A stretch of DNA of 64,000 nt from assembly GCA_964504305.1 (NCBI GenBank), contig CAZDEB010000003.1, positions 87,213 to 151,212 on the forward strand, written 5' to 3'. The first letter of the stretch is position 1. Each line of letters opens with the position of its first letter. The DNA comes from an uncultured Candidatus Nemicrothrix sp. (GTDB taxonomy: Bacteria > Actinomycetota > Acidimicrobiia > Acidimicrobiales > Aldehydirespiratoraceae). The translations under genes were made by a program, and so were the position numbers. Below are positions 1 to 64,000 of the stretch, piece by piece. Below the pieces are notes generated by a model, which worked only from the letters and a program-made list of their open reading frames with translations, did no database searches and was not told the DNA's origin.

Positions 1-302
1 CGGCGCTGGTCGACGGGGTTGACTCGCGATTGGCGTTTGTGAATCCCTCCGCAACCGCCATTGCCACGGTTTTAGTCGAGACCGTCGATCCTTCCGGGAC
101 CGTCACGGTGGCCGAATTCGAGTTGGGGCCCAGGCGCCGCCACGTCATCACGTCCGAAGAGCTCGTAACCGACCGCCCGTTGGTGGTGGTCCATTCGACC
201 GCGGCGATTGTTGTTTCGCGAGAGATCGAGGGTTTCACTTCCCGCCAGCTCGCTACCGCGGTGGCTGGCGGTGAGGTGAGCTTGTTGGACCTGAACTCCT
301 AG
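1..302 (+). CDS. C-terminal fragment of a hypothetical protein (gene begins left of the window)
   Basis: Frame 3 is open from the window edge to TAG 300-302. The listed ORF 30..302 starts at an internal TTG. No recognisable motif. Confidence 0.3.
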   Translation, partial: ALVDGVDSRLAFVNPSATAIATVLVETVDPSGTVTVAEFELGPRRRHVITSEELVTDRPLVVVHSTAAIVVSREIEGFTSRQLATAVAGGEVSLLDLNS

Positions 303-338
303 GTTCGTGGGTCTCTTAGGTCCGGGGTGAGCGAGGGG

Positions 339-746
339 CTACTTGCGTTCTTCGGCTATGGCCGCCCATAGGTCCGCCGAGGTCACCGGACCAAGGAACG
401 CTCGTTTGACCGCCCCGTCGCGGTCAGCAACGACCAGCGTAGGCACGCCATCAATTCGGTATCGGTCGTGTAGCTGCGGGTGGGCCTGAACCGTCAGCTG
501 CTGTACGGCGACTTCGTCGGACTCGAGAAGAGACGCTCGATCCCAAACTCCCGCACAGGTGTCACATGTGGTCGAGCTGAATACCGCCACCAGCCAATTG
601 GTTTCGGGGCGAGCGAAGTCGTGGCGGTCCAGCAACGCTGGCACGTGGTGGGTGTTGGTGGCCGGAGAGCCTGGTTTACGGCCGAGCACCGATGCGAAGA
701 CCCCGGCGATTGCGACCGCTCCGATCACCAGTAGCAGACGATCCAC
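339..746 (-). CDS. membrane-anchored thioredoxin-fold protein (TlpA/ResA-like thiol:disulfide oxidoreductase)
   Basis: N-terminal TM helix (LLLVIGAVAIAGVFASVL), CxxC redox motif (TTCDTCAGVW) and cis-Pro-like IDGVPTLVV. Starts 3 nt after the ftsH stop on the same strand. Confidence 0.7.
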   Translation of the reverse strand: MDRLLLVIGAVAIAGVFASVLGRKPGSPATNTHHVPALLDRHDFARPETNWLVAVFSSTTCDTCAGVWDRASLLESDEVAVQQLTVQAHPQLHDRYRIDGVPTLVVADRDGAVKRAFLGPVTSADLWAAIAEERK

Positions 747-749
747 TGA

Positions 750-2696
750 TCAGGAAGCGTTGTCGTCGCCGACACTAACCTCGGACGGCTGCGGAACGGA
801 CTCCTCAGCGGCTTCGGCCGGTGCGCCCTGCGACACAGCGAGCAACCGTTCGACTTCGGCACCCGAGATCGTCTCGTGTTCGAGCAGCGCCCGAGCAACG
901 AGATCTAGCCCCTTGCGGTATTCGGTGAGAAGCAGGCGGGCCCGGCCCTCCATCTCCATCAACACCCGTCGGACTTCTTCATCGACGAGCTTGGCCGTAT
1001 CGGGCGAGTACGACTTTGACTGCATCATGTCTTCGCCGAGAAACACCGGCCCGCCGTCGGACAAGGACATGGGGCCAACGAGTTCGCTCATGCCCCATTC
1101 GGTGACCATGCGTCGAGCAATGTTGGTGGCTTGTTGCAGATCGTTGGCGGCGCCGGAGGAGAACTCTTCGAACACCAGCGACTCGGCGACCCGTCCGCCC
1201 ATTGCCATGATCATGCGAGCCTCAGCTTCGCGTTTGTCCATGGTGTGTCGTTCTTCGGCCGGAAGAGTCATCGTGACGCCAAGGGCCATGCCCGTAGGAA
1301 TGATGGTCACCTTGTGTACAGGATCGTGGTTGTCTTGGGCCGCCGCACACAACGCGTGGCCGGCCTCGTGATAAGCGGTGCGCTCCAGGTCTTCTTGGTT
1401 TTGCACCATCGATTGCCGTTCGATCCCGAGCAACACCCGATCGCGGGCACTGTCGAAGTCTTCGGCGGTAACGGTGTCGCCGCCCCGGCGAACGGCAAAC
1501 AGCGCGGCCTCGTTGACCAGATTGGCCAAATCGGCACCACTGAACCCGGGTGTGCCGCGGGCGATGACATTGACGTCGACGTCATCAGCGGAATGTTTGC
1601 CCTTGAGGTGCACGGTCAGGATCTGTTTACGATCTTCGAGCTCGGGCAGAGGCACGATTACCTGGCGGTCGAATCGGCCCGGACGAAGCAAAGCCGGGTC
1701 GAGGATGTCGGGACGGTTGGTTGCGGCCATCATGACGATGCCCTCGGTTGCTTCGAACCCGTCCATTTCGGCGAGCATCTGGTTGAGAGTTTGCTCTCGT
1801 TCGTCGTGGCCGCCACCGAGACCAGCTCCGCGTTTGCGGCCGATCGAATCGATTTCGTCGATGAAGATGATGGCCTTGCCCATCTTGCGAGCTGATTCGA
1901 AGAGATCGCGCACGCGGCTGGCGCCCACGCCAACGAACATCTCCATGAAGTCGGAGCCAGTGACCGACAAGAACGGCACGCCGGCTTCGCCCGCAACCGC
2001 TTTGGCGATCAACGTTTTGCCGGTGCCCGGAGGGCCAACCAGCAGAACCCCTTTGGGAATCCGCGCCCCGATCTCGGCGAATCTCTCTGGGTACTTGAGG
2101 AAGTCGACGACCTCGGTGATCTCTTGTTTGACCCCGTCGTAGCCAGCGACGTCATCGAAAATCGTGCCGGGTCGCTCGGTCGAGTAGGTCTTGGCCTTCG
2201 AACGGCCAATCGACATGATGTTGCCCATCTGACCTTGGGCCCGACGCTGCATCCACACGAAGAAGAGGATCAACAATCCGACGGGGATCAGCAACGGGAT
2301 GAGCGACTGGAAGAATCCCGGCGTCGGGGTTTCGAAGTGGGTAGTGGTCTGGGAAGTGACCAGCGCGCTGTCGTCGTCGGGTAGCGGGACCGGTCCGACG
2401 GTTGAGAAGTCGGTGCCGTTCGCGTCGGTGAATTTGATGCCACCATCGGTGTTGTCGTAGGTAACGTCGACGATGTCTCCCGCGGTCACCCGGTCGATGA
2501 ATTCGCTGTAGTCGACGTCTTCGGCGCTGCTGCTCGGCACGATCGCGGTGATCAACAAGATCGCCACGAGCGAACCCAAAGCAATCCACACCGCGTATCG
2601 CGACCACCCGGTTGCGGGGGGGCGCGATCCACCAGGCGAAGGGTCACCGTCGCGATGCGGCGGTGGGGGCGGAGGTGGGGGAGGAGTGGACGCCAT
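750..2696 (-). CDS. ftsH: ATP-dependent zinc metalloprotease FtsH
   Basis: Walker A GPPGTGKT, Walker B IIFIDEID, zinc site HEAGHAL and two N-terminal TM segments. The N-terminus carries a run of 9 prolines. Confidence 0.97.
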
Positions 2697-2793
2697 GGCT
2701 TAAGGGTAGACGCCCGGTGCCGCGCATCCGCAGCGTGGCGTCATCTGATCATCGGTCCGCGCGCGACGATATTGAGACCGATAGGTTCAGCCC

Positions 2794-3021
2794 ATGAGCC
2801 GTCGTTGCGCCCGCCCCGGATGTGGTCAAGTAGCCGATGCCACACTGTCGTTTGCCTACGATCAGCGCCAGGTGTGGCTTGACGACCGCTTGGTCGAGGA
2901 TCACCCCGCAAATCACGACCTCTGTGGACGTCACGCCGATCGTACGCGACCACCCAAAGGTTGGGAACTTCGCGACCGTCGGCAGGCTACGGTCTTCGCC
3001 GATTTGCGCTACGCCAGCTAG
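2794..3021 (+). CDS. DUF3499-family small Cys-rich protein
   Basis: ATG at 2794. The CARPGCG...LCGRHADR pattern matches my recollection of the actinobacterial DUF3499 family, which normally neighbours manB/manA. Confidence 0.7.
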   Translation: MSRRCARPGCGQVADATLSFAYDQRQVWLDDRLVEDHPANHDLCGRHADRTRPPKGWELRDRRQATVFADLRYAS

Positions 3022-3032
3022 TGGCGGCCGCG

Positions 3033-3809
3033 ATGACGGCCAACGCTCCTACTCGGCGCATCGTCTTGGCCATTGTTTCTTTCGCCGCGGGATTGTTCCT
3101 CGCCAGTCTGGTCGGCGCTGCAGTGTTGGCTGCTACCGATTGGCAAGTGGGTGTCTCGAGCGCGGTCGGCGCCGAAGTCGGTCGAGCAGCGATGCAGATC
3201 GGGCAGGGTCTGGAGCTACAGGATTTCCGAATTCCGACTGCCGTGTTGGTGGTGTTCAACGTTCCGCTGTGGATGTGTCTCGTGGGTGGGCCGCTGCTGG
3301 CTCGGCGCGAAGGACTCGACTGGCACGACGATCTGGGGTGGTCGATGCGCCGCATCGACGTGCCCATCGGGCTGGCCCTGGGAGTTGGTGCGCAAGCGGC
3401 GCTCATTCCCCTCTACCAGGTTGTATTTTGGCTAGCCGGCGAGCAAGACGTAGACGGTGTCGCTCGCGACTTGCTGGCCTCGACCAAGACTCCGCTCGAT
3501 GTTGTGGCGCTCGTCGTGATGACCGTGGTGGCCGCCCCGATCGCCGAAGAGATCTTGTTTCGTGGTCTGCTCTATCGCGGGATCCGCGACATGGAGTCGG
3601 TTGTGCATCGGTCGGGGGTGACGGTTGCGGTCATTGCGTCGGCGGTGGTGTTCGGCATTTCGCATTTCCAGTTGATCCAGTTCCCGGGGCTCATGTTCTT
3701 CGGTGTGGTCGCGGCCGTGGCGTTCCAGCGGACGGGCCGCTTGGGGACCTCGATCTGGACCCATGTCGGGTTCAACCTGACCACCGTAGTTGTGTTGCTC
3801 GCCGCTTGA
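3033..3809 (+). CDS. CPBP-family intramembrane glutamic endopeptidase (CAAX protease-like)
   Basis: Multi-TM protein with the EEILFRG motif and the FGISHF motif. Start moved to ATG 3033, just after the DUF3499 stop; the listed start 2961 overlaps that gene. Confidence 0.8.
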   Translation: MTANAPTRRIVLAIVSFAAGLFLASLVGAAVLAATDWQVGVSSAVGAEVGRAAMQIGQGLELQDFRIPTAVLVVFNVPLWMCLVGGPLLARREGLDWHDDLGWSMRRIDVPIGLALGVGAQAALIPLYQVVFWLAGEQDVDGVARDLLASTKTPLDVVALVVMTVVAAPIAEEILFRGLLYRGIRDMESVVHRSGVTVAVIASAVVFGISHFQLIQFPGLMFFGVVAAVAFQRTGRLGTSIWTHVGFNLTTVVVLLAA

Positions 3810-3922
3810 GAGTCCCCCAAAGTGGTCGAGATTCTCACGTTTGGTGAGATTTGTGGCTGGTATCTCTCAACTCGGTTGGACGTCATCCGAAGGATTGATG
3901 ACGGCCAAGCGGAGAGAACCAA

Positions 3923-4147
3923 ATGCCTGATGCAGCGATGTCGAACAGCACGAGTACGGCTTGTCCCGCTTGCGGATCGCCGCTGGTCGCCATCACGATC
4001 AATGTTGGCGCCGGCCAGCGAACCATGTGCAGCTGTGGTCGCTGCGACCAACGCTGGTGGCAACGCGAGGGTCGCCTTACAACCCTTGACGGTGTCATTG
4101 GCGAGCTGGGTCAGCTCGAAGCACCTCGTTTGCGGTACCGGCCCTGA
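3923..4147 (+). CDS. small zinc-ribbon protein, hypothetical
   Basis: CPAC...CSCGRC four-Cys arrangement. Third-position GC resembles neighbouring genes. No family recognised. Confidence 0.4.
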   Translation: MPDAAMSNSTSTACPACGSPLVAITINVGAGQRTMCSCGRCDQRWWQREGRLTTLDGVIGELGQLEAPRLRYRP

Positions 4148-4183
4148 GCAGGCGGCGCGAACAGTCATCGTGGAGATGGCACC

Positions 4184-7072
4184 ATGGTGCCCACGATGAG
4201 CGAGATCACGATCGACGAAGATGAATGGATGAGTGACCACGACGGGTCTGTCGACGACAACGACCCGTACGTGCGTCCGGGTCGCCCGGACTGGATGCCG
4301 TCCACCGAAACGTTGATCACCATCGCCTTGGTTGCGTTCGCCACGATTTTTGTTGTTTGGAATCTCCGACCGGGAGACTGGTTCAAGGACACCACTCCAA
4401 CCGGGGGTGACATGGGGGCTCACGTGTGGTCTCCGGCCTACCTGCGCGATGTCTTGTTGCCGGATTTCCGGCTCACCGGTTGGTCGCCGGACTGGTACGC
4501 AGGGTTCCCCGCGTTCACGTTCTACATGATCGTTCCGTCCCTGTTGATCGTGATTGTCAACGTCGGACTCGGCGGAGGAGTCCTGGTTCCGGTGGCCGCG
4601 GCCGGGGGGTTGGCGGTTGGCGCGGCGAGGGCTCACAACCGGTGGGGGACATCGGTCGAACGGACAGCCGCGATTTACGGCGTGGGGATGTTCTTGTGGT
4701 TGCTTGTGGTGCCGGTGCCTTACGGCATTGCCATGAAGCTCGTGGTTGTCGCCGGAACGGTTTTGTTGCCGGTGGCGGCGTACAGCGCCGGCCGTCTCGG
4801 CGGTCTCAAGTTTCCCGGGCCTGCGCTAATGGCCGTCATGATGCTGCCGTTCCTGTTCGATCGCAGCTACAACATTTACGGCGGCAACTTGATGTCGACG
4901 ATGGCGGGCGAGTTTGCCTATTCGCTTGGGCTGATGTTCGCCGTGCTGTACGTCGGCGTGGCGGCCCGAGGGATGGCTACTGGTCGCCACCGCGGCTTGG
5001 CCGCCGCGTTGTTGGCGCTCGCCGGGCTTACCCACTTGTTCGCCGCCTTCTTTGGACTAATTGTCACCTTGGCGTTGTACATCACGCGGCCCGGTCGGCG
5101 TGAGACCCGTTGGTTGATGGTTGTCGGGCCGCTCAGCGGACTTTTGGCGGCGTTCTGGGTACTCCCGTTCTTTTGGAATCGGGCCCTTCTCAACGACATG
5201 GGGTGGGGCAAGGAGCGGCGCTATGTAGCGGCGCTGTGGAATCGGTCGGGCAGTTTCGGCGATCAAACATTCCTGCAAAACGACCCCCCTATGCAGCTGC
5301 TGGTTGTAATCGCCATTGTTGGGGCGGTGCTGTGCGGACTGCGGAGGGTTCGGCTGGGCATGGCACTTTCGCTGGTCGCAGTGTTCTTCGCGGGCACGTT
5401 CCTGCTTTTGCCTGAGGGGCGGCTTTGGAACGTCCGGATTTTGCCGTTCTATTACTTGGCGATCAACATCATGGTCGCCATCGCGATCGCCGAATTCGGC
5501 CGGCTCCTTGTCGAGATTGTTCGTCCGATTCGAGGCCATACCCGTTCGACCTGGCTCGCGGCCGGTCCCGCCGTTGCCACGGCGATGGTCTTGTTCGTGT
5601 CTTTGGGGTTGCCGTTGCGGTCGCTTCCCGGTGGTTCGCTCAACCCGTCGGGAGAGTACACGTGGCTCGGTTTCAAGGAATCCGACCTCAACCTTGGCCC
5701 ATCGTGGCTCAAACACAACTTCCGTGGTTACGAGGGACAGGCGGCCTATCCCGAATACTCGCAAATGATCGCAACCATGGATCGTGTGGGCAAGACCCAC
5801 GGTTGCGGCCGCGCCCTATGGGAGTACGAAGCCGACCGGCTCGGGTCGTACGGGACACCGATGTCGCCCATGTTGCTGCCGCACTGGACCGACGGCTGTA
5901 TTGGATCGATGGAAGGGCTTTATTTCGAGGCTTCGGCGACCACCCCCTATCATTTCTTGTTGCAATCAGAGTTGTCGGCGGCCCCGTCGAGGGCCCAACG
6001 CGACCTGCCCTACTCCGGCTTGGACGCGTCCAGTGGCGTTGCTCATCTTCAAGACCTCGGCGTGCGCTACTACTTGGCATTTTCCGACGCCGCAGTTCGC
6101 CAGGCTCAAGCCGAGCCGCGTCTGACCGAAATCGCGACCTCCGGACCTTGGGTTGCCTTTCTTGTCGAGGATTCGGATCTTGTGATCGGTCTCGATCAAT
6201 TGCCAGTCGTGATCGATGGCATCAGGGCCGGCGGCGAGGAGTGGCTGGTGCCGTCAGTGGCGTGGTGGGAAGCATCAAACGTCGCTCTGATTGCCGCCGA
6301 CGGCCCACAGACTTGGCCGCAAACGTCGATGGCCGAGATCGCCGAAGCGGCTCCCGATTTTGCCGCCACGATCGACGGCGAGGACCGCGTCGCCGAAATG
6401 CGTTCACTGTCAGCCGTGCTGGGTGACGTGCTCGAAAACAAGGCTGTCGATCCGGTTCAGGTGTCAGAAGTGGTCACCGACGAGTCGTCGATCACCTTTT
6501 CGGTAAGCGACATCGGTCGGCCGGTTTTGGTCCGCACCAGTTACTTCCCGAACTGGTCCGCCCACGGTGCCGACGGGCCATACCGTGTGGCCCCCAACCT
6601 GATGGTGGTGGTTCCCACCCAGACCGAAGTGTCTTTGACCTACGGGCGTTCGGGCATCGAGGTGTTCTCGATGCTTCTGTCGTTGATGGGCTTGGTGGGG
6701 TTGGTGTTTGTTGCTCGTCGGAAGTCGTCTGATCCAGATCAGGCTCCTTGGGATTTTGGCACCGTGTCGTCGCCGTCGAATGCCGCGGCCACAGCCAGCA
6801 ACGCGCTCGTCGGACTGGCCGGATCGAGTCTGCTTGTGGGCGGCACTCTTATTGCCGCGGTCGTGGTGTCTCCGGGGGCCGATGAGTTTCTGCCGTCGCT
6901 GGTTGTATGGCTGCCCGGAACCGTTGGGTTAGTCGCGGCACTCTTTTCATTTCTCCCTACTTTGATCGAGCGTCGGACCGCACTCGTCGAGCCGCCGACA
7001 GATCTCGAGCGCGACGAGCGTCCGGTCGACGAACCTCCCGTCGACGAAGCTGCCGTCGACGAATCAGGGTGA
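4184..7072 (+). CDS. large polytopic membrane protein, putative GT-C-fold glycosyltransferase (PTPS-related/YfhO-like class)
   Basis: 962 aa. GGAG lies 8 nt before ATG 4184. More than 10 hydrophobic helices in the first ~430 aa, a large soluble middle domain and C-terminal TM helices. N-terminal loop is GGDMGAHVWSPAYLRD...GWSPDWYAGFP. Its stop overlaps the GTG of the downstream GtrA-GT2 gene. Confidence 0.6.
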   Translation: MVPTMSEITIDEDEWMSDHDGSVDDNDPYVRPGRPDWMPSTETLITIALVAFATIFVVWNLRPGDWFKDTTPTGGDMGAHVWSPAYLRDVLLPDFRLTGWSPDWYAGFPAFTFYMIVPSLLIVIVNVGLGGGVLVPVAAAGGLAVGAARAHNRWGTSVERTAAIYGVGMFLWLLVVPVPYGIAMKLVVVAGTVLLPVAAYSAGRLGGLKFPGPALMAVMMLPFLFDRSYNIYGGNLMSTMAGEFAYSLGLMFAVLYVGVAARGMATGRHRGLAAALLALAGLTHLFAAFFGLIVTLALYITRPGRRETRWLMVVGPLSGLLAAFWVLPFFWNRALLNDMGWGKERRYVAALWNRSGSFGDQTFLQNDPPMQLLVVIAIVGAVLCGLRRVRLGMALSLVAVFFAGTFLLLPEGRLWNVRILPFYYLAINIMVAIAIAEFGRLLVEIVRPIRGHTRSTWLAAGPAVATAMVLFVSLGLPLRSLPGGSLNPSGEYTWLGFKESDLNLGPSWLKHNFRGYEGQAAYPEYSQMIATMDRVGKTHGCGRALWEYEADRLGSYGTPMSPMLLPHWTDGCIGSMEGLYFEASATTPYHFLLQSELSAAPSRAQRDLPYSGLDASSGVAHLQDLGVRYYLAFSDAAVRQAQAEPRLTEIATSGPWVAFLVEDSDLVIGLDQLPVVIDGIRAGGEEWLVPSVAWWEASNVALIAADGPQTWPQTSMAEIAEAAPDFAATIDGEDRVAEMRSLSAVLGDVLENKAVDPVQVSEVVTDESSITFSVSDIGRPVLVRTSYFPNWSAHGADGPYRVAPNLMVVVPTQTEVSLTYGRSGIEVFSMLLSLMGLVGLVFVARRKSSDPDQAPWDFGTVSSPSNAAATASNALVGLAGSSLLVGGTLIAAVVVSPGADEFLPSLVVWLPGTVGLVAALFSFLPTLIERRTALVEPPTDLERDERPVDEPPVDEAAVDESG

Positions 7073-8262
7073 CAGTTCGACAAGGGGCGGGGGCGGGCCA
7101 GGGTCGCACGAACCCGCGGCGGTTTGTGTTGGTTGGTGCGTCGGCGACGGTGATCGACGTGGGGCTGGCCGTCGGCTTGGCCCACGCTGGGATTTCTCGT
7201 TCGCTTGCCGACTTACTGGCTCTCAGCGTCGCCGCCGTGGTGGCTTGGAGGCTGCACGGGATCGTGACGCTGCGCGGCGATACGGTCGATCGCTGGATCC
7301 GCCAGCCGCCCGTGTTTTTCACCGCGGCGGCCATCGCCGGCGCAATCGACCTGACGGTCTTTGTGGGCTTGGGAAACTTGCCTCTGTTCGGGGCCAAGGT
7401 GCTGGCCGTGGGCGTCGCGGCATTTGCTCGTTCAGTGTTGTACCGAGCCGTTCTTTTTCGAGCGGTAAGACGCGAACAATCGAGTCCGTCTCGGCGGTCG
7501 ACTGCGCCGGGCGGACCTCGGTTGTCGGTTGTGGTCCCCGCCTTTCGAGAAGAGTCACGAATCGAGGCGACCGTTGCGACGATCCGAGCAGAGTTGGAAG
7601 ATCTGCACCGCACCGGAGATCTCGAGATTGTTGTCGTTGATGATGGTTCCCCCGACGCGACCGCCGAGCGGGCCCGCGTGGCGGGTGCCGATCAGGTGGT
7701 GGTCCAGCCCAAGAACCGAGGCAAAGGGGCGGCTGTTCGGGCGGGTGTGAGGGCTTCGACGGGGCGGACGGTGGCGTTCACCGACGCCGACCTCGCCTAC
7801 GCGCCGGGTCAGCTGCTGTCCTTTCTGGCATCGGTCGAATCGGGTTACGACGTAGCGATTGGCAACCGCCACCACCAACAGACCGCGACGCTTGCCGGCA
7901 CTTCGGCGTTGCGTTCGTTTGGCAGCCGGGTCGTGAACATGGCCACCAACATCTTGTTGCTCGGCAACTACCGAGACACCCAGTGCGGGTGCAAGGCGTT
8001 TCGCAGCGACGCGGCGCGCATCGTCCTCGGTGCGGGCATGATCGACGGATTTGCTTTCGACATCGAAGTACTCCACCTCATCGAGCGTTACGGCCTCAGC
8101 ATGGAAGAGCTACCGGTCGAGGTGGTCAACAGCGAAACCTCCACCGTGAGTGCACTGCGTGATGGAGTTGGGGTGTTCGTGGACATTTTGCGGATAAGGC
8201 GGGCCGCTCGTCGCGGGAGCTACCCATCACTCGGAGTGAATGCCCTCCCATCCGGGCACTAG
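7069..8262 (+). CDS. GtrA-like membrane domain fused to a GT2 polyprenyl-phosphate hexosyltransferase (GtrB/Alg5/Ppm1 class)
   Basis: GTG 7069 overlaps TGA 7070-7072 of the upstream gene (GTGA). The N-terminus has four hydrophobic helices (FVLVGASATVIDVGLAVGL...). The GT-A domain follows: LSVVVPAFREE...VVVDDGSPD...FTDADL. Confidence 0.8.
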   Translation: MTVRQGAGAGQGRTNPRRFVLVGASATVIDVGLAVGLAHAGISRSLADLLALSVAAVVAWRLHGIVTLRGDTVDRWIRQPPVFFTAAAIAGAIDLTVFVGLGNLPLFGAKVLAVGVAAFARSVLYRAVLFRAVRREQSSPSRRSTAPGGPRLSVVVPAFREESRIEATVATIRAELEDLHRTGDLEIVVVDDGSPDATAERARVAGADQVVVQPKNRGKGAAVRAGVRASTGRTVAFTDADLAYAPGQLLSFLASVESGYDVAIGNRHHQQTATLAGTSALRSFGSRVVNMATNILLLGNYRDTQCGCKAFRSDAARIVLGAGMIDGFAFDIEVLHLIERYGLSMEELPVEVVNSETSTVSALRDGVGVFVDILRIRRAARRGSYPSLGVNALPSGH

Positions 8263-8340
8263 CGGCCGACGGTATCCGCGACGGTGATATTGCCTGTGGC
8301 GAGAATGGATCTCGATGCCTAGGGCGGAAAGTGATTTGCT

Positions 8341-9684
8341 GTGACCGATTTCGACGCAATTTTCAAGGCCTACGACGTGCGGGGCACCGTTCCCGATCAG
8401 TTTGATGCCGACGGGGCGCGGGCCATCGGCGGCGCGTTCGCCCGCTTTGTTGCGGGCCAAGGCGCGACCTCGATAGTTGTTGGCCGCGACATGCGTCCCG
8501 ACGGAGAAGAGTTCGCGACGGCCTTCGGTGACGGCGCTATGGCCCACGGCATCGATGTTGTCGACGTCGGGTTGTGCGCCACCGACATGATGTATTACGC
8601 CTCTGGGGCACTCGACATGCCCGGTGCGGTATTCACCGCTTCGCACAATCCGGCGGGCTACAACGGCATCAAAATGTGCCTTGCCAAAGCCGCTCCGATC
8701 GGTAGCGAAACTGGTCTCGACTCAATCAAAGCCATGGCCATCGCTGGTGAAGACCCGGCGGGGCATTCCGGATCCAGGACGCATCAGGACATGCTTGGGG
8801 GTTATGTCGAACACGTTCAGAGTTTTGTTGATGTGTCGGCGCTCAAAGCATTGCGCGTTGTCGCCGACACGGCCAACGGCATGGGCGGACTGGTCTTGCC
8901 TGCGGTGTTTGCGTCGTTACCGTTCGAGCTCGATCACCTGTACCCGGAGCTCGACGGGACGTTTCCGAATCATCCGGCCGACCCCATCCAACCCGAGAAT
9001 CAAAAAGACTTGATGGCTCGGGTGTTGGCCAACGGTGCCGACATCGGGCTGGCGTTCGATGGCGACGCCGACCGCGTCTTTCTCGTCGACGAAACCGCCC
9101 GAGCGATTTCGGGGTCGCTGACGACCGCGCTGGTCGCTCGATCGATCCTGGCCCGCGAACCGGGGGCCACCGTGATTCACAACTTGATCTGCTCAAAGAC
9201 GGTTCCCGAAGTGATTGCCGAAGGCGGAGGCACCGCGGTGCGCACCCGAGTTGGTCATTCGTTCATCAAGCAGGTGATGGCCGAGACCGGGGCAATCTTC
9301 GGCGGGGAACATTCGGGGCATTACTACTTCCGCGACAACTACCGCGCCGACAGCGGCCTGATCGCCGCGCTGGTCGTGCTCGAGGCCTTAAGCAACCACC
9401 CGGCCGGGCTGGCCGATCTGGTTTCGAGCCTTGATCGCTACGCCGCGTCTGGCGAGATCAACACCACGGTCGACGACTCGGCTGCGGTGATCGACAGGGT
9501 TGCGAGCGTTTATGGCGATGCCACTCAGGATCGTATGGACGGCCTGACCGTCGACTTCGGCGACTGGTGGTTCAACCTTCGCGCCTCCAACACCGAGCCG
9601 CTGCTTCGGCTCAACCTCGAAGCAAGTACTGACGAAGAAGTCGAGCGGCGCGTTGGTGAAGTCAAAGCCAATTTCGTGGGTTGA
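8341..9684 (+). CDS. manB: phosphomannomutase/phosphoglucomutase
   Basis: Phosphoserine loop TASHNPAGYNGIK, Mg loop FDGDADR and sugar loop GGEHSGHYYF. Confidence 0.93.
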   Translation: MTDFDAIFKAYDVRGTVPDQFDADGARAIGGAFARFVAGQGATSIVVGRDMRPDGEEFATAFGDGAMAHGIDVVDVGLCATDMMYYASGALDMPGAVFTASHNPAGYNGIKMCLAKAAPIGSETGLDSIKAMAIAGEDPAGHSGSRTHQDMLGGYVEHVQSFVDVSALKALRVVADTANGMGGLVLPAVFASLPFELDHLYPELDGTFPNHPADPIQPENQKDLMARVLANGADIGLAFDGDADRVFLVDETARAISGSLTTALVARSILAREPGATVIHNLICSKTVPEVIAEGGGTAVRTRVGHSFIKQVMAETGAIFGGEHSGHYYFRDNYRADSGLIAALVVLEALSNHPAGLADLVSSLDRYAASGEINTTVDDSAAVIDRVASVYGDATQDRMDGLTVDFGDWWFNLRASNTEPLLRLNLEASTDEEVERRVGEVKANFVG

Positions 9685-9740
9685 CCTCCTTGGGCCGGAT
9701 CCGCGGTTAACTAGTGACATATCCATCTGAGGGAGGCCTC

Positions 9741-9977
9741 ATGGCGCTCGATAGCAGACTTCTCGAAATCCTTGCCTGTCCGATCGACAAGGGATCATTG
9801 CTGTACTTTGCCGACGAAGAAATTTTGTACAATCCGCGGCTCCAAAAGCAGTACAACGTGCACGAGGGCATCCCTGTGATGTTGCCCGACGAGGCCACCG
9901 ACGTGGACGATCAAGAACACACTCGTCTCATTGCCAAGGCCGACGCCGACGGCGTGGCACCGACGTTCGCTGACTGA
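9741..9977 (+). CDS. Trm112-family small protein
   Basis: LEILACPIDKGSL...EGIPVMLPDEA. Start set at ATG 9741, preceded by GAGGGAGG. Confidence 0.8.
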   Translation: MALDSRLLEILACPIDKGSLLYFADEEILYNPRLQKQYNVHEGIPVMLPDEATDVDDQEHTRLIAKADADGVAPTFAD

Positions 9978-9982
9978 ATCCT

Positions 9983-10933
9983 ATGTCCGGCGAGGACCTC
10001 CACGAAGCAGTTCGACACCTGCCAGACCAGGTTCGAGACATCGCGGTCGCGGCCTCAGATGTTGATGGGCTCCCCAGCGTCGACGGGATAGAAAATGTGG
10101 TGCTCCTCGGGGTCGGCGGCGCCCGTGTTGCCGCCGACGTGGTCGAGGCGATCTGCGAGCTGGGCTCGAGTTTGCCCATACTTGCCAGCGGTGGTCGCTG
10201 TCCTACTTGGGTGTCGCCGTCCACCTTGGCGGTCGCGATATCTCAGTCAGGCGACGATGAGGCCACCCTCGCCGCGGCCGAGGCGGCTTTCGACGCCGGC
10301 GCTCGGATCATGGCCGTAACCGCGGGAGGCGAACTGCGCGAGAGGTGCAGTCGGTGGGGTGGCGCGGTTATCCCCGTCGATCCCGCGGCCGGGCCGGCAG
10401 CCGGGCTCGGCGTAACAATCGTGCCCGTGCTCGTCTCGCTGGAACGCCTCGGGTTCGTCACGGGCATGAGCAAGATCGTGACCAGCGCGGCGTCGCAGAT
10501 CAGCGGTCGAATCGATCAAATATTCGGCGACGCCGACATCGACTCCTTGGCCGAAGACCTCATTGGACGAGTGGCGATCGTGTCTGGGGCCGGAGCTATC
10601 GGCAAGCACGCGGCGCGCCGATGGGTTCAAGAACTCGACCGGGTTGGAGAGATTGCTTCGGTTCGGCGTCGGGTGCCGACCGGACCACGCGATGTCGCAA
10701 CCGGCTTACGGCTGGATCAAGCTTCTCGCAACGGTGCTGTTCTTATCGTTCTTCGCCACTCCTATGAGCCTGATGGTCTTGATGGCGGAGTCGCATTGGC
10801 CCAAGATGCGTTCCCGCGTCTCTACGAATTCGGCGCCGAAGGCGACGGCCCGTTGGCCCAGTTGCTCGATCTTGTCTTGATCGGCGACGCCGTTGTCGCC
10901 GCGGTGCTGGCCCGGACAGACCCATGGAACTGA
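9983..10933 (+). CDS. SIS-domain protein (phosphoglucose/phosphomannose isomerase-like)
   Basis: SIS-like VVLLGVGGARVAADV...AVAISQSGDDEATL. Occupies the conserved position between manB and manA. Its stop overlaps the manA start by 10 nt. Confidence 0.7.
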   Translation: MSGEDLHEAVRHLPDQVRDIAVAASDVDGLPSVDGIENVVLLGVGGARVAADVVEAICELGSSLPILASGGRCPTWVSPSTLAVAISQSGDDEATLAAAEAAFDAGARIMAVTAGGELRERCSRWGGAVIPVDPAAGPAAGLGVTIVPVLVSLERLGFVTGMSKIVTSAASQISGRIDQIFGDADIDSLAEDLIGRVAIVSGAGAIGKHAARRWVQELDRVGEIASVRRRVPTGPRDVATGLRLDQASRNGAVLIVLRHSYEPDGLDGGVALAQDAFPRLYEFGAEGDGPLAQLLDLVLIGDAVVAAVLARTDPWN

Positions 10934-12105
10934 TCGACGGCCTGATCCGCAAATACGACTGGGGGTCGCAGTCGTCTATCCCTTCGCTTCTCGGGCGGCC
11001 CGAAGACGGCGACCCGTGGGCCGAACTTTGGCTCGGAGCTCATCCGTCGGCGCCTTCGCTGGTGGGCGCCGCGGCTATTCCGCTGACCGAGCTCGTGGCC
11101 TCCGACCCACAGTCGATGCTGGGCGCACAAGTGGCCGAACGTTTCGGTGCCTTACCGTTCTTGCTCAAGGTGTTGGCTGCTGCGGCGCCGTTGTCGTTGC
11201 AGGCGCATCCGTCGATTCCTCAAGCCGAGGCGGGCTTTGCTCGTGAGAACGCGGCTGGGGTCGCAATCGACGCCCCCAACCGGTCGTTTCGCGATCGCCA
11301 ACACAAGCCCGAGCTGATTTGTGCTCTCACCGAGTTCGAAGCCTTGTGCGGCTTCCGAGATCCGGAGGCGACGCTCGATCTCCTGGGTTCTATAGCGACG
11401 CCCGAGCTCGACTCGATTCGATCGCGTCTGGCCGCCGACCCTTCTGACGAGGGGCTTCGCCAACTCCTCGAGTATCTCCTGCTGCTCGATTCGCAGACCG
11501 CGGCGCCGCTGTCGAACGCAGTGGTGGCGGCGTGCGCCGCGGGGTTGAATGGGCCATCGCCAAAAGGGCGATGGTCAAACGAGCACCGCCTCGCTGTCGG
11601 CCTTGGTGAGCGTTACCCAGGCGACGTTGGCGTGGTTACCGCGCTGCTGCTCAACTACGTGACCCTGGTTCCGGGCGAGGCGCTTTTTCTGGGGGCCGGG
11701 AATCTGCACGCGTATCTCCGCGGCACTGGTATTGAGATCATGGCCAACTCCGACAATGTGTTGCGCGGGGGTCTCACGCCCAAACACGTCGATGTTGCGA
11801 CGTTGCTCGATGTCGTGGATGTCACCCCGATAGTTCCCGATATCCAAAGGCCCACGCCGGTCGATGGCGTAGTCAGCTACCGAATCCCAGTGCCCGAATT
11901 TTCGCTGTCGCAGGTCGAGGTGAGCGAGCGGGTGGTGGTTGGCCCCGGACCGGCAATCATTTTGTGCACTGATGGCGTCGTCAACGTGGGGTCGCTTACT
12001 CTCGACCGAGGTGCCGCGGCGTGGCTGTCGGCTGCTGACGGCGTGGTCGAAGCGACCGGCCGAGGCACGGTATTTTGTGCCGGCGTTGGGACCCTCACCC
12101 GCTGA
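10924..12105 (+). CDS. manA: mannose-6-phosphate isomerase, class I
   Basis: ELWLGAHPSAPS and LSLQAHPS metal-site motifs; length is typical. Confidence 0.9.
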   Translation: MELIDGLIRKYDWGSQSSIPSLLGRPEDGDPWAELWLGAHPSAPSLVGAAAIPLTELVASDPQSMLGAQVAERFGALPFLLKVLAAAAPLSLQAHPSIPQAEAGFARENAAGVAIDAPNRSFRDRQHKPELICALTEFEALCGFRDPEATLDLLGSIATPELDSIRSRLAADPSDEGLRQLLEYLLLLDSQTAAPLSNAVVAACAAGLNGPSPKGRWSNEHRLAVGLGERYPGDVGVVTALLLNYVTLVPGEALFLGAGNLHAYLRGTGIEIMANSDNVLRGGLTPKHVDVATLLDVVDVTPIVPDIQRPTPVDGVVSYRIPVPEFSLSQVEVSERVVVGPGPAIILCTDGVVNVGSLTLDRGAAAWLSAADGVVEATGRGTVFCAGVGTLTR

Positions 12106-12243
12106 AGGCTTACGCGCCCTACACTGATGCGCTGCGGGCTGCACAGAGATGGTGTCAGCTGACCCCGGCCCCGTCCTTCCATAACGGCTTTTCGGTTCCT
12201 CGCGAACTGCAAGCCATCTCGAACCAAAAACAGGAGGACCCTC

Positions 12244-13692
12244 GTGGGTACCACCATCAGCGGCGACTTCAAGGTCGCCGATCTCGAACTGGCCAGCTTT
12301 GGCCGCAACGAAATCCGTCTCGCCGAGCACGAAATGCCCGGCCTCATGGCTTTGCGAGCCAAGTACACCGACGACCAACCGCTGGCTGGTGCCCGCATTG
12401 CCGGCTCTTTGCACATGACAGTTCAGACCGCGGTGTTGATCGAAACTCTGGTAGCTCTCGGCGCCGACGTGCGCTGGGTCAGCTGCAACATTTTCTCGAC
12501 CCAGGACCACGCCGCTGCTGCGGTTGCGGTCGGTCCGCAAGGGTCCCTCGATGTGCCATCGGGCACTCCGGTGTTTGCCTGGAAGGGCGAGTCGCTCGAG
12601 GAGTACTGGTGGGCGACCGAGCAGTTGTTCCATTGGCCTGACGGCGGCGGTCCCAACCTGATTCTCGACGACGGCGGCGATGCCACGATGCTTGTCCACA
12701 AGGGAATCGAGTTCGAAAAGGCCGGTGCCATCCCCGAGACCGAAGAGGACGCGTCCGAGGAGTACGGGGTCTTCCTCGAGCGACTCCGCGATATCGCAAG
12801 CCGTGATGCTGGGTTCTTCTCCCGTATAGCCCCCGGTATCCGTGGGGTGTCAGAAGAAACCACCACTGGCGTGCACCGCCTCTACCAAATGATGGAAAGT
12901 GGCGAACTGCTGTTCCCGGCGATCAACGTCAACGACTCGGTCACCAAGTCCAAGTTCGACAACCTCTATGGCTGTCGCCACAGTCTGATCGACGGCATCA
13001 ATCGAGCCACCGACGTGATGATTGGCGGCAAGGTTGCGGTTGTGTGTGGCTACGGCGACGTCGGTAAGGGATGCGCCGAATCTTTGCGGGGCCAGGGCGC
13101 TCGAGTAATCGTCACCGAGGTTGATCCGATCTGTGCGCTTCAGGCCGCGATGTCGGGCTACGAGGTCAACACCCTCGAGGCCGTTCTGGGCATTGCCGAC
13201 ATATTCATCACGACCACCGGCAACAAGGACATCATCCTTGCCGGCCACATGGAACGTATGAAGCACCAAGCCATCGTCGGCAACATCGGCCACTTCGACA
13301 ACGAACTCGACATGGCTGGCCTCAACCGGATGTCTGATGTCCAGCGGGTCACGATCAAGCCGCAGGTCGACGAGTACGTGTTCCCCGACGGGCACTCGAT
13401 CATCATCTTGAGCGAGGGCCGTCTGCTGAACCTCGGCAATGCCACTGGTCATCCCAGTTTTGTTATGAGTTGCTCGTTCACCAATCAGGTGTTGGCTCAG
13501 CTCGAACTTCATGCCAACTCGGCCACGATCGAGATGGGTGTGCACGTGCTGCCCAAAGAACTCGACGAGGAAGTCGCCCGTTTGCACCTCGACTCTTTGG
13601 GGGTCAAGCTGACCACCATGACTCAGGACCAGGCCGATTACTTGGGCGTGGACCCGCACGGCCCGTTCAAGCCAGATCATTACCGATACTGA
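12244..13692 (+). CDS. ahcY: adenosylhomocysteinase
   Basis: AGGAGG lies 6 nt before GTG 12244. NAD loop [11 protein letters not shown]. The 482-aa length is typical of the long form. Confidence 0.97.
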
Positions 13693-13738
13693 GCGCAGCT
13701 TCGGCCGCGGCGCGCCGCGGCTGGGCTAACGTCCGGGC

Positions 13739-14611
13739 ATGTCGTGTACACGTGGAGTTTGGTTCGCCCCCGAAGGAATTTCGGGCGCTGAGGTAGTCGC
13801 ATTTGGTCAACGGGTCGAGTCGTTGAACTACACGACGCTGTGGGTCGGCGAGACGTTTGGCCGAGATCCGTTCGCTCAACTAGCGGCTATCGGAGCGGCG
13901 ACGTCATCGCTGACTTTGGCTTCGGGAATCGCCAACATCTACAACCGTCACCCAGGAGTGATGCTGCAAGGCGCCAACACGGTTGCCGAGCAAACCGGTG
14001 GGCGGATGATCCTCGGGTTGGGCGTGTCATCGCCGGCGATCGTCAACAAGGTTCGTGGGATCGAATACGGCAAACCGCTGTCGTTCCTGCGTAGTTACCT
14101 CGAAGTCATGGAGGGGGCCTTGTACACATCGGTGGCGCCTCCCGAACCAGTCCCAGTGGTGCTGGCCGCGCTTGGCCCCAAGATGTTGCAGTTGGCCGCT
14201 GAGAAGAGCGAAGGAGCTCACCCTTACAACGTGACGCCCGAACACACAGCCATGGCCCGAGAGGTAATGGGAGCCGACGCCGGTCTGTACGTCGAGCAGA
14301 AGGTCATGCTCACCACCGATGCCGAGCAAGCCCGAGCGACGGGAGCCAAGGTGCTCAAGTTCTATTCCCGAGCGCCGGGTTATCGCAACGCATGGTTGCG
14401 CATGGGGTTCAGCGACGAAGACATCGACGGTCTCAGCAACAAGCTGGTTGATGGGCTCATTGCGTGGGGCGATGCCGATCGCATCGAAACCCGTCTCGCC
14501 GAGCACGCCGAAGCGGGCGCGACTCATGTGTGCATCCATCCACTCCACCCCGAATCCGGCCAGGGGGCCGTGCACGACGAAGTACTCGCGGCCCTTGCCC
14601 CGCCCGCCTAA
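13739..14611 (+). CDS. LLM-class (luciferase-like) F420-dependent oxidoreductase
   Basis: TIM-barrel LLM pattern (LWVGETFGRDPF...GLGVSSP...); ~290 aa. Confidence 0.75.
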   Translation: MSCTRGVWFAPEGISGAEVVAFGQRVESLNYTTLWVGETFGRDPFAQLAAIGAATSSLTLASGIANIYNRHPGVMLQGANTVAEQTGGRMILGLGVSSPAIVNKVRGIEYGKPLSFLRSYLEVMEGALYTSVAPPEPVPVVLAALGPKMLQLAAEKSEGAHPYNVTPEHTAMAREVMGADAGLYVEQKVMLTTDAEQARATGAKVLKFYSRAPGYRNAWLRMGFSDEDIDGLSNKLVDGLIAWGDADRIETRLAEHAEAGATHVCIHPLHPESGQGAVHDEVLAALAPPA

Positions 14612-14655
14612 GCCATACCGTCCGACCCGTTAGATCTCAACCAGGAGTGCAACCA

Positions 14656-15495
14656 GTGTCGCAAGACCGAGTGACCGTCGACTTTCAAGATGGCATAGCC
14701 GATGTCCGCCTCAACCGGGGCGACAAAATGAACGCGATGGACGGCCCTATGTTCGCGGCGCTCATCGACACCGCCGACGAGTTGGCCCGACTGCCGGGGC
14801 TGAGGGCCGTGGTCTTGTCGGGCAACGGGCCCAGCTGGTGTGCGGGTCTCGACTTCTCGGGCTTCCAAGCCATGGCCGGCGGGGTCGGAAGCGATGAGTC
14901 TGCTGACGACGGATCAACCAGCACCGGTTCGATTGGGCGCGTCGACGAGGGCCGCATAACCCACCGAGCGCAGCAAGCAGTGTGGGGTTGGCACGAGCTG
15001 TCCGTTCCGGTGATCGCCGCGGTTCACGGTGTCGCGTTTGGGGCGGGCATCCAGTTGGCGATCGGCTGCGACATTCGGATTGTCCATCCCGACGTGCGGA
15101 TGTCGGTTCTAGAGATTCGGTGGGGGATCTCGCCGGATATGACCTGCACGCAGATCCTCCCTGGTTTGGTTGGTAGCGACGTGGCCAAGGAAATGATCTG
15201 GACCGGCAAAGAGGTCAACGGGGAGGAGGCGGTTCGTATCGGCTTGGCCACCCGGATGTCCGTTGATCCCCACCACGAAGCGATGGAGTTGGCCCGAACG
15301 ATCGCGTCCAAGAGCCCGCACGCGATCCAAGCTGGCAAACGTCTGGTCGACGGTGCCGCTACCCAGGACTACGCGGTCGGCTTTGCTCGCGAACGCGCCG
15401 AGATAGGCGCCCTTATCGGGTCGCCAAATCAGGTCGAATCTGTCTCGGCTTTCTTCGAAAAGCGCCGTCCCGATTACGTCGAGGTTCTCGACTGA
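14656..15495 (+). CDS. enoyl-CoA hydratase/isomerase (crotonase) family protein
   Basis: NRGDKMNAMD...VVLSGNGPSWCAGLDF oxyanion-hole region. Start moved to GTG 14656, with AGGAG 8 nt upstream; the listed start 14464 overlaps the previous gene. Confidence 0.85.
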   Translation: MSQDRVTVDFQDGIADVRLNRGDKMNAMDGPMFAALIDTADELARLPGLRAVVLSGNGPSWCAGLDFSGFQAMAGGVGSDESADDGSTSTGSIGRVDEGRITHRAQQAVWGWHELSVPVIAAVHGVAFGAGIQLAIGCDIRIVHPDVRMSVLEIRWGISPDMTCTQILPGLVGSDVAKEMIWTGKEVNGEEAVRIGLATRMSVDPHHEAMELARTIASKSPHAIQAGKRLVDGAATQDYAVGFARERAEIGALIGSPNQVESVSAFFEKRRPDYVEVLD

Positions 15496-15522
15496 CCTTG
15501 GGTATCGGGTATTGGGGGTCGG

Positions 15523-16074
15523 ATGTTGGGTGTCAGGGGTCGTCCGTACTGTGCCCAAATGGCTTCTCGAACCGACGAACTCGACGACTTCTTACCTTGC
15601 TGGCCGCATTCTGGTAGCGCCGCTCGCTTTGTTCGACAGCTCAAGTACCGAAGGTGCACCGCTGCCATCACCGTGATTGCCGATCACATGGCCGCGCTCG
15701 CACCCGTCGTAGATGTCGTTACCTGGAGCCCGTGCGCACCCCGCAACCGCAAGAGCCGCGGATTCGACCCAAGCGAGTTGCTGGCCCGCGCTGTCGCTCA
15801 GCGACTCAGGGTTCCCGCGGTCGGCTTGCTCAGCCGCCGCGACTCGACACCACAAACTTCGCGCAACCGCGAAGGACGTCTTCGCGGACCGCGACTGAGG
15901 GCGCGGCGGCGAACCGAGCTTCGGGGGGCATCGGTCCTGCTGATCGACGATGTCGCCACCACCGGAGCCACGCTGGCTACCGGGGCTGCTACTCTGCGCG
16001 CGGCTGGGGCGCGACAAGTGGTTGGTCTGGTAGCAACGTACGTCCCCGATCGGGGGGTCCCCGCTGCTCGATAG
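15523..16074 (+). CDS. comF: ComF-family phosphoribosyltransferase-like protein
   Basis: PRTase loop VLLIDDVATTGATL. At 183 aa it is short at the N-terminus, and the usual double CxxC zinc finger is not evident. Confidence 0.7.
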   Translation: MLGVRGRPYCAQMASRTDELDDFLPCWPHSGSAARFVRQLKYRRCTAAITVIADHMAALAPVVDVVTWSPCAPRNRKSRGFDPSELLARAVAQRLRVPAVGLLSRRDSTPQTSRNREGRLRGPRLRARRRTELRGASVLLIDDVATTGATLATGAATLRAAGARQVVGLVATYVPDRGVPAAR

Positions 16075-16117
16075 GACCGTCTAAAGTAGGGGGCACACCA
16101 ACTAGCGGAGGTTACGA

Positions 16118-16690
16118 ATGGACGTCTCCATCAGCGCACGACATGTGAATGTCACAACGCGACTGGAGGAGGTGATCCAAGAAAAAATCGGCACACTCGA
16201 TCGTTTCCTCGACGGGCTCGAACGTTCCCAAGTCCATTTCGAAGAAGCTCGGAATCCGCGGATACAAGACAAGTGCGTTCTTGAGGTCTCGGTTGAAGGC
16301 GACGGCCACCTGCTGCGCTGCAAAGTGAACGCAGTAGATCCCTACACCGCGGTCGATGCCGCCACCCTCACTCTCGAACGCCAGATCCGAAAACTACGAA
16401 CGAAGCTCAAGCGTCGTCAGCACGGCAGCGGCGACACAATCCGGGTGCAGGAGGCCCCTCAACTTCCCGAATCCTCGACCGGCGACGTTGAAGTCGACGA
16501 CGAGCCGTTGCCTACCATTGTGAAGAGCAAACGGTTTCATCTTGGCCCGATGACCGCCGATGATGCGGTGCTGAAGATGGAGCTCCTTGGCCATGGCTTC
16601 TTTTTCTTCATCAACAAGGAAACCAATCGTTCGGCGGTCGTCTATCGCCGTGACGACGGTGACGTTGGACTAATCGACGAAGCTGGTTAA
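16118..16690 (+). CDS. hpf: ribosome hibernation-promoting factor, long form
   Basis: N-terminal RaiA/S30AE fold plus a C-terminal dimerisation domain (RFHLGPMTADDAVLKMELLGHGFFFF). Confidence 0.9.
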   Translation: MDVSISARHVNVTTRLEEVIQEKIGTLDRFLDGLERSQVHFEEARNPRIQDKCVLEVSVEGDGHLLRCKVNAVDPYTAVDAATLTLERQIRKLRTKLKRRQHGSGDTIRVQEAPQLPESSTGDVEVDDEPLPTIVKSKRFHLGPMTADDAVLKMELLGHGFFFFINKETNRSAVVYRRDDGDVGLIDEAG

Positions 16691-16693
16691 CCA

Positions 16694-17389
16694 GTGCGGC
16701 GCCTCGGCCGACAGGAAGAGGTGCCGCATCAATCTCCAGACATCCGCGTCGTGGTCTGTGATTGTCATGCCTTGTTTCGTCGAGGTGTGGTCATGGAACT
16801 TGATGACGCCGGCGACATCGAAGTCATTGGCGAGGCCGCCGATGGCCGCGACGCTGTCGACATCTGTTCTCATCTCGCACCGGACGTGGTTTTGATGGAC
16901 GTCTCGATGCCGTCTATAGACGGCATCGAGGCGACCCGTCGCCTTGGTGCGACGATTCCGTCCGCGAAGGTGTTGATGTTGACGTCGTCGCACGACGAGC
17001 AACACTTGTTCGAGGCGATTCGGGCCGGCGCGACCGGGTATCTCCTAAAGGAGTCAACGATTGCCGAAGTCGCTCCGATCGTACGAGCAGTCGCCGCCGG
17101 CGAGAGCTTCGTGTCGCCGGTGCTAGCCGGTCGTTTGTTGGCCGAATTCTGTTCGCTCAGTGAACGAGCCGAAAGCTCGTGGGGAATCGCCGCGGCGCTC
17201 ACCGAGCGCGAGGTCGAGATTCTCGAGCGCATGTCGAGCGGGGCCGATAATGCTTCGATCGCGACCGCATTGGATCTCACCCAAAGCTCGGTAAAAAACC
17301 ATGTGGGCAACGTCTTGGCCAAGCTCCAGCTCCATACGCGGACCGAAGCGGTGTTGTTTGCCGTGCGGGAAGGATTGGTCGACTCGTGA
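16694..17389 (+). CDS. NarL/LuxR-family response regulator (no kinase gene adjacent)
   Basis: Receiver domain with acceptor Asp in VVLMDVSMP, then LTSS and YLLK. C-terminal LuxR HTH (LTEREVEILERM...IATALDLTQSSVKNHVGNVLAKL). Confidence 0.85.
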   Translation: MRRLGRQEEVPHQSPDIRVVVCDCHALFRRGVVMELDDAGDIEVIGEAADGRDAVDICSHLAPDVVLMDVSMPSIDGIEATRRLGATIPSAKVLMLTSSHDEQHLFEAIRAGATGYLLKESTIAEVAPIVRAVAAGESFVSPVLAGRLLAEFCSLSERAESSWGIAAALTEREVEILERMSSGADNASIATALDLTQSSVKNHVGNVLAKLQLHTRTEAVLFAVREGLVDS

Positions 17390-17447
17390 CTTTCCCCAGC
17401 CCCTGCCAAGGCTCCCGAAAACTGGTCGGTAGGCTTCGCAAATATCT

Positions 17448-20165
<2,718 letters not shown>

Positions 20166-20194
20166 CGTCGCACCGCGCTACAGCGGAGACCGTC

Positions 20195-21307
20195 ATGCAA
20201 GATTTCACCGATCAACTCGCGGCGATCCGGTTCCGGCTCGATGAGGCGGCTGGTTATTTGCGCGTCGCCGAACTCGAACTTCGTCAGCCCCAACTCGAAA
20301 CCGAAGCCTCGCGCCCCGATCTTTGGGACGATCAGGACAAGGCCCGCAAAGTCACTTCCGAACTCGCGGCGGTAAACGAAGACCTCGATCTTTACCGTCG
20401 GCTTCGTGGCGATTTCGAGGATGCCGAAACGCTGCACTCGATGGCCCGAGAAGAGGGCGACGATTCTCTGGAACCCGAGATTTCCGACGCAGCTGCGAAC
20501 CTCGAATCGACGCTCGACGAACTCGAAATGCGGTCGTTGTTCACTGGCGAGTTCGATGAGCGCGACGCGGTTTGCCAGATCAAATCGGGCGAGGGTGGTA
20601 CGGACGCTCAGGACTGGGCCGAAATGCTGATGCGGATGTACAACCGTTGGGCCGACCGGCGTGGGTTCGAGGTCGAGATCACTGCTGTGTCGGAAGGCAC
20701 CGAGGCTGGCCTCAACAACGTTGAGTTCATTCTCAAAGGTCGACACGCGTACGGGTTGATGCAGTCAGAACATGGCGTACACCGGCTGGTTCGAATCTCT
20801 CCGTTCAACAACGAGGGCAAACGCCAGACCGCCTTCTCGGCTATCCAAGTGTCTCCGTTCTTCGAAGAAGTTTCTGACGAGATCGAGATCGACGACAAAG
20901 AGCTCCGCATCGACACGTACCGTTCGTCGGGAGCCGGTGGCCAACATGTGAACGTCACCGATTCGGCGGTTCGAATCACTCATCTACCGACCGGTCTGGT
21001 GACCAGTTGTCAAAACGAGCGCAGCCAACATCAAAACAAGGATCGAGCTATGCAGATGATGGCGTCCAAGCTGCTGCAACTCGAGCGCAAGAAACGCGAT
21101 GACGAGATTGCCGGCATTACCGGCGAGCAACAAAATGTCGGTTTCGGCAGTCAGATCCGCAGCTACGTGATGCAGCCGTATCAGATGGTCAAGGATCTAC
21201 GAACCGAACACGAGACTGCGCAAGTGGATTCGGTGTTGGCCGGCGACCTCGACCCATTTATGGAAGCGTGGCTGCGGTGGACCCGGGCTCAGGCCGAGTC
21301 CGTATGA
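20195..21307 (+). CDS. prfB: peptide chain release factor 2
   Basis: SPF motif (RISPFN) and GGQ motif (SGAGGQHVN). ATG 20195 lies 30 nt after the secA stop. Single uninterrupted ORF. Confidence 0.95.
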   Translation: MQDFTDQLAAIRFRLDEAAGYLRVAELELRQPQLETEASRPDLWDDQDKARKVTSELAAVNEDLDLYRRLRGDFEDAETLHSMAREEGDDSLEPEISDAAANLESTLDELEMRSLFTGEFDERDAVCQIKSGEGGTDAQDWAEMLMRMYNRWADRRGFEVEITAVSEGTEAGLNNVEFILKGRHAYGLMQSEHGVHRLVRISPFNNEGKRQTAFSAIQVSPFFEEVSDEIEIDDKELRIDTYRSSGAGGQHVNVTDSAVRITHLPTGLVTSCQNERSQHQNKDRAMQMMASKLLQLERKKRDDEIAGITGEQQNVGFGSQIRSYVMQPYQMVKDLRTEHETAQVDSVLAGDLDPFMEAWLRWTRAQAESV

Positions 21308-21398
21308 ACCGGTCCAACCACTGGGCCATGCCCAAGATTTCGACCGGGCTGCTGCTAGCGTCTCGCCGTCGGGCGACTAGTTCTTCCACAGGATCGGC

Positions 21399-22076
21399 AT
21401 GATCAAACTCGAGAACGTCACAAAGGTCTACAAGGGCGATCACGTCGCGCTTAGAGACGCCACACTTGATATCGCCAAGGGCGAGTTCGTTTTCCTCGTC
21501 GGCGCTTCCGGGTCGGGCAAATCGACTTTCATTCGCTTGCTTAACCGCGAAGAGGTGCCCGAGAACGGCACCATCTATGTCGCCGGCAAAGACATTGGCG
21601 GGCTCGGCAGCTGGAAAGTCCCGTACTTGCGGCGAAACATTGGCTACATCTTCCAGGACTTCAAGCTTCTGCCTACCAAGACGGTCGCCGAGAATGTCGC
21701 CTTTGCTCTCGAGGTCATTGGCAAACCCCGTCATGTGATCAAAAAGCAGGTGCCGGCCATTCTTGAGCTGGTGGGTTTGTCCGACAAATTGGCGAGCTTC
21801 CCAGCCGAACTATCGGGTGGCGAACAGCAACGAGTGTCGATCGCCAGAGCGTTCGTAAATCGGCCGCTGATTCTTCTCGCCGATGAGCCAACCGGCAATC
21901 TCGACCCGCAGACATCGGTGGGAATCATGCGGCTTCTCGACCGAATCAACCGAACCGGTACCACCGTGGTAATGGCCACCCATGACCGCGGCATCGTCGA
22001 CACCATGCGTCGCCGGGTCATCGAACTCGACCGGGGAGTGATCGTTCGCGATCAGGCCCGCGGCGTTTACGAGTAA
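21399..22076 (+). CDS. ftsE: cell division ATP-binding protein FtsE
   Basis: Walker [10 protein letters not shown], signature LSGGEQQRV, Walker [12 protein letters not shown]. Confidence 0.95.
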
Positions 22077-22085
22077 GGGCGAATC

Positions 22086-22979
22086 ATGGCTATTAGTCCC
22101 GTCTATGCCTTGCGCGAAACCGGCCAAAACCTTTGGCGCAACTTTCTTCTCACCCTTGCCACCATCATCACAATTGGTGTGTCGTTGTGGTTGTTCGGCG
22201 CGTTTTTTCTCTTCAACTACGCGGTCGACAACGCCACACAACGATGGGAGGGAGGGATCGAGTTCGTCGTTTGGATGAACCCCGATGCCACTCCCGAGCA
22301 GATGGCCAACATCCTCGAGGCGATCGATTCGAGCCCGGAGATCCGCGACAAGGAATTTGTCGACCAAGACGCGGCCTACGAGGAGTTCAAAGACATCTTC
22401 TCCGACACCCCCGAACTGGTCGAGGTTGTCACCCCCGACGTCATGCCGCCTTCGTACCGAATTGTGCCGGTCGATCCCGACGCCGATGTTGTCGAGGAGC
22501 TGGCTAACCAGTTTGTTGGGCGGCCCGGCGTAAAGACGGTGGTATCGGCCAACGATACAATCCGCGATATCCAGACTCTGGCCGACGACATCGGCGTAAG
22601 AGTTCTCATAGGTTCGTTGGTGCTACTTGCCGCCGCGACTTTGCTGATTCTCACCAACATCGTGAGCGCGATTCGCAACCGCGGTCGCGAGATCGAGATC
22701 ATGAAGGTAGTTGGCGCAACCAACTGGTTCATCCGGATCCCGTTCATGCTCGAGGGAGTGGTTCAGGCCGTTATCGGGGCGATCGGGGCTTGGGGCGGGT
22801 TGTGGATCATCGACCGCCAGATCGCCGAGCTCAGCCGTCCGGACAGCCTCGAGCTGATGGCTGGCTTCAAGGTGACTGATAGCGAGTTCCTGTCCACCAA
22901 TTTGTTGGTGTTGGGCATAGCGATAGTTGTGTCGGTCATCTCGTCGGCCATAGCCGTCACCCGGTACCTCGACGCTTAA
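22086..22979 (+). CDS. ftsX: cell division permease FtsX
   Basis: Four-TM FtsX topology with a large first extracytoplasmic loop; directly follows ftsE. Confidence 0.9.
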   Translation: MAISPVYALRETGQNLWRNFLLTLATIITIGVSLWLFGAFFLFNYAVDNATQRWEGGIEFVVWMNPDATPEQMANILEAIDSSPEIRDKEFVDQDAAYEEFKDIFSDTPELVEVVTPDVMPPSYRIVPVDPDADVVEELANQFVGRPGVKTVVSANDTIRDIQTLADDIGVRVLIGSLVLLAAATLLILTNIVSAIRNRGREIEIMKVVGATNWFIRIPFMLEGVVQAVIGAIGAWGGLWIIDRQIAELSRPDSLELMAGFKVTDSEFLSTNLLVLGIAIVVSVISSAIAVTRYLDA

Positions 22980-22997
22980 CTTCGCTAGCCTCTCGCG

Positions 22998-23843
22998 ATG
23001 GCTGCTCTGAAAACAATCCACGGCGGGATCGATTTTGGCGAAGGACCGCGTTGGCACGAAGGTCGACTTTGGTTCAGCGACTTCTTTCGTCGCGGGGTGT
23101 ACACCCTGGATGACGATGGCCAAGAGGAACTGCAACTGCGGATCGATGATCGACCGTCGGGGTTGGGCTGGCTGCCCGACGGAACTTTGCTTGTAGTGGC
23201 GATGACGTCGCGGCAAGTACTTGCGGTTGACGCCAACGGCGACGTGAGCCAGTACGCCGACCTTCAAGGGCTGGCCGACGGTTACTGCAACGACATGGTC
23301 GTTTCCGAGCGGGGCGATGCCTACGTAGGCAACTTTGGGTTCGATATGGAGAACGGGGCACCATTTCGGTCCGCTTCCATCGCCCACGTCCGTCTCGATG
23401 GATCGGCCACGGTTGCCGCCGACGACTTGATGTTCCCGAACGGCTCGGTGATCACCCCAGACGGATCGACACTCATCGTGGGCGAGACGTGGGGCGGCCG
23501 ATACACGGCTTGGGATATTGCCGGCGATGGATCGCTGGGCAACAAACGGTTGTGGGCGCAAGTCGAAGGGTCGACTCCCGACGGGTGCTGCCTGGACGCC
23601 GAGGGGGCGATCTGGATGGCTGACTTCATGGGTGGCCGTGTTGCCCGCGTGCTTGAGGGCGGCGAGATCACCGACATGATCGAAGTCGACGGGCGGGCGG
23701 TGGCGTGCGTGCTCGGCGGTGACGACCGCCGGACGCTCTACGTTTTGCAATCACCAGATTCTGTGCCAGAGCAAGTAAGCGGCAAAGGCTTGTCGACGAT
23801 CGGTTCGGTCCGGGTGGACGTGCCGGGGGCCGGCCGGCCATAG
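22998..23843 (+). CDS. SMP-30/gluconolactonase/LRE-family protein
   Basis: GEGPRWHEGRLWFSD and repeated beta-propeller blades (PDG.. motifs). Confidence 0.8.
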   Translation: MAALKTIHGGIDFGEGPRWHEGRLWFSDFFRRGVYTLDDDGQEELQLRIDDRPSGLGWLPDGTLLVVAMTSRQVLAVDANGDVSQYADLQGLADGYCNDMVVSERGDAYVGNFGFDMENGAPFRSASIAHVRLDGSATVAADDLMFPNGSVITPDGSTLIVGETWGGRYTAWDIAGDGSLGNKRLWAQVEGSTPDGCCLDAEGAIWMADFMGGRVARVLEGGEITDMIEVDGRAVACVLGGDDRRTLYVLQSPDSVPEQVSGKGLSTIGSVRVDVPGAGRP

Positions 23844-23907
23844 CGGAATGAGACCAACGTCTGAACGCTGACTATCGTCTTGGCGTTCCGCACGATCTGG
23901 AGGACGC

Positions 23908-25146
23908 ATGGCCATTGATTTCACCCTCAGCCCTGAGCACGAAGCGATCCGCGACAAGGTTCGCACGTTCATCAGCGAGGTGGTCAAGCCCGGCGAGGAC
24001 ATCATCGAAGGCAAAGGGGGTGACGCCCCACTCGAGGGGCGGGAGCGACTCGAAACTCTGATCGCGCTGCGTAAGAAGGCTTTTGAGGCGGGTTTGTGGC
24101 TGCCGCATATGCCTGAGGACTGGGGAGGCATGGGGCTAGGCCACGTTGCTCTGGCCATGGTGCAGGCCGAGGCGGCCAAGTCGTACTACGGGCCGTGGGT
24201 GCTCAACTGTCAAGCGCCCGACGAAGGCAATATGCATACGCTTTTGCATTGGGCAACGCCCGAGCAGGCCGATAAGTACCTCAAACCGCTTTGTGCCGGC
24301 ACGCAATGGTCGTGTTTTGCGATGACTGAGCCGGAGGTTGCCGGTTCGGATCCGACATTGATCCGAACCCGGGGTTATCAAGACGGCGAAGAGTGGGTGC
24401 TAAACGGGCACAAGTGGTTCATCTCCAACGCTCATCGAGCCAACTTCGCGATCCTCGTGGTGCGTACCGAGGACGATCCCGACCTGCCGCAGGCCGCCAA
24501 CACTGCGTTCATTATTGACCTGCCGGCCGAGGGCTGGACCGAGGTGCGCCAGATCGAAACAATGCATGGCGGCACGGGTCATTCGGAGATCTTGATCGAG
24601 GATTTGCGGGTCCACGAGTCGCAGATGCTTGGAGGCCGAGGTCAGGGTCACATGCTGGGTCAGTACCGGCTTGGCCCGGCCCGATTGGCCCACTGTATGC
24701 GTTGGATTTCGCAGGCCGAAACGGCGCTGGACATGATGGTCGAGCGGTCCCTTGACCGTTACAGCCACGGTTCGATATTGGCCGAGAAGCAGGGGATCCA
24801 ATGGATGATCGCCGACTCGGCGATGGAGCTGTACCAAAGCAAGCTGATGGTGTTGCACGCCGCTTCAAAGATCGATGCGGGCGACGACTTCAAGTCCGAG
24901 GTGTCGATGGCCAAGCACTTCGTGGCTAATTCGCTTGGGCGCATCATCGACCGCGCCATCCAAGTGCACGGTGCGCTTGGATACTCGACCGATACTCCTC
25001 TGGCCCACATGTATCAGCATGCCCGCTGGGCCCGCTTTGCTGATGGCGCCGACGAAGTTCATCAGATGCGTATTGCTCAACGCACGATCGCTGCTTACAA
25101 GGACTTTGGCACCACCAAAGCCGCGACCGGCAACCTGCCCGTGTGA
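23908..25146 (+). CDS. acyl-CoA dehydrogenase family protein
   Basis: ACAD N, middle and C domain pattern (CFAMTEPEVAGSD...; QVHGALGYS...). The SDR start overlaps its stop. Confidence 0.9.
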   Translation: MAIDFTLSPEHEAIRDKVRTFISEVVKPGEDIIEGKGGDAPLEGRERLETLIALRKKAFEAGLWLPHMPEDWGGMGLGHVALAMVQAEAAKSYYGPWVLNCQAPDEGNMHTLLHWATPEQADKYLKPLCAGTQWSCFAMTEPEVAGSDPTLIRTRGYQDGEEWVLNGHKWFISNAHRANFAILVVRTEDDPDLPQAANTAFIIDLPAEGWTEVRQIETMHGGTGHSEILIEDLRVHESQMLGGRGQGHMLGQYRLGPARLAHCMRWISQAETALDMMVERSLDRYSHGSILAEKQGIQWMIADSAMELYQSKLMVLHAASKIDAGDDFKSEVSMAKHFVANSLGRIIDRAIQVHGALGYSTDTPLAHMYQHARWARFADGADEVHQMRIAQRTIAAYKDFGTTKAATGNLPV

Positions 25147-25916
25147 TGAGTTCTCCTTTCGATCTGAGTGGAAGACTGGCCCTCATCACTGGCGGAGGTC
25201 GCGGCCTCGGTCGTGAGATGGCGCTGTCGTTCGCGGCCCACGGAGCCACGGTGGTGATCGCCAGCCGCAAGGCCGACGTCATCGAGGCATCGGCTAACGA
25301 GATTGCCGAAGCGACCGGTCAGACGGTGGTCGCGATGCCGTGTCACGTCGGCCGTTGGGATGAGGTATCGGCGTTGGCCGACGATGTCTACGAGCGGTTC
25401 GGTCGAGTCGATGTGTTGGTGAATAACGCGGGTATGAGTCCGCTCTACGACAAGCTCAGCAATGTCACCGAGGAACTCTTCGACAAGGTGATGGACGTTA
25501 ACGTCAAAGGGCCTTTCCGACTGGGTTCGGTAATCGGCGAGCGAATGAAGCAAGCGGGGCGCGGCTCGATCATCAACGTGAGCAGCACATCTTCGTTGCG
25601 TCCCGGTCCGGCCGAGGTTCCCTATGCCGCGGCCAAAGCGGGGGTCAACGCGCTAACGGTCGGGTTGGCTCAGAGTTTTGGCCCCGAGGTGCGGGTCAAC
25701 TGCATCATGCCGGGGCCGTTCCGAACCGATATCAGCAAGGCATGGGATTGGGACGTTATCGACCGGGCTATGCAGCGAGTGCCGATGGGTCGCGTTGGCG
25801 AACCCAACGAGATCGTCGGAGCGGCTCTGCTACTGGCTAGCGATGCCGGCGCGTACATGTCGGGTTCTATCATCAAGGTTGACGGTGGCATGAGTGGGAT
25901 TGTTGGGAGTGGCTGA
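25143..25916 (+). CDS. SDR-family oxidoreductase (FabG-like)
   Basis: TGGGRGLG cofactor loop, NNAG, and YAAAK catalytic YxxxK. Confidence 0.9.
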   Translation: MMSSPFDLSGRLALITGGGRGLGREMALSFAAHGATVVIASRKADVIEASANEIAEATGQTVVAMPCHVGRWDEVSALADDVYERFGRVDVLVNNAGMSPLYDKLSNVTEELFDKVMDVNVKGPFRLGSVIGERMKQAGRGSIINVSSTSSLRPGPAEVPYAAAKAGVNALTVGLAQSFGPEVRVNCIMPGPFRTDISKAWDWDVIDRAMQRVPMGRVGEPNEIVGAALLLASDAGAYMSGSIIKVDGGMSGIVGSG

Positions 25917-26958
25917 TCTTCAGCCGGTTGATCCGGCGATTGTCGACGTCGGCCGGTTACAGAGTTGGATGGATTCGTGTGGGCTGGGTTCGGGTCCGCT
26001 CAGCGCCGTGCAGGCCCTGCGGGGCGGTACCCAGAACTTGCTTCTGCGTTTCGAACGGTCGGGCCGCGCCTACGTGCTTCGCCGCCCGCCGGCCAACAAG
26101 CGCCGCAACAGTGACGAGACGATGCGCCGAGAAGCGCGAGTCTTAGCGGCTCTGGCCGACACGCCGGTTCGGCACCCGCGGCTCATAGCGGCTGAGTCCG
26201 ACGAATCGGTGTTGGGGGCGGCCTTCTACCTGATGGAACCGGTCGACGGCTTCAACGCCACCATTGAGCTTCCGGCCTGGCATGCTGCGAGCGCGGTGCG
26301 GCGTCGCGAGATGGGGTTGGCCTTCATTGATCAGCTACTGGCCCTTCACGCAGTGAACTACTCCGACGTAGGTCTCGAAGGCTTTGGACGCCCAGACGGC
26401 TACCTCGAGCGGCAGGTCGCGCGTTGGCAGAAACAATTGGATAGTTATTCGGATCTGGACGGTTATGGCGGCCCCGAAATACCTCACCTTGTCGATGTTG
26501 CCGGATGGCTCGAACAAAATCGTCCGCCACAGAGCCCATCGGGCATCATCCATGGTGACTATCACCTCGCAAACGTGATGTTTCGTCGTGATGACACCCA
26601 ACTTGCGGCGATCGTCGATTGGGAACTGGCGACCATTGGCGACCCGTTGATCGACCTCGGCTTGGTGATGGCGATGTGGCCCCAGTCCGGCGAACCGGTC
26701 CAGGCCGCCAGCGTGCAGCCGTGGGATGGTTTCCCCACGATTGACGAACTCGTTGCTCGCTACGCGGCCGGTTCGTCTCGCGATTTGTCCTCGATTGTCT
26801 GGTACGGCGTTCTCGCCTGTTACAAGACCGGCATCATTTTGGAGGGCACGTATGCCCGTTCGGCCGCCGGGCTAGCGGCGAAGGAGTTTGGTGAGCTTCT
26901 TCACCTAACGACGGTGAGGTTGTTCGGCCGCGCCGCCGACTTCATCGATTCGGCCTGA
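25894..26958 (+). CDS. phosphotransferase (APH/choline-kinase-like) family protein
   Basis: Brenner motif IHGDYHLANVMF and DWELATIGDPLIDL. The exact start is uncertain (GTG 25894 overlaps the SDR gene by 23 nt). Confidence 0.85.
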   Translation: MGLLGVADLQPVDPAIVDVGRLQSWMDSCGLGSGPLSAVQALRGGTQNLLLRFERSGRAYVLRRPPANKRRNSDETMRREARVLAALADTPVRHPRLIAAESDESVLGAAFYLMEPVDGFNATIELPAWHAASAVRRREMGLAFIDQLLALHAVNYSDVGLEGFGRPDGYLERQVARWQKQLDSYSDLDGYGGPEIPHLVDVAGWLEQNRPPQSPSGIIHGDYHLANVMFRRDDTQLAAIVDWELATIGDPLIDLGLVMAMWPQSGEPVQAASVQPWDGFPTIDELVARYAAGSSRDLSSIVWYGVLACYKTGIILEGTYARSAAGLAAKEFGELLHLTTVRLFGRAADFIDSA

Positions 26959-27019
26959 CCACGCACAGTGAATATCCATCAGTAGGTCCTGATCGTTTCG
27001 TACGTTCTTGGTCTGAGAG

Positions 27020-27814
27020 GTGATGGACATGGCACCTAGGCGGGACGTCATACAAAACGGTGGTAGGGCCACTGGCATTGTTTGTGAGGGCCGCGGACCA
27101 GTAGTGCTGGTCGTGCCCGATCCTCACCAACCAACGATCTCGTGGTTCGAGCCGACGATGGCCGGCGGATTGATCAACGACGTCACCTTGGCGGTGGTTG
27201 AGCTCGCTCCCGCGGGCGAAGCCGCCCCGGATTCGAGGCGGTTCCATCCCGAAGCGGTCACCGAAGACCTCCGCGAGGTGCTTCGCTGGTTGGACGTCGA
27301 TCGAGTGGTCGCGTGGGGGTTCGCGGGCGGTGCGTCGTTTGCCGCGAGTTTGGCGCGCCGGCGCCCAGATCTGGTTAGGGGGCTGATAGTTGGTTCTGCA
27401 TCGGTCGGCGACCCCCGAGGGCACTACGAAGGGTTGGAGTTAGACCGCGAAGCGCTCATCGGGCGACTCGTTCAGGCCCTTCGGGCCAACGACTGGGAGG
27501 CCTACTTCGACGCCGCGCCGTGGCACGCATCGGCGGAGACCCGTCAAGAAATCCTTGCCGAGTGTCGCGGAAGCGACATCGCGGCTGCCCTCGAAGGCGA
27601 ACTATTACGCCCGAGCGGGCTGGTGCTACCGGCCTCGCCGTCGTTTGTCTATTGGGGTGACCGAGAGCCATTTCACTCTCTGAATACGTTGGCCGTCGAG
27701 TCGCTTCCGGTGCAGTGGACCACTGTTACAGGGCACCGCGGAGATGTGATGCGGGCCGGCCGTTGGCTTAGCCGAGAGATTCGTGAGTTCTTGCTGGAGA
27801 CAGTTTCGGTGTAG
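27020..27814 (+). CDS. alpha/beta-hydrolase-fold protein, nucleophile position apparently Ala
   Basis: Fold-like pattern with the elbow WGFAGGASF where GxSxG is expected, and a later GH dipeptide (VTGHRGD). Confidence 0.55.
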   Translation: MMDMAPRRDVIQNGGRATGIVCEGRGPVVLVVPDPHQPTISWFEPTMAGGLINDVTLAVVELAPAGEAAPDSRRFHPEAVTEDLREVLRWLDVDRVVAWGFAGGASFAASLARRRPDLVRGLIVGSASVGDPRGHYEGLELDREALIGRLVQALRANDWEAYFDAAPWHASAETRQEILAECRGSDIAAALEGELLRPSGLVLPASPSFVYWGDREPFHSLNTLAVESLPVQWTTVTGHRGDVMRAGRWLSREIREFLLETVSV

Positions 27815-27943
27815 CCGACTTGGGCCAAAACCGTTGGTAACCCGATAGCTCACGATTCTGGTCCGTGAAATATTTCGAGGAACTTGGTCGGGGCGATCCG
27901 TCGTTGTTCAGTCGACCCATCGCGTCTGTGGTGGGCGACATGG

Positions 27944-29326
27944 ATGTGGAGGATGAGAATGACTCGATGGATTCGCCTGTTGGCGATTTTGAGTGCGGTA
28001 TTGGTGCTGGGGGCGGCTTGTGGCCGTGACAGTTCGATCGCCGCGGCATCAGATGACGAAATGCCAGATGACGAGATGCCTGACGATGGCATGGCTGACG
28101 ATATGCCTGACGATGACATGGCTGACGACATGCACGGGGAGCAGACATTTCGTGTGACGCTGACCAACACTTCGGACTCGTTTGCCTACGCCGCGAGTGG
28201 AGCGTCGGCGATTCCTGTCGGTGCAACCGAAGCCGGTCCGGCGTTTCCGGGTAGCGGCTACGAGTTTGTTGTACCGCGCGCGGCTAGCCGGTTGACGATC
28301 GCTTCGATGTTCGTTCAGTCCAACGACTGGTTCTGGTCATCTGGTCCTGAGGGAATTGCTCTGGTGGATGTCGATGGAAACCCAGTGAGCGGTGATGTAA
28401 CGCACGAAGTATCGCTATGGGACGCCGGCACCGAAGCCGATCAGACGCCGGGCGAGGGTTCCGACCAGGCACCGCGTCAGGCCGCACCGAATACCGGTGA
28501 AGCCGATCCCGACCCGACGGTCCGTGCGGTCGACGGCTTCGACGCGACCGACTACGTGCGGGTCGTGCTGACCCCGAACGCCGACGGAAGCACGACCGTT
28601 GCCGTCGACAATGTCGGCGCCGCGGCCGCGGTTGTCGGTCCGATCGCGCCAGTGGCGTGGGCGGTGCACGGAGAAGGTAGCGCGCTGTTCACCCCTGGAG
28701 AGGCGGCCCCCGCCGGACTCGAATCGCTGGCCGAGGATGGCAGCCCGGCCGCTCTTGCCAGCTCGCTCGGGCTTCGGACCGGCACCACCACACCTTTTGC
28801 TCCAGTGGCTTTTGTGGTCAGCGAGGATCTCGATCCCATCTTTTCTCCCGGCGCGGTGGCGTCGGCGGGGCTTGAATCTCTGGCCGAGGATGGGAGCCCT
28901 GCGGCGTTGGTGCCGGAGCTGGTTGCTGCCGGTTTCGAACACGCCGGCGCCGCAACAAATCCCGACGGCGGACCTGATGCCGGACCAGCGTTTCCCACAA
29001 GCTCGTACACGTTTGAGGTCGACGGTGAACAAGGCGACCGGTTGTCGTTTGTTTCGATGTTTGTGCAATCCAACGACTGGTTTGTGGCCGGCCGGAACCT
29101 GGCGCTGTTCGACGCCGATGGCGTTGCGTTAAGTGGCGATATCACCGCGTCGTTGGGCCTCTACGACGCCGGGACGGAGCTCGATCAGGCGGTCGCCGCT
29201 GGTCCGGATCAAGCGCCTCGTCAGGCCGGGCCCAATACCGGAGCCGCCGATCCGGATTCTTCCATTCGGCCAATCGACTTCGATTTGGCCGGCCACCTGG
29301 TACTGACCATCGAGGTCATCGGCTAG
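27944..29326 (+). CDS. secreted lipoprotein with duplicated spondin_N-like modules
   Basis: Signal peptide plus lipobox-like LVLGAAC|G, a Met/Asp repeat, SMFVQSNDWF (twice), AGLESLAEDGSPAAL (twice) and (W/Y)DAGTE..DQAPRQAxPNTG (twice). The start lies among ATGs 27944, 27953 and 27959. Confidence 0.75.
   Translation: MWRMRMTRWIRLLAILSAVLVLGAACGRDSSIAAASDDEMPDDEMPDDGMADDMPDDDMADDMHGEQTFRVTLTNTSDSFAYAASGASAIPVGATEAGPAFPGSGYEFVVPRAASRLTIASMFVQSNDWFWSSGPEGIALVDVDGNPVSGDVTHEVSLWDAGTEADQTPGEGSDQAPRQAAPNTGEADPDPTVRAVDGFDATDYVRVVLTPNADGSTTVAVDNVGAAAAVVGPIAPVAWAVHGEGSALFTPGEAAPAGLESLAEDGSPAALASSLGLRTGTTTPFAPVAFVVSEDLDPIFSPGAVASAGLESLAEDGSPAALVPELVAAGFEHAGAATNPDGGPDAGPAFPTSSYTFEVDGEQGDRLSFVSMFVQSNDWFVAGRNLALFDADGVALSGDITASLGLYDAGTELDQAVAAGPDQAPRQAGPNTGAADPDSSIRPIDFDLAGHLVLTIEVIG
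28052..28135 (+). repeat. imperfect tandem 12-15-nt coding repeat giving DDEMP DDEMP DDGMA DDMP DDDMA DDMH
   Basis: Read directly: gatgacgaaatgcca / gatgacgagatgcct / gacgatggcatggct / gacgatatgcct / gacgatgacatggct / gacgacatgcac. Confidence 0.85.
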
Positions 29327-29504
29327 TCGGTTCTAACTGTCTCGGAAATCTCCTGGAGATTCCTAACGTCGGTCGAGTTTCGGCCGATGGGGTGGGGAAC
29401 AACCCCTCCAGGTTGACGCAGCGTCGGATTCGACCCTCAATGTCGAGCCGGCGCTGCACCGCGACGGGCCTGAATAGAGCGGTGCTGGAGAAGGCGGCGC
29501 AGCC

Positions 29505-30194
29505 CTAGGTTGGTTTGCTAGCGGCGAAGGCGTCGGTGATGAGCGTTGTCTCGACGGTCGTGACCTGCGATGCGGGCAGTGTTGGGTCGCGGCCGATCAT
29601 CTGGGTCAGCACCGACCGCTTGGCCGCTCCGGTCACGATCCACAAGCGGTGCCGGGCTCGGTTGATGAGCGGGTAGGTCATGGTCATCCGGCGAGCCCCG
29701 GCGTAGGGACCAGTGAGGTCGATGTCTCGATCGACGGTATCGAGACTCGAGTCGTCAGGTACCAGCGACGCGGTGTGGCCATCGGCGCCGAGTCCGAGCT
29801 GCACAAGGTCTAGCACCGCGGGTTGCCCGGCCGCCTCCTCGATAGCCACCTGATACGCGCTTGCCTCGCGGGGGAGATCGTCGGTCACAACAGGCATCGG
29901 CGCATAGTTGCCGATGGGGCTGAGGTCGGCCAAGTGCTCTCTGATCATCGTGTCGTTTCGTGTCTCGGTGCCGTCGGGAGCGACTCGTTCGTCGACTTGA
30001 AACAGCTGTATACGCGGCCAGTCGATCCGGTCTGACTTGGCGAGTTGGTCCAGAAACCGGCGGGGCGTAGAGCCCCCCGATACGGCCCAAACGAACGTCC
30101 CGCGACGTTCGATCGCATCGGCGGCTAGATCGACGAACACCCTGGCCGCGGCCCGTGCGACGTGGTCGCCCGATGGTGCTCCTATGATCTTCAT
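29505..30194 (-). CDS. pgl: 6-phosphogluconolactonase
   Basis: LFQVDERVAPDG and LGLGADGHTASL motifs. ATG 30194 overlaps the zwf TGA (ATGA). Confidence 0.85.
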   Translation of the reverse strand: MKIIGAPSGDHVARAAARVFVDLAADAIERRGTFVWAVSGGSTPRRFLDQLAKSDRIDWPRIQLFQVDERVAPDGTETRNDTMIREHLADLSPIGNYAPMPVVTDDLPREASAYQVAIEEAAGQPAVLDLVQLGLGADGHTASLVPDDSSLDTVDRDIDLTGPYAGARRMTMTYPLINRARHRLWIVTGAAKRSVLTQMIGRDPTLPASQVTTVETTLITDAFAASKPT

Positions 30195-31564
30195 TGGTTC
30201 GGCGTGCCAGTTATCCAGGCCATACCCTTGGGTAGTACTCGGTCTTCGCAGTCGGGCCCCCAACTGCCTGGCCGGTAGGTGCAGATCTCGGGGGGATTCG
30301 ATAACAACGGATCGATGATTCGCCAAGCCTCTTCCACTCCGTCTTGGCGGGCAAACAGGCGGGGGTCTCCGGCCAGAGCATCCCCGATCAAGCGCTCATA
30401 GGCATCGGGGCCGTCGCCGCCGAGAGCTTGGCCGTAGTCGACGGTGAGGTCGACGGCGCGACTGGTTAGATCCTGTCCTGGGACTTTGGCCTGCATGGTC
30501 ATCGAGATGACATCGTCGGGCTTCATCCGGAAACGAATGCTGTTGGGGGCGGGGGAGTCGTCTCCGCCAAACAACATGGTGGGTGGCGGGAGCAGTTCAA
30601 CGACCGCTTCGGTGACGGTTCCGGCCATGGCTTTCCCGGCCCGAATGCAGAACGGAACTCCGGCCCATCGCCAGTTGTCGATTTCGAACGTGACCGCGGC
30701 GAAGGTTTCGGTCGCCGAGTCGGGGCGCACGTCGGGTTCGCTCAGGTACCCGTCGTATTGGCCAAACACGGCCTGGTCGGGCCGCAGTGGTTTGATGGCC
30801 CTCATGACCTTGACTCGTTCGTCTCGAAGCGCGTCGGGATCATCGGAGGATGGTGGTTCCATCGCCAAGAGCGCAACCATTTGCAGCAGGTGGTTTTGCA
30901 CGACGTCGCGAACGGCACCGACGTTGTCGTAAAATTTTCCTCGCCCTTCGATCCCAAACGACTCGGCCATGGTGACTTGCACGCTGGCGATGTGGCGACG
31001 GTTCCAGATCGGTTCGAGCAGGGAGTTGGCAAATCGAAACACCATGAGGTTCTGAACCGGTTCTTTGCCCAGAAAATGGTCGATTCGGTAAATCGCCGAT
31101 TCGTCGAAGTGACGATGAAGTATCTGGTTGAGCTCTTGCGCCGAAGCCAGATCTCGTCCAAACGGCTTTTCCACCACGAGTCGACCGTGTTGGTGAAATC
31201 CAACCGAAGCGAGTCCCGTGGCGACATCGTCAAACAGGCTTGGCGGGATGGCCATGAAGAAAACCGGCAGTGAGCAGTCCCGAAGTTGGTGGGCGAGCGC
31301 GCCGTAAAGAGAGGCGTCTTGGTAGTCGCCTCGCAGATAACTGACTCGGTGGCACAAGCTTTCGACGACGGCCCGCTCGCGGTCACTCAAAGCATCGGCG
31401 ATGTGGGCGCGTAGGTCGTTGTCGGTCCAGTCGCTACGGGCGGCACCGACGATCGGCAGGTCGAGTCGGCCCTCGGCCTCGAGTTCGTAGAGCGCGGGAA
31501 GAAGTTTCTTCTTGGCCAGATCTCCGGTTATGCCGAAGAGAACTAGGGCATCGGCCGAGCTCAT
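30191..31564 (-). CDS. zwf: glucose-6-phosphate dehydrogenase
   Basis: LFGITGDLAKKKL NADP loop and RIDHFLGKE active-site motif. ATG 31564 overlaps the gnd TGA (ATGA). The listed 539-aa ORF carries a spurious Arg-rich N-terminal extension. Confidence 0.95.
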   Translation of the reverse strand: MSSADALVLFGITGDLAKKKLLPALYELEAEGRLDLPIVGAARSDWTDNDLRAHIADALSDRERAVVESLCHRVSYLRGDYQDASLYGALAHQLRDCSLPVFFMAIPPSLFDDVATGLASVGFHQHGRLVVEKPFGRDLASAQELNQILHRHFDESAIYRIDHFLGKEPVQNLMVFRFANSLLEPIWNRRHIASVQVTMAESFGIEGRGKFYDNVGAVRDVVQNHLLQMVALLAMEPPSSDDPDALRDERVKVMRAIKPLRPDQAVFGQYDGYLSEPDVRPDSATETFAAVTFEIDNWRWAGVPFCIRAGKAMAGTVTEAVVELLPPPTMLFGGDDSPAPNSIRFRMKPDDVISMTMQAKVPGQDLTSRAVDLTVDYGQALGGDGPDAYERLIGDALAGDPRLFARQDGVEEAWRIIDPLLSNPPEICTYRPGSWGPDCEDRVLPKGMAWITGTPNQ

Positions 31565-32574
31565 TGGTCCTTCTCGTGGTGGCCGCCGAACTCTTTGCGC
31601 ATCGCCGACAACGCCTTGCCGGCGTAGTCGAAGCGGTCGCGACTCGCGAAACGCTCGAACAGAGACGCGGCGATCGTATGGGCCGGGACGCCAACGTCGA
31701 CTGCAGCTTTCACCGTCCAACGACCTTCGCCAGAGTCGCTGACTCGGCCGGCAAAACCGTCGAGGTTGGGGTCGGCGGCATAGGCGTTGGCGGTCAGGTC
31801 GACGAGCCACGAACTGATGACGCTGCCTCGCCGCCAGAGCTCGGCTATCGCGGCAATGTCAAAGTCGTATTGGTAGGCCCGGGGATCGTCGAGAGGGGCG
31901 GTTTCGGCGTCGTTTTGACGGTTGGCGGATCCGATATCTGCCGCATCAAGGATGGCCAACCCTTCACCCATTGCGGCCATCATCCCGTATTCGATACCGT
32001 TGTGAACCATCTTCACGAAATGGCCGGCACCGGCAGGCCCGCAGTGCAGCCAGCCGTGTTCGGCCGGTTGGCGCTCGCCTTCGAGGTTGGCCGTGCGTTC
32101 GACCGAGTCGGTGCCGGGAGAGATGGTGTCGAGCAGCGGAGCCATGGCCGAAACAATTTCGGGTTCTCCGCCGACCATCAGACAGAAGCCCCGTTCGAGG
32201 CCGAAAACGCCCCCGCTGGTACCTATGTCGACGTAGTGCAGGGCGTGTTTGGCCAAAGCGTCGGCCCGGTCGATGTCGTGGCGGTAGAAGGTATTGCCGC
32301 CGTCGATCACCACATCGCCCGGCTCGAGCAGGGGAGTTAGATCGTCGATCACCTGGTCGACAAACGCCGCCGGGATCATGATCCAGATGCGGCGCGGCGC
32401 CGAAGTCTTGGAGACCAGGTCGGCCAAGTCGTCGGCTCCCAACGCTCCTTCGGCCACAAGTTCGTCGACCGCGTCGACGTGTACATCGGTGACAACGCAC
32501 TCGTGTCCGTCGTTCATCAAGCGGCGGACAAGGTTGGCCCCCATTCGACCGAGTCCAACCATTGCAAGCTGCAT
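31561..32574 (-). CDS. gnd: 6-phosphogluconate dehydrogenase (decarboxylating), short Gnd-like form
   Basis: Rossmann MVGLGRMGANLVRRL; ~337 aa. Confidence 0.88.
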   Translation of the reverse strand: MQLAMVGLGRMGANLVRRLMNDGHECVVTDVHVDAVDELVAEGALGADDLADLVSKTSAPRRIWIMIPAAFVDQVIDDLTPLLEPGDVVIDGGNTFYRHDIDRADALAKHALHYVDIGTSGGVFGLERGFCLMVGGEPEIVSAMAPLLDTISPGTDSVERTANLEGERQPAEHGWLHCGPAGAGHFVKMVHNGIEYGMMAAMGEGLAILDAADIGSANRQNDAETAPLDDPRAYQYDFDIAAIAELWRRGSVISSWLVDLTANAYAADPNLDGFAGRVSDSGEGRWTVKAAVDVGVPAHTIAASLFERFASRDRFDYAGKALSAMRKEFGGHHEKDQ

Positions 32575-32606
32575 CTGTGTGCCTTCCGAACGGGGGAGTT
32601 GAGTGG

Positions 32607-33833
32607 CTACTCCCGTTGAGTGCCAACCTTAAGGTCTTTGAACGGCACACCCTTGTCGACGCTGATGTCGCGGGGGAGTCCCAGGACCCGATCGCCGATG
32701 ATATTGCGTTGAATCTCGTTGGTTCCGCCGGCGATGCCGGCTTGTAGCCCGGTGAGAGCGGTGCGGGCCCAGCCGCCGCCGGTCGAGCCTTCCCAAGCAA
32801 CGCTGTCGGCGCCCACGATTTCCATTGAGAGGTCGCGAGCGAAGTTCATGTTGTTGGTGCTGATCAACTTCCCGAGCGACCCGCCGGGACCCGGGGTTTT
32901 GCCGGCTTGGAGTTCGGCGCGTGTTCGCATCGAGATCAGCGACGCCGTTGTTTCCAGGGTGTAGAGCTTCATCAGGCCATCTCGAATTACCGGATCGTCG
33001 GCCTTGCCCAGCTTTTTGGCCTCGGCGATCAATTGGTCGGCCCGTTCGTGTCGGATGCCTCCAACCGCACCGGCGCCGATGGCGACCCGTTCGTACATGA
33101 GCATGGCGGTCGCCATGTTCCAGCCGTTGTTCAACTCGCCCAGCAGGTTCGCGGCGGGAATCTCGACGTCGGTGAAGAACACTTCGTTGAAGTGCATGCC
33201 CCCGTCGATTTGGTGGATCGGCCGGATCTCGACGCCGGGGATGTCCATCGGAACGATGAACATCGAGATGCCGGCGTGTTTGGCAACTTCGGGGTTGGTG
33301 CGGGCAATGACCACGCCGTAGTCCGAGACGTGGGCGAGTGTGGTCCAGACCTTTTGGCCGTTGATGATCCACGTGTCGCCGTCGCGTTCGGCTTTGGTTT
33401 GCAAACTGGCTACGTCCGAGCCGGCGCCCGGCTCAGAAAACATCTGGCACCACACGGTCTTGGCGCTGATGTTGTCGGCGAGGTAAGCCGCTTTTTGTTC
33501 GGGCGTGCCGTACTCGTTGAGCATGGGCAGACACATGCCATGGGAGATCGTGAGCTCGAATGTCATGTTGGGGTACGTGCCGTACTCTTCGCGCCAGATG
33601 CGTTCGTGGTCTTTGGTGAGTCCTTGCCCGCCGTACTCGACGGGATAGGTGAGGCCCGCCAGTTCGGCATCGACCAGAGCGGCTTGGAACGCCTTGCCAT
33701 ATTCGAGGCGGCGGGACCCGCGAGGGTCGGCGTCGCCGCTCATGTTCATTCCCGTGGCGTGCTCGTCGAGGAAAGCTTTGCACCGGGCGCGGAACTCGTC
33801 GGTTTCGGTCGGGGAAAGAGCAGGTGTGGACAT
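32607..33833 (-). CDS. acyl-CoA dehydrogenase family protein
   Basis: ACAD pattern (WCQMFSEPGAGSD..., GGTNEIQRNIIG). Confidence 0.9.
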   Translation of the reverse strand: MSTPALSPTETDEFRARCKAFLDEHATGMNMSGDADPRGSRRLEYGKAFQAALVDAELAGLTYPVEYGGQGLTKDHERIWREEYGTYPNMTFELTISHGMCLPMLNEYGTPEQKAAYLADNISAKTVWCQMFSEPGAGSDVASLQTKAERDGDTWIINGQKVWTTLAHVSDYGVVIARTNPEVAKHAGISMFIVPMDIPGVEIRPIHQIDGGMHFNEVFFTDVEIPAANLLGELNNGWNMATAMLMYERVAIGAGAVGGIRHERADQLIAEAKKLGKADDPVIRDGLMKLYTLETTASLISMRTRAELQAGKTPGPGGSLGKLISTNNMNFARDLSMEIVGADSVAWEGSTGGGWARTALTGLQAGIAGGTNEIQRNIIGDRVLGLPRDISVDKGVPFKDLKVGTQRE

Positions 33834-33893
33834 CGGTTTCCTACAAGTTAGTGATCGTTTACATCGTAGTGAGGTCGAGTGCCGACTGGCGAT

Positions 33894-35093
33894 CTAGGCC
33901 GCGGGCGGCTCGCCGCATTCGGCGCAATGGATGTCCTCGATTGGTTCGTTGTTGATGAACGCGGTCAGCCAGTCAACGAACCGGGCACCGTCGACGTTGA
34001 GGTCGTAGAACTCTTCCTGGAGGTCGATGGTGTGGTTGTTGCCCGCGGCGATGTAGGTCGGCAGGTCGATGCCGGCCGCCTCGATGTAAGTTTCGCTTTC
34101 GGTCAAAACATCAAGAACGGTGCCGCCGCCGCTAAGGCTGAACAGCGCGGCAAACCCGGTCTGGGTCGCGTCGTAAGCGTGGTCGAATCGGGCCAGGCGA
34201 AGGTTGTCGAACTGGTTGCCCGAGATGATGTAGTTGTCGGGGGCACCGAGCGTCGTGACGTCGATACCTTGGGTCGATGGCCATTCGGGGATTCCATCGG
34301 CGATCCCCCACTGGGTGTTCAAGAAGCCCATGATCGCAGGGTTGGAGCCGTAGCCACCAGCCCCGTCACCCATGGCCAAGACGTCGGCATCGGGGTAGTG
34401 CTCGGCTACCAGCCCGCCGATTATTGGCGTGGGAACCCCACCGGCCGATGACCCGGTCACGAAGATTTGCGAGGCGTCGGGGAACGTTTCGAACAGGTAA
34501 TCAACGCCCTTTTGGGCGTTGATTGCACCGGTGTGGTTGATCACTATGTCGGGGGTGTACTCGTTGGTTCGTGTCCCCAAGAAGACGTCACCGGTGCAGT
34601 ACGGCAAGTAGATGATGCTCCAGTCGGCGATTGGGTTCTCGGTGTTTTCGAAATCGAACAGGCCGAACCCGTTGTTCCCGGCTTCGGCAAATTCGATGTC
34701 GGCGGAGATGTTCGGTGAGTACGACTGGGCCGCTCCACCGACTTCGCAGGTTTCGGCGGTGAAACAGGCCCCGCCTGCTTGCAGGAACACCATCACCTTG
34801 TTCGGGTCGCCGGCCTTGGTCATGAATTTGTAGTCCGACCCGTCAGCACACATGCAGCCGGGTGCGTCGTGGATTTGCCAGTCGACCGCCCTCGCCGGCG
34901 CGGCGGTTGTGGTGGTGGGCGCTTGGGTTGTTGGTGCGGCCGTGGTGGCGGGTGCGGCCGTGGTTGTGGTGGCCACGGTTGTGCTGCTCGTTGATCCGGC
35001 ATCGGTGGTTGATTCGGTAGTGCTGCCGCACGCCGCAGCAACGAGGGTCAAGACAACGATGAAGGGTGCAAGTTTGCGCAAGGGGTTCTCCAT
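33894..35093 (-). CDS. secreted lipoprotein, pectin-acetylesterase (PAE/Notum-like) family hydrolase
   Basis: Start at ATG 35093 (MENPLRKLAPFIVVLTLVAAAC|GS). Thr/Ala/Pro linker, then LQAGGACFTAETC, YLPYCTGDVFLG and nucleophile elbow TGSSAGG. Confidence 0.7.
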   Translation of the reverse strand: MENPLRKLAPFIVVLTLVAAACGSTTESTTDAGSTSSTTVATTTTAAPATTAAPTTQAPTTTTAAPARAVDWQIHDAPGCMCADGSDYKFMTKAGDPNKVMVFLQAGGACFTAETCEVGGAAQSYSPNISADIEFAEAGNNGFGLFDFENTENPIADWSIIYLPYCTGDVFLGTRTNEYTPDIVINHTGAINAQKGVDYLFETFPDASQIFVTGSSAGGVPTPIIGGLVAEHYPDADVLAMGDGAGGYGSNPAIMGFLNTQWGIADGIPEWPSTQGIDVTTLGAPDNYIISGNQFDNLRLARFDHAYDATQTGFAALFSLSGGGTVLDVLTESETYIEAAGIDLPTYIAAGNNHTIDLQEEFYDLNVDGARFVDWLTAFINNEPIEDIHCAECGEPPAA

Positions 35094-35196
35094 GAGGGTG
35101 TGCCAAGACGTTAGTGGCACGGGTCGATCCCGGCTAAATGCCGTCAGATCAGGGTCCATGGTTCGTCGCGAATCCACGCAAACATTTCTCGTCGGG

Positions 35197-35988
35197 TCAC
35201 GAAGCAACCGCGGTCAGCCCGACCCCTTGGGCGTTCAACAATGTGAGGTTCGGGCCGGTGATCGAGATTGATACTTCGGCGGTATCGAAGAGCCGGTTGA
35301 ACTCGGTGGAGTAATCGACATTGTTGCAGTTGTCGGGCCCCGAAGAAGAGTTGTTGTTGCTCATCTGGAACTCCAACGAATTGATGCCGAGGCTCGCGGA
35401 GATAACAAACTCGTGGCAGCCATCGAATCCGGTCATCGTGGCGTCGTCGGCGAAGGTGAACCATCCGGGATTGTCGATAGCGAACGACATGGATGCCTGA
35501 GGGTTTTGAAAGCCGGTCACTTCCCAGCGAGTGCCGATGAGGTCCCGGTCGGGGTCAGCGATCCGGCGATTGAGCAGCGTGATCGTGGTGGTGGCAGTGG
35601 CCATTGTGAGTTTGTCCCCAACGAGGCTGATACTGGGATGGGCCGACAAAAAGTCGATCACAAATTGGTCCTGGGCGTGGCGGTCGGGGTCACAACCCAT
35701 TTCGGTGATGCCGAACTCGTTGGCCACGAGGGTGCCATCAACAATCTGGTAAGGCCCGCCTCCGCTGTTGCACCCAGCATTGAAGTCGAGGTTGCCCTCA
35801 ACAAATCGAAGGACGATGTTTGTGCCGGTAACGAGTGGGCGATCGGCGCCCTCGTCGAGAACACTTGTCGACCAGAACTCTTGACCTTCGAGTTGGTCAG
35901 GCTCGTAGGTGGTGGTTGTGCTGTCACCGCAAGCGGCTCCAAACAAGCCAAGAATGACGAGTAGAGCGAACAGTGTGCGAAAGGTCAT
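35197..35988 (-). CDS. lipoprotein with two META (HslJ-like) domains
   Basis: Signal plus GLFGAAC|GDS. Two copies of the META pattern (LRFVEGNLDFNAGCNSGGGPY...; FTFADDATMTGFDGCHEF...). Confidence 0.7.
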   Translation of the reverse strand: MTFRTLFALLVILGLFGAACGDSTTTTYEPDQLEGQEFWSTSVLDEGADRPLVTGTNIVLRFVEGNLDFNAGCNSGGGPYQIVDGTLVANEFGITEMGCDPDRHAQDQFVIDFLSAHPSISLVGDKLTMATATTTITLLNRRIADPDRDLIGTRWEVTGFQNPQASMSFAIDNPGWFTFADDATMTGFDGCHEFVISASLGINSLEFQMSNNNSSSGPDNCNNVDYSTEFNRLFDTAEVSISITGPNLTLLNAQGVGLTAVAS

Positions 35989-36061
35989 AACACTGTGACG
36001 CTAGGCGAGGAGTTCTGGTTCCCGCCGGGCCCGGTTCTCGCTGAGCCCTAAAACGACGGTT

Positions 36062-36082
36062 GGCCCGAGCAATGCTCGGGCC
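36062..36082 (-). terminator. perfect 9-bp GC-rich hairpin downstream of ssrA
   Basis: GGCCCGAGC-AAT-GCTCGGGCC lies 21 nt past the tmRNA 3' end. On the minus strand it is followed by ...CGUCGUUUUAGG. Confidence 0.5.
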
Positions 36083-36102
36083 AACTTGAATGCACATCAG
36101 TG

Positions 36103-36504
36103 TGGAGCTGGAGGGAATCGAACCCTCGTCCGTCAGGTGGTCACCTGACGCGCTACGACCGTTCCCGTGGTGTCTGGCTCAGCGGCCGCCAGATTGCCGG
36201 GTCAAATGGACCGAAGTCCAGCCGCCGGATCTTTCTCCGATGTCAGCGGTCTTTGCCGGCTGTCAGTGGTCTTTCCCTACCGTCCACCACCGCTTCTGGT
36301 GACAGGCTGCGATGGTCAGGCCCCGCGTGGCATTGCTGCTCGCGATGACTCTCTACTGAGTTTTCTAGTTCAGAGAACTAAATCAGGCAGCGAGAGTGAG
36401 ATCGTCCGTATTGGCGTCTCTGTGTTTGCCCTGTTTAAGGAGTCTGAGCAACTCCGGTCGCACGTCAAAGCATCCTGGTCCCAACGTCGAAACCGATCAG
36501 CCCC
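36103..36504 (-). ncRNA. ssrA: tmRNA (SsrA)
   Basis: The minus strand reads GGGGCTGATCGGTTTCGAC... at the 5' end and ...GAGGGTTCGATTCCCTCCAGCTCCA at the 3' end. The acceptor stem has a G3:U70 pair and the T-loop is UUCGAUU. The tag reading frame ends ...GAC GAT CTC ACT CTC GCT GCC TGA (..DDLTLAA*, 36383..36415 or longer). Confidence 0.9.
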
Positions 36505-36659
36505 TTGTGCCGTCTATTGTCAAGGTGCGGCGACGGGCAAGCCCGTCACTGACCATGGTACCGCTCTGGCGTGACGCTGTCTCCCCCCACCCCGACAGAC
36601 GGCGAGTCGATGCATGGCCAGATCCGACGACTTACGGTGTAGTGGGCTAGCGTCTGGCC

Positions 36660-37940
36660 ATGACTGATACGGCAGCGGACAAAACCGGCGCAGTTCCTGA
36701 GGTAACCGAGGAGACATGGGCCGAGGGCGGGCCGGTCGAGGACTGGACTACCGACTACGACATTCGGGATCAGGCCTATATCGAGGACCCGGTTCCGATT
36801 TGGGCCGAGATGCGCGAAAAGTGTCCGATTGCTCATACCGACCGCCTCGGAGGGTCTTGGAACCCGACCCGATTCGACGATGTGCGGGCCATGGCCAAGC
36901 TTGTGCCCGAGCTGTCGTCGCGTCAGGTGTTGGTGATGCCCCCTCCGCCGGGTGCGCCCGAAATGTCGCGTTACGAACAAGAGATCGCCGCCGCTCCGAT
37001 CACCGCTGATCCACCTATCCATTCTTGGACTCGCCGCATGCTGTTGCCGGCCTTTGCTCCCAAGAAAGTCACGCAGTACACCGAGTACACCGAACAGCTT
37101 TGCCACGACCTCATCGATGGTTTCATCGACGCCGGACAGTGTGACGGAGCGGTCGACTACTCCCAGCAGATTCCCCCTCGGGTCATCGCTCACATGATCG
37201 GGATCGACCCGGGAATGGCTGATCAGTTTGTGATCTGGGTCAACGGCGTGCTGGGCGAGGGTCTTCACGAACCCGAGCTGCGGCTGCGTACGCGCGACGA
37301 ATTGCTGGGTTTTATTGGCAACGAAGTGCAGGCTCGCGCCGAGGACCCCAAGGACGATCTGCTCACCGAGTTGTTGTTCATGGAACTCGATCATCCCGAG
37401 GCCAACATCACACCCGCAGTGGTGGTTGGTATAACCAACTTGTTGATCGTTGCCGGCATCGACACCACCTGGAGCTCGATCGGCTCGGCGCTGTGGCATC
37501 TCGGCACCACCCCGTCGGACCTCGAACGGTTGCGTACCGATCCCGACCTGCTTCCGGTCGCGGTCGAGGAGTTCCTACGTTTCTACGCGCCGGTCACCAT
37601 GGCGCGCATTGCCGACGTTGATGTCCAGGTCGGCGACGCATGTATCCATGCCGGCGACAAGGTCTTGATGAACTTCCCGGCCGCCAACCACGATCCGGAA
37701 CACTTCGAGGATCCCGACACGTTCATTATCGATCGGGCCCGCAATCGCCATGTTGCGTTTGGTTCCGGGATTCATCGTTGCGCCGGCTCCAACCTGGCCC
37801 GCCTCGAGATGACCACCGCTCTCAAGGTATGGATCGAGCGCATCCCCAACTTCTGGGTCGACGACCGCGAGCCGATGAAATGGGCCGGTGGTCAGGTCCG
37901 TGGTCCGCGCGTTATGCCGATGTCGTTTGTCGCGAGCTAG
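36660..37940 (+). CDS. cytochrome P450
   Basis: Heme-thiolate loop FGSGIHRCAGSNLA, ExxR (VEEFLRF) and I-helix-like AGIDTT. Confidence 0.93.
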   Translation: MTDTAADKTGAVPEVTEETWAEGGPVEDWTTDYDIRDQAYIEDPVPIWAEMREKCPIAHTDRLGGSWNPTRFDDVRAMAKLVPELSSRQVLVMPPPPGAPEMSRYEQEIAAAPITADPPIHSWTRRMLLPAFAPKKVTQYTEYTEQLCHDLIDGFIDAGQCDGAVDYSQQIPPRVIAHMIGIDPGMADQFVIWVNGVLGEGLHEPELRLRTRDELLGFIGNEVQARAEDPKDDLLTELLFMELDHPEANITPAVVVGITNLLIVAGIDTTWSSIGSALWHLGTTPSDLERLRTDPDLLPVAVEEFLRFYAPVTMARIADVDVQVGDACIHAGDKVLMNFPAANHDPEHFEDPDTFIIDRARNRHVAFGSGIHRCAGSNLARLEMTTALKVWIERIPNFWVDDREPMKWAGGQVRGPRVMPMSFVAS

Positions 37941-38434
37941 TAGCGTTTGGCCGAACGGCCCGCCGCTCGCTGCGTTTCGCGTTCGGCGTCGCGTTTGGCG
38001 ATGTCTTGACGGCGGTCGTGTTGTTTCTTGCCTCGGGCCAGAGCAAGGTCGACTTTGGCCCGGCCGCCTTTGAAGTAGATGGCCAGCGGGATCAGAGCCA
38101 GTTTTTCGCGGTCGACTCGGCTGCTCCACCGTTCGAGTTCGGCTCGGTGCACCAGCAGTTTCTTGCGCCGGTCGGTGTCGTGGGCGAACGCCGCGGCCGA
38201 ATGCGAATAGGCCGAGATGTGTAAACCTTGAAGCCATAGTTCGCCTTGGTAGAAGATGGCGTAGGCCTCTTGGAGCTGCACTTTGCTTTCGCGCAGCGAT
38301 TTGACTTCGCTTCCCCTCAACACGATTCCGCATTCGAGATTGTCGAGGATGTCGTAGTCGCGGCGCGCCACACGGTTGGTCGCTACTGCGACCGCTCCTG
38401 CCGGGATGTCACGCTTCTTTTGCGACTTGGCCAT
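37937..38434 (-). CDS. smpB: SsrA-binding protein SmpB
   Basis: NRVARRDYDILDNLECGIVLRGSEVKSLRE... is canonical SmpB. Start set at ATG 38434 (MAKSQKK). Confidence 0.93.
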   Translation of the reverse strand: MAKSQKKRDIPAGAVAVATNRVARRDYDILDNLECGIVLRGSEVKSLRESKVQLQEAYAIFYQGELWLQGLHISAYSHSAAAFAHDTDRRKKLLVHRAELERWSSRVDREKLALIPLAIYFKGGRAKVDLALARGKKQHDRRQDIAKRDAERETQRAAGRSAKRY

Positions 38435-38472
38435 GACCGGCCACGGTACCGGGTCACCGGTAGCGTGCGCGT

Positions 38473-38874
38473 GTGATTTCGATCGCTCCAACCGCTCGCT
38501 CCAACTTGGTCGATCATTGTCGAGCCGAGCTGCCCAACGAGGCGTGCGGTCTGCTCATCGGGAACGCCGAGGACCAACGCATTGATCGTTTCGTGCCGCT
38601 GACCAACGTGGCTGCCTCACCCACCCGATTTGTGTTCGACGGGGCCGAGCAGCTCGCGGCCGAACGCCACGCGGAAGACGCCGGCCAGACAATTGTGGGA
38701 GTCGCTCACTCGCACCCCGAGGGCGACAACGCGCCGTCGGCGGTCGACGTTGGTGATGCCAAACGTTTCGACCCGTTCGGGGTGTGGTGGCATCTGGTGG
38801 TTTCGCCCCGGTCGGGTTCGGTGCGGGCGTTTCGGATCGGCCCCGAAACCGTGGTCGAGTTGGACCTGGCTTAG
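38473..38874 (+). CDS. stand-alone JAMM/MPN-family (M67) metalloprotease
   Basis: Catalytic Glu context NEACGLLIG and JAMM motif HSHPEGDNAPSAVD (HxHx7Sx2D); 133 aa. Confidence 0.85.
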   Translation: MISIAPTARSNLVDHCRAELPNEACGLLIGNAEDQRIDRFVPLTNVAASPTRFVFDGAEQLAAERHAEDAGQTIVGVAHSHPEGDNAPSAVDVGDAKRFDPFGVWWHLVVSPRSGSVRAFRIGPETVVELDLA

Positions 38875-39311
38875 CCGAGAACCGTCGCCGATCGAGTCCG
38901 GGTGATGGTGGTCGAGCTGAGGTTGCCCGGCAGCGCGGGGGCGATGATGAAATCGACCCGAAGCTGAAGGGTCACGGTCACCACCGGTGGTTGACCGGAC
39001 GCTTGGGCGATATCTACGGCTATAACGCGGGCCGATGGCAGCTCGCTCAAGGCAACCGAGTCGGCGACGATCGTTTGAGCACGGCTCGGGTTGATCGCGA
39101 TCGAGCCGTTGTTTCGGAGGGCGGCGATGTCGAGCGCGGCGAGCGCGTCGTTGGCCGCCGACGACGCAACCGCGTCGAGTTCGCGCCCCCGCACCTGGCT
39201 TAGCGAGATGTCGATGGTGATGGCGCCGAGAATTACCATGATCAACATGGCGGCCGGAAACAACAACAGCACCGTTCCCCGCTCGTTCGCGGGCCCTGGT
39301 TGGGCTAGCAC
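38871..39311 (-). CDS. TadG/TadE-like pseudopilin (Tad_N-type N-terminus)
   Basis: NERGTVLLLFPAAMLIMVILGAITIDISL. Last gene of the tad operon. The GTG start overlaps the upstream gene by 7 nt. Confidence 0.7.
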   Translation of the reverse strand: MLAQPGPANERGTVLLLFPAAMLIMVILGAITIDISLSQVRGRELDAVASSAANDALAALDIAALRNNGSIAINPSRAQTIVADSVALSELPSARVIAVDIAQASGQPPVVTVTLQLRVDFIIAPALPGNLSSTTITRTRSATVLG

Positions 39312-39766
39312 TGGGCTGGTCCTGGAAGGCCGCTACGGAACGGGTCGATGAGTTCGGTGTGGGTTGATTGCACCGCGGCGAGTTGTCCAAAGCCGCCGAG
39401 GAAGGGGATGGCCAGGGCGGGCACTTGGTAGCTGACGGTGATCCGTACGCGTCCGCACCGGGAGAAACCGGTAGGCAGAACCGGGTCCGCGATAGTCGAG
39501 CGTGGCCCGCCGCGCCCGTACGAGTCGAGCGATTCGGTGGCCCGCAGTCGGGCCGTGGCGACGCCGGTGGCGATATCGGGGGCTTCGACGAACGCACGAG
39601 TTGCTTCGCGGGCCGCGCTTGTGACGGCGAGCTTGGCGTCGATTACTCCCCAGACGTTGGCGAACAGCAAGGTCACGGCGACAAAGATCAAAAAGCCGAA
39701 CGGCAACACTTCGATCCCGCCGACTTGGCCGCCGTCGCCCTTGCACGGTCGAGCGATCATCGCCAT
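39305..39766 (-). CDS. TadE-like pseudopilin
   Basis: GGIEVLPFGFLIFVAVTLLF resembles the TadE N-terminal motif. ATG 39766, or ATG 39760 as an ATGA overlap. Confidence 0.7.
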   Translation of the reverse strand: MAMIARPCKGDGGQVGGIEVLPFGFLIFVAVTLLFANVWGVIDAKLAVTSAAREATRAFVEAPDIATGVATARLRATESLDSYGRGGPRSTIADPVLPTGFSRCGRVRITVSYQVPALAIPFLGGFGQLAAVQSTHTELIDPFRSGLPGPAQC

Positions 39767-40170
39767 CCCTCGACCCGGACAACGATCGTGCGATCAAGGT
39801 GTCCCAGCGACAAGAGCCCGGCCATTCGTGGCGGAAGAATCGTTGGATGGTTGGCGACGATCCGAACCGATACGGCATCGGGATCGGTGCAAGTCCATTC
39901 GAGCTGTGCGTATCCGGCCCGTCCGTATTGGCCGAGGGTTTCGACGAACAACCCATCGGCCGCGGCCGTGGCGCCGCACCGGTCGGCGGACGCGTTGTAA
40001 CCGGCGACGGTGGTCGCTGCTTCTCGAGCCGCGGACGTGACCATCGATGTGGCGTACAGGTTGAAGAGGATTTGCACGGCCGCGATCATCAACAGCAAGA
40101 ACACGAGGAAGGCCGCGCTGAGGCCGACCATCCCGGTGCCTCGGTCGCCGATGAGACGAGGGTGACTCAC
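39757..40170 (-). CDS. TadE/G-like pseudopilin
   Basis: DRGTGMVGLSAAFLVFLLLMIAAVQILF. GTG 40170 overlaps the pilin TGA (GTGA). Confidence 0.65.
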   Translation of the reverse strand: MSHPRLIGDRGTGMVGLSAAFLVFLLLMIAAVQILFNLYATSMVTSAAREAATTVAGYNASADRCGATAAADGLFVETLGQYGRAGYAQLEWTCTDPDAVSVRIVANHPTILPPRMAGLLSLGHLDRTIVVRVEGWR

Positions 40171-40400
40171 CCGCCGGCGGTGCCGATGCGGTTTACTTCG
40201 CCTTCGATGCTCGTTTCGGCGTTGCCCCAGATGCGGTCGAACGCGACCCACATCGCTGCGCCGATGAATGCGGTTATCAGTACGGCAATGGCGGTGCTGA
40301 TAACTCCTTCGCCTCGATCGCTGACCATGCGGCCGGTGCGTCGGTTGACGGCGCTGACCAGCATTTGAATTTCCATCCAGGTTTGGGTGGTGATGCTCAT
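40167..40400 (-). CDS. small Flp/DUF4244-like pilin candidate
   Basis: 77 aa. AGGAG lies 6 nt before ATG 40400. Basic leader, then DRGEGVISTAIAVLITAFIGAAMWVAF. Sits at the flp position between tadC and the tadE-like genes. Confidence 0.6.
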   Translation of the reverse strand: MSITTQTWMEIQMLVSAVNRRTGRMVSDRGEGVISTAIAVLITAFIGAAMWVAFDRIWGNAETSIEGEVNRIGTAGG

Positions 40401-40434
40401 TTTGTGCTCCTCTTTCGAGATCTTTGATGGTTGG

Positions 40435-41337
40435 TTAGGCGCCGAACAATGTGAGTGCGTCGATGAAGGGCACCCCCATCAACAAAACGCCAGGGATGAG
40501 CGCCGCGACGGTCACAGGAATCCAGACCTGTTGGTTGCGGCGTTCTATCGATTCGATGAGTTCGCGTTGTACTTCCCGGCGAACTGAGCGGGCCTCGTCG
40601 GAGATAAGCCGGCCGAGGTCGGCGGCTTCTCGGTTGAGGGCGAGAACGGAGATCAGACGATCGAGACTGTCGACATCGGCAAGAGTTCCCCACTCTCGCA
40701 GGGCGTCGACCTCTGATAGTCCTTGGCGCATGCGTTGGATTACTCGGGCTAGGTCGGCCGAGCACGCTCCGGTGCCCCGAGACGACACGCGGGCGAGAGC
40801 GGCTCCGAGCGACCAACCGGCCGACGTGAGCATTCCGAGTTGTTCGGCGACGACCGGAAGCTCCAGAAACAGACGCCGTTGCCGTGCTGTCGAGGCCGCT
40901 ACGACTTGTTGTTCCAAGAGAAGAAACGTCAGGATCGGAGCTCCTAGAACCACCAGCATCGCTAGAGCGGCCGGTGCCGCGAAGGCAACCGTGCCGAGCA
41001 CGGCCAGCCCGAACACCGCGCTGGCCCAGCTGAGTTGACGCATCCGAAACGTGGTGACGTCGAGCGGCGAATGGATCCGTCGCAGGCGGGTGCCGAGCTC
41101 TTCGCTGACCCCGAATAGTTTGGCGAGCTTTTCGCCCACCGAATGCGACAGTGGCGCGATGACTTCGCGAAACGAGGCAACCGACAGCACGCCGAGATGA
41201 CCGGAACGGGTGCCGACCGGAGCGAACGGGCTCAGCCGATCGGCCAACGAGGGACGGCGAAACCAACGTAACTCCGAGAGGACGAGGGTCAACCCGACAA
41301 ATCCCACCAGGGCGCACAGAACAAGGGCACGACTCAT
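40435..41337 (-). CDS. tadC: type II secretion system F-domain protein (TadC)
   Basis: T2SSF-like membrane protein. ATG 41337 shares one nucleotide with the tadB TGA (TGATG). The listed start 41397 would overlap tadB by 61 nt. Confidence 0.8.
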   Translation of the reverse strand: MSRALVLCALVGFVGLTLVLSELRWFRRPSLADRLSPFAPVGTRSGHLGVLSVASFREVIAPLSHSVGEKLAKLFGVSEELGTRLRRIHSPLDVTTFRMRQLSWASAVFGLAVLGTVAFAAPAALAMLVVLGAPILTFLLLEQQVVAASTARQRRLFLELPVVAEQLGMLTSAGWSLGAALARVSSRGTGACSADLARVIQRMRQGLSEVDALREWGTLADVDSLDRLISVLALNREAADLGRLISDEARSVRREVQRELIESIERRNQQVWIPVTVAALIPGVLLMGVPFIDALTLFGA

Positions 41338-42221
41338 CAGCGAAACACCCGGTCCTGCTCTGGCAGGCGCATAACGGCGCCGGCCCATGTCCAGCATCCA
41401 ATTACCATCAACAAGGCGACGAGCACGACGCCTTGCCCGACTGCTGTTTGGTAGGCGGCGCGGCCGTTGCCGATCGACATTCCGGCCAGCGCCATTCCTG
41501 CGGGGACAGCCAGAACGAATACGCGTGCAAAGCGGGCACCAGCCTGACGAGATCGGGCGTCTTTGCGTCCCTGCACATCGCTCAGGCGATCGTCGGCGAG
41601 GGCTTCGAGGCGACGGTCCAAGTCGCCGCCGCCCAACTCGTGGGCGATGAGCAGCGTCTCACACGCCATGTCGGCAGTGGGATCCGAGAGCCGGTCTTTC
41701 AGGACTTGGATGGTCTGAACAAAGTCGGTCGTAAGGAGCCACTCGCGGTGCGCAGCCTCGAACGCCGGCTGCAGTTCTTCGGGACCGCGGCGTCCGACAT
41801 CGAAAATTGCATGGGGGATCGAGCGGCCCATCGAACTGGTTTGCACGCGGATTTCTTCGATCATCCGGGGCCAAGCTTCTTGCGCCCGTTGGCGACGGGT
41901 CTGGCGGCGCAAGCGGTACGAGGCAACCGGAAACGACGCCGCGAACGAGCCGAGCACCAGGGCCGGGAACGGGCCGCCGAAGATGGCAAAGCCGACTACC
42001 GCTCCAAGGACAAACAACATGGCGACAACGGCAAAGAACTCGCGCGGGTCGACTTCTTCGAGGCCGGCCTGGTTGAGCCAAGCTCTCAGATCGTGGCGGC
42101 GGCGTTCTGGTTGGGCTTCGAGCCGAGGCCCAAATCCCAATCCGTTCCAGCGGTACGCCAGGGCGGTGTAGAGCCAATAGACGCCAAGGGCGGCGCTCAG
42201 AGAAACGACGAGTGCGGTCAC
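41337..42221 (-). CDS. tadB: type II secretion system F-domain protein (TadB)
   Basis: T2SSF-like. The GTG start overlaps the tadA TGA (GTGA). Confidence 0.8.
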   Translation of the reverse strand: MTALVVSLSAALGVYWLYTALAYRWNGLGFGPRLEAQPERRRHDLRAWLNQAGLEEVDPREFFAVVAMLFVLGAVVGFAIFGGPFPALVLGSFAASFPVASYRLRRQTRRQRAQEAWPRMIEEIRVQTSSMGRSIPHAIFDVGRRGPEELQPAFEAAHREWLLTTDFVQTIQVLKDRLSDPTADMACETLLIAHELGGGDLDRRLEALADDRLSDVQGRKDARSRQAGARFARVFVLAVPAGMALAGMSIGNGRAAYQTAVGQGVVLVALLMVIGCWTWAGAVMRLPEQDRVFR

Positions 42222-43519
42222 GATGCCCCCAGCGCGCCGACGGTTTCGTGCAGGTCGATCCCGGCATCGGCGAACGAACGACCAACCCTGGTTGGTAGGT
42301 CACCGGACCATTCGAGGTTTCCGTCAACGCCCGACCGGACGAACACATCGGTTGCGGTGAAGTTTGTGGCCTCGGCTCCTGCGGCGCTGTCTTCTACGCA
42401 AACGATCGACCCGACTCGCGGTCCATCGGCCGTGCGCACACAATGAACAACAACGTCCACCGCTTCGCTCACCAAACTGTTGAGTGCCGACATGGGCAAC
42501 TCGTTGCTGGTGTCAGATAGTTGGCAGATGAAGCGCAGACGGGTCAGGGCCTGTCGGGCCGAGCCCGCATGAATCGTGGTGAACCCTTTGACACCCGACG
42601 ACAAGGTCAGCAGCAGCGGTAGCGCTTCTCGGTCTCGGACTTCGCCCACGATGGCCACGTCGGGGGCCATACGCAAGAACCCGGCGACAAGACGGCGTAG
42701 GTCGACTTCGGGGCGATCCGACCGGGCCGCACGGGTCTGCATGCTGGCAACGTTGGGGAGCGGGATGTCGGCCTCGAACACTTCTTCAGCCACGACAACG
42801 CGAAGCCCGGGATCTAGTTCGGCCGCGCAACAGTTGAGCATTGTTGTTTTGCCCGCACCGGGAGCCCCGGCGAACACGATCGTTTGGCGGGCCTTGACAC
42901 AGCTCCGCAGAAACGTTGCCGCTTGGCTGGTCAGCATGCCGCGGTCGACAAGTTCTTCGAGGCTGCGAAAGGTCACGCCGGTGAACTTGCGGATGTTGAC
43001 CATCACGTGACCACCGCGCGCTACGTCGCCATGGACAATGTGGAGTCGGGCCCCGTCGTCGAGTTGGGCGTCTTGAAGCCCTTCGCTCGGGTCGAGTTTG
43101 CGATGAGCGGTCGACGCGTCGTCAAGAATCTTGGTAAGCGTGCGGATCACGTGCTCGTCGTCGTGAAACACCTCGTCGTGGTAGCCGCTCGGACCGCTAT
43201 GGCGCTTCACGAAGATCGCGTCGGGCGCGTTGATCATCACTTCCCAAACGTCGTTGTCGTCCAGCAGCGGCCCGAGGGGCCCGTAGCCAACGAGGTTGCG
43301 CATCGCTCGTTCGGTCACCAGGTCGGCATCGTTGAGGGGGTAGTCGCGTGTGCCCAGGCGGAACTCGTCGTTCCAGCGCGAGATTTCGTCGCAAACCAGG
43401 TCGTGCAAGATGGCTTGACTGGCGGCGTGGTCGAGATCGATGGCGTCGTCTTTGGCTCGCTGCTGAACGCGTTGTTCGATTTCGGCGAGTGGGGTAGAGG
43501 GACTGTCGATGATGCTCAT
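42218..43519 (-). CDS. tadA: CpaF/TadA secretion ATPase
   Basis: Walker A GAPGAGKTT and the VirB11/T2SSE architecture. ATG 43519 overlaps the upstream TGA (ATGA). Confidence 0.92.
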   Translation of the reverse strand: MSIIDSPSTPLAEIEQRVQQRAKDDAIDLDHAASQAILHDLVCDEISRWNDEFRLGTRDYPLNDADLVTERAMRNLVGYGPLGPLLDDNDVWEVMINAPDAIFVKRHSGPSGYHDEVFHDDEHVIRTLTKILDDASTAHRKLDPSEGLQDAQLDDGARLHIVHGDVARGGHVMVNIRKFTGVTFRSLEELVDRGMLTSQAATFLRSCVKARQTIVFAGAPGAGKTTMLNCCAAELDPGLRVVVAEEVFEADIPLPNVASMQTRAARSDRPEVDLRRLVAGFLRMAPDVAIVGEVRDREALPLLLTLSSGVKGFTTIHAGSARQALTRLRFICQLSDTSNELPMSALNSLVSEAVDVVVHCVRTADGPRVGSIVCVEDSAAGAEATNFTATDVFVRSGVDGNLEWSGDLPTRVGRSFADAGIDLHETVGALGAS

Positions 43520-44802
43520 TCGGAGTCCTGCGTCCATGACCCGAGCGAACCCGGCACCACCGCCAACGGTTCGGCAATCACCGCGGAAAGACGACGGGGG
43601 ATGCGATCGAGCCGGGCCTGCACCTCGGCGTATAGAGATTTGCCGAGCGATGGCGGAAGCGGTACACCGTCGCGTAGCGCCATCTCGAGGTCGCGTCGTT
43701 GCGGCACCAGCACGGCCGGATTCGCGTTGTCTTCGACGCTGGCCAGCTTGGCCAGGGCATCGGCAGATTCGGCGCGGCGGCGTCGTGACCTTGGGACACG
43801 ATTGACAACCGGCACCAGTCGCTCGGCGTCGATTCCGAAGGCTGTCAGCTCTCGTAGGTTGCGGGCCAGACTGTGAATGCCCTTGGTGGTCGCGGTTCCG
43901 ACCACAATCACGAGGTCGGCTTGCCTCAGCGTTGTACGAGACAAGCTATTGCGGTCCTCCACGTCGATGGACCCGGTCTCTTCCTCGCCCTCGATATCGA
44001 TGTCGACATCAGCAACGACCACGCGGTAAGCCCGAAGTAGCGCGTCGATGGAGGCTTCGAGAGCCCGAGGGCGTAGCACAGTCCAGTCGCGATGGCGCCG
44101 CAGGCCGAGCAAGAGGTGATAGCCGCGATCGGGGACATCGAACACCAAGTCGCGGACGTCGGCGATGCTCAGGCGCCCCCGTCGGTGAGCCTCGGTCAGT
44201 TCCTGCAGACCGGGAATGACCTCTTGGGTGTCGTGAAGCATCGCAAGATCAGCGTTGAGGGCGAGGTCGGCCAAGGCCACCAGCCCTCGGTTGCTGGCGT
44301 CGGCGCCAATGGCCTGAGCCAGCGCCATCGCCGCCGTTGACGAACCGGTTCCGCCGGCGCCGGTCACTGCTACCAATCGACCGCGCCAACCAATATCGGG
44401 TTCGACAACGTCGGTGGCGATGGTGGGAGCCACTCGGCTGATCGGAGGTGCGTATTCGTCGAGCGCGGCCATGAGATCGGCTCGCTCGAACTGGGCCGGT
44501 AGGTGGCCGCTGACCCCGAGTTCGCGCCAGTCGCGGTTGGTCATGGCATCGACCACGATCACCGCCGCGCCGGTTGTGACCGTGGTGTCGATCAGGTCGC
44601 GGTCGAGTCCGCCGACGTCGCCGCCCACCAGCAACGCCGAGAATGATCGTCCGCCCGACAATCTGGCTCGCACTTCGTCGGGCGATACGCACTTGACGAA
44701 GTCGACGGGCACCGCGGCGGCCGTTGACCAGCGGGCCAGTTCGCTGAACCACGCAGCGCGTGGGTGAGCGAGTCCGAGCACTACCCAACGATCTTCGTTC
44801 AT
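43516..44802 (-). CDS. CpaE/TadZ-like (actinobacterial Ssd-type) ParA/MinD-fold protein with degenerate P-loop
   Basis: Pseudo-receiver-like N-terminus. ParA-fold region with VAVTGAGGTGSSTAAMALA in place of KGGxGK[ST]. ATGA overlap with cpaB. Confidence 0.8.
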   Translation of the reverse strand: MNEDRWVVLGLAHPRAAWFSELARWSTAAAVPVDFVKCVSPDEVRARLSGGRSFSALLVGGDVGGLDRDLIDTTVTTGAAVIVVDAMTNRDWRELGVSGHLPAQFERADLMAALDEYAPPISRVAPTIATDVVEPDIGWRGRLVAVTGAGGTGSSTAAMALAQAIGADASNRGLVALADLALNADLAMLHDTQEVIPGLQELTEAHRRGRLSIADVRDLVFDVPDRGYHLLLGLRRHRDWTVLRPRALEASIDALLRAYRVVVADVDIDIEGEEETGSIDVEDRNSLSRTTLRQADLVIVVGTATTKGIHSLARNLRELTAFGIDAERLVPVVNRVPRSRRRRAESADALAKLASVEDNANPAVLVPQRRDLEMALRDGVPLPPSLGKSLYAEVQARLDRIPRRLSAVIAEPLAVVPGSLGSWTQDSE

Positions 44803-45518
44803 CGGACCGGCTCCAGCTTGGTGCTGACTGTTGCTGGGAAGACATCGTCGAGAGCTCGGGTGGATCGCACGATCGTGATGTCGGCCACCTGGGTGAGATG
44901 GGCGATTTCCATCACTACGGCGGGGTCATCGACGCCAAGAGTCAGAACCCCTCGACCGCTCGACCCGAGCTGGTCCGGGGTTGTGTCGATGGCCAGCACT
45001 ACTGCGTCCTCGACCGCCAGGCTGGTGGTGTCGGCGATAGTCGCCAAAATCGTGACGCGATCGCCGGCCAGCAGCGTCGGCGGGGTGCGATCGAGAGGAA
45101 TCCCGAAACTGATCTCGTGGATCTGGCCCATGGCCGTGCCGTCGAGCATGGGGGCGGCGCTGAAGTCGGCAGTGGTGAGCAGCTCGCCCGGTCGGATATC
45201 ACGCAATGCCGTGGCCCCTTGGAGGCCCTCGGTCGAGTTGAGCGCGGTAGCGGCGAGTTGGGGGCTGAGAGTCATCAGCTGAGCCTCGACCGATGTGAGC
45301 GACACCGATTCACCCACCGAAATCGCCGAGGTGGACACGAGATAGTGAGTAACCGGTCCGTCGGTACCGCGTTGGGTTGCGGCGAACGCGCCCAAGGCCG
45401 CGAGCGTCACGAGAAGGGCCCCGATCAACGCTCGACTGTTGGGCAGCGATCGCCGACCAGTGAGCACTCGCAGTGGATTGGGGCGTGAACTGTCGCCATC
45501 GGTGATCGGTATTGCCAT
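44799..45518 (-). CDS. cpaB: CpaB/RcpC-like SAF-domain pilus assembly protein
   Basis: N-terminal TM (ALIGALLVTLAALGAFAA) followed by SAF-like repeats. Start placed at ATG 45518, with GAGGGAG 5 nt upstream; the listed GTG 45557 lacks a well-spaced SD. Confidence 0.72.
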   Translation of the reverse strand: MAIPITDGDSSRPNPLRVLTGRRSLPNSRALIGALLVTLAALGAFAATQRGTDGPVTHYLVSTSAISVGESVSLTSVEAQLMTLSPQLAATALNSTEGLQGATALRDIRPGELLTTADFSAAPMLDGTAMGQIHEISFGIPLDRTPPTLLAGDRVTILATIADTTSLAVEDAVVLAIDTTPDQLGSSGRGVLTLGVDDPAVVMEIAHLTQVADITIVRSTRALDDVFPATVSTKLEPVR

Positions 45519-45620
45519 TTGCACTCCCTCAGCGCCGGATCGGAGCAATTTCGCCACGCTCCGTGGTTATTCGTAAACCAAACCATACCGAAGAACATGA
45601 AATGGTGCTATACAGTCTTT
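45519..45620. promoter_or_regulatory. AT-rich divergent intergenic region between the tad operon and the HTH gene
   Basis: 45567..45620 is 19 G+C of 54 nt by hand count, in an otherwise high-GC window. It lies between two divergently transcribed units. Confidence 0.45.
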
Positions 45621-45848
45621 ATGCCCTACGACGAAGAGATCAACTGGCTGTCCACCGCGGCCGCGGCAGAACGTCTCGGAATCACCTCACGGACGCTCTA
45701 TCGCTTCATCGACGAAGGCCAACTTCCGGCCTACAAGTTCGGCCGAGTCTTCAGGCTCAAGCTGGCCGACGTCGACGCCTATATCGAGACGTGTCGAGTC
45801 GAGCCGGGCTCGATCAAACACCTGTACCCCGAAACCGCCGCCGACTAG
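45621..45848 (+). CDS. excisionase/MerR-type helix-turn-helix DNA-binding protein
   Basis: LSTAAAAERLGITSRTLYRFIDEGQLPAYKFGRVFRLKLADVDAYIE. The start is ATG 45621 or 45597, neither with a clear SD, so the mRNA may be leaderless. Confidence 0.75.
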   Translation: MPYDEEINWLSTAAAAERLGITSRTLYRFIDEGQLPAYKFGRVFRLKLADVDAYIETCRVEPGSIKHLYPETAAD

Positions 45849-45849
45849 C

Positions 45850-46578
45850 TCAGGGCGCGATAGCGGCCCACCCACTGGCTACGTCAGGGTTGGCCAGCAT
45901 CAGTGGATCGGTGGCGCGGCGACCCCACAAGTAGAGCAGCAACGATTGGGCAGGCCCGCTTATCGAACCGTCGGCGTCGGTCGCCACGCCGCGCTCTACG
46001 GTCAACGAGCCGTCCACAGCGGCAAAGGTCCAGCGGTGCCCAGTGTCCGAAGCGACAACTGCGAGTGAGTCGTCGGGGTACTCGATGGAACTGCCGTTTC
46101 CCCGAAACCGCATACCGACCGCGGCTAGTTCGTCGATGCCGTCCACGGCGAGATCTTCGGGTATCGGCTGAGCGAGACCGCCCGCGGTTTGCACATCCCA
46201 GCGGTGAATGATCGTTTCGTGAACCATACGACGGTGATAAAACGCGCCGTTTTGTTGATCGGTCCACGACCACACCGACTCATCCGGCGCGATGTTCTGT
46301 AGAGCGACGACCAGTGCTCTGAGGCCTTCGCGGCACCACGCCCACGGAGTGGAGGGATCGTCGGGGGCGCTATGGGGCCATTGGCTGGGCTGGGTAGCTC
46401 GGGTCGTGCACCAATGAGCAACGCGACGATGCACGCTGGTTGTGTGTATGGCCAGATCGGTGGTGGTCCATCCGGGGCAAGCGTCGACCAGCGCAAACGG
46501 GTTCGCTTCGCACCCGTCGATGAGCTGGTTTCCCTCGGCTTCCACAATGGAAACGGCGCGCTCTCGCCCGATCGACAT
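45850..46578 (-). CDS. DinB/maleylpyruvate-isomerase-N-terminal (mycothiol-dependent-type) family protein
   Basis: Start at ATG 46578 (MSIGRERAV...). CPGWTTTDLAIHTTSVHRRVAHW is a DinB-like helix bundle with His residues. The listed 394-aa ORF runs through the tRNA gene and is rejected. Confidence 0.65.
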   Translation of the reverse strand: MSIGRERAVSIVEAEGNQLIDGCEANPFALVDACPGWTTTDLAIHTTSVHRRVAHWCTTRATQPSQWPHSAPDDPSTPWAWCREGLRALVVALQNIAPDESVWSWTDQQNGAFYHRRMVHETIIHRWDVQTAGGLAQPIPEDLAVDGIDELAAVGMRFRGNGSSIEYPDDSLAVVASDTGHRWTFAAVDGSLTVERGVATDADGSISGPAQSLLLYLWGRRATDPLMLANPDVASGWAAIAP

Positions 46579-46653
46579 GGCGGACCCTAACCCAAAATGG
46601 GTCGAGTGTCCCAGCTGACACCGGCGATGCCCTGCCCGCGGCTGGCTGAGGAG

Positions 46654-46728
46654 TGGAGCGGACGACGAGAATCGAACTCGCATCATCAGCTTGGAAGGCT
46701 GAGGTTCTAGCCGTTGAACTACGTCCGC
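46654..46728 (-). tRNA. tRNA-Gly (anticodon UCC), CCA encoded
   Basis: The minus strand reads GCGGACGTAGTTCAACGGCTAGAACCTCAGCCTTCCAAGCTGATGATGCGAGTTCGATTCTCGTCGTCCGCTCCA. It folds as a cloverleaf with anticodon loop CUUCCAA. Confidence 0.93.
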
Positions 46729-46819
46729 GGAATGGCGAAGGCTAGCGCCTCGACGTCGCGTCGACTCATCTTGCCCGGACGTCCACCAGTCGGTGCTCGC
46801 GCCGTTAGGCTCCTGCGCG

Positions 46820-48202
46820 ATGAAGAGCACTGTTGAGACCCTCGAAGACAACCGGGTAAAACTCTTGGTTGAGGTTGACGAAGCAGAATTTGACACTGCT
46901 GTCGACGCCGCGTTCAAGCGGATCGCCAAGGAGGTCCGCATGCCGGGCTTCCGGCCCGGCAAGGCGCCTCGGCGCCTACTCGAAGCCCAGTTCGGCCACG
47001 GCGTGGGGCGCGAAGAAGCGCTGCGCGAAGCCATGCCCGAGTACTACGCCAAAGCCGTGATCGAGCACGACGTCGATGTCATTGCTCCTCCCGATATCGA
47101 AATCACCGGCGGCCAAGAAACCGGCGTGGTCGAATTCGAAGCAGTCGTCGAGGTCAGGCCGTCGATGAACGCCGGCGGATACGACGGGCTTCGCGTCGAG
47201 ATACCCAGCCCTCAAGCAACCGACGAACAAATCGACGAACAGGTCGACACGTTGCGCCGCAACTTCGCCGAACTGAACACGGTCGAACGTCCTGCCGCCG
47301 ATGGCGACCATGTCACGATCGACATCGCCGGCACCCACGAGGACGAACCGGTTCCGGGTCTTACCACCAGCGACTACGACTATGAAGTTGGCAGCGGTGC
47401 CGTTGTTGCCGAGATCGACGACAACCTCCGCGGCGCGTCGGCCGGTGACGAGATCGAGTTCGATGCTCCCCACCCAGACCCCGAAGAAGAAGAACCACTC
47501 AACTTCTCGATCACTGTGAAAGAAGTCAAAGAGTCGGTCCTGCCCGAAATGACCGACGAGTGGGCCGCCGAGGTGTCCGAGTTCGAAACTGCTGCCGAAC
47601 TGCGAGCCGATATGGCTTCTCGTCTCGGCGCCATGCAGGTCAACCAAGCCCAGATGGCCGTGCAACAAAACACCGCCGAAGCGCTGGCCGAACTCATTAC
47701 CGACGAAGTTCCGGCCTCGATGGTCGACAACGAGATCAATGCCCGCATCCAAGATCTGGTGGGTCGCCTGCAACAACAAGGTATGGACGTCGGCGCCTAC
47801 CTCGAGGCCGTTGGACAAACCGCCGAGAGTCTCGCCGAAGAGTTCCGTGAGCCCGCCGAACAAGCAGTCAAGGTCGACCTGGCCTTGCGTTCGGTCGCCG
47901 AACTCCAAGGGCTTGTTCCCGACGACGAGGCGCTCGACGAGTCCATCGCCGAAATGGCGGGCCAAGGCGGTCAAGACGCCGACGATCTAAAGGCCCGTCT
48001 GATCGAAGTGGGGCAGCTTTCGGCGTTGCGCGGCGATCTGGCCAAACAGGCCGCGATGGAGTGGCTCACCGAAAATGTCGAGCTGGTAGACCACAATGGT
48101 GAGCCAATCGACCGGGCCGCACTGGAGTTGCCCGAAGAAGATGCCGAAGACAAACCTGTCGACTCGGCCGATCAAGCCAACGATCTGAGCGAGGAAGAAT
48201 GA
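46820..48202 (+). CDS. tig: trigger factor
   Basis: [24 protein letters not shown]...[12 protein letters not shown] is the canonical N-terminal ribosome-binding region. Acidic C-terminal tail. Confidence 0.93.
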
Positions 48203-48840
48203 TGGACATAAATCCACGCAACTATCTGGTCCCGACTGTGGTCGAGCAGACCAACAGGGGAGAGCGGGCCTACGACCTCTACAGTCGCCTGCTCAAAGAC
48301 AACATCATCTTTATCGGCACGCCGATCGATGACACCATCGCCAACCTGATCTGCGCGCAGTTGCTGCATCTCGAGTCGGAGAACCCCGACAAAGACATCA
48401 ACCTTTACATCAACTCGCCCGGTGGCGATATCAACGCGTTGTTTGCGATCTACGACACAATGTCCTACATCAAGCCCGATATCAGCACCATCTGCTTTGG
48501 GCAGGCTGCGTCGGCCGCCGCGGTGTTGCTGGCAGCTGGTACCAACGGCAAACGTCTAGCTCTGCCTCACGCCCGGATTCTGATCCATCAGCCCTACGCC
48601 GGGGCTCAAGGTCAAGCCAGCGACATCGAGCTGATCGCCAAAGAGATCGCTCGGATGAAGTCCTCGCTCGAAGAAGTTCTTGCTCGCCACACCGGACAAA
48701 CCACCGAGAAGATTTCGTCCGACACCGACCGTGATTTCGTAATGAGCGCGGCCGAAGCAAAAGAGTATGGGATCATCGACGAGGTGATCGACGTGCGTAA
48801 TGTTGTAGATAACAGCGGTCCGATCACCGCTATCAGCTAG
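48199..48840 (+). CDS. clpP: ATP-dependent Clp protease proteolytic subunit
   Basis: Catalytic Ser region FGQAASAAA and His region ILIHQP. The ATG overlaps the tig TGA (ATGA). Confidence 0.96.
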
Positions 48841-48853
48841 GGGAGACGACTGC

Positions 48854-50110
48854 GTGGCAAAGTTCGGTGAGGGTGGAGAACTTCTGAAGTGCTCCTTTTG
48901 CGGCAAGTCGCAAAAGCAGGTCAAGAAACTCATCGCTGGTCCAGGGGTTTACATCTGCGACGAGTGCATCGATCTCTGCAACGAGATCATCGAAGAAGAG
49001 CTGGCCGAAACCACCGATGTCAGCCTTGGCGAACTTCCGTCTCCACGCGAAATCTATTCGTTCCTCAACGACTACATCGTTGGCCAAGACACCGCTAAGC
49101 GGATCTTGGCGGTAGCGGTTTACAACCACTACAAACGGATCGAACTGGGCACCACCCTCGACGGCGACGTCGAGTTGTCCAAGTCCAACATCTTGTTGAT
49201 CGGCCCGACTGGCTGCGGCAAAACCCTCATGGCCCAGACCCTGGCCCGCATGCTCAATGTTCCGTTTGCGATCGCCGATGCCACCGCCCTCACCGAAGCC
49301 GGCTACGTCGGTGAGGACGTCGAGAACATCCTGCTCAAGCTCATCCAGGCCGCCGACTACGACGTCAAGAAGGCCGAGACCGGCATCATTTACATCGACG
49401 AGATCGACAAGGTGGCTCGCAAGAGCGAGAACCCATCGATTACTCGCGACGTATCCGGCGAAGGCGTGCAGCAGGCCCTCCTCAAGATTCTCGAAGGCAC
49501 CAGCGCCGCAGTCCCGCCCCAGGGCGGGCGTAAACATCCGCACCAAGAGTTCCTGCAGATCGACACCTCCAACGTGCTGTTCATCTGTGGTGGAGCGTTC
49601 GCCGGAATCGAAAAAATCGTCGAAAGCCGGATCGGCAGCCCAGGGGTTGGCTTTGGTGCTGATATTCGCCGTCCCGAAGACAAAGACCTCGGCGCGATTT
49701 TCAACGAGGTGCTGCCCGAAGATCTCACCAAGTTTGGCCTTATCCCCGAGTTCATCGGCCGTCTACCGGTGGTGGGAGCAGTCAACCATCTCGAGCAAGA
49801 TGCCCTGGTCGAGATCCTCACCGAGCCGCGCAACGCGCTGATCAAGCAGTATCGCAAGATCTTCGAGTTCGAAGACGTCGAACTCGAGTTCACGCCCGAA
49901 GCGCTCGACGCGATTGCTGACGAGGCGATCAAGCGGGCGACCGGCGCTCGCGGCCTGCGGGCCATCCTCGAAGAGACGTTGCTCGAAACCATGTACGAGA
50001 TTCCGGGGCGCGACGATGTCGCCAAGGTGATCGTCACCGCCGAGACCGTGCTCGAACGGGCCGCTCCGACTTTTGTCGCACCTGGCGCCGAAGGCCGCCG
50101 AGCGAGCTGA
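48854..50110 (+). CDS. clpX: ATP-dependent Clp protease ATP-binding subunit ClpX
   Basis: C4 zinc finger CSFCGKS...ICDECI and Walker A GPTGCGKT. Confidence 0.97.
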
Positions 50111-50124
50111 TCGTCTAGCGCGTC

Positions 50125-51423
50125 ATGCAATACCAAGAGGCGCTTGCTCATCTCGATGCGCTGACCAACTACGAGATCACGCCCCGAGCCGGAGCAATCG
50201 ACGGATTGTCTATCGCCCCGATCCAGCAGATCATGACTGCCTTGGGCGATCCCCACACTGCTTATCCGGTCATACACGTAACCGGCACCAACGGGAAAGG
50301 TTCCTCGATCCGGATGATCGAGGGCCTTATTCAGGCCATGGGACTACGGGCGGGGAGCTACACGAGCCCGCATCTCGAAACCGTCAACGAACGAATTCGG
50401 GTGGGCGCAGAGACCATTGGCGACGAAGACTTCGCACGGGCCGTGGGCGATGTCGCTCTCGCGGTCGAGTCTGGCTTGGATGGTTCGGCGACGTGGTTCG
50501 AGACGGTCACGGCCGCCGCCTTCCTTCATTTCGCCAACGAGGCAATTGATGTTGCGATCATCGAGGTTGGTTTGCTGGGCCGCTTCGACGCCACAAACGT
50601 TGTTCGCGCCGATGTCGCCGTAGTCACCAACGTCGGACTCGACCACACCTCGGGCGAGGGCGATTGGCGAGCGAGAGTTGCGGGGGAGAAGGCCGGAATT
50701 ATCGAGCCGACGTCGGTGCTGGTTCTCGGCGAACTCGACGCGGCAACGAGGCCGATATTTGATACCGAAGGCGCTCGACGAACGGTCGAACGAGGCACAG
50801 ATTTTGAAGTAACCGAAGATCTGCTGGCCGTCGGTGGACGTCTGATCGGCCTGCGCACGCCGCGAGGCCTGTACGACGATGTGTTCTTGAACCTTCACGG
50901 AAGTCATCAGTCAGACAACGCCGCGCTGGCTCTGGCCGCGACCGAGGAGTTCTTCGATCGTGCGTTGCCCAACGACGTAGTCGAGGAAGCATTCGGGTCG
51001 GTCGAAATGCCAGGGCGCCTCGAGATCGTTCATCGTTCGCCGACGGTGGTGATCGACACTGCCCACAACGTCGCTGGTGCAACAGCTCTTGCTCAAAGCA
51101 TCGAAGCCGATTTCAACCAAGGCGGGCGCAAGTTCTTGCTGCTTGGTATGCAGGACGGACGCGTTGCTTCGGACGTTTGCGAGGCGCTGAGGGTCAGGGA
51201 CTATCACCTCGTCGTTGCCTGTACGGCGCCTACCCAACGCGGTGTTGACGCCCAAGCCGTTGCCGAAGCGGTCGGCGCAGCCGGCGGAAACGTCGACGTC
51301 GCGAGCAACGTCGAGGCGGCCATCGATCACCTGATGGCCCAGGCCGAGGACGACGATCTGATTGTGGTCGCCGGGTCCAACACCGTGGTTGGAATTGTGC
51401 GGAACATATCTACAGAGTTCTAG
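50125..51423 (+). CDS. folC: folylpolyglutamate synthase/dihydrofolate synthase
   Basis: Mur-ligase P-loop [10 protein letters not shown]; typical length. Confidence 0.9.
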
Positions 51424-51489
51424 GGCTTCAGGAGAAATAGGTAATCCGGCCCATGAAGTCGCCATACGGGGGCGGTCGATAGTCCTCGT

Positions 51490-52245
51490 GTGAGATTTCT
51501 GTCTACTTTACGCGGCCGGCTTGGTCGGCCCCAGCGCGTTCGGGCCCGGCGCGCCCGCGGCGACAGGGGCGTCACCGGTGTCGAGTACACGCTGATCCTG
51601 GCGGCCATGGTTACCGGGAGCACCGCCACCTTCCAGCTGATGGATAACCGGGTCGAGGAGCACTACGTCAACACCGCCGAAGACGTGAGCCAGATCGACC
51701 TCGCCTATTTCGACGTGACCACCACGGTCGACCCGAACGCCGCCTCGACAACCACGACCGCGGCACCCACGACGACCACGACCGCGGCTCCCACGACAAG
51801 TGCCGCGGCATCGAGCACCACCTCCACGTCCACATCGACCACCACAACCACCGCCGCTCCCACCACTACCACCACCGCGGCGCCGACGACCACGGCGGCG
51901 GCCACCACGACTACCACTGTGGCAACCGAAAGCAGCGAGATCGATTGGTCGGATCGGTCGAGTTGGCGCAGCGGTTGCGGCTGCTATCGGGCGAAGACGA
52001 AGCTCAAGATCAAGGACGACGACGGCGACAAGCTCACCTCGGCCGACGTAGCGGTGATCTTTACGTTGAGTGATGGCAGCGAGTACGCCGGATCGGGCAC
52101 AACAAACAGCAGCGGTAAGGTCGGTTTCAGCCTCAGTGGCTTGAGTTCTTCGGACTTCGACGTGGTGGTCACGATTACGTCGATTGTCGGCAACGACGGA
52201 ACGACGTACTCGCCAGATATCGCGTCGTTCACCCTCACCACCTGA
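51490..52245 (+). CDS. prepilin-like protein: Flp/TadE-class signal + Thr/Ala-rich linker + beta-sandwich-like C-terminal domain
   Basis: GTG 51490 is the only in-frame start. Arg-rich leader, then GDRG|VTGVEYTLILAAMVTGSTATF (Gly -1, Glu +5, Tyr +6). A T/A/S/P stretch spans aa 84-146. The C-terminal ~100 aa has alternating beta-strand-like patterns (KLKIKDDDGDKLTSADVAVIFTL...SSGKVGFSLSGL...DVVVTITSI). Confidence 0.6.
   Translation: MRFLSTLRGRLGRPQRVRARRARGDRGVTGVEYTLILAAMVTGSTATFQLMDNRVEEHYVNTAEDVSQIDLAYFDVTTTVDPNAASTTTTAAPTTTTTAAPTTSAAASSTTSTSTSTTTTTAAPTTTTTAAPTTTAAATTTTTVATESSEIDWSDRSSWRSGCGCYRAKTKLKIKDDDGDKLTSADVAVIFTLSDGSEYAGSGTTNSSGKVGFSLSGLSSSDFDVVVTITSIVGNDGTTYSPDIASFTLTT
51739..51927 (+). 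repeat. low-complexity ACN/GCN coding repeat (Thr/Ala/Pro/Ser linker)
   Basis: Reiterated TTTT(T)AAPTT peptide units encoded by imperfect accacgaccgcggc[at]cccacgac-type repeats. Confidence 0.8.
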
Positions 52246-52269
52246 GCCGAGGGGCGATAGCCTCCGAAC

Positions 52270-52677
52270 ATGGATCGCACTCTTGTCATTTGTAAGCCCG
52301 ACGCCGTCGAGCGAGGCCTCGTTGGCGAAATTCTGGGCCGGCTCGAGACCAAAGGTTTTGCCATCGTCGCCGCCGAGCTGCGAACCCTCGACCACGCCAC
52401 ACTGGCCCGCCACTACGAGGAACACGTTGGCAAGCCGTTCTATGACGGCCTCGTCGAATTCATGAGTCGCGGCCCGGCCCTGGTTGCCGTCATCGAAGGC
52501 CCCGAAGACACTTGGAAGTCGGTGCGCCAGATCATGGGTGCGACCAATCCACTCGATGCCGCGCCCGGCACCATCCGAGGCGACCTCGGCACTTTGTTCA
52601 CCGAGAACCTGATCCACGGTTCCGACTCTCTCGAGTCCGCGGAACGCGAGATCTCGATATTCTTTCCCGGCCTCTGA
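52270..52677 (+). CDS. ndk: nucleoside-diphosphate kinase
   Basis: Canonical NDK (RTLVICKPDAVERGLVGEI...) with the catalytic His in NLIHGSDS. Confidence 0.96.
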   Translation: MDRTLVICKPDAVERGLVGEILGRLETKGFAIVAAELRTLDHATLARHYEEHVGKPFYDGLVEFMSRGPALVAVIEGPEDTWKSVRQIMGATNPLDAAPGTIRGDLGTLFTENLIHGSDSLESAEREISIFFPGL

Positions 52678-52848
52678 GCCCCAGTAAGAGGCTGATCGCC
52701 GTCCCACCAAGAGTGAGCTGGTTGCCGCGCTAGGTAAAAGTGTTGCAATTTGGTGACCGTTTGCGCCTACACTTTGCCCAAGCGGCTGGAGACCCGACGG
52801 GTCATTCGTTCTTTGCCGCCCCCAATTTCTCTCATCGAGGCTTCTCCT

Positions 52849-53898
52849 ATGGTTGCTGACCGTCTACTCCAAAGCTTTGGCGCAGTGGTAGGTCGCGACA
52901 TGGCGGTCGACCTCGGCACCGCCAACACTCTGGTGTACGTGCGCGGCGAAGGCATTGTTCTCGACGAACCGTCCGTGGTCGCCATAAACACTGTGGACGG
53001 CAAACCCCTCGCTGTTGGTGTCGAAGCCAAACGAATGATCGGGCGCACGCCGTCAAACATTCAAGCGATTCGCCCGCTCAAGGATGGCGTGATCGCCGAT
53101 TTCGAGATTTGCGAAAAAATGTTGCGCTACTTCATCCAGAAGGTGCACCAGCGCAAATGGGCGAAACCTCGCATGGTTGTCGCGGTCCCATCTGGCATCA
53201 CCGGTGTCGAGCAGCGCGCCGTGCAGGAAGCCGCCGAGTACGCCGGTGCTCGCAAACCGGCTTACATTATCGAAGAACCGATGGCCGCGGCTATCGGGGC
53301 CGGCCTCCCGGTGCAAGAGCCGACTGGCAACATGATCGTCGACATCGGCGGCGGGACCACCGAAGTGGCCGTCATTTCTCTCGGCGGCGTAGTAGCGAGC
53401 CAATCTGCTCGGGTTGGTGGCGACGAACTCGACAACGCCATCATTCAGTACTGCAAGAAGGAATACAGCCTCGCGCTCGGCGAACGTACCGCCGAGGAGA
53501 TCAAAATGCAGCTGGGTTCGGCGTGGCCGCTCGAACAAGAACTCAAGGCCGAGATTCGTGGCCGCGACCTTGTGTCGGGCCTGCCTCGCACGATCGTTGT
53601 TAGCACCGCCGACATACGAGAGGCTCTCGATGAGCAGGTCTCGGCAATTTGCGATGCGGTCAAATCCACACTCGACAAGACACCCCCCGAGCTCGCGGCC
53701 GACATAATGGATCGTGGTATCACCATCGCGGGCGGAGGCGCTCTGCTCACTGGCATCGACGCCCGTCTCAACGACGAGACCGGAATGCCGATCAAGCTGG
53801 CGCCCGATCCGCTTTACGCGGTGGCGATCGGTTCTGGTCAGGTCCTAGAAGAATTCGAAGCACTGCGCGGCGTGGTCCTGAGCTCGGGCGAGCTCTAA
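52849..53898 (+). CDS. mreB: rod shape-determining protein MreB
   Basis: Actin-fold motifs [18 protein letters not shown] and GGGALL. Start set at ATG 52849. Confidence 0.95.
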
Positions 53899-53907
53899 CC
53901 CAGACCA

Positions 53908-54837
53908 ATGGCGCTGGCCCAGCGCACGGGGCGATCTCGACGCCGACTCATCTTGTTGGTGCTTTCGGCGATCACCCTGCTGACCCTCGACCTCGGCAGC
54001 TTCGGCCCGCTTGGCTCCGCCCAGCGACTGTTCCGCGACTTTCTGCACCCGGTCACCAATGTGGCCGGAGCGGTGGCGACGCCGTTTGCCGACGCATGGA
54101 ACGCGGTGTTCGATTACAGCGACCTTCAAGCCGACTACGCCGAGCTAGAGGCCGAGCGCAACGAGCTGAAGGGGCAAGCCCTCAGCGTTGAGGCTGAGCG
54201 AGCGGCCTTTCAGCGATTGCTCGACGCAACCCAGATCACCTATGTGACCGCGGTGGACAAGCAGGCCGCCACCGTTGTACGTGGTGCGGTGGGTAATTTC
54301 GACTCTGACGTGATCACCATCGACAAAGGCTCCCAAAGCGGTATCGAAACCGGGATGGCCGTAGTAACCGCCGCGGGGTTGGTTGGGCGTATCGATCGGG
54401 TCGACGCAACCACCGCGACGGTTCAGCTCCTCAGCGATCAGAATTTGATCATCGGTGTGCGGATGACCTCAACCGAGCAGGTCGGACTCGGTCATACCGA
54501 CAAGAGCGATCCGCTGATCTTCGAAATTGACCAAGGTCTCGATTGGCCCGAAGACAACGATCTTTCGTTGTTGCCCAAGGTTGGCTCGGTCGTGGTCACC
54601 GCGGCCAGCAGCCGATATCCGGCCGAGATTCCGATTGGGCGGGTTATCGAGTCGGTGAATCCCGATGGCGAAGGTCTATCGCTCACCGTCCGGGTCGAGA
54701 TGGCCAACGACGTAACCAACCTCGGCTACGTAACGGTATTGCTGGCTCCCGGGGTCGATCAGGTTCCTTTGGGTCCAGTTGTGCCGAGCACGAGCGTGCC
54801 TCTTGACATTGTCGAAAACGACGGTGCAGGCCAATGA
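53908..54837 (+). CDS. mreC: rod shape-determining protein MreC
   Basis: N-terminal TM, a coiled-coil (LQADYAELEAERNELKGQ) and beta-barrel domains; position after mreB. Confidence 0.85.
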   Translation: MALAQRTGRSRRRLILLVLSAITLLTLDLGSFGPLGSAQRLFRDFLHPVTNVAGAVATPFADAWNAVFDYSDLQADYAELEAERNELKGQALSVEAERAAFQRLLDATQITYVTAVDKQAATVVRGAVGNFDSDVITIDKGSQSGIETGMAVVTAAGLVGRIDRVDATTATVQLLSDQNLIIGVRMTSTEQVGLGHTDKSDPLIFEIDQGLDWPEDNDLSLLPKVGSVVVTAASSRYPAEIPIGRVIESVNPDGEGLSLTVRVEMANDVTNLGYVTVLLAPGVDQVPLGPVVPSTSVPLDIVENDGAGQ

Positions 54838-55328
54838 GCCTTCCGGTCCGCGTCGGCGCGGTTTTGATACTGGCGCTGGTGGTGCAGCTCACGGTATTTG
54901 TTGATGTTCGGGTGGCCGGTGTCGCGCCCGAGTTGCTTACGTTGGTTGCGGTAATTGCCGGGTTCTTCGTCGGACCCGATCGTGGGCCGGTTATCGCCTT
55001 CGCCGCTGGCCTCATCTGGGACATGTACCTGCCGTCGCCGCTCGGAGTCTCTGCGGTCACGCTGGCTTTGGTGGCCTTTGCGGTGGGATCGCTCGAAGAG
55101 GGATTGTTTCATGACAGTCGGAGTCAATTGATTGCAGTTGCCGGACTCGCCAGCGCGGCTGCAGTAGTGAGTTATGCCTTGGTGGGCGAGTTGGTTGGTG
55201 TTCGCGGCCTCATCGACCTCGACATGTTGCGAGTTGCGCTAATCGTCGGGGTGCTCAACGCCGCGCTCTCGCCGGTGGCGGCCCCGATCATGGAGTGGGC
55301 CCTGCGGGGCCAGGCGGACCGCCGATGA
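54834..55328 (+). CDS. mreD: rod shape-determining protein MreD
   Basis: Small five-TM protein. Overlaps the mreC stop and the mrdA start. Confidence 0.7.
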   Translation: MSLPVRVGAVLILALVVQLTVFVDVRVAGVAPELLTLVAVIAGFFVGPDRGPVIAFAAGLIWDMYLPSPLGVSAVTLALVAFAVGSLEEGLFHDSRSQLIAVAGLASAAAVVSYALVGELVGVRGLIDLDMLRVALIVGVLNAALSPVAAPIMEWALRGQADRR

Positions 55329-57454
55329 ATCCCGATCAGCAGCTTCGTTTGCGGATCTTTGCGTTCCTTGCCCTCACTTTGCTTGGCGGCTTGGTTGCCC
55401 GACTGTGGTACTTGCAAGGCATCGAAGCGCAGCGCGAGCAGTTCAAAAATGCCGCTCTGACCAATGTGTTGGTGCCGGTGCACGAAGAGGCTCCTCGCGG
55501 CAGGATCCTCGACCGCAACGGGCGGGTGCTCGTCGAGAACCAGGTAGTCCAGGTCGTCACCGTCGATCGGGCCGTGGTCGACGAACTCGACGCTCAGGTC
55601 CGCTCCGATATGTTCCTGCGACTCGCCATTGCCGTGAGTCGATCGGGTCGTCTGGTGAAGGTCGACCGGATACTCGACGAGTTCACCGATCTCTCCTATG
55701 GCCCGTTCGAGCGCATACCGGTGGCCGTCGACGTGAACCCGGAGCTGCTGGTGTTTCTGGGCGAACGCACCGACCAATTTCCTGGTGTCGAAGTCTCCCA
55801 GCGCACGGTTCGCAGCTACCCATACGGGTCGTTGGCCGCCCATATCCTTGGGTACGTCGGTCCGATAAATCGCACCGAGTGGGAGGCCGCCAATGAACGG
55901 ATCGATCCGACCGCGGAGGGTGCCAAGACCTATCAACTCAACCACGAAATCGGAAAAACCGGCATCGAGCGAGTCTTCGAAGACGAGCTGCGGGGCACAC
56001 CAGGGACCCGATACCTAGAGGTCGATGCGTCTCGAAGGTTCGTGAGCGAGTACAAAGATCGACGAGTCGAACCGATTCCGGGCAACGATGTTTACCTCTC
56101 GATCGATATCGACCTCCAGGCATTGGCCGAGGCCGAACTGCGTGACGGACTCGATGCGGCAAGGGCCCGAGAACACGATCCCGACGAGCCGCCGTTTGTT
56201 GCTTCGGCGGGCAGCGTGGTTGCTCTTGATCCCAAGAACGGGGACGTCTTGGCCATGGCTTCGTTCCCAACGTACGCACCGGCCGACTTTGTCAGCGGAA
56301 TATCGGCGACGCAGTTTCATGAACTGACTTCCGAATCGAACTTTTCGCCGATCCTGAACCGGGCGATACAAGGTACGTACGCGCCTGGCTCGACCTTCAA
56401 GCTGGTAACGGCCCTTGCCGCGGTCGAGGAAGGGGTTATCGGGCCGGGACTCGAGGCCATTCGCGACACCGGCGAGCTCTATCTCGACACCGGCACCTAC
56501 ACCTACTCGGGTTGTTTCGAGGAATCCAGCACCTGTAAGTTTCGTAGCCCTTTCAGTGGCGAGCAGTGGGTCGACTTGGGGCGGGCACTGACCGTGTCGA
56601 GCGATACCTACTTCTACGAAATCGGCGGCGAAGGGTTTTGGCGGCGCCCCAACGAACCCGACCAAGATGGCAACTTAAAAGACGAGGGCATCCAAAAGTG
56701 GGCTCGCGAGTTGGGCCTGGGATTCGATTCGGGGGTGCAGCTGCCGTACGAACGTTCGGGTGCCGTTCCTGATAGGGCCTACTACGACCAACAATACGAG
56801 GACGGCGTGTTCGTAATCGACGGCTCTGAGTGGTTCGCCGGGGCCACGATCAACCTGTCGATCGGGCAGGGTGAGCTTCTTGTGACTCCTCTTCAGTTGG
56901 CCAACACCTACGCCACGTTCGGCAACGGGGGGCGGCTCCACCAACCCAACATGGTCAAAGAGGTCCGCACAACCAGCGGCGAACTGGTTCGAGCCTTCGG
57001 TCCGCGAGTGTTGAGAGACCTCGAGATCCCGGTCGAGTTCCATTCCGCTATCGAGTCGGGGCTGCTCGGAGTAACAAGTCGCCAGGGAGGCACGGCCCGT
57101 CGGGTTTTTGCCAACGCCGACTTCTCACTCGCTAGCTGGCCTATCGCTGGTAAGACCGGTACCGCCCAGGTCAGGGGCAAAGCCGATACCTCCATTTTCG
57201 CGGCTTACGGACCAGTTGCAACCGAGTCATCGGGTCTCCCCGCGGGGCGCGAACCCGACGTGGCGATAGCGGTCCTGCTCGAAGAAGCCGGATTCGGATC
57301 GGCCGCCGCCGCGCCGGTCGCGGCCGCAATTTTCGAAAGAGTTGCGACCGGTACCGTGCCTCATGCTCGATCGCTGGACGAGACGGCGCGCTACAACCAA
57401 GAACTCGTCGCCGCGGGATCAGCCGGAACCGCTGATGAGGTGGCGTTGGGATGA
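55325..57454 (+). CDS. mrdA: penicillin-binding protein 2 (elongasome transpeptidase)
   Basis: SxxK (APGSTFK) and KTG (AGKTGTAQ). ATG 55325 overlaps the mreD TGA (ATGA). Confidence 0.9.
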   Translation: MNPDQQLRLRIFAFLALTLLGGLVARLWYLQGIEAQREQFKNAALTNVLVPVHEEAPRGRILDRNGRVLVENQVVQVVTVDRAVVDELDAQVRSDMFLRLAIAVSRSGRLVKVDRILDEFTDLSYGPFERIPVAVDVNPELLVFLGERTDQFPGVEVSQRTVRSYPYGSLAAHILGYVGPINRTEWEAANERIDPTAEGAKTYQLNHEIGKTGIERVFEDELRGTPGTRYLEVDASRRFVSEYKDRRVEPIPGNDVYLSIDIDLQALAEAELRDGLDAARAREHDPDEPPFVASAGSVVALDPKNGDVLAMASFPTYAPADFVSGISATQFHELTSESNFSPILNRAIQGTYAPGSTFKLVTALAAVEEGVIGPGLEAIRDTGELYLDTGTYTYSGCFEESSTCKFRSPFSGEQWVDLGRALTVSSDTYFYEIGGEGFWRRPNEPDQDGNLKDEGIQKWARELGLGFDSGVQLPYERSGAVPDRAYYDQQYEDGVFVIDGSEWFAGATINLSIGQGELLVTPLQLANTYATFGNGGRLHQPNMVKEVRTTSGELVRAFGPRVLRDLEIPVEFHSAIESGLLGVTSRQGGTARRVFANADFSLASWPIAGKTGTAQVRGKADTSIFAAYGPVATESSGLPAGREPDVAIAVLLEEAGFGSAAAAPVAAAIFERVATGTVPHARSLDETARYNQELVAAGSAGTADEVALG

Positions 57455-58623
57455 CCGCATTCAGTGTTGAGACCCGACGACCGAGTGACGACCGCGACCC
57501 GTGGTGGTTTGTTGTTGACCCGCTGCTTATCGGTGCCGTTGGTCTGATTACCGCCATCGGGTCGTTGTTGGTGTACTCAGCAACCAGGGGACCGGCCACC
57601 GACATAGATCCCGCGAACACTTCGTTTTTGCAACGGCAACTCTTCTTTGCAGCATTGGGGGTCGCGCTTGCCGTGGCGACCGCGCTGGTAGACATTCGCC
57701 GGCTCCGGAGTTTCTTGGGGTTCGGCTACGCCGGTCTCATTGTGTTGCTGCTCGGTATTTTGCGGTTCGGGGCCGACATCAACGGGGCACGGGCCTGGTA
57801 CAAGTTCCCGGGTTTCACGTTTCAGCCATCCGAACCAGGGAAGTTGGTGCTGATCTTCGCGCTTGCTGCGGTGTTCTCGTCAGAAGATCTCGGATTGTCG
57901 CGGCTCGTGCTCGGGCTATCGGCCGCCGGCCTCCCGATCCTGCTCATCTTGAAGCAGCCAGACCTTGGCACGATTCTTGTTTATGTGGCGATAACCGCGG
58001 CCGTCGTGCTGATGAGCAACATCCGTGTTCGCTACATCATCTTGTTGTTGTTGGCCGCGGTCACGGTGGTGACAATGGTGTTTCAGTCCGACGTGCTGGC
58101 CAAATACCAAAAAGACCGGCTTACCGTGTTTGTCCTCGACGACGAAGCGGTTGACAAGCTGGGCGCCGACGCCATCCGGGTGGCTTACAACGCAAGACAA
58201 TCACAGATAGCAATAGGCAACGGCGGGATCAACGGCGAGGGTTTGTTCCAGGGCACGCAAACCAGCTCCAACCTTGTTCCCGAGCAGCAAACCGACTTCA
58301 TCTTCTCGGTGGCGGGCGAGGAGCTCGGTTTTCGTGGTGCGGGTCTGTTGTTGGGTCTGTTCGGTCTGGTCATGTTCAGGATCTGGCGGACCGCGGTGCG
58401 AGCGACCGACCAGTTCGACCGGCTGCTTAGCGTGGGAGTCATGGCCATGTTCTTGTTCCAGGTGTTTCAGAGTGCCGGGATGACGATGGGGATAATGCCG
58501 GTCACCGGTATTCCCATGCCCTTTGTGTCCTATGGCGGTTCGTCGATGCTTACGTCGATGGTTGGCGTTGGTCTGGTGCTCGGCGTCCATCGTCGACGAT
58601 TTGACTACGCCACCCGCAGTTAG
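57451..58623 (+). CDS. rodA: SEDS-family peptidoglycan polymerase RodA
   Basis: FtsW/RodA/SpoVE pattern (QPSEPGKL..., TDFIFSVAGEELGF, PVTGIPMPFVSYGGSS). Confidence 0.9.
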   Translation: MTAFSVETRRPSDDRDPWWFVVDPLLIGAVGLITAIGSLLVYSATRGPATDIDPANTSFLQRQLFFAALGVALAVATALVDIRRLRSFLGFGYAGLIVLLLGILRFGADINGARAWYKFPGFTFQPSEPGKLVLIFALAAVFSSEDLGLSRLVLGLSAAGLPILLILKQPDLGTILVYVAITAAVVLMSNIRVRYIILLLLAAVTVVTMVFQSDVLAKYQKDRLTVFVLDDEAVDKLGADAIRVAYNARQSQIAIGNGGINGEGLFQGTQTSSNLVPEQQTDFIFSVAGEELGFRGAGLLLGLFGLVMFRIWRTAVRATDQFDRLLSVGVMAMFLFQVFQSAGMTMGIMPVTGIPMPFVSYGGSSMLTSMVGVGLVLGVHRRRFDYATRS

Positions 58624-58694
58624 CGCTATGCGGTGTCGCGGCCACCGGACGTAGCATTCACCCAGTACCGCGGGCGCGCCGATAGCCTGCGCAG

Positions 58695-60680
58695 ATGTCC
58701 ATGGGGAAAGCCACCACCGAGAGCTCGTCGCTCTGGTCGCGCCTCGAACCGTTGTTACCGCAGGTGCAAAAACCGGCCCGCTACATCGGTTGTGAAGACG
58801 GCGCGCAGACGCCAACTCACGGCGACGGTGTTGTCTCGTGGTTGCTTACATACCCCGACACCTACGAAATCGGCCTGCCCAACCAGGGCCTCCAGATTCT
58901 TTACGAGATCCTCAACGAGCGACCCGATGCCGCCGCTGAGCGGTCTTATGCGCCTTGGACCGATCTCGAAGCCCTGTTGCGCCGCGAACGCATCCCGTTG
59001 TTCTCGGTCGACACCCACCGCGCCGCATCCTTGTTCGACATCCTCGCTTTTAATCTCAGCGCCGAACTCACGTATACCAACCTGATCAACTGCATCGACC
59101 TCGCCGGGGTGCCGATACACGCCGCTCGCCGAGGCGACTCGGATCCGCTCATCGCGGTGGGGGGCCACTGCACCTACAACCCCGAGCCGATTGCCGACTT
59201 TGTCGACTTTGTTGTACTCGGCGACGGCGAAGAGGCCGTAAGCGAAATCACCGAAGTTGTCCGAGAATGGAAACGAGCGGGCAAGAACTCGGGGACACGC
59301 GAAGGGCTGCTGCGCGAACTCTCCAAGCTGGCTGGCGTGTACGTGCCATCGATGTACGAAGTCGAGTACGACGGCCCGCGCCTGGCCGCGGTGTCGCCGC
59401 GCTACAGCGATGTTCCGGCCACCATCGAGAAACGCACCGTTGCCGATCTTGCCGACTGGCCCTACCCCAAAAACCAGCTCGTGCCGCTCACCGAAGTCGT
59501 GCACGACCGACTAGCGGTCGAAGTGTTTCGTGGCTGCACCCGAGGCTGCCGATTCTGTCAGGCCGGCATGATCACCCGACCAGTGCGCGAACGGCCCGCC
59601 GAGCAAGTTCGCGACATGATCTCTCAAGGTCTGCGACGCACCGGTTACGACGAGGTTTCTCTTACCTCGCTATCCACCGCCGACTTTTCGGGCATACAGC
59701 AAGTTGTTGCCGACACTGTTACCGATGCGGGCTGTGACCAGGTTTCGGTCGCTCTCCCAAGCCTTCGAGTCGACGCGTTTACGGTGGGCATCGCCGCCGA
59801 ATTGCAGCGCGCCCGTCGCACCGGGCTCACGTTCGCGCCCGAGGCCGGTTCTTGGCGGTTGCGTCAAGTGATCAACAAGCTGATTCGTGAAGAAGACCTG
59901 TACGGAGCGGTCGAGAGCGCCTACTCCCAAGGGTGGCGGCGCATGAAGCTCTACTTCCTCACCGGTCTCCCAACCGAAACCGACGAGGACACCCTGGGTA
60001 TTGCCGAACTGGCCCGCAACTGCGTCGAGTTGGGTCGCGCTCACCACAAGTCTCCCTCCGTCACTGTTTCGGTCGGCGGCTTTGTACCCAAGCCCTTCAC
60101 CCCGTTTCAGTGGTTTGGCCAAAATACCGAAGTCGAACTTCGTCGCAAGATCGAACTTCTCAAATCAGATCTCCGCGGGACCAAAGGAGTGCAGCTCAAG
60201 TGGCACGACACCCGCGCGACGCTCGCCGAAGGCATCACTAGCCGCGGCGACCGTCGACTTGGTCCCGTGATCGAGTACGTGTGGCGCCATGGCGGCACGT
60301 TCCAAGAGTGGTCCGAGCATTTCAGCATCGATCTTTGGCTGGAAGCAATGGCTGCGAACGACCTCGACGTCGACTGGTACGTGCACCGGCATCGCACCGA
60401 AGACGAGGTGCTCCCTTGGGACCACCTCTCCGCTGGCCTTCACAAAGATTTCTTGTGGCAGGACTGGCGAGACTCCCTCGAGGAACTTGGTCTCGAGGAT
60501 TGCCGATGGACACCGTGCTACGACTGCGGCGCGTGTACCGGCTACGGAATCGAACACGTGGTGGCTTCGGCCACCCCTCCCGCGGGCGGCAGCCAAGGCA
60601 CGGGCCTTGACTTGTCGGCGGGCGGATCGATTCCGGTTGTGTTGCAAAGCAGGCGACCCGTCGGGGCGGCCCGCGAATGA
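58695..60680 (+). CDS. B12-binding-domain radical SAM protein (TIGR03960-like, function unknown)
   Basis: CxxxCxxC cluster motif RGCTRGCRFCQAG; ~660 aa. Confidence 0.88.
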   Translation: MSMGKATTESSSLWSRLEPLLPQVQKPARYIGCEDGAQTPTHGDGVVSWLLTYPDTYEIGLPNQGLQILYEILNERPDAAAERSYAPWTDLEALLRRERIPLFSVDTHRAASLFDILAFNLSAELTYTNLINCIDLAGVPIHAARRGDSDPLIAVGGHCTYNPEPIADFVDFVVLGDGEEAVSEITEVVREWKRAGKNSGTREGLLRELSKLAGVYVPSMYEVEYDGPRLAAVSPRYSDVPATIEKRTVADLADWPYPKNQLVPLTEVVHDRLAVEVFRGCTRGCRFCQAGMITRPVRERPAEQVRDMISQGLRRTGYDEVSLTSLSTADFSGIQQVVADTVTDAGCDQVSVALPSLRVDAFTVGIAAELQRARRTGLTFAPEAGSWRLRQVINKLIREEDLYGAVESAYSQGWRRMKLYFLTGLPTETDEDTLGIAELARNCVELGRAHHKSPSVTVSVGGFVPKPFTPFQWFGQNTEVELRRKIELLKSDLRGTKGVQLKWHDTRATLAEGITSRGDRRLGPVIEYVWRHGGTFQEWSEHFSIDLWLEAMAANDLDVDWYVHRHRTEDEVLPWDHLSAGLHKDFLWQDWRDSLEELGLEDCRWTPCYDCGACTGYGIEHVVASATPPAGGSQGTGLDLSAGGSIPVVLQSRRPVGAARE

Positions 60681-61408
60681 AGCTACGAGTTCAGTTCAGC
60701 AAGCTCGGAAAGGTCCGTTTCACTTCGCATCGCGATGTGGCTCGCATCTGGGAACGAGCGTTGCGGCGAGCTCAGCTTCCCGTCGCATATAGCGAAGGGT
60801 TTTCGCCCCGTCCCAAACTTTCTTTCGGGCTGGCCTTGCCTACTGGTCACGAGTCGCTCACCGAGTACCTCGACATCGATCTCGACTCTGAGAGAGCCGA
60901 ATCGGTTGACGTCGCGGCTCTCCCTGGGCTGCTTTCGGCCGAACTCCCGGTAGGTATCACCGCGACCGAGGTCGTCGCTGTCGACGCACGGACGCTGTCG
61001 CTGCAACAGGCAGTCACAAGTTGTACATGGCAGATCGATGTGCGAGATATCGATGCCCAAACCGCACAGAGCGCCGTACACGCCGCCCTGGCGGCCGAAA
61101 GCATCGTTGTCACGCGCGAACGTAAGGGCAAGATGGTCACTGATGACATCCGGCCTCTTGTGTTCAGCGCGGCAGTCGATACGCCGAATGAACAAGTAGG
61201 CCCCGATCAGGGGTGTGTGAGGCTGTTGGCCGAACTCGGAACTCAACCGCGTGCGGTTCGGGTTTCGGAGCTCTTGGCCGCCCTCGAACCAGCACCCACC
61301 GAGCACAAGGTCCTTCGACTTCACCAATGGGTTACTTCCGACGATGGCCAGCGCACCGACCCAATGTCACTGGGCGCGCCATCTCCTGCACCAGCGAGAG
61401 TTTCATGA
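60677..61408 (+). CDS. radical-SAM-linked protein (DUF2344 / TIGR03936-like)
   Basis: MKLRVQFSKLGKVRFTSHRDVARIWERALRRAQLPVAYSEGFSPRPKLSF matches my recollection of this family. ATGA overlap with the radical SAM gene. Confidence 0.8.
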   Translation: MKLRVQFSKLGKVRFTSHRDVARIWERALRRAQLPVAYSEGFSPRPKLSFGLALPTGHESLTEYLDIDLDSERAESVDVAALPGLLSAELPVGITATEVVAVDARTLSLQQAVTSCTWQIDVRDIDAQTAQSAVHAALAAESIVVTRERKGKMVTDDIRPLVFSAAVDTPNEQVGPDQGCVRLLAELGTQPRAVRVSELLAALEPAPTEHKVLRLHQWVTSDDGQRTDPMSLGAPSPAPARVS

Positions 61409-61447
61409 TTGATCTCTTAGCGGTGCCCAATACGAAAGACGATAATC

Positions 61448-63217
61448 ATGGCCGACGAACAGGCCCAGAAACCAGATCGCGGGCGAGACGACCGCTCCGC
61501 TGCGAACGACTCCAAACCGTCAGTCGGCGATAGCCGTCCGGCTCCAAAGATTGGCGATAGTCGCCCTGGCCCCGCCGGTGGACCGAGCGACGCGTCGGGT
61601 TCACCCTCCGGCGGTGCCGAAGGTCAGCCCAAGAAGCGCCGCCGCCGGCGCGGTGGCCGAGGCCGTGGAGGACAAGGCGGGGGCCAACAATCCGGCTCGA
61701 GCCAAGGCGGCTCGCAACCCAATGGCCAAAAGACCGGTTCTCAAAAAGCCGGTTCTCAAAAAGCCAGCTCTCAAAAAGGCAGTTCTCAAAAGGCCAGTGG
61801 CCAGCGCAACCGGGGCGGCAAGGGCGGCGGTGGTCGGCCTCCGACTCCTATTGAGGCCATCACTACCGACGAGGCAGTAGAGCTCGACGAAAAGACGCTC
61901 AAGCGTCGCCGCGGGCGGACCCGCAAGGGCAAGGCGGTTGGTCGGTACCTGATGTGTGTGCACGTTGGTCCGGACGCAACCCAGATCGCAACTCTCGAAG
62001 GCCGCAAGCTCGTTGAGCACCAGGTGTCGCGCCCGGCCGACGATGTGAGCCAGATCCACGGCAATATCTACATCGGGCGGGTACAGAACGTGCTGCCAGG
62101 GATGGAGGCCGCGTTCGTAGACATAGCGACGCCCAAGAACGCCGTGCTCTACGCCGGTGATGTTCAATACGATGCCGACGACCTTGACGGCGGCAAGAAG
62201 AAGAACAGCAAGCCTCCTCGGATCGAAGACATTCTCAAAGCTAAACAGGCCATTGTCTGCCAGGTCACCAAGAATCCAATTGCTCACAAAGGGGCCAGGC
62301 TCACCCAAGAGGTTTCGTTGCCGGGACGATTTGTGGTGCTGGTGCCCAACAGCAGCACCTACGGAATCTCCAAACGGCTGCCGGACGGAGAACGCAAGCG
62401 GCTGCGCGGCATCCTCGACAAGGCCAAGCCGCAACAACATGGCGTGATCGTGCGTACCGCGGCCGAAAACGTCACGGCCGAAGAGATCCAGCGCGACGTT
62501 GCCCGGCTCGTGGCGCAGTGGACCGATATCGAGAATCTGGCCAAGAAGACCAAAGCGCCGGCGCTGCTATATCGAGAGCCAGAGGCCGCGGTGAGGATTA
62601 TCCGAGAGGAGTTCACAAAAGACTTCCGGGGCATCATCATTGACGATCGAGATCTCTACGAAGAGATCCGGGCCTACGTAGCCAGCATCACACCGGCTCT
62701 AGCCGAGCGGGTCGAGTTCTATGACGAGCAAGCCGAAGGGCTGCCGCTGCTCGAACGTCAACACATCCACGAGCAGCTGCACAAGGCTCTTGATCGCAAG
62801 GTCTGGTTGCGTTCGGGCGGGTCGCTCATTATCGAAGGGACCGAAGCTCTTACGGTAATCGATGTCAACACTGGCAAAAATGTTGGTAAGTCGAGCCTGG
62901 AAGAAACGGTCTTTCGCAACAATCTCGAAGCCGCCGAAGAGGTTGCTCATCAGCTCCGACTTCGCGATATCGGTGGCATAATCGTGATCGACTTTGTCGA
63001 TATGGAGATTGCCAAGAACCGTGACGAAGTGATCCGGACTTTCCGTAATGCATTGGCTCGGGACAAGACCCGAACCCAGGTGTTCGATATCTCCGATCTC
63101 GGGCTGGTCGAGATGACCCGCAAACGAATTGGTGAGGGTTTGCTCGAATCGGTAACCGACTTGTGTCCAACTTGTGAGGGGCGCGGCCACGTCATGATCG
63201 AGTCGGTTTTCGACTAG
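61448..63217 (+). CDS. rne: ribonuclease E/G family endoribonuclease with low-complexity N-terminal extension
   Basis: S1 domain (IYIGRVQNVLPGMEAAFVDI) and catalytic core (VIDVNTGK...GGIIVIDFVDM). The Arg/Gly/Ser/Gln/Lys-rich first ~130 aa are low complexity. Confidence 0.9.
   Translation: MADEQAQKPDRGRDDRSAANDSKPSVGDSRPAPKIGDSRPGPAGGPSDASGSPSGGAEGQPKKRRRRRGGRGRGGQGGGQQSGSSQGGSQPNGQKTGSQKAGSQKASSQKGSSQKASGQRNRGGKGGGGRPPTPIEAITTDEAVELDEKTLKRRRGRTRKGKAVGRYLMCVHVGPDATQIATLEGRKLVEHQVSRPADDVSQIHGNIYIGRVQNVLPGMEAAFVDIATPKNAVLYAGDVQYDADDLDGGKKKNSKPPRIEDILKAKQAIVCQVTKNPIAHKGARLTQEVSLPGRFVVLVPNSSTYGISKRLPDGERKRLRGILDKAKPQQHGVIVRTAAENVTAEEIQRDVARLVAQWTDIENLAKKTKAPALLYREPEAAVRIIREEFTKDFRGIIIDDRDLYEEIRAYVASITPALAERVEFYDEQAEGLPLLERQHIHEQLHKALDRKVWLRSGGSLIIEGTEALTVIDVNTGKNVGKSSLEETVFRNNLEAAEEVAHQLRLRDIGGIIVIDFVDMEIAKNRDEVIRTFRNALARDKTRTQVFDISDLGLVEMTRKRIGEGLLESVTDLCPTCEGRGHVMIESVFD
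61736..61795 (+). repeat. four tandem 15-nt units (ggttctcaaaaagcc consensus) encoding (G/S)SQK(A/G) pentapeptides
   Basis: Copies at 61736, 61751 (identical to the first), 61766 (3 mismatches) and 61781 (2 mismatches). A degenerate copy lies upstream at 61724. Confidence 0.9.
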
Positions 63218-63264
63218 TGAGTTAGAGCGCTAATGCGCCTTGGCGCCGCTACGATAGACGCTCT

Positions 63265-63573
63265 ATGTACGCAGTAGTAAAGACCGGCGGCAAACAGTAC
63301 CGCGTGGAAGAGGGCCAGACCCTCGAGGTCGACCGTACCGGCGAGCCCGGTGCCGAAATCTCCCTTCCCCCGCTTCTGGTTGTCGACGGTGAGACCGTCC
63401 TCGCCACTCCGGACCAGCTTTCCAAAGCTTCGGTCACGGCTCGTGTTGTCGAGGAGACCAAGGGCCCGAAGATCAACGGGTTCGTTTATAAGAACAAGTC
63501 GAATAACCGGAAACGATGGGGCCACCGCGCGGCGCTGACCCGTATCGAGATCACCGGTATCAAGAAGGGCTGA
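63265..63573 (+). CDS. rplU: 50S ribosomal protein L21
   Basis: MYAVVKTGGKQYRVEEGQ... is canonical. Confidence 0.97.
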   Translation: MYAVVKTGGKQYRVEEGQTLEVDRTGEPGAEISLPPLLVVDGETVLATPDQLSKASVTARVVEETKGPKINGFVYKNKSNNRKRWGHRAALTRIEITGIKKG

Positions 63574-63579
63574 TTCCAC

Positions 63580-63831
63580 ATGTCAAAGACAAAAGGTGGC
63601 GGTTCTACCCGTAACGGCCGCGATTCGAACTCCCAGCGCCTCGGCGTCAAGGTGTACGACGGCGGCGTTGTCAACTCTGGTGCCATCATCGTGCGCCAGC
63701 GTGGCACCCGGATTCATCCCGGCGAGAATGTCATGAAGGGTGGCGACGACACTTTGTTTGCTACCTCCGCCGGCAAAGTCAAGTTCGGTAGCCGCAAGGG
63801 CCGCAAGCTCGTCGACGTGCTTCCCAACTAG
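63580..63831 (+). CDS. rpmA: 50S ribosomal protein L27
   Basis: [22 protein letters not shown]... is canonical. Confidence 0.97.
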
Positions 63832-63863
63832 TCACGCTCTATCCGAGCCAAGTTTTTCGAGTG

Positions 63864-63896
63864 AGCTCTCGCTGCGGCGAGGGCTTTTCTCGTTTT
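63864..63896 (+). terminator. intrinsic terminator-like hairpin after rpmA
   Basis: AGCTCTCGC-TGCG-GCGAGGGCT (9 bp, one G:U) followed by TTTCTCGTTTTCG. It sits between convergent genes. Confidence 0.55.
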
Positions 63897-63908
63897 CGAA
63901 CGAGGTCC

Positions 63909-64000
63909 TCAGCCGGGGGAGTCGATGCCTCGGGGCAGGCCAGCGGGGTCGAAACCCAACCATTCCTGAGCGGCGTGGATCGCGTAGCGATCGGTCATCC
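63909..64000 (-). CDS. possible 3' end of a minus-strand gene truncated by the window edge
   Basis: An open frame ends at TGA 63909-63911 (..DRYAIHAAQEWLGFDPAGLPRGIDSPG*). It is too short to assess. Confidence 0.2.
   Translation of the reverse strand, partial: MTDRYAIHAAQEWLGFDPAGLPRGIDSPG

Follow-up and report, generated by a model that had tools for sequence, protein, structure and literature searches.

A family of putative Flp-type prepilins with a tethered Ig-like domain in Acidimicrobiia

Known Flp pilins are made as precursors of 50-80 aa and are purely helical, without a globular domain (PMC10710030, PMC3244431). The window, by which we mean the whole 64-kb stretch of DNA that was analysed, contains a gene that starts like such a precursor, but its product is 251 aa long and its residues 146-251 are predicted to form a beta-sandwich. 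This raises the question of whether the gene encodes a pilin with an additional module or another kind of surface protein with a pilin-like N-terminus. We favour, with moderate confidence, the reading that it encodes a bimodular prepilin of the Flp (type IVc/Tad) type, by which a binding module would be displayed on a Tad filament. A preliminary description of the locus had interpreted the product as a modular prepilin, either a pilin-borne adhesin or tip/minor pilin or a new class of Tad substrate, and the constraint on the processing motif, the homology of the N-terminal module and the linkage of relatives to tadE and tadG support that interpretation.

The preliminary description had placed an ORF with an Arg-rich 27-aa leader between folC and ndk, and its coordinates and translation match those found here (Table 1). 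The start codon is GTG. There is no other in-frame start between it and Met40, which lies within the helix, and P0002, P0004 and P0005 start at the position aligned with the start of the 251-aa protein. GC content is 0.80 at third codon positions (GC3) and 0.48 at first positions (GC1), a contrast that is consistent with coding sequence. An antisense ORF of 400 aa (51508-52710) was discarded as a high-GC artefact, given this GC3 and the retention of the sense frame in more than 100 homologues.

Table 1. Position and basis of the features discussed in the text
Feature	Coordinates	Strand	Basis and remarks
Bimodular Flp-type prepilin gene (putative)	51490..52245	+	251 aa plus stop codon; ORF confirmed; homologues of the same architecture
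Arg-rich leader, aa 1-27, ending in Gly27; predicted prepilin-peptidase site between Gly27 and Val28	51490..51570	+	Direct reading
Flp pilin module, aa 28-76: VTGVEY, hydrophobic alpha-1N helix, amphipathic part	51571..51717	+	N-module profile against PDB, AlphaFold2, Flp_Fap
T/A/S/P-rich mucin-like linker, aa 77-145 (69 aa)	51718..51924	+	Composition, low pLDDT, no secondary structure
C-terminal Ig-like beta-sandwich, aa 146-251 (~105 aa), Big_1-like	51925..52242	+	AlphaFold2, Big_1, Foldseek
SGCGCY, residues 161-166, turn between strands 2 and 3 of the C-domain	51970..51987	+	Direct reading and model
folC-like gene, upstream neighbour	50125..51423	+	Mur_ligase_C 7e-18, Mur_ligase_M 7.6e-9
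ndk, downstream neighbour, 24 nt past the stop codon	52270..52677	+	NDK 4e-48
tad machinery locus, actinobacterial type	38871..45557	-	Pfam: T2SSE 1.4e-29 (TadA), T2SSF 1.6e-8, TadE 3e-4
77-aa protein in the Flp position of the tad locus, DRGEGVISTAIAVLI	40167..40400	-	Weak DUF6133 match, E 0.005

The N-terminal module

The processing signature reads GDRG↓VTGVEY, in which Gly27 is -1, Glu32 is +5 and Tyr33 is +6; the next residues are LILAAMVTGSTATF. All the elements named in the preliminary description, namely Gly at -1, Glu at +5, Tyr at +6 and a hydrophobic helix after them, are present in the 251-aa protein. In all six frames of the window this ORF is the sole instance of a G-x4-E-[YF] motif followed by a helix. 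AlphaFold2 places the helix at residues 30-66, and the amphipathic part of the module carries a conserved Tyr59 and a D-[IV]-[GS] motif.

In 156 family-size proteins, collected with a search pattern that allowed any residue at both positions, -1 was Gly in 143 and Ala in 13, with nothing else, and +5 was Glu in every protein. At the sequence level, Gly or Ala at -1 with an invariant Glu at +5 is the signature of prepilin peptidase, and cleavage would be predicted after Gly27. The family motif logo is [ED]-R-G↓A-T-x-V-E-Y-A-L. Family leaders have a median length of 17 aa (range 5-35), and the check on homologue starts put the conserved start upstream of the motif, not downstream of it. A few homologue gene calls begin at M/VEYAL and look like truncated predictions.

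The Flp_Fap model (PF04964) scored 14.6 bits (E 0.029) against the window protein alone, below its cut-off of 32.2 bits. Among 46 family members it matched 25 at E≤0.01, the strongest at 5e-6. When a profile of the N-terminal module was compared with the PDB, only two entries scored below E 1, both of them Caulobacter Tad pilins (8U1K, E 2.4e-5; 8U2B, E 4.5e-4). The alignment begins at the residue that follows the conserved Gly and extends over residues 1-42 of the 45-residue mature Caulobacter pilin; mature residue 1 thus coincides exactly with the predicted cleavage site. The proposed Flp character of the N-terminus is supported by the family and by the N-module profile, and not by the Flp_Fap score of the window protein alone. 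TadE (PF07811) gave no match at E≤10, either with the whole 251-aa protein or with residues 1-60. Judged by profile comparison, residues 28-76 are a complete Flp pilin module homologous to the solved Tad pilins.

The linker, the C-terminal domain and the family

The T/A/S/P stretch that had been described after the helix is confirmed at residues 81-145, where 33 of 65 residues are Thr, 17 Ala, 7 Ser and 5 Pro. Structure prediction, which the preliminary description had suggested, gives a disordered linker and a confident beta-sandwich. In the AlphaFold2 model the linker has a pLDDT of 44-60 and no secondary structure, and the C-domain consists of nine strands with a pLDDT of 96-98. A linker of 29-73 aa is found in all family members, and that of the window protein has a weak match to Pfam Mucin; it is probably O-glycosylated.

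The C-domain, like the SSGKVGFSLSGL stretch that the preliminary description had quoted from the same protein and that is indeed present, had been likened to carboxypeptidase-regulatory-like or Ig-like folds. The profile matches lean towards the Ig-like part of this comparison: Big_1 (PF02369) scores 21.9 bits (E 1.9e-4) against the window C-domain, below the Pfam cut-off of 34.9, and matches 9 of 46 family members (best 2.8e-5), and Invasin_D3 also scores. The other part finds no support, as CarboxypepD_reg (PF13620) is not among the matches of the window protein at E≤10 and is carried only by P0089, a distant non-Flp protein. The best PDB sequence match of the C-domain profile is intimin (E 0.13). 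A Foldseek search of the full model against the PDB returned generic Ig-like sandwiches with a target-normalised TM-score (TMt) of about 0.5 and E≥2e-4, among them ApaG, macroglobulin MG, integrin, GH2 and CLIPPER. Since these matches are generic, no functional inference is drawn from them. The domain recurs as 4-44 repeats in proteins of 600-5600 aa, with giant proteins of up to 5620 aa among those that repeat it, and it also occurs in non-Flp proteins such as P0062 and P0080. The SGCGCY motif noted earlier is present in the window protein, but its conservation is limited to the closest relatives: P0002 has it, P0003 has SCYCY and P0012 has WCDCP. It was dropped as a family-defining feature because it is poorly conserved beyond them.

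These proteins form a large, undescribed family of Flp-Ig-like fusions in Acidimicrobiia. At least 125 of 222 collected proteins are 150-330 aa long and have both G-x4-E-Y and a T-rich linker, homologues with the same architecture being 190-260 aa long. An exhaustive profile search gave 60 matches at E≤1e-30 and 666 at E≤1e-10, and the family members with an organism on record belong to Acidimicrobiia/Acidimicrobiales. Comparison by hhalign of the C-domains of other context clades with that of the window clade gave probabilities of 91-96% (E 9e-7 to 3e-9), and clade 2 and clade 3 (folC-ndk) matched at 99.6% (E 1e-23). The C-domains are, on these alignments, homologous across context clades.

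The folC-ndk slot of locus L011 holds three genes. Two of the proteins consist of a leader, RG↓VxLxGY, a helix and a linker, ending in a ricin-B lectin module in P0056 and in another module in a 249-aa protein. The third is a 380-aa ricin-B lectin protein that starts inside a comparable GYA-helix, and its start is probably truncated. The lectin-bearing relatives of L011 have Gly at +5, not Glu, and for this reason they may not be assembled like canonical pilins.

Genomic neighbourhood and linkage to Tad genes

The gene is separated from its neighbours by gaps of 66 nt and 24 nt, which suggest an operon, and ndk is followed by mreB-mreC-mreD-PBP2-rodA. The order folC-X-ndk-mreBCD is repeated in five independent loci (L001, L002, L004, L005 and L013). 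A promoter and terminator scan of 50000-53000 gave results at chance level.

The position of the gene outside the tad operon and within the housekeeping string folC-X-ndk-mreBCD speaks against the pilin reading. The protein could instead be a RodZ-like accessory of the cell envelope or elongasome, tied to ndk-mreBCD-PBP2-rodA, as its place directly upstream of these genes in the five loci and the JGI name 'cytoskeletal protein RodZ' for the homologue P0016 might suggest. RodZ also has a topology resembling that of the 251-aa protein, with the N-terminus inside, a transmembrane helix, a linker and a beta domain. However, we consider this function very improbable: the 251-aa protein has no HTH or cytoplasmic domain, the 27 residues before its helix have no Pfam match, and clade 2, whose C-domain is nearest to that of clade 3, sits in tadE/tadG clusters far from mreB. 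The RodZ annotation was rejected because the window protein matches neither the cytoplasmic HTH domain by which RodZ binds MreB nor its C-terminal DUF4115 domain, and the label of P0016 is most simply explained by its low-complexity linker.

A tad machinery locus lies 5.9 kb from the gene and contains SAF/CpaB-like, TadZ-like, TadA, TadB, TadC, a 77-aa gene and three small TadE/G-like genes. It is a candidate for the assembly machinery of the putative pilin. The preliminary description had put this operon about 6 kb away with a pilin candidate of its own that lacks Glu5 and Tyr6, and both points agree with our reading; the 77-aa protein in the Flp position has neither residue. The description of the gene as an orphan is valid only locally, since a tadE-tadE-tadG cluster follows about 13 kb downstream. 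This cluster is seen in the L015 contig, which is 99.9% identical to positions 53036-64000 of the window and continues just beyond its edge with TadE (GDRG↓TALIEA), TadE (GDAG↓LAMVEF) and TadG. The suggested co-occurrence with tad genes is found in other clades, where relatives adjoin such genes in the order X-TadE-TadE-TadG (L007, L009 and L010) or TadG-TadE-TadE-X (L008 and L014). The adjoining genes of L007-L010 and L014, and those of L015, have PF07811 on record.

A search for the A24 active-site motif (G-x-G-D-[VAIL..]-K) gave nothing credible in the 64-kb window, about 13 kb beyond its ends or the 15 loci, and the leftward extension from the window (L006) contains FtsH and glycosyltransferase/sugar-nucleotide genes and no peptidase. 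The lack of this motif in the readable DNA counts against the pilin reading, as does the sub-threshold Flp_Fap score of the window protein. Both would fit an uncleaved type II signal-anchor surface protein with a vestigial Flp-like motif and no dependence on Tad, whose helix would do no more than tie a glycosylated stalk and the Ig-like domain to the membrane. N-in anchors, too, are marked by an Arg-rich N-terminus and one hydrophobic helix. Such a protein is nevertheless distinctly unlikely. If the helix were a mere anchor, all 156 divergent relatives would not have retained Gly or Ala at -1 together with Glu at +5 and Tyr at +6, and the co-localisation of relatives with tadE and tadG would not be expected. 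In actinobacteria an unlinked tadV is typical and indeed the rule (PMC4322843). Canonical G/XXXXE[FA] sites are also present in the TadE proteins encoded nearby in this genome, and these would need such a peptidase as well.

A possible role on Tad filaments

For the modular prepilin that we favour, the following course may be proposed. The Arg-rich leader would retain the N-terminus on the cytoplasmic side, with the hydrophobic helix as the membrane anchor. A TadV-type A24 peptidase encoded elsewhere in the genome would cut after Gly27, leaving a mature protein of 224 aa that begins with VTGVEY. A Tad machinery, most obviously that of the TadA/TadB/TadC locus 6 kb upstream, would then pull the protein out of the membrane by means of residues 28-76 and build it into the helical core of a Tad filament. 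The minor pilins of the TadE-TadE-TadG set, whose genes lie about 13 kb downstream, would take part in this assembly. [quoted passage not shown] The Thr-rich stalk of about 69 aa, probably O-glycosylated, would point outward and hold the Ig-like module of about 105 aa off the fibre, where it may bind a ligand or a surface.

The place of the protein in the filament could be that of the major subunit, or that of an adapter or tip-proximal subunit present in low abundance. The idea that the modular Flp is the major Tad pilus subunit in these Acidimicrobiia is put forward tentatively, as a possibility. It is suggested by the finding of no short canonical Flp gene in the window or the 15 loci (about 330 kb in all), by the 77-aa gene in the Flp position that lacks Glu5 and Tyr6, and by the location in a housekeeping operon, which is likely to be constitutively expressed. 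If this were the case, every subunit would carry a glycosylated stalk and an Ig-like domain, or a lectin domain in sister lineages, and the result would be a 'bottle-brush' type IVc pilus. It would be the first Tad pilin with a globular domain, and the archaeal helix-plus-beta-sandwich design would have been re-created independently. To our knowledge, no filament of Flp subunits with bulky C-terminal modules has been described, which counts against the polymerisation of such subunits.

It is also conceivable that the protein is processed by prepilin peptidase and not polymerised, and acts as a membrane-anchored or short pseudopilus-like display unit or as a substrate exported by Tad. The constraints on -1 (Gly or Ala), Glu5 and Tyr6 would be equally expected, and the location in a housekeeping operon and not a pilus operon would fit. 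With about 69 aa, the stalk might be long enough to cross a Gram-positive wall, and the variable binding modules (Ig-like, ricin lectin) resemble a display platform. The archaeal sugar-binding proteins with class III signal peptides, which make up the Sulfolobus bindosome, provide a precedent (PMC4858521). We regard this alternative as unlikely. The N-terminal module spans the whole mature Caulobacter subunit and is thus more than a signal peptide, and the different clades share a conserved segment after the helix (Tyr59, D-I-G), whose place in Caulobacter PilA is at the filament surface. Moreover, relatives are encoded within tadE-tadE-tadG clusters, and clusters of this type are characteristic of filament priming complexes (PMC12075869).

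As a prepilin, the window protein has the same Gly-ended leader, Glu5, Tyr6, Flp motif and hydrophobic helix as the Flp/Fap pilins Caulobacter crescentus PilA (8U1K/8U2B) and A. actinomycetemcomitans Flp1. It differs from them in about 175 added residues, which form the stalk and the Ig-like domain, and in being encoded outside the tad machinery operon. Among type IV pilins, Streptococcus sanguinis PilB and PilC carry a vWA and a lectin module, respectively, and ETEC CofB is also modular (PMC8179133). The window protein resembles them in joining a pilin module to a grafted module that is also found outside pilus proteins, in the variety of such modules and in ligand binding as the predicted role (PMC8179133). 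They are, however, T4a and T4b pilins, a group defined by IPR012902, in which the pilin module is globular and the linker short, whereas the window protein has a 49-aa all-helical Flp carrier and a mucin-like linker of about 69 aa. The survey of modular pilins by Raynaud et al. (2021) was built on IPR012902 and mentions Flp/Tad nowhere (PMC8179133).

In the Kil (Tad) tip system of Myxococcus xanthus, the minor pilins KilL, KilM and KilN have modular ends, and the tip clusters also contain the small Flp adapters KilK and KilO (PMC12075869). KilO is a fully helical Flp of 59 aa and KilK is said to be similar (PMC12075869). As in Kil, the Flp-type gene adjoins a TadE/TadF/TadG-like trio in L007-L010 and L014, and functional modules would be displayed by Tad subunits. 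In Kil, however, the extra modules are on the TadE/G-like minor pilins and not on Flp, and in the genome of the window the Flp-type gene is about 13 kb from the trio.

The surface of archaeal pilus filaments is formed by a beta domain that is packed straight against the pilin helix, whereas in the window protein a long linker, predicted to be disordered, tethers the beta domain. The 50 Foldseek matches listed include no archaeal pilin. The window protein is nonetheless similar to archaeal type IV pilins, often heavily glycosylated, in pairing a helical segment with an Ig-like domain that is all-beta (PMC4858521). Archaeal pili are regarded as the likely source of Tad systems, and a cryo-EM study of 2023, which stressed that Tad pili 'depart radically' from other type IV pili in having no globular domain, speculated that such domains may have been fused or lost in ancestors (PMC10710030). 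If Flp pilins with tethered Ig-like or lectin modules form a large natural family, the modular pilin principle, until now catalogued for IPR012902-type pilins alone, would extend to type IVc. Such a family would also give a testable model of how the Tad pili of uncultured, environmentally abundant Acidimicrobiia gain binding specificity, and it would offer a natural template for the display of cargo on Tad filaments.

By gene callers and Pfam, the members of this family are mostly left unannotated or miscalled. The errors include the RodZ label of P0016, one missed copy in L001 and several truncated starts. Some members have already been named automatically as 'Flp family type IVb pilin' by NCBI and JGI.

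The modular gene between folC and ndk

The modular Flp-type gene (X) has as its neighbours ndk (NDK, 4e-48) and folC, whose product is a Mur ligase of FolC type (Mur_ligase_C 7e-18). The product of X has a four-part layout of leader, Flp motif plus helix, T/A/S/P stretch and C-terminal region. The preliminary description was accurate on coordinates, Arg-rich leader, GDRG, Glu5, Tyr6, T/A/S/P stretch and SGCGCY. The next in-frame start is Met40, within the helix, with none earlier. GC3 is 0.80 and GC1 0.48 in X, consistent with a real gene in a window of 61% GC. An antisense ORF spanning all of X and ndk, Gly/Arg-rich opposite the Thr-rich linker, was rejected as most likely a high-GC artefact. 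Over all six frames of the window, X was the sole instance of a G-x4-E-[YF] motif followed by a helix.

Features of X, its surroundings and related loci (a slash marks a predicted cleavage site)
Feature	Position	Strand	Details
X	window 51490-52245	+	GTG start, 251 aa
Leader of X			27 aa, Arg-rich, ends GDRG
Flp motif of X	after leader		VTGVEYTLILAAMVTGSTATF; Gly -1, Glu +5, Tyr +6
Helix in model of X	residues 30-66		single, long; block-mean pLDDT 51-76
Disordered part of model	residues 67-145
T/A/S/P stretch of X	residues 81-145		33 T, 17 A, 7 S, 5 P of 65
C-domain in model of X	residues 146-251		nine-strand beta-sandwich; pLDDT 96-98
SGCGCY of X	residues 161-166; window 51970-51987		C-terminal region
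Antisense ORF	window 51508-52710	-	400 aa
tmRNA gene	window 36102-36504	-	tag peptide ANTDDLTLAA
SmpB-looking ORF	window 37937-38491	-
tad machinery locus	window 38871-45557	-	SAF/CpaB-like, TadZ-like, TadA (T2SSE 1.4e-29), TadB, TadC, 77-aa protein, three small TadE/G-like
Three small TadE/G-like genes	window 38871-40251		downstream of 77-aa gene
77-aa gene, Flp position	window 40167-40400	-	DRGEGVISTAIAVLI, no Glu5/Tyr6
TadE-TadE-TadG cluster	L015 12173-14891; window-equivalent ~65208-67926		between HD-domain gene and obg
Second tandem X copy	L001 7991-8686	+	231 aa, RDRG/ASGVEYAL, T-rich linker, beta domain
Conservon-like cassette	L004 6490-9893		HATPase_c sensor, Roadblock/LC7, DUF742, ATP_bind_1 GTPase
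folC-ndk slot	L011 2335-5428 (also L012)		three consecutive genes

The N-terminal module and the family of X

The best-supported reading is that X is a bimodular Flp-type pilin. By its sequence, X carries the processing motif of Flp pilins, and it departs from one of their defining features, which is small size without a globular domain. Published accounts give Flp pilins as all-helical and 50-80 aa long (PMC3244431; PMC12075869; PMC10710030), whereas X has 251 aa and a globular module. Of the two families to which the N-terminus had been likened, TadE (PF07811) gave no match to X in a Pfam search. Flp_Fap scored 14.6 bits (E 0.029) against X alone, below the Pfam cut-off of 32.2, but matched 25 of 46 relatives at E<=0.01 (best 5e-6), which supports probable homology to Flp pilins at the family level. 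When the N-module (aa 28-76) was compared as a profile with every sequence in the PDB, the only matches at E<1 were the two solved Caulobacter Tad pilins, 8U1K (2.4e-5) and 8U2B (4.5e-4). The alignment runs from mature residue 1, the first after the conserved Gly, through residue 42 of 45. Residues 28-69 of X are therefore equivalent to an entire mature Flp subunit, and the predicted cut falls exactly where the subunits of a real filament begin.

A motif pattern in which positions -1 and +5 were left free retrieved 156 family-size proteins. All 156 have Glu at +5, and the residue at -1 is Gly in 143, Ala in 13 and no other. Mutagenesis of Pseudomonas pilin reportedly showed a prepilin peptidase specificity for Gly, with Ala as the sole tolerated substitute. 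An uncleaved signal anchor is an improbable explanation of X, since a simple tether to the membrane would be under no such constraint at -1, Glu5 and Tyr6, and the linkage of the family to tadE/tadG also opposes it. The proteins with Ala at -1 form a sub-group (ERA/ATLVEYAL) that includes P0139, P0145, P0147, P0170, P0177, P0184, P0194 and P0199, among others.

X is a member of a family and no one-off. A sequence search with X gave 58 proteins, mostly of 190-260 aa, and wherever a source gives an organism it is Acidimicrobiales or Acidimicrobiia. Automatic annotation had already named a few of them 'Flp pilus assembly pilin Flp' (JGI) or 'Flp family type IVb pilin' (NCBI). Alignments revealed a single conserved plan: a basic leader, [ED]-R-G/A-T-x-V-E-Y-A-L followed by a hydrophobic helix, conserved Tyr59 and D-I-G motif, a T/A/P linker of 29-73 aa and a beta domain of ~105 aa. 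In an exhaustive search of 1.84 billion cluster representatives, the family profile had 7025 matches at E<=1e-3, 666 at E<=1e-10 and 60 at E<=1e-30, and the best 150 were mostly full-length at 190-260 aa. Under a strict definition (G-x4-E-Y in the first 90 residues, 150-330 aa, and a 30-residue window with at least 80% T/S/A/P), 125 of 222 collected proteins belong to the family.

The C-terminal domain

The strand-rich C-terminal region was modelled by AlphaFold2, with a 46-sequence alignment, as a confident beta-sandwich, in agreement with the expectation from the sequence. Foldseek against the PDB returned generic Ig-like sandwiches only (target-normalised TM ~0.5, best E 2.4e-4), namely ApaG, alpha-2-macroglobulin MG, integrin, GH2 Ig-like and the CLIPPER adhesin domain. 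By sequence the C-domain is nearest to Big_1/Invasin_D3; X scores E 1.9e-4, and 9 of 46 family members match Big_1 (best 2.8e-5). In a PDB profile search, intimin was found at E 0.13. The earlier comparison with carboxypeptidase-regulatory-like or Ig-like folds thus holds for the latter, and CarboxypepD_reg is ruled out as the identity of the domain. The C-domain also recurs in 4-44 copies within giant proteins, the largest of 5620 aa, and proteins outside the Flp type, P0062 and P0080 among them, have it as well, which marks it as a generic extracellular module like those of adhesins. The CGC of SGCGCY falls within a turn of the Ig-like domain, and only the closest relatives share it; more distant clades have a conserved Cys pair (SCTT...GRC) instead, which is absent from X.

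Genomic contexts and relation to Tad systems

Relatives of X occupy two types of context. In the window, L001, L002, L004/L005 and L013 the order is folC-X-ndk-mreB-mreC-mreD-PBP2-rodA. In L007, L009 and L010, X-TadE-TadE-TadG is bordered by an HD-domain gene and obg, and L008 and L014 have TadG-TadE-TadE-X. In this second context the gene is an immediate neighbour of minor-pilin genes. Profile-profile comparison shows that the C-domain of the window clade is homologous to those of clade 2 (tadE/tadG context; probability 95.8%, E 8e-9), clade 3 (folC-ndk context; 96.2%, E 2.7e-9) and clade 4 (tadE/tadG context; 91.4%, E 9e-7). Clades 2 and 3 (99.6%, E 1e-23) are close relatives despite their unlike contexts. 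The ndk-mreBCD neighbourhood would suit a RodZ-like elongasome factor, but X has no HTH domain and its close relatives sit in tadE/tadG clusters, which makes such a role very improbable.

The folC-ndk slot is variable. The second copy in L001 lies between folC and P0010, where the gene caller overlooked it, predicting a pair of short spurious ORFs in its place; the slot therefore undergoes duplication. In L004 the cassette separates folC from X, which is still immediately 5' of ndk. The slot in L011 and L012 holds a 380-aa ricin-B lectin protein, whose called start lies inside a GYA-helix comparable to those of the other two and whose N-terminus is probably truncated, then P0056 (402 aa; leader, RG/VSLTGYAL, T-rich linker, ricin-B lectin) and a 249-aa protein (leader, RG/VTLPGYAL, T-rich linker, another C-domain). 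In the latter two, Gly replaces Glu at +5 and Tyr6 is retained.

In the window a tad operon of actinobacterial type does lie near X, and its pilin candidate, the 77-aa protein, lacks Glu5/Tyr6 as previously described. Its only Pfam match is a weak one to DUF6133, and the three small TadE/G-like genes are also without canonical G/XXXXE sites. Just upstream of this locus are a tmRNA gene and, ~1.4 kb from it, an ORF that by eye resembles SmpB. Contig L015 overlaps window 53036-64000 for 10,966 bp at 99.9% identity and continues beyond the right end with RNase E/G, L21, L27, HD-domain gene, TadE, TadE, TadG-like, obg and proB. The TadE proteins have 196 aa (GDRG/TALIEA) and 214 aa (GDAG/LAMVEF), and the TadG-like protein 471 aa (PF13400 1.8e-8); they are orthologous to those beside X in other lineages (~41% identity, E ~1e-51). 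X is thus an orphan only in a narrow sense, standing between tad machinery 5.9 kb upstream and a canonical minor-pilin trio ~13 kb downstream. The readable DNA (the 64-kb window, ~13 kb beyond its ends and the fetched loci) yielded no A24 peptidase. As actinobacterial tadV typically lies apart from the other tad genes (PMC4322843), this negative carries little weight. The canonical sites of the adjacent TadE proteins would also require an A24-type enzyme.

We infer that X is cleaved, assembled and glycosylated and binds a ligand. Cutting after Gly27 by a peptidase of TadV type would free X of its leader, and the Flp module of 49 residues would become part of a Tad filament's helical core. The stalk and Ig-like module would be exposed outside it, since in Caulobacter PilA it is the C-terminal end that makes up the outside of the fibre (PMC10710030). 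X could be the major subunit, given that neither the window nor any of the 15 loci has a short canonical Flp gene. In Myxococcus Kil, tips are formed by TadE/F/G-like KilLMN, and tip clusters encode the small Flp pilins KilK and KilO, adapters needed for polymerisation priming (PMC12075869). The tadE-tadE-tadG neighbourhood of X relatives resembles this arrangement, and by analogy X could be an adapter or tip-proximal subunit. A processed X that is not polymerised, serving as a bindosome-like display unit or pseudopilus, is possible but rather unlikely beside the bimodular pilin.

T4a and T4b pili include known modular pilins (such as S. sanguinis PilB and PilC, and CofB), listed in a catalogue built via IPR012902 whose text never mentions Flp or Tad (PMC8179133), and Myxococcus has Tad minor pilins whose ends are modular (PMC12075869). 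A full-text literature search turned up no Flp pilin that is joined to a linker and globular module, and no account of Tad/Flp pili in Acidimicrobiia. For the Tad field X is a clear surprise and can be tested, its function and assembly being predictions. The 152-aa P0087 (E 4.3e-6 against the family profile) has a canonical Flp N-terminus, RGQG/LVEYALILVLVAVVV, and then a Ser/Gly/Thr-rich C-terminal region, without the T-rich linker; its design suggests that Flp-plus-domain fusions may exist outside the X family.
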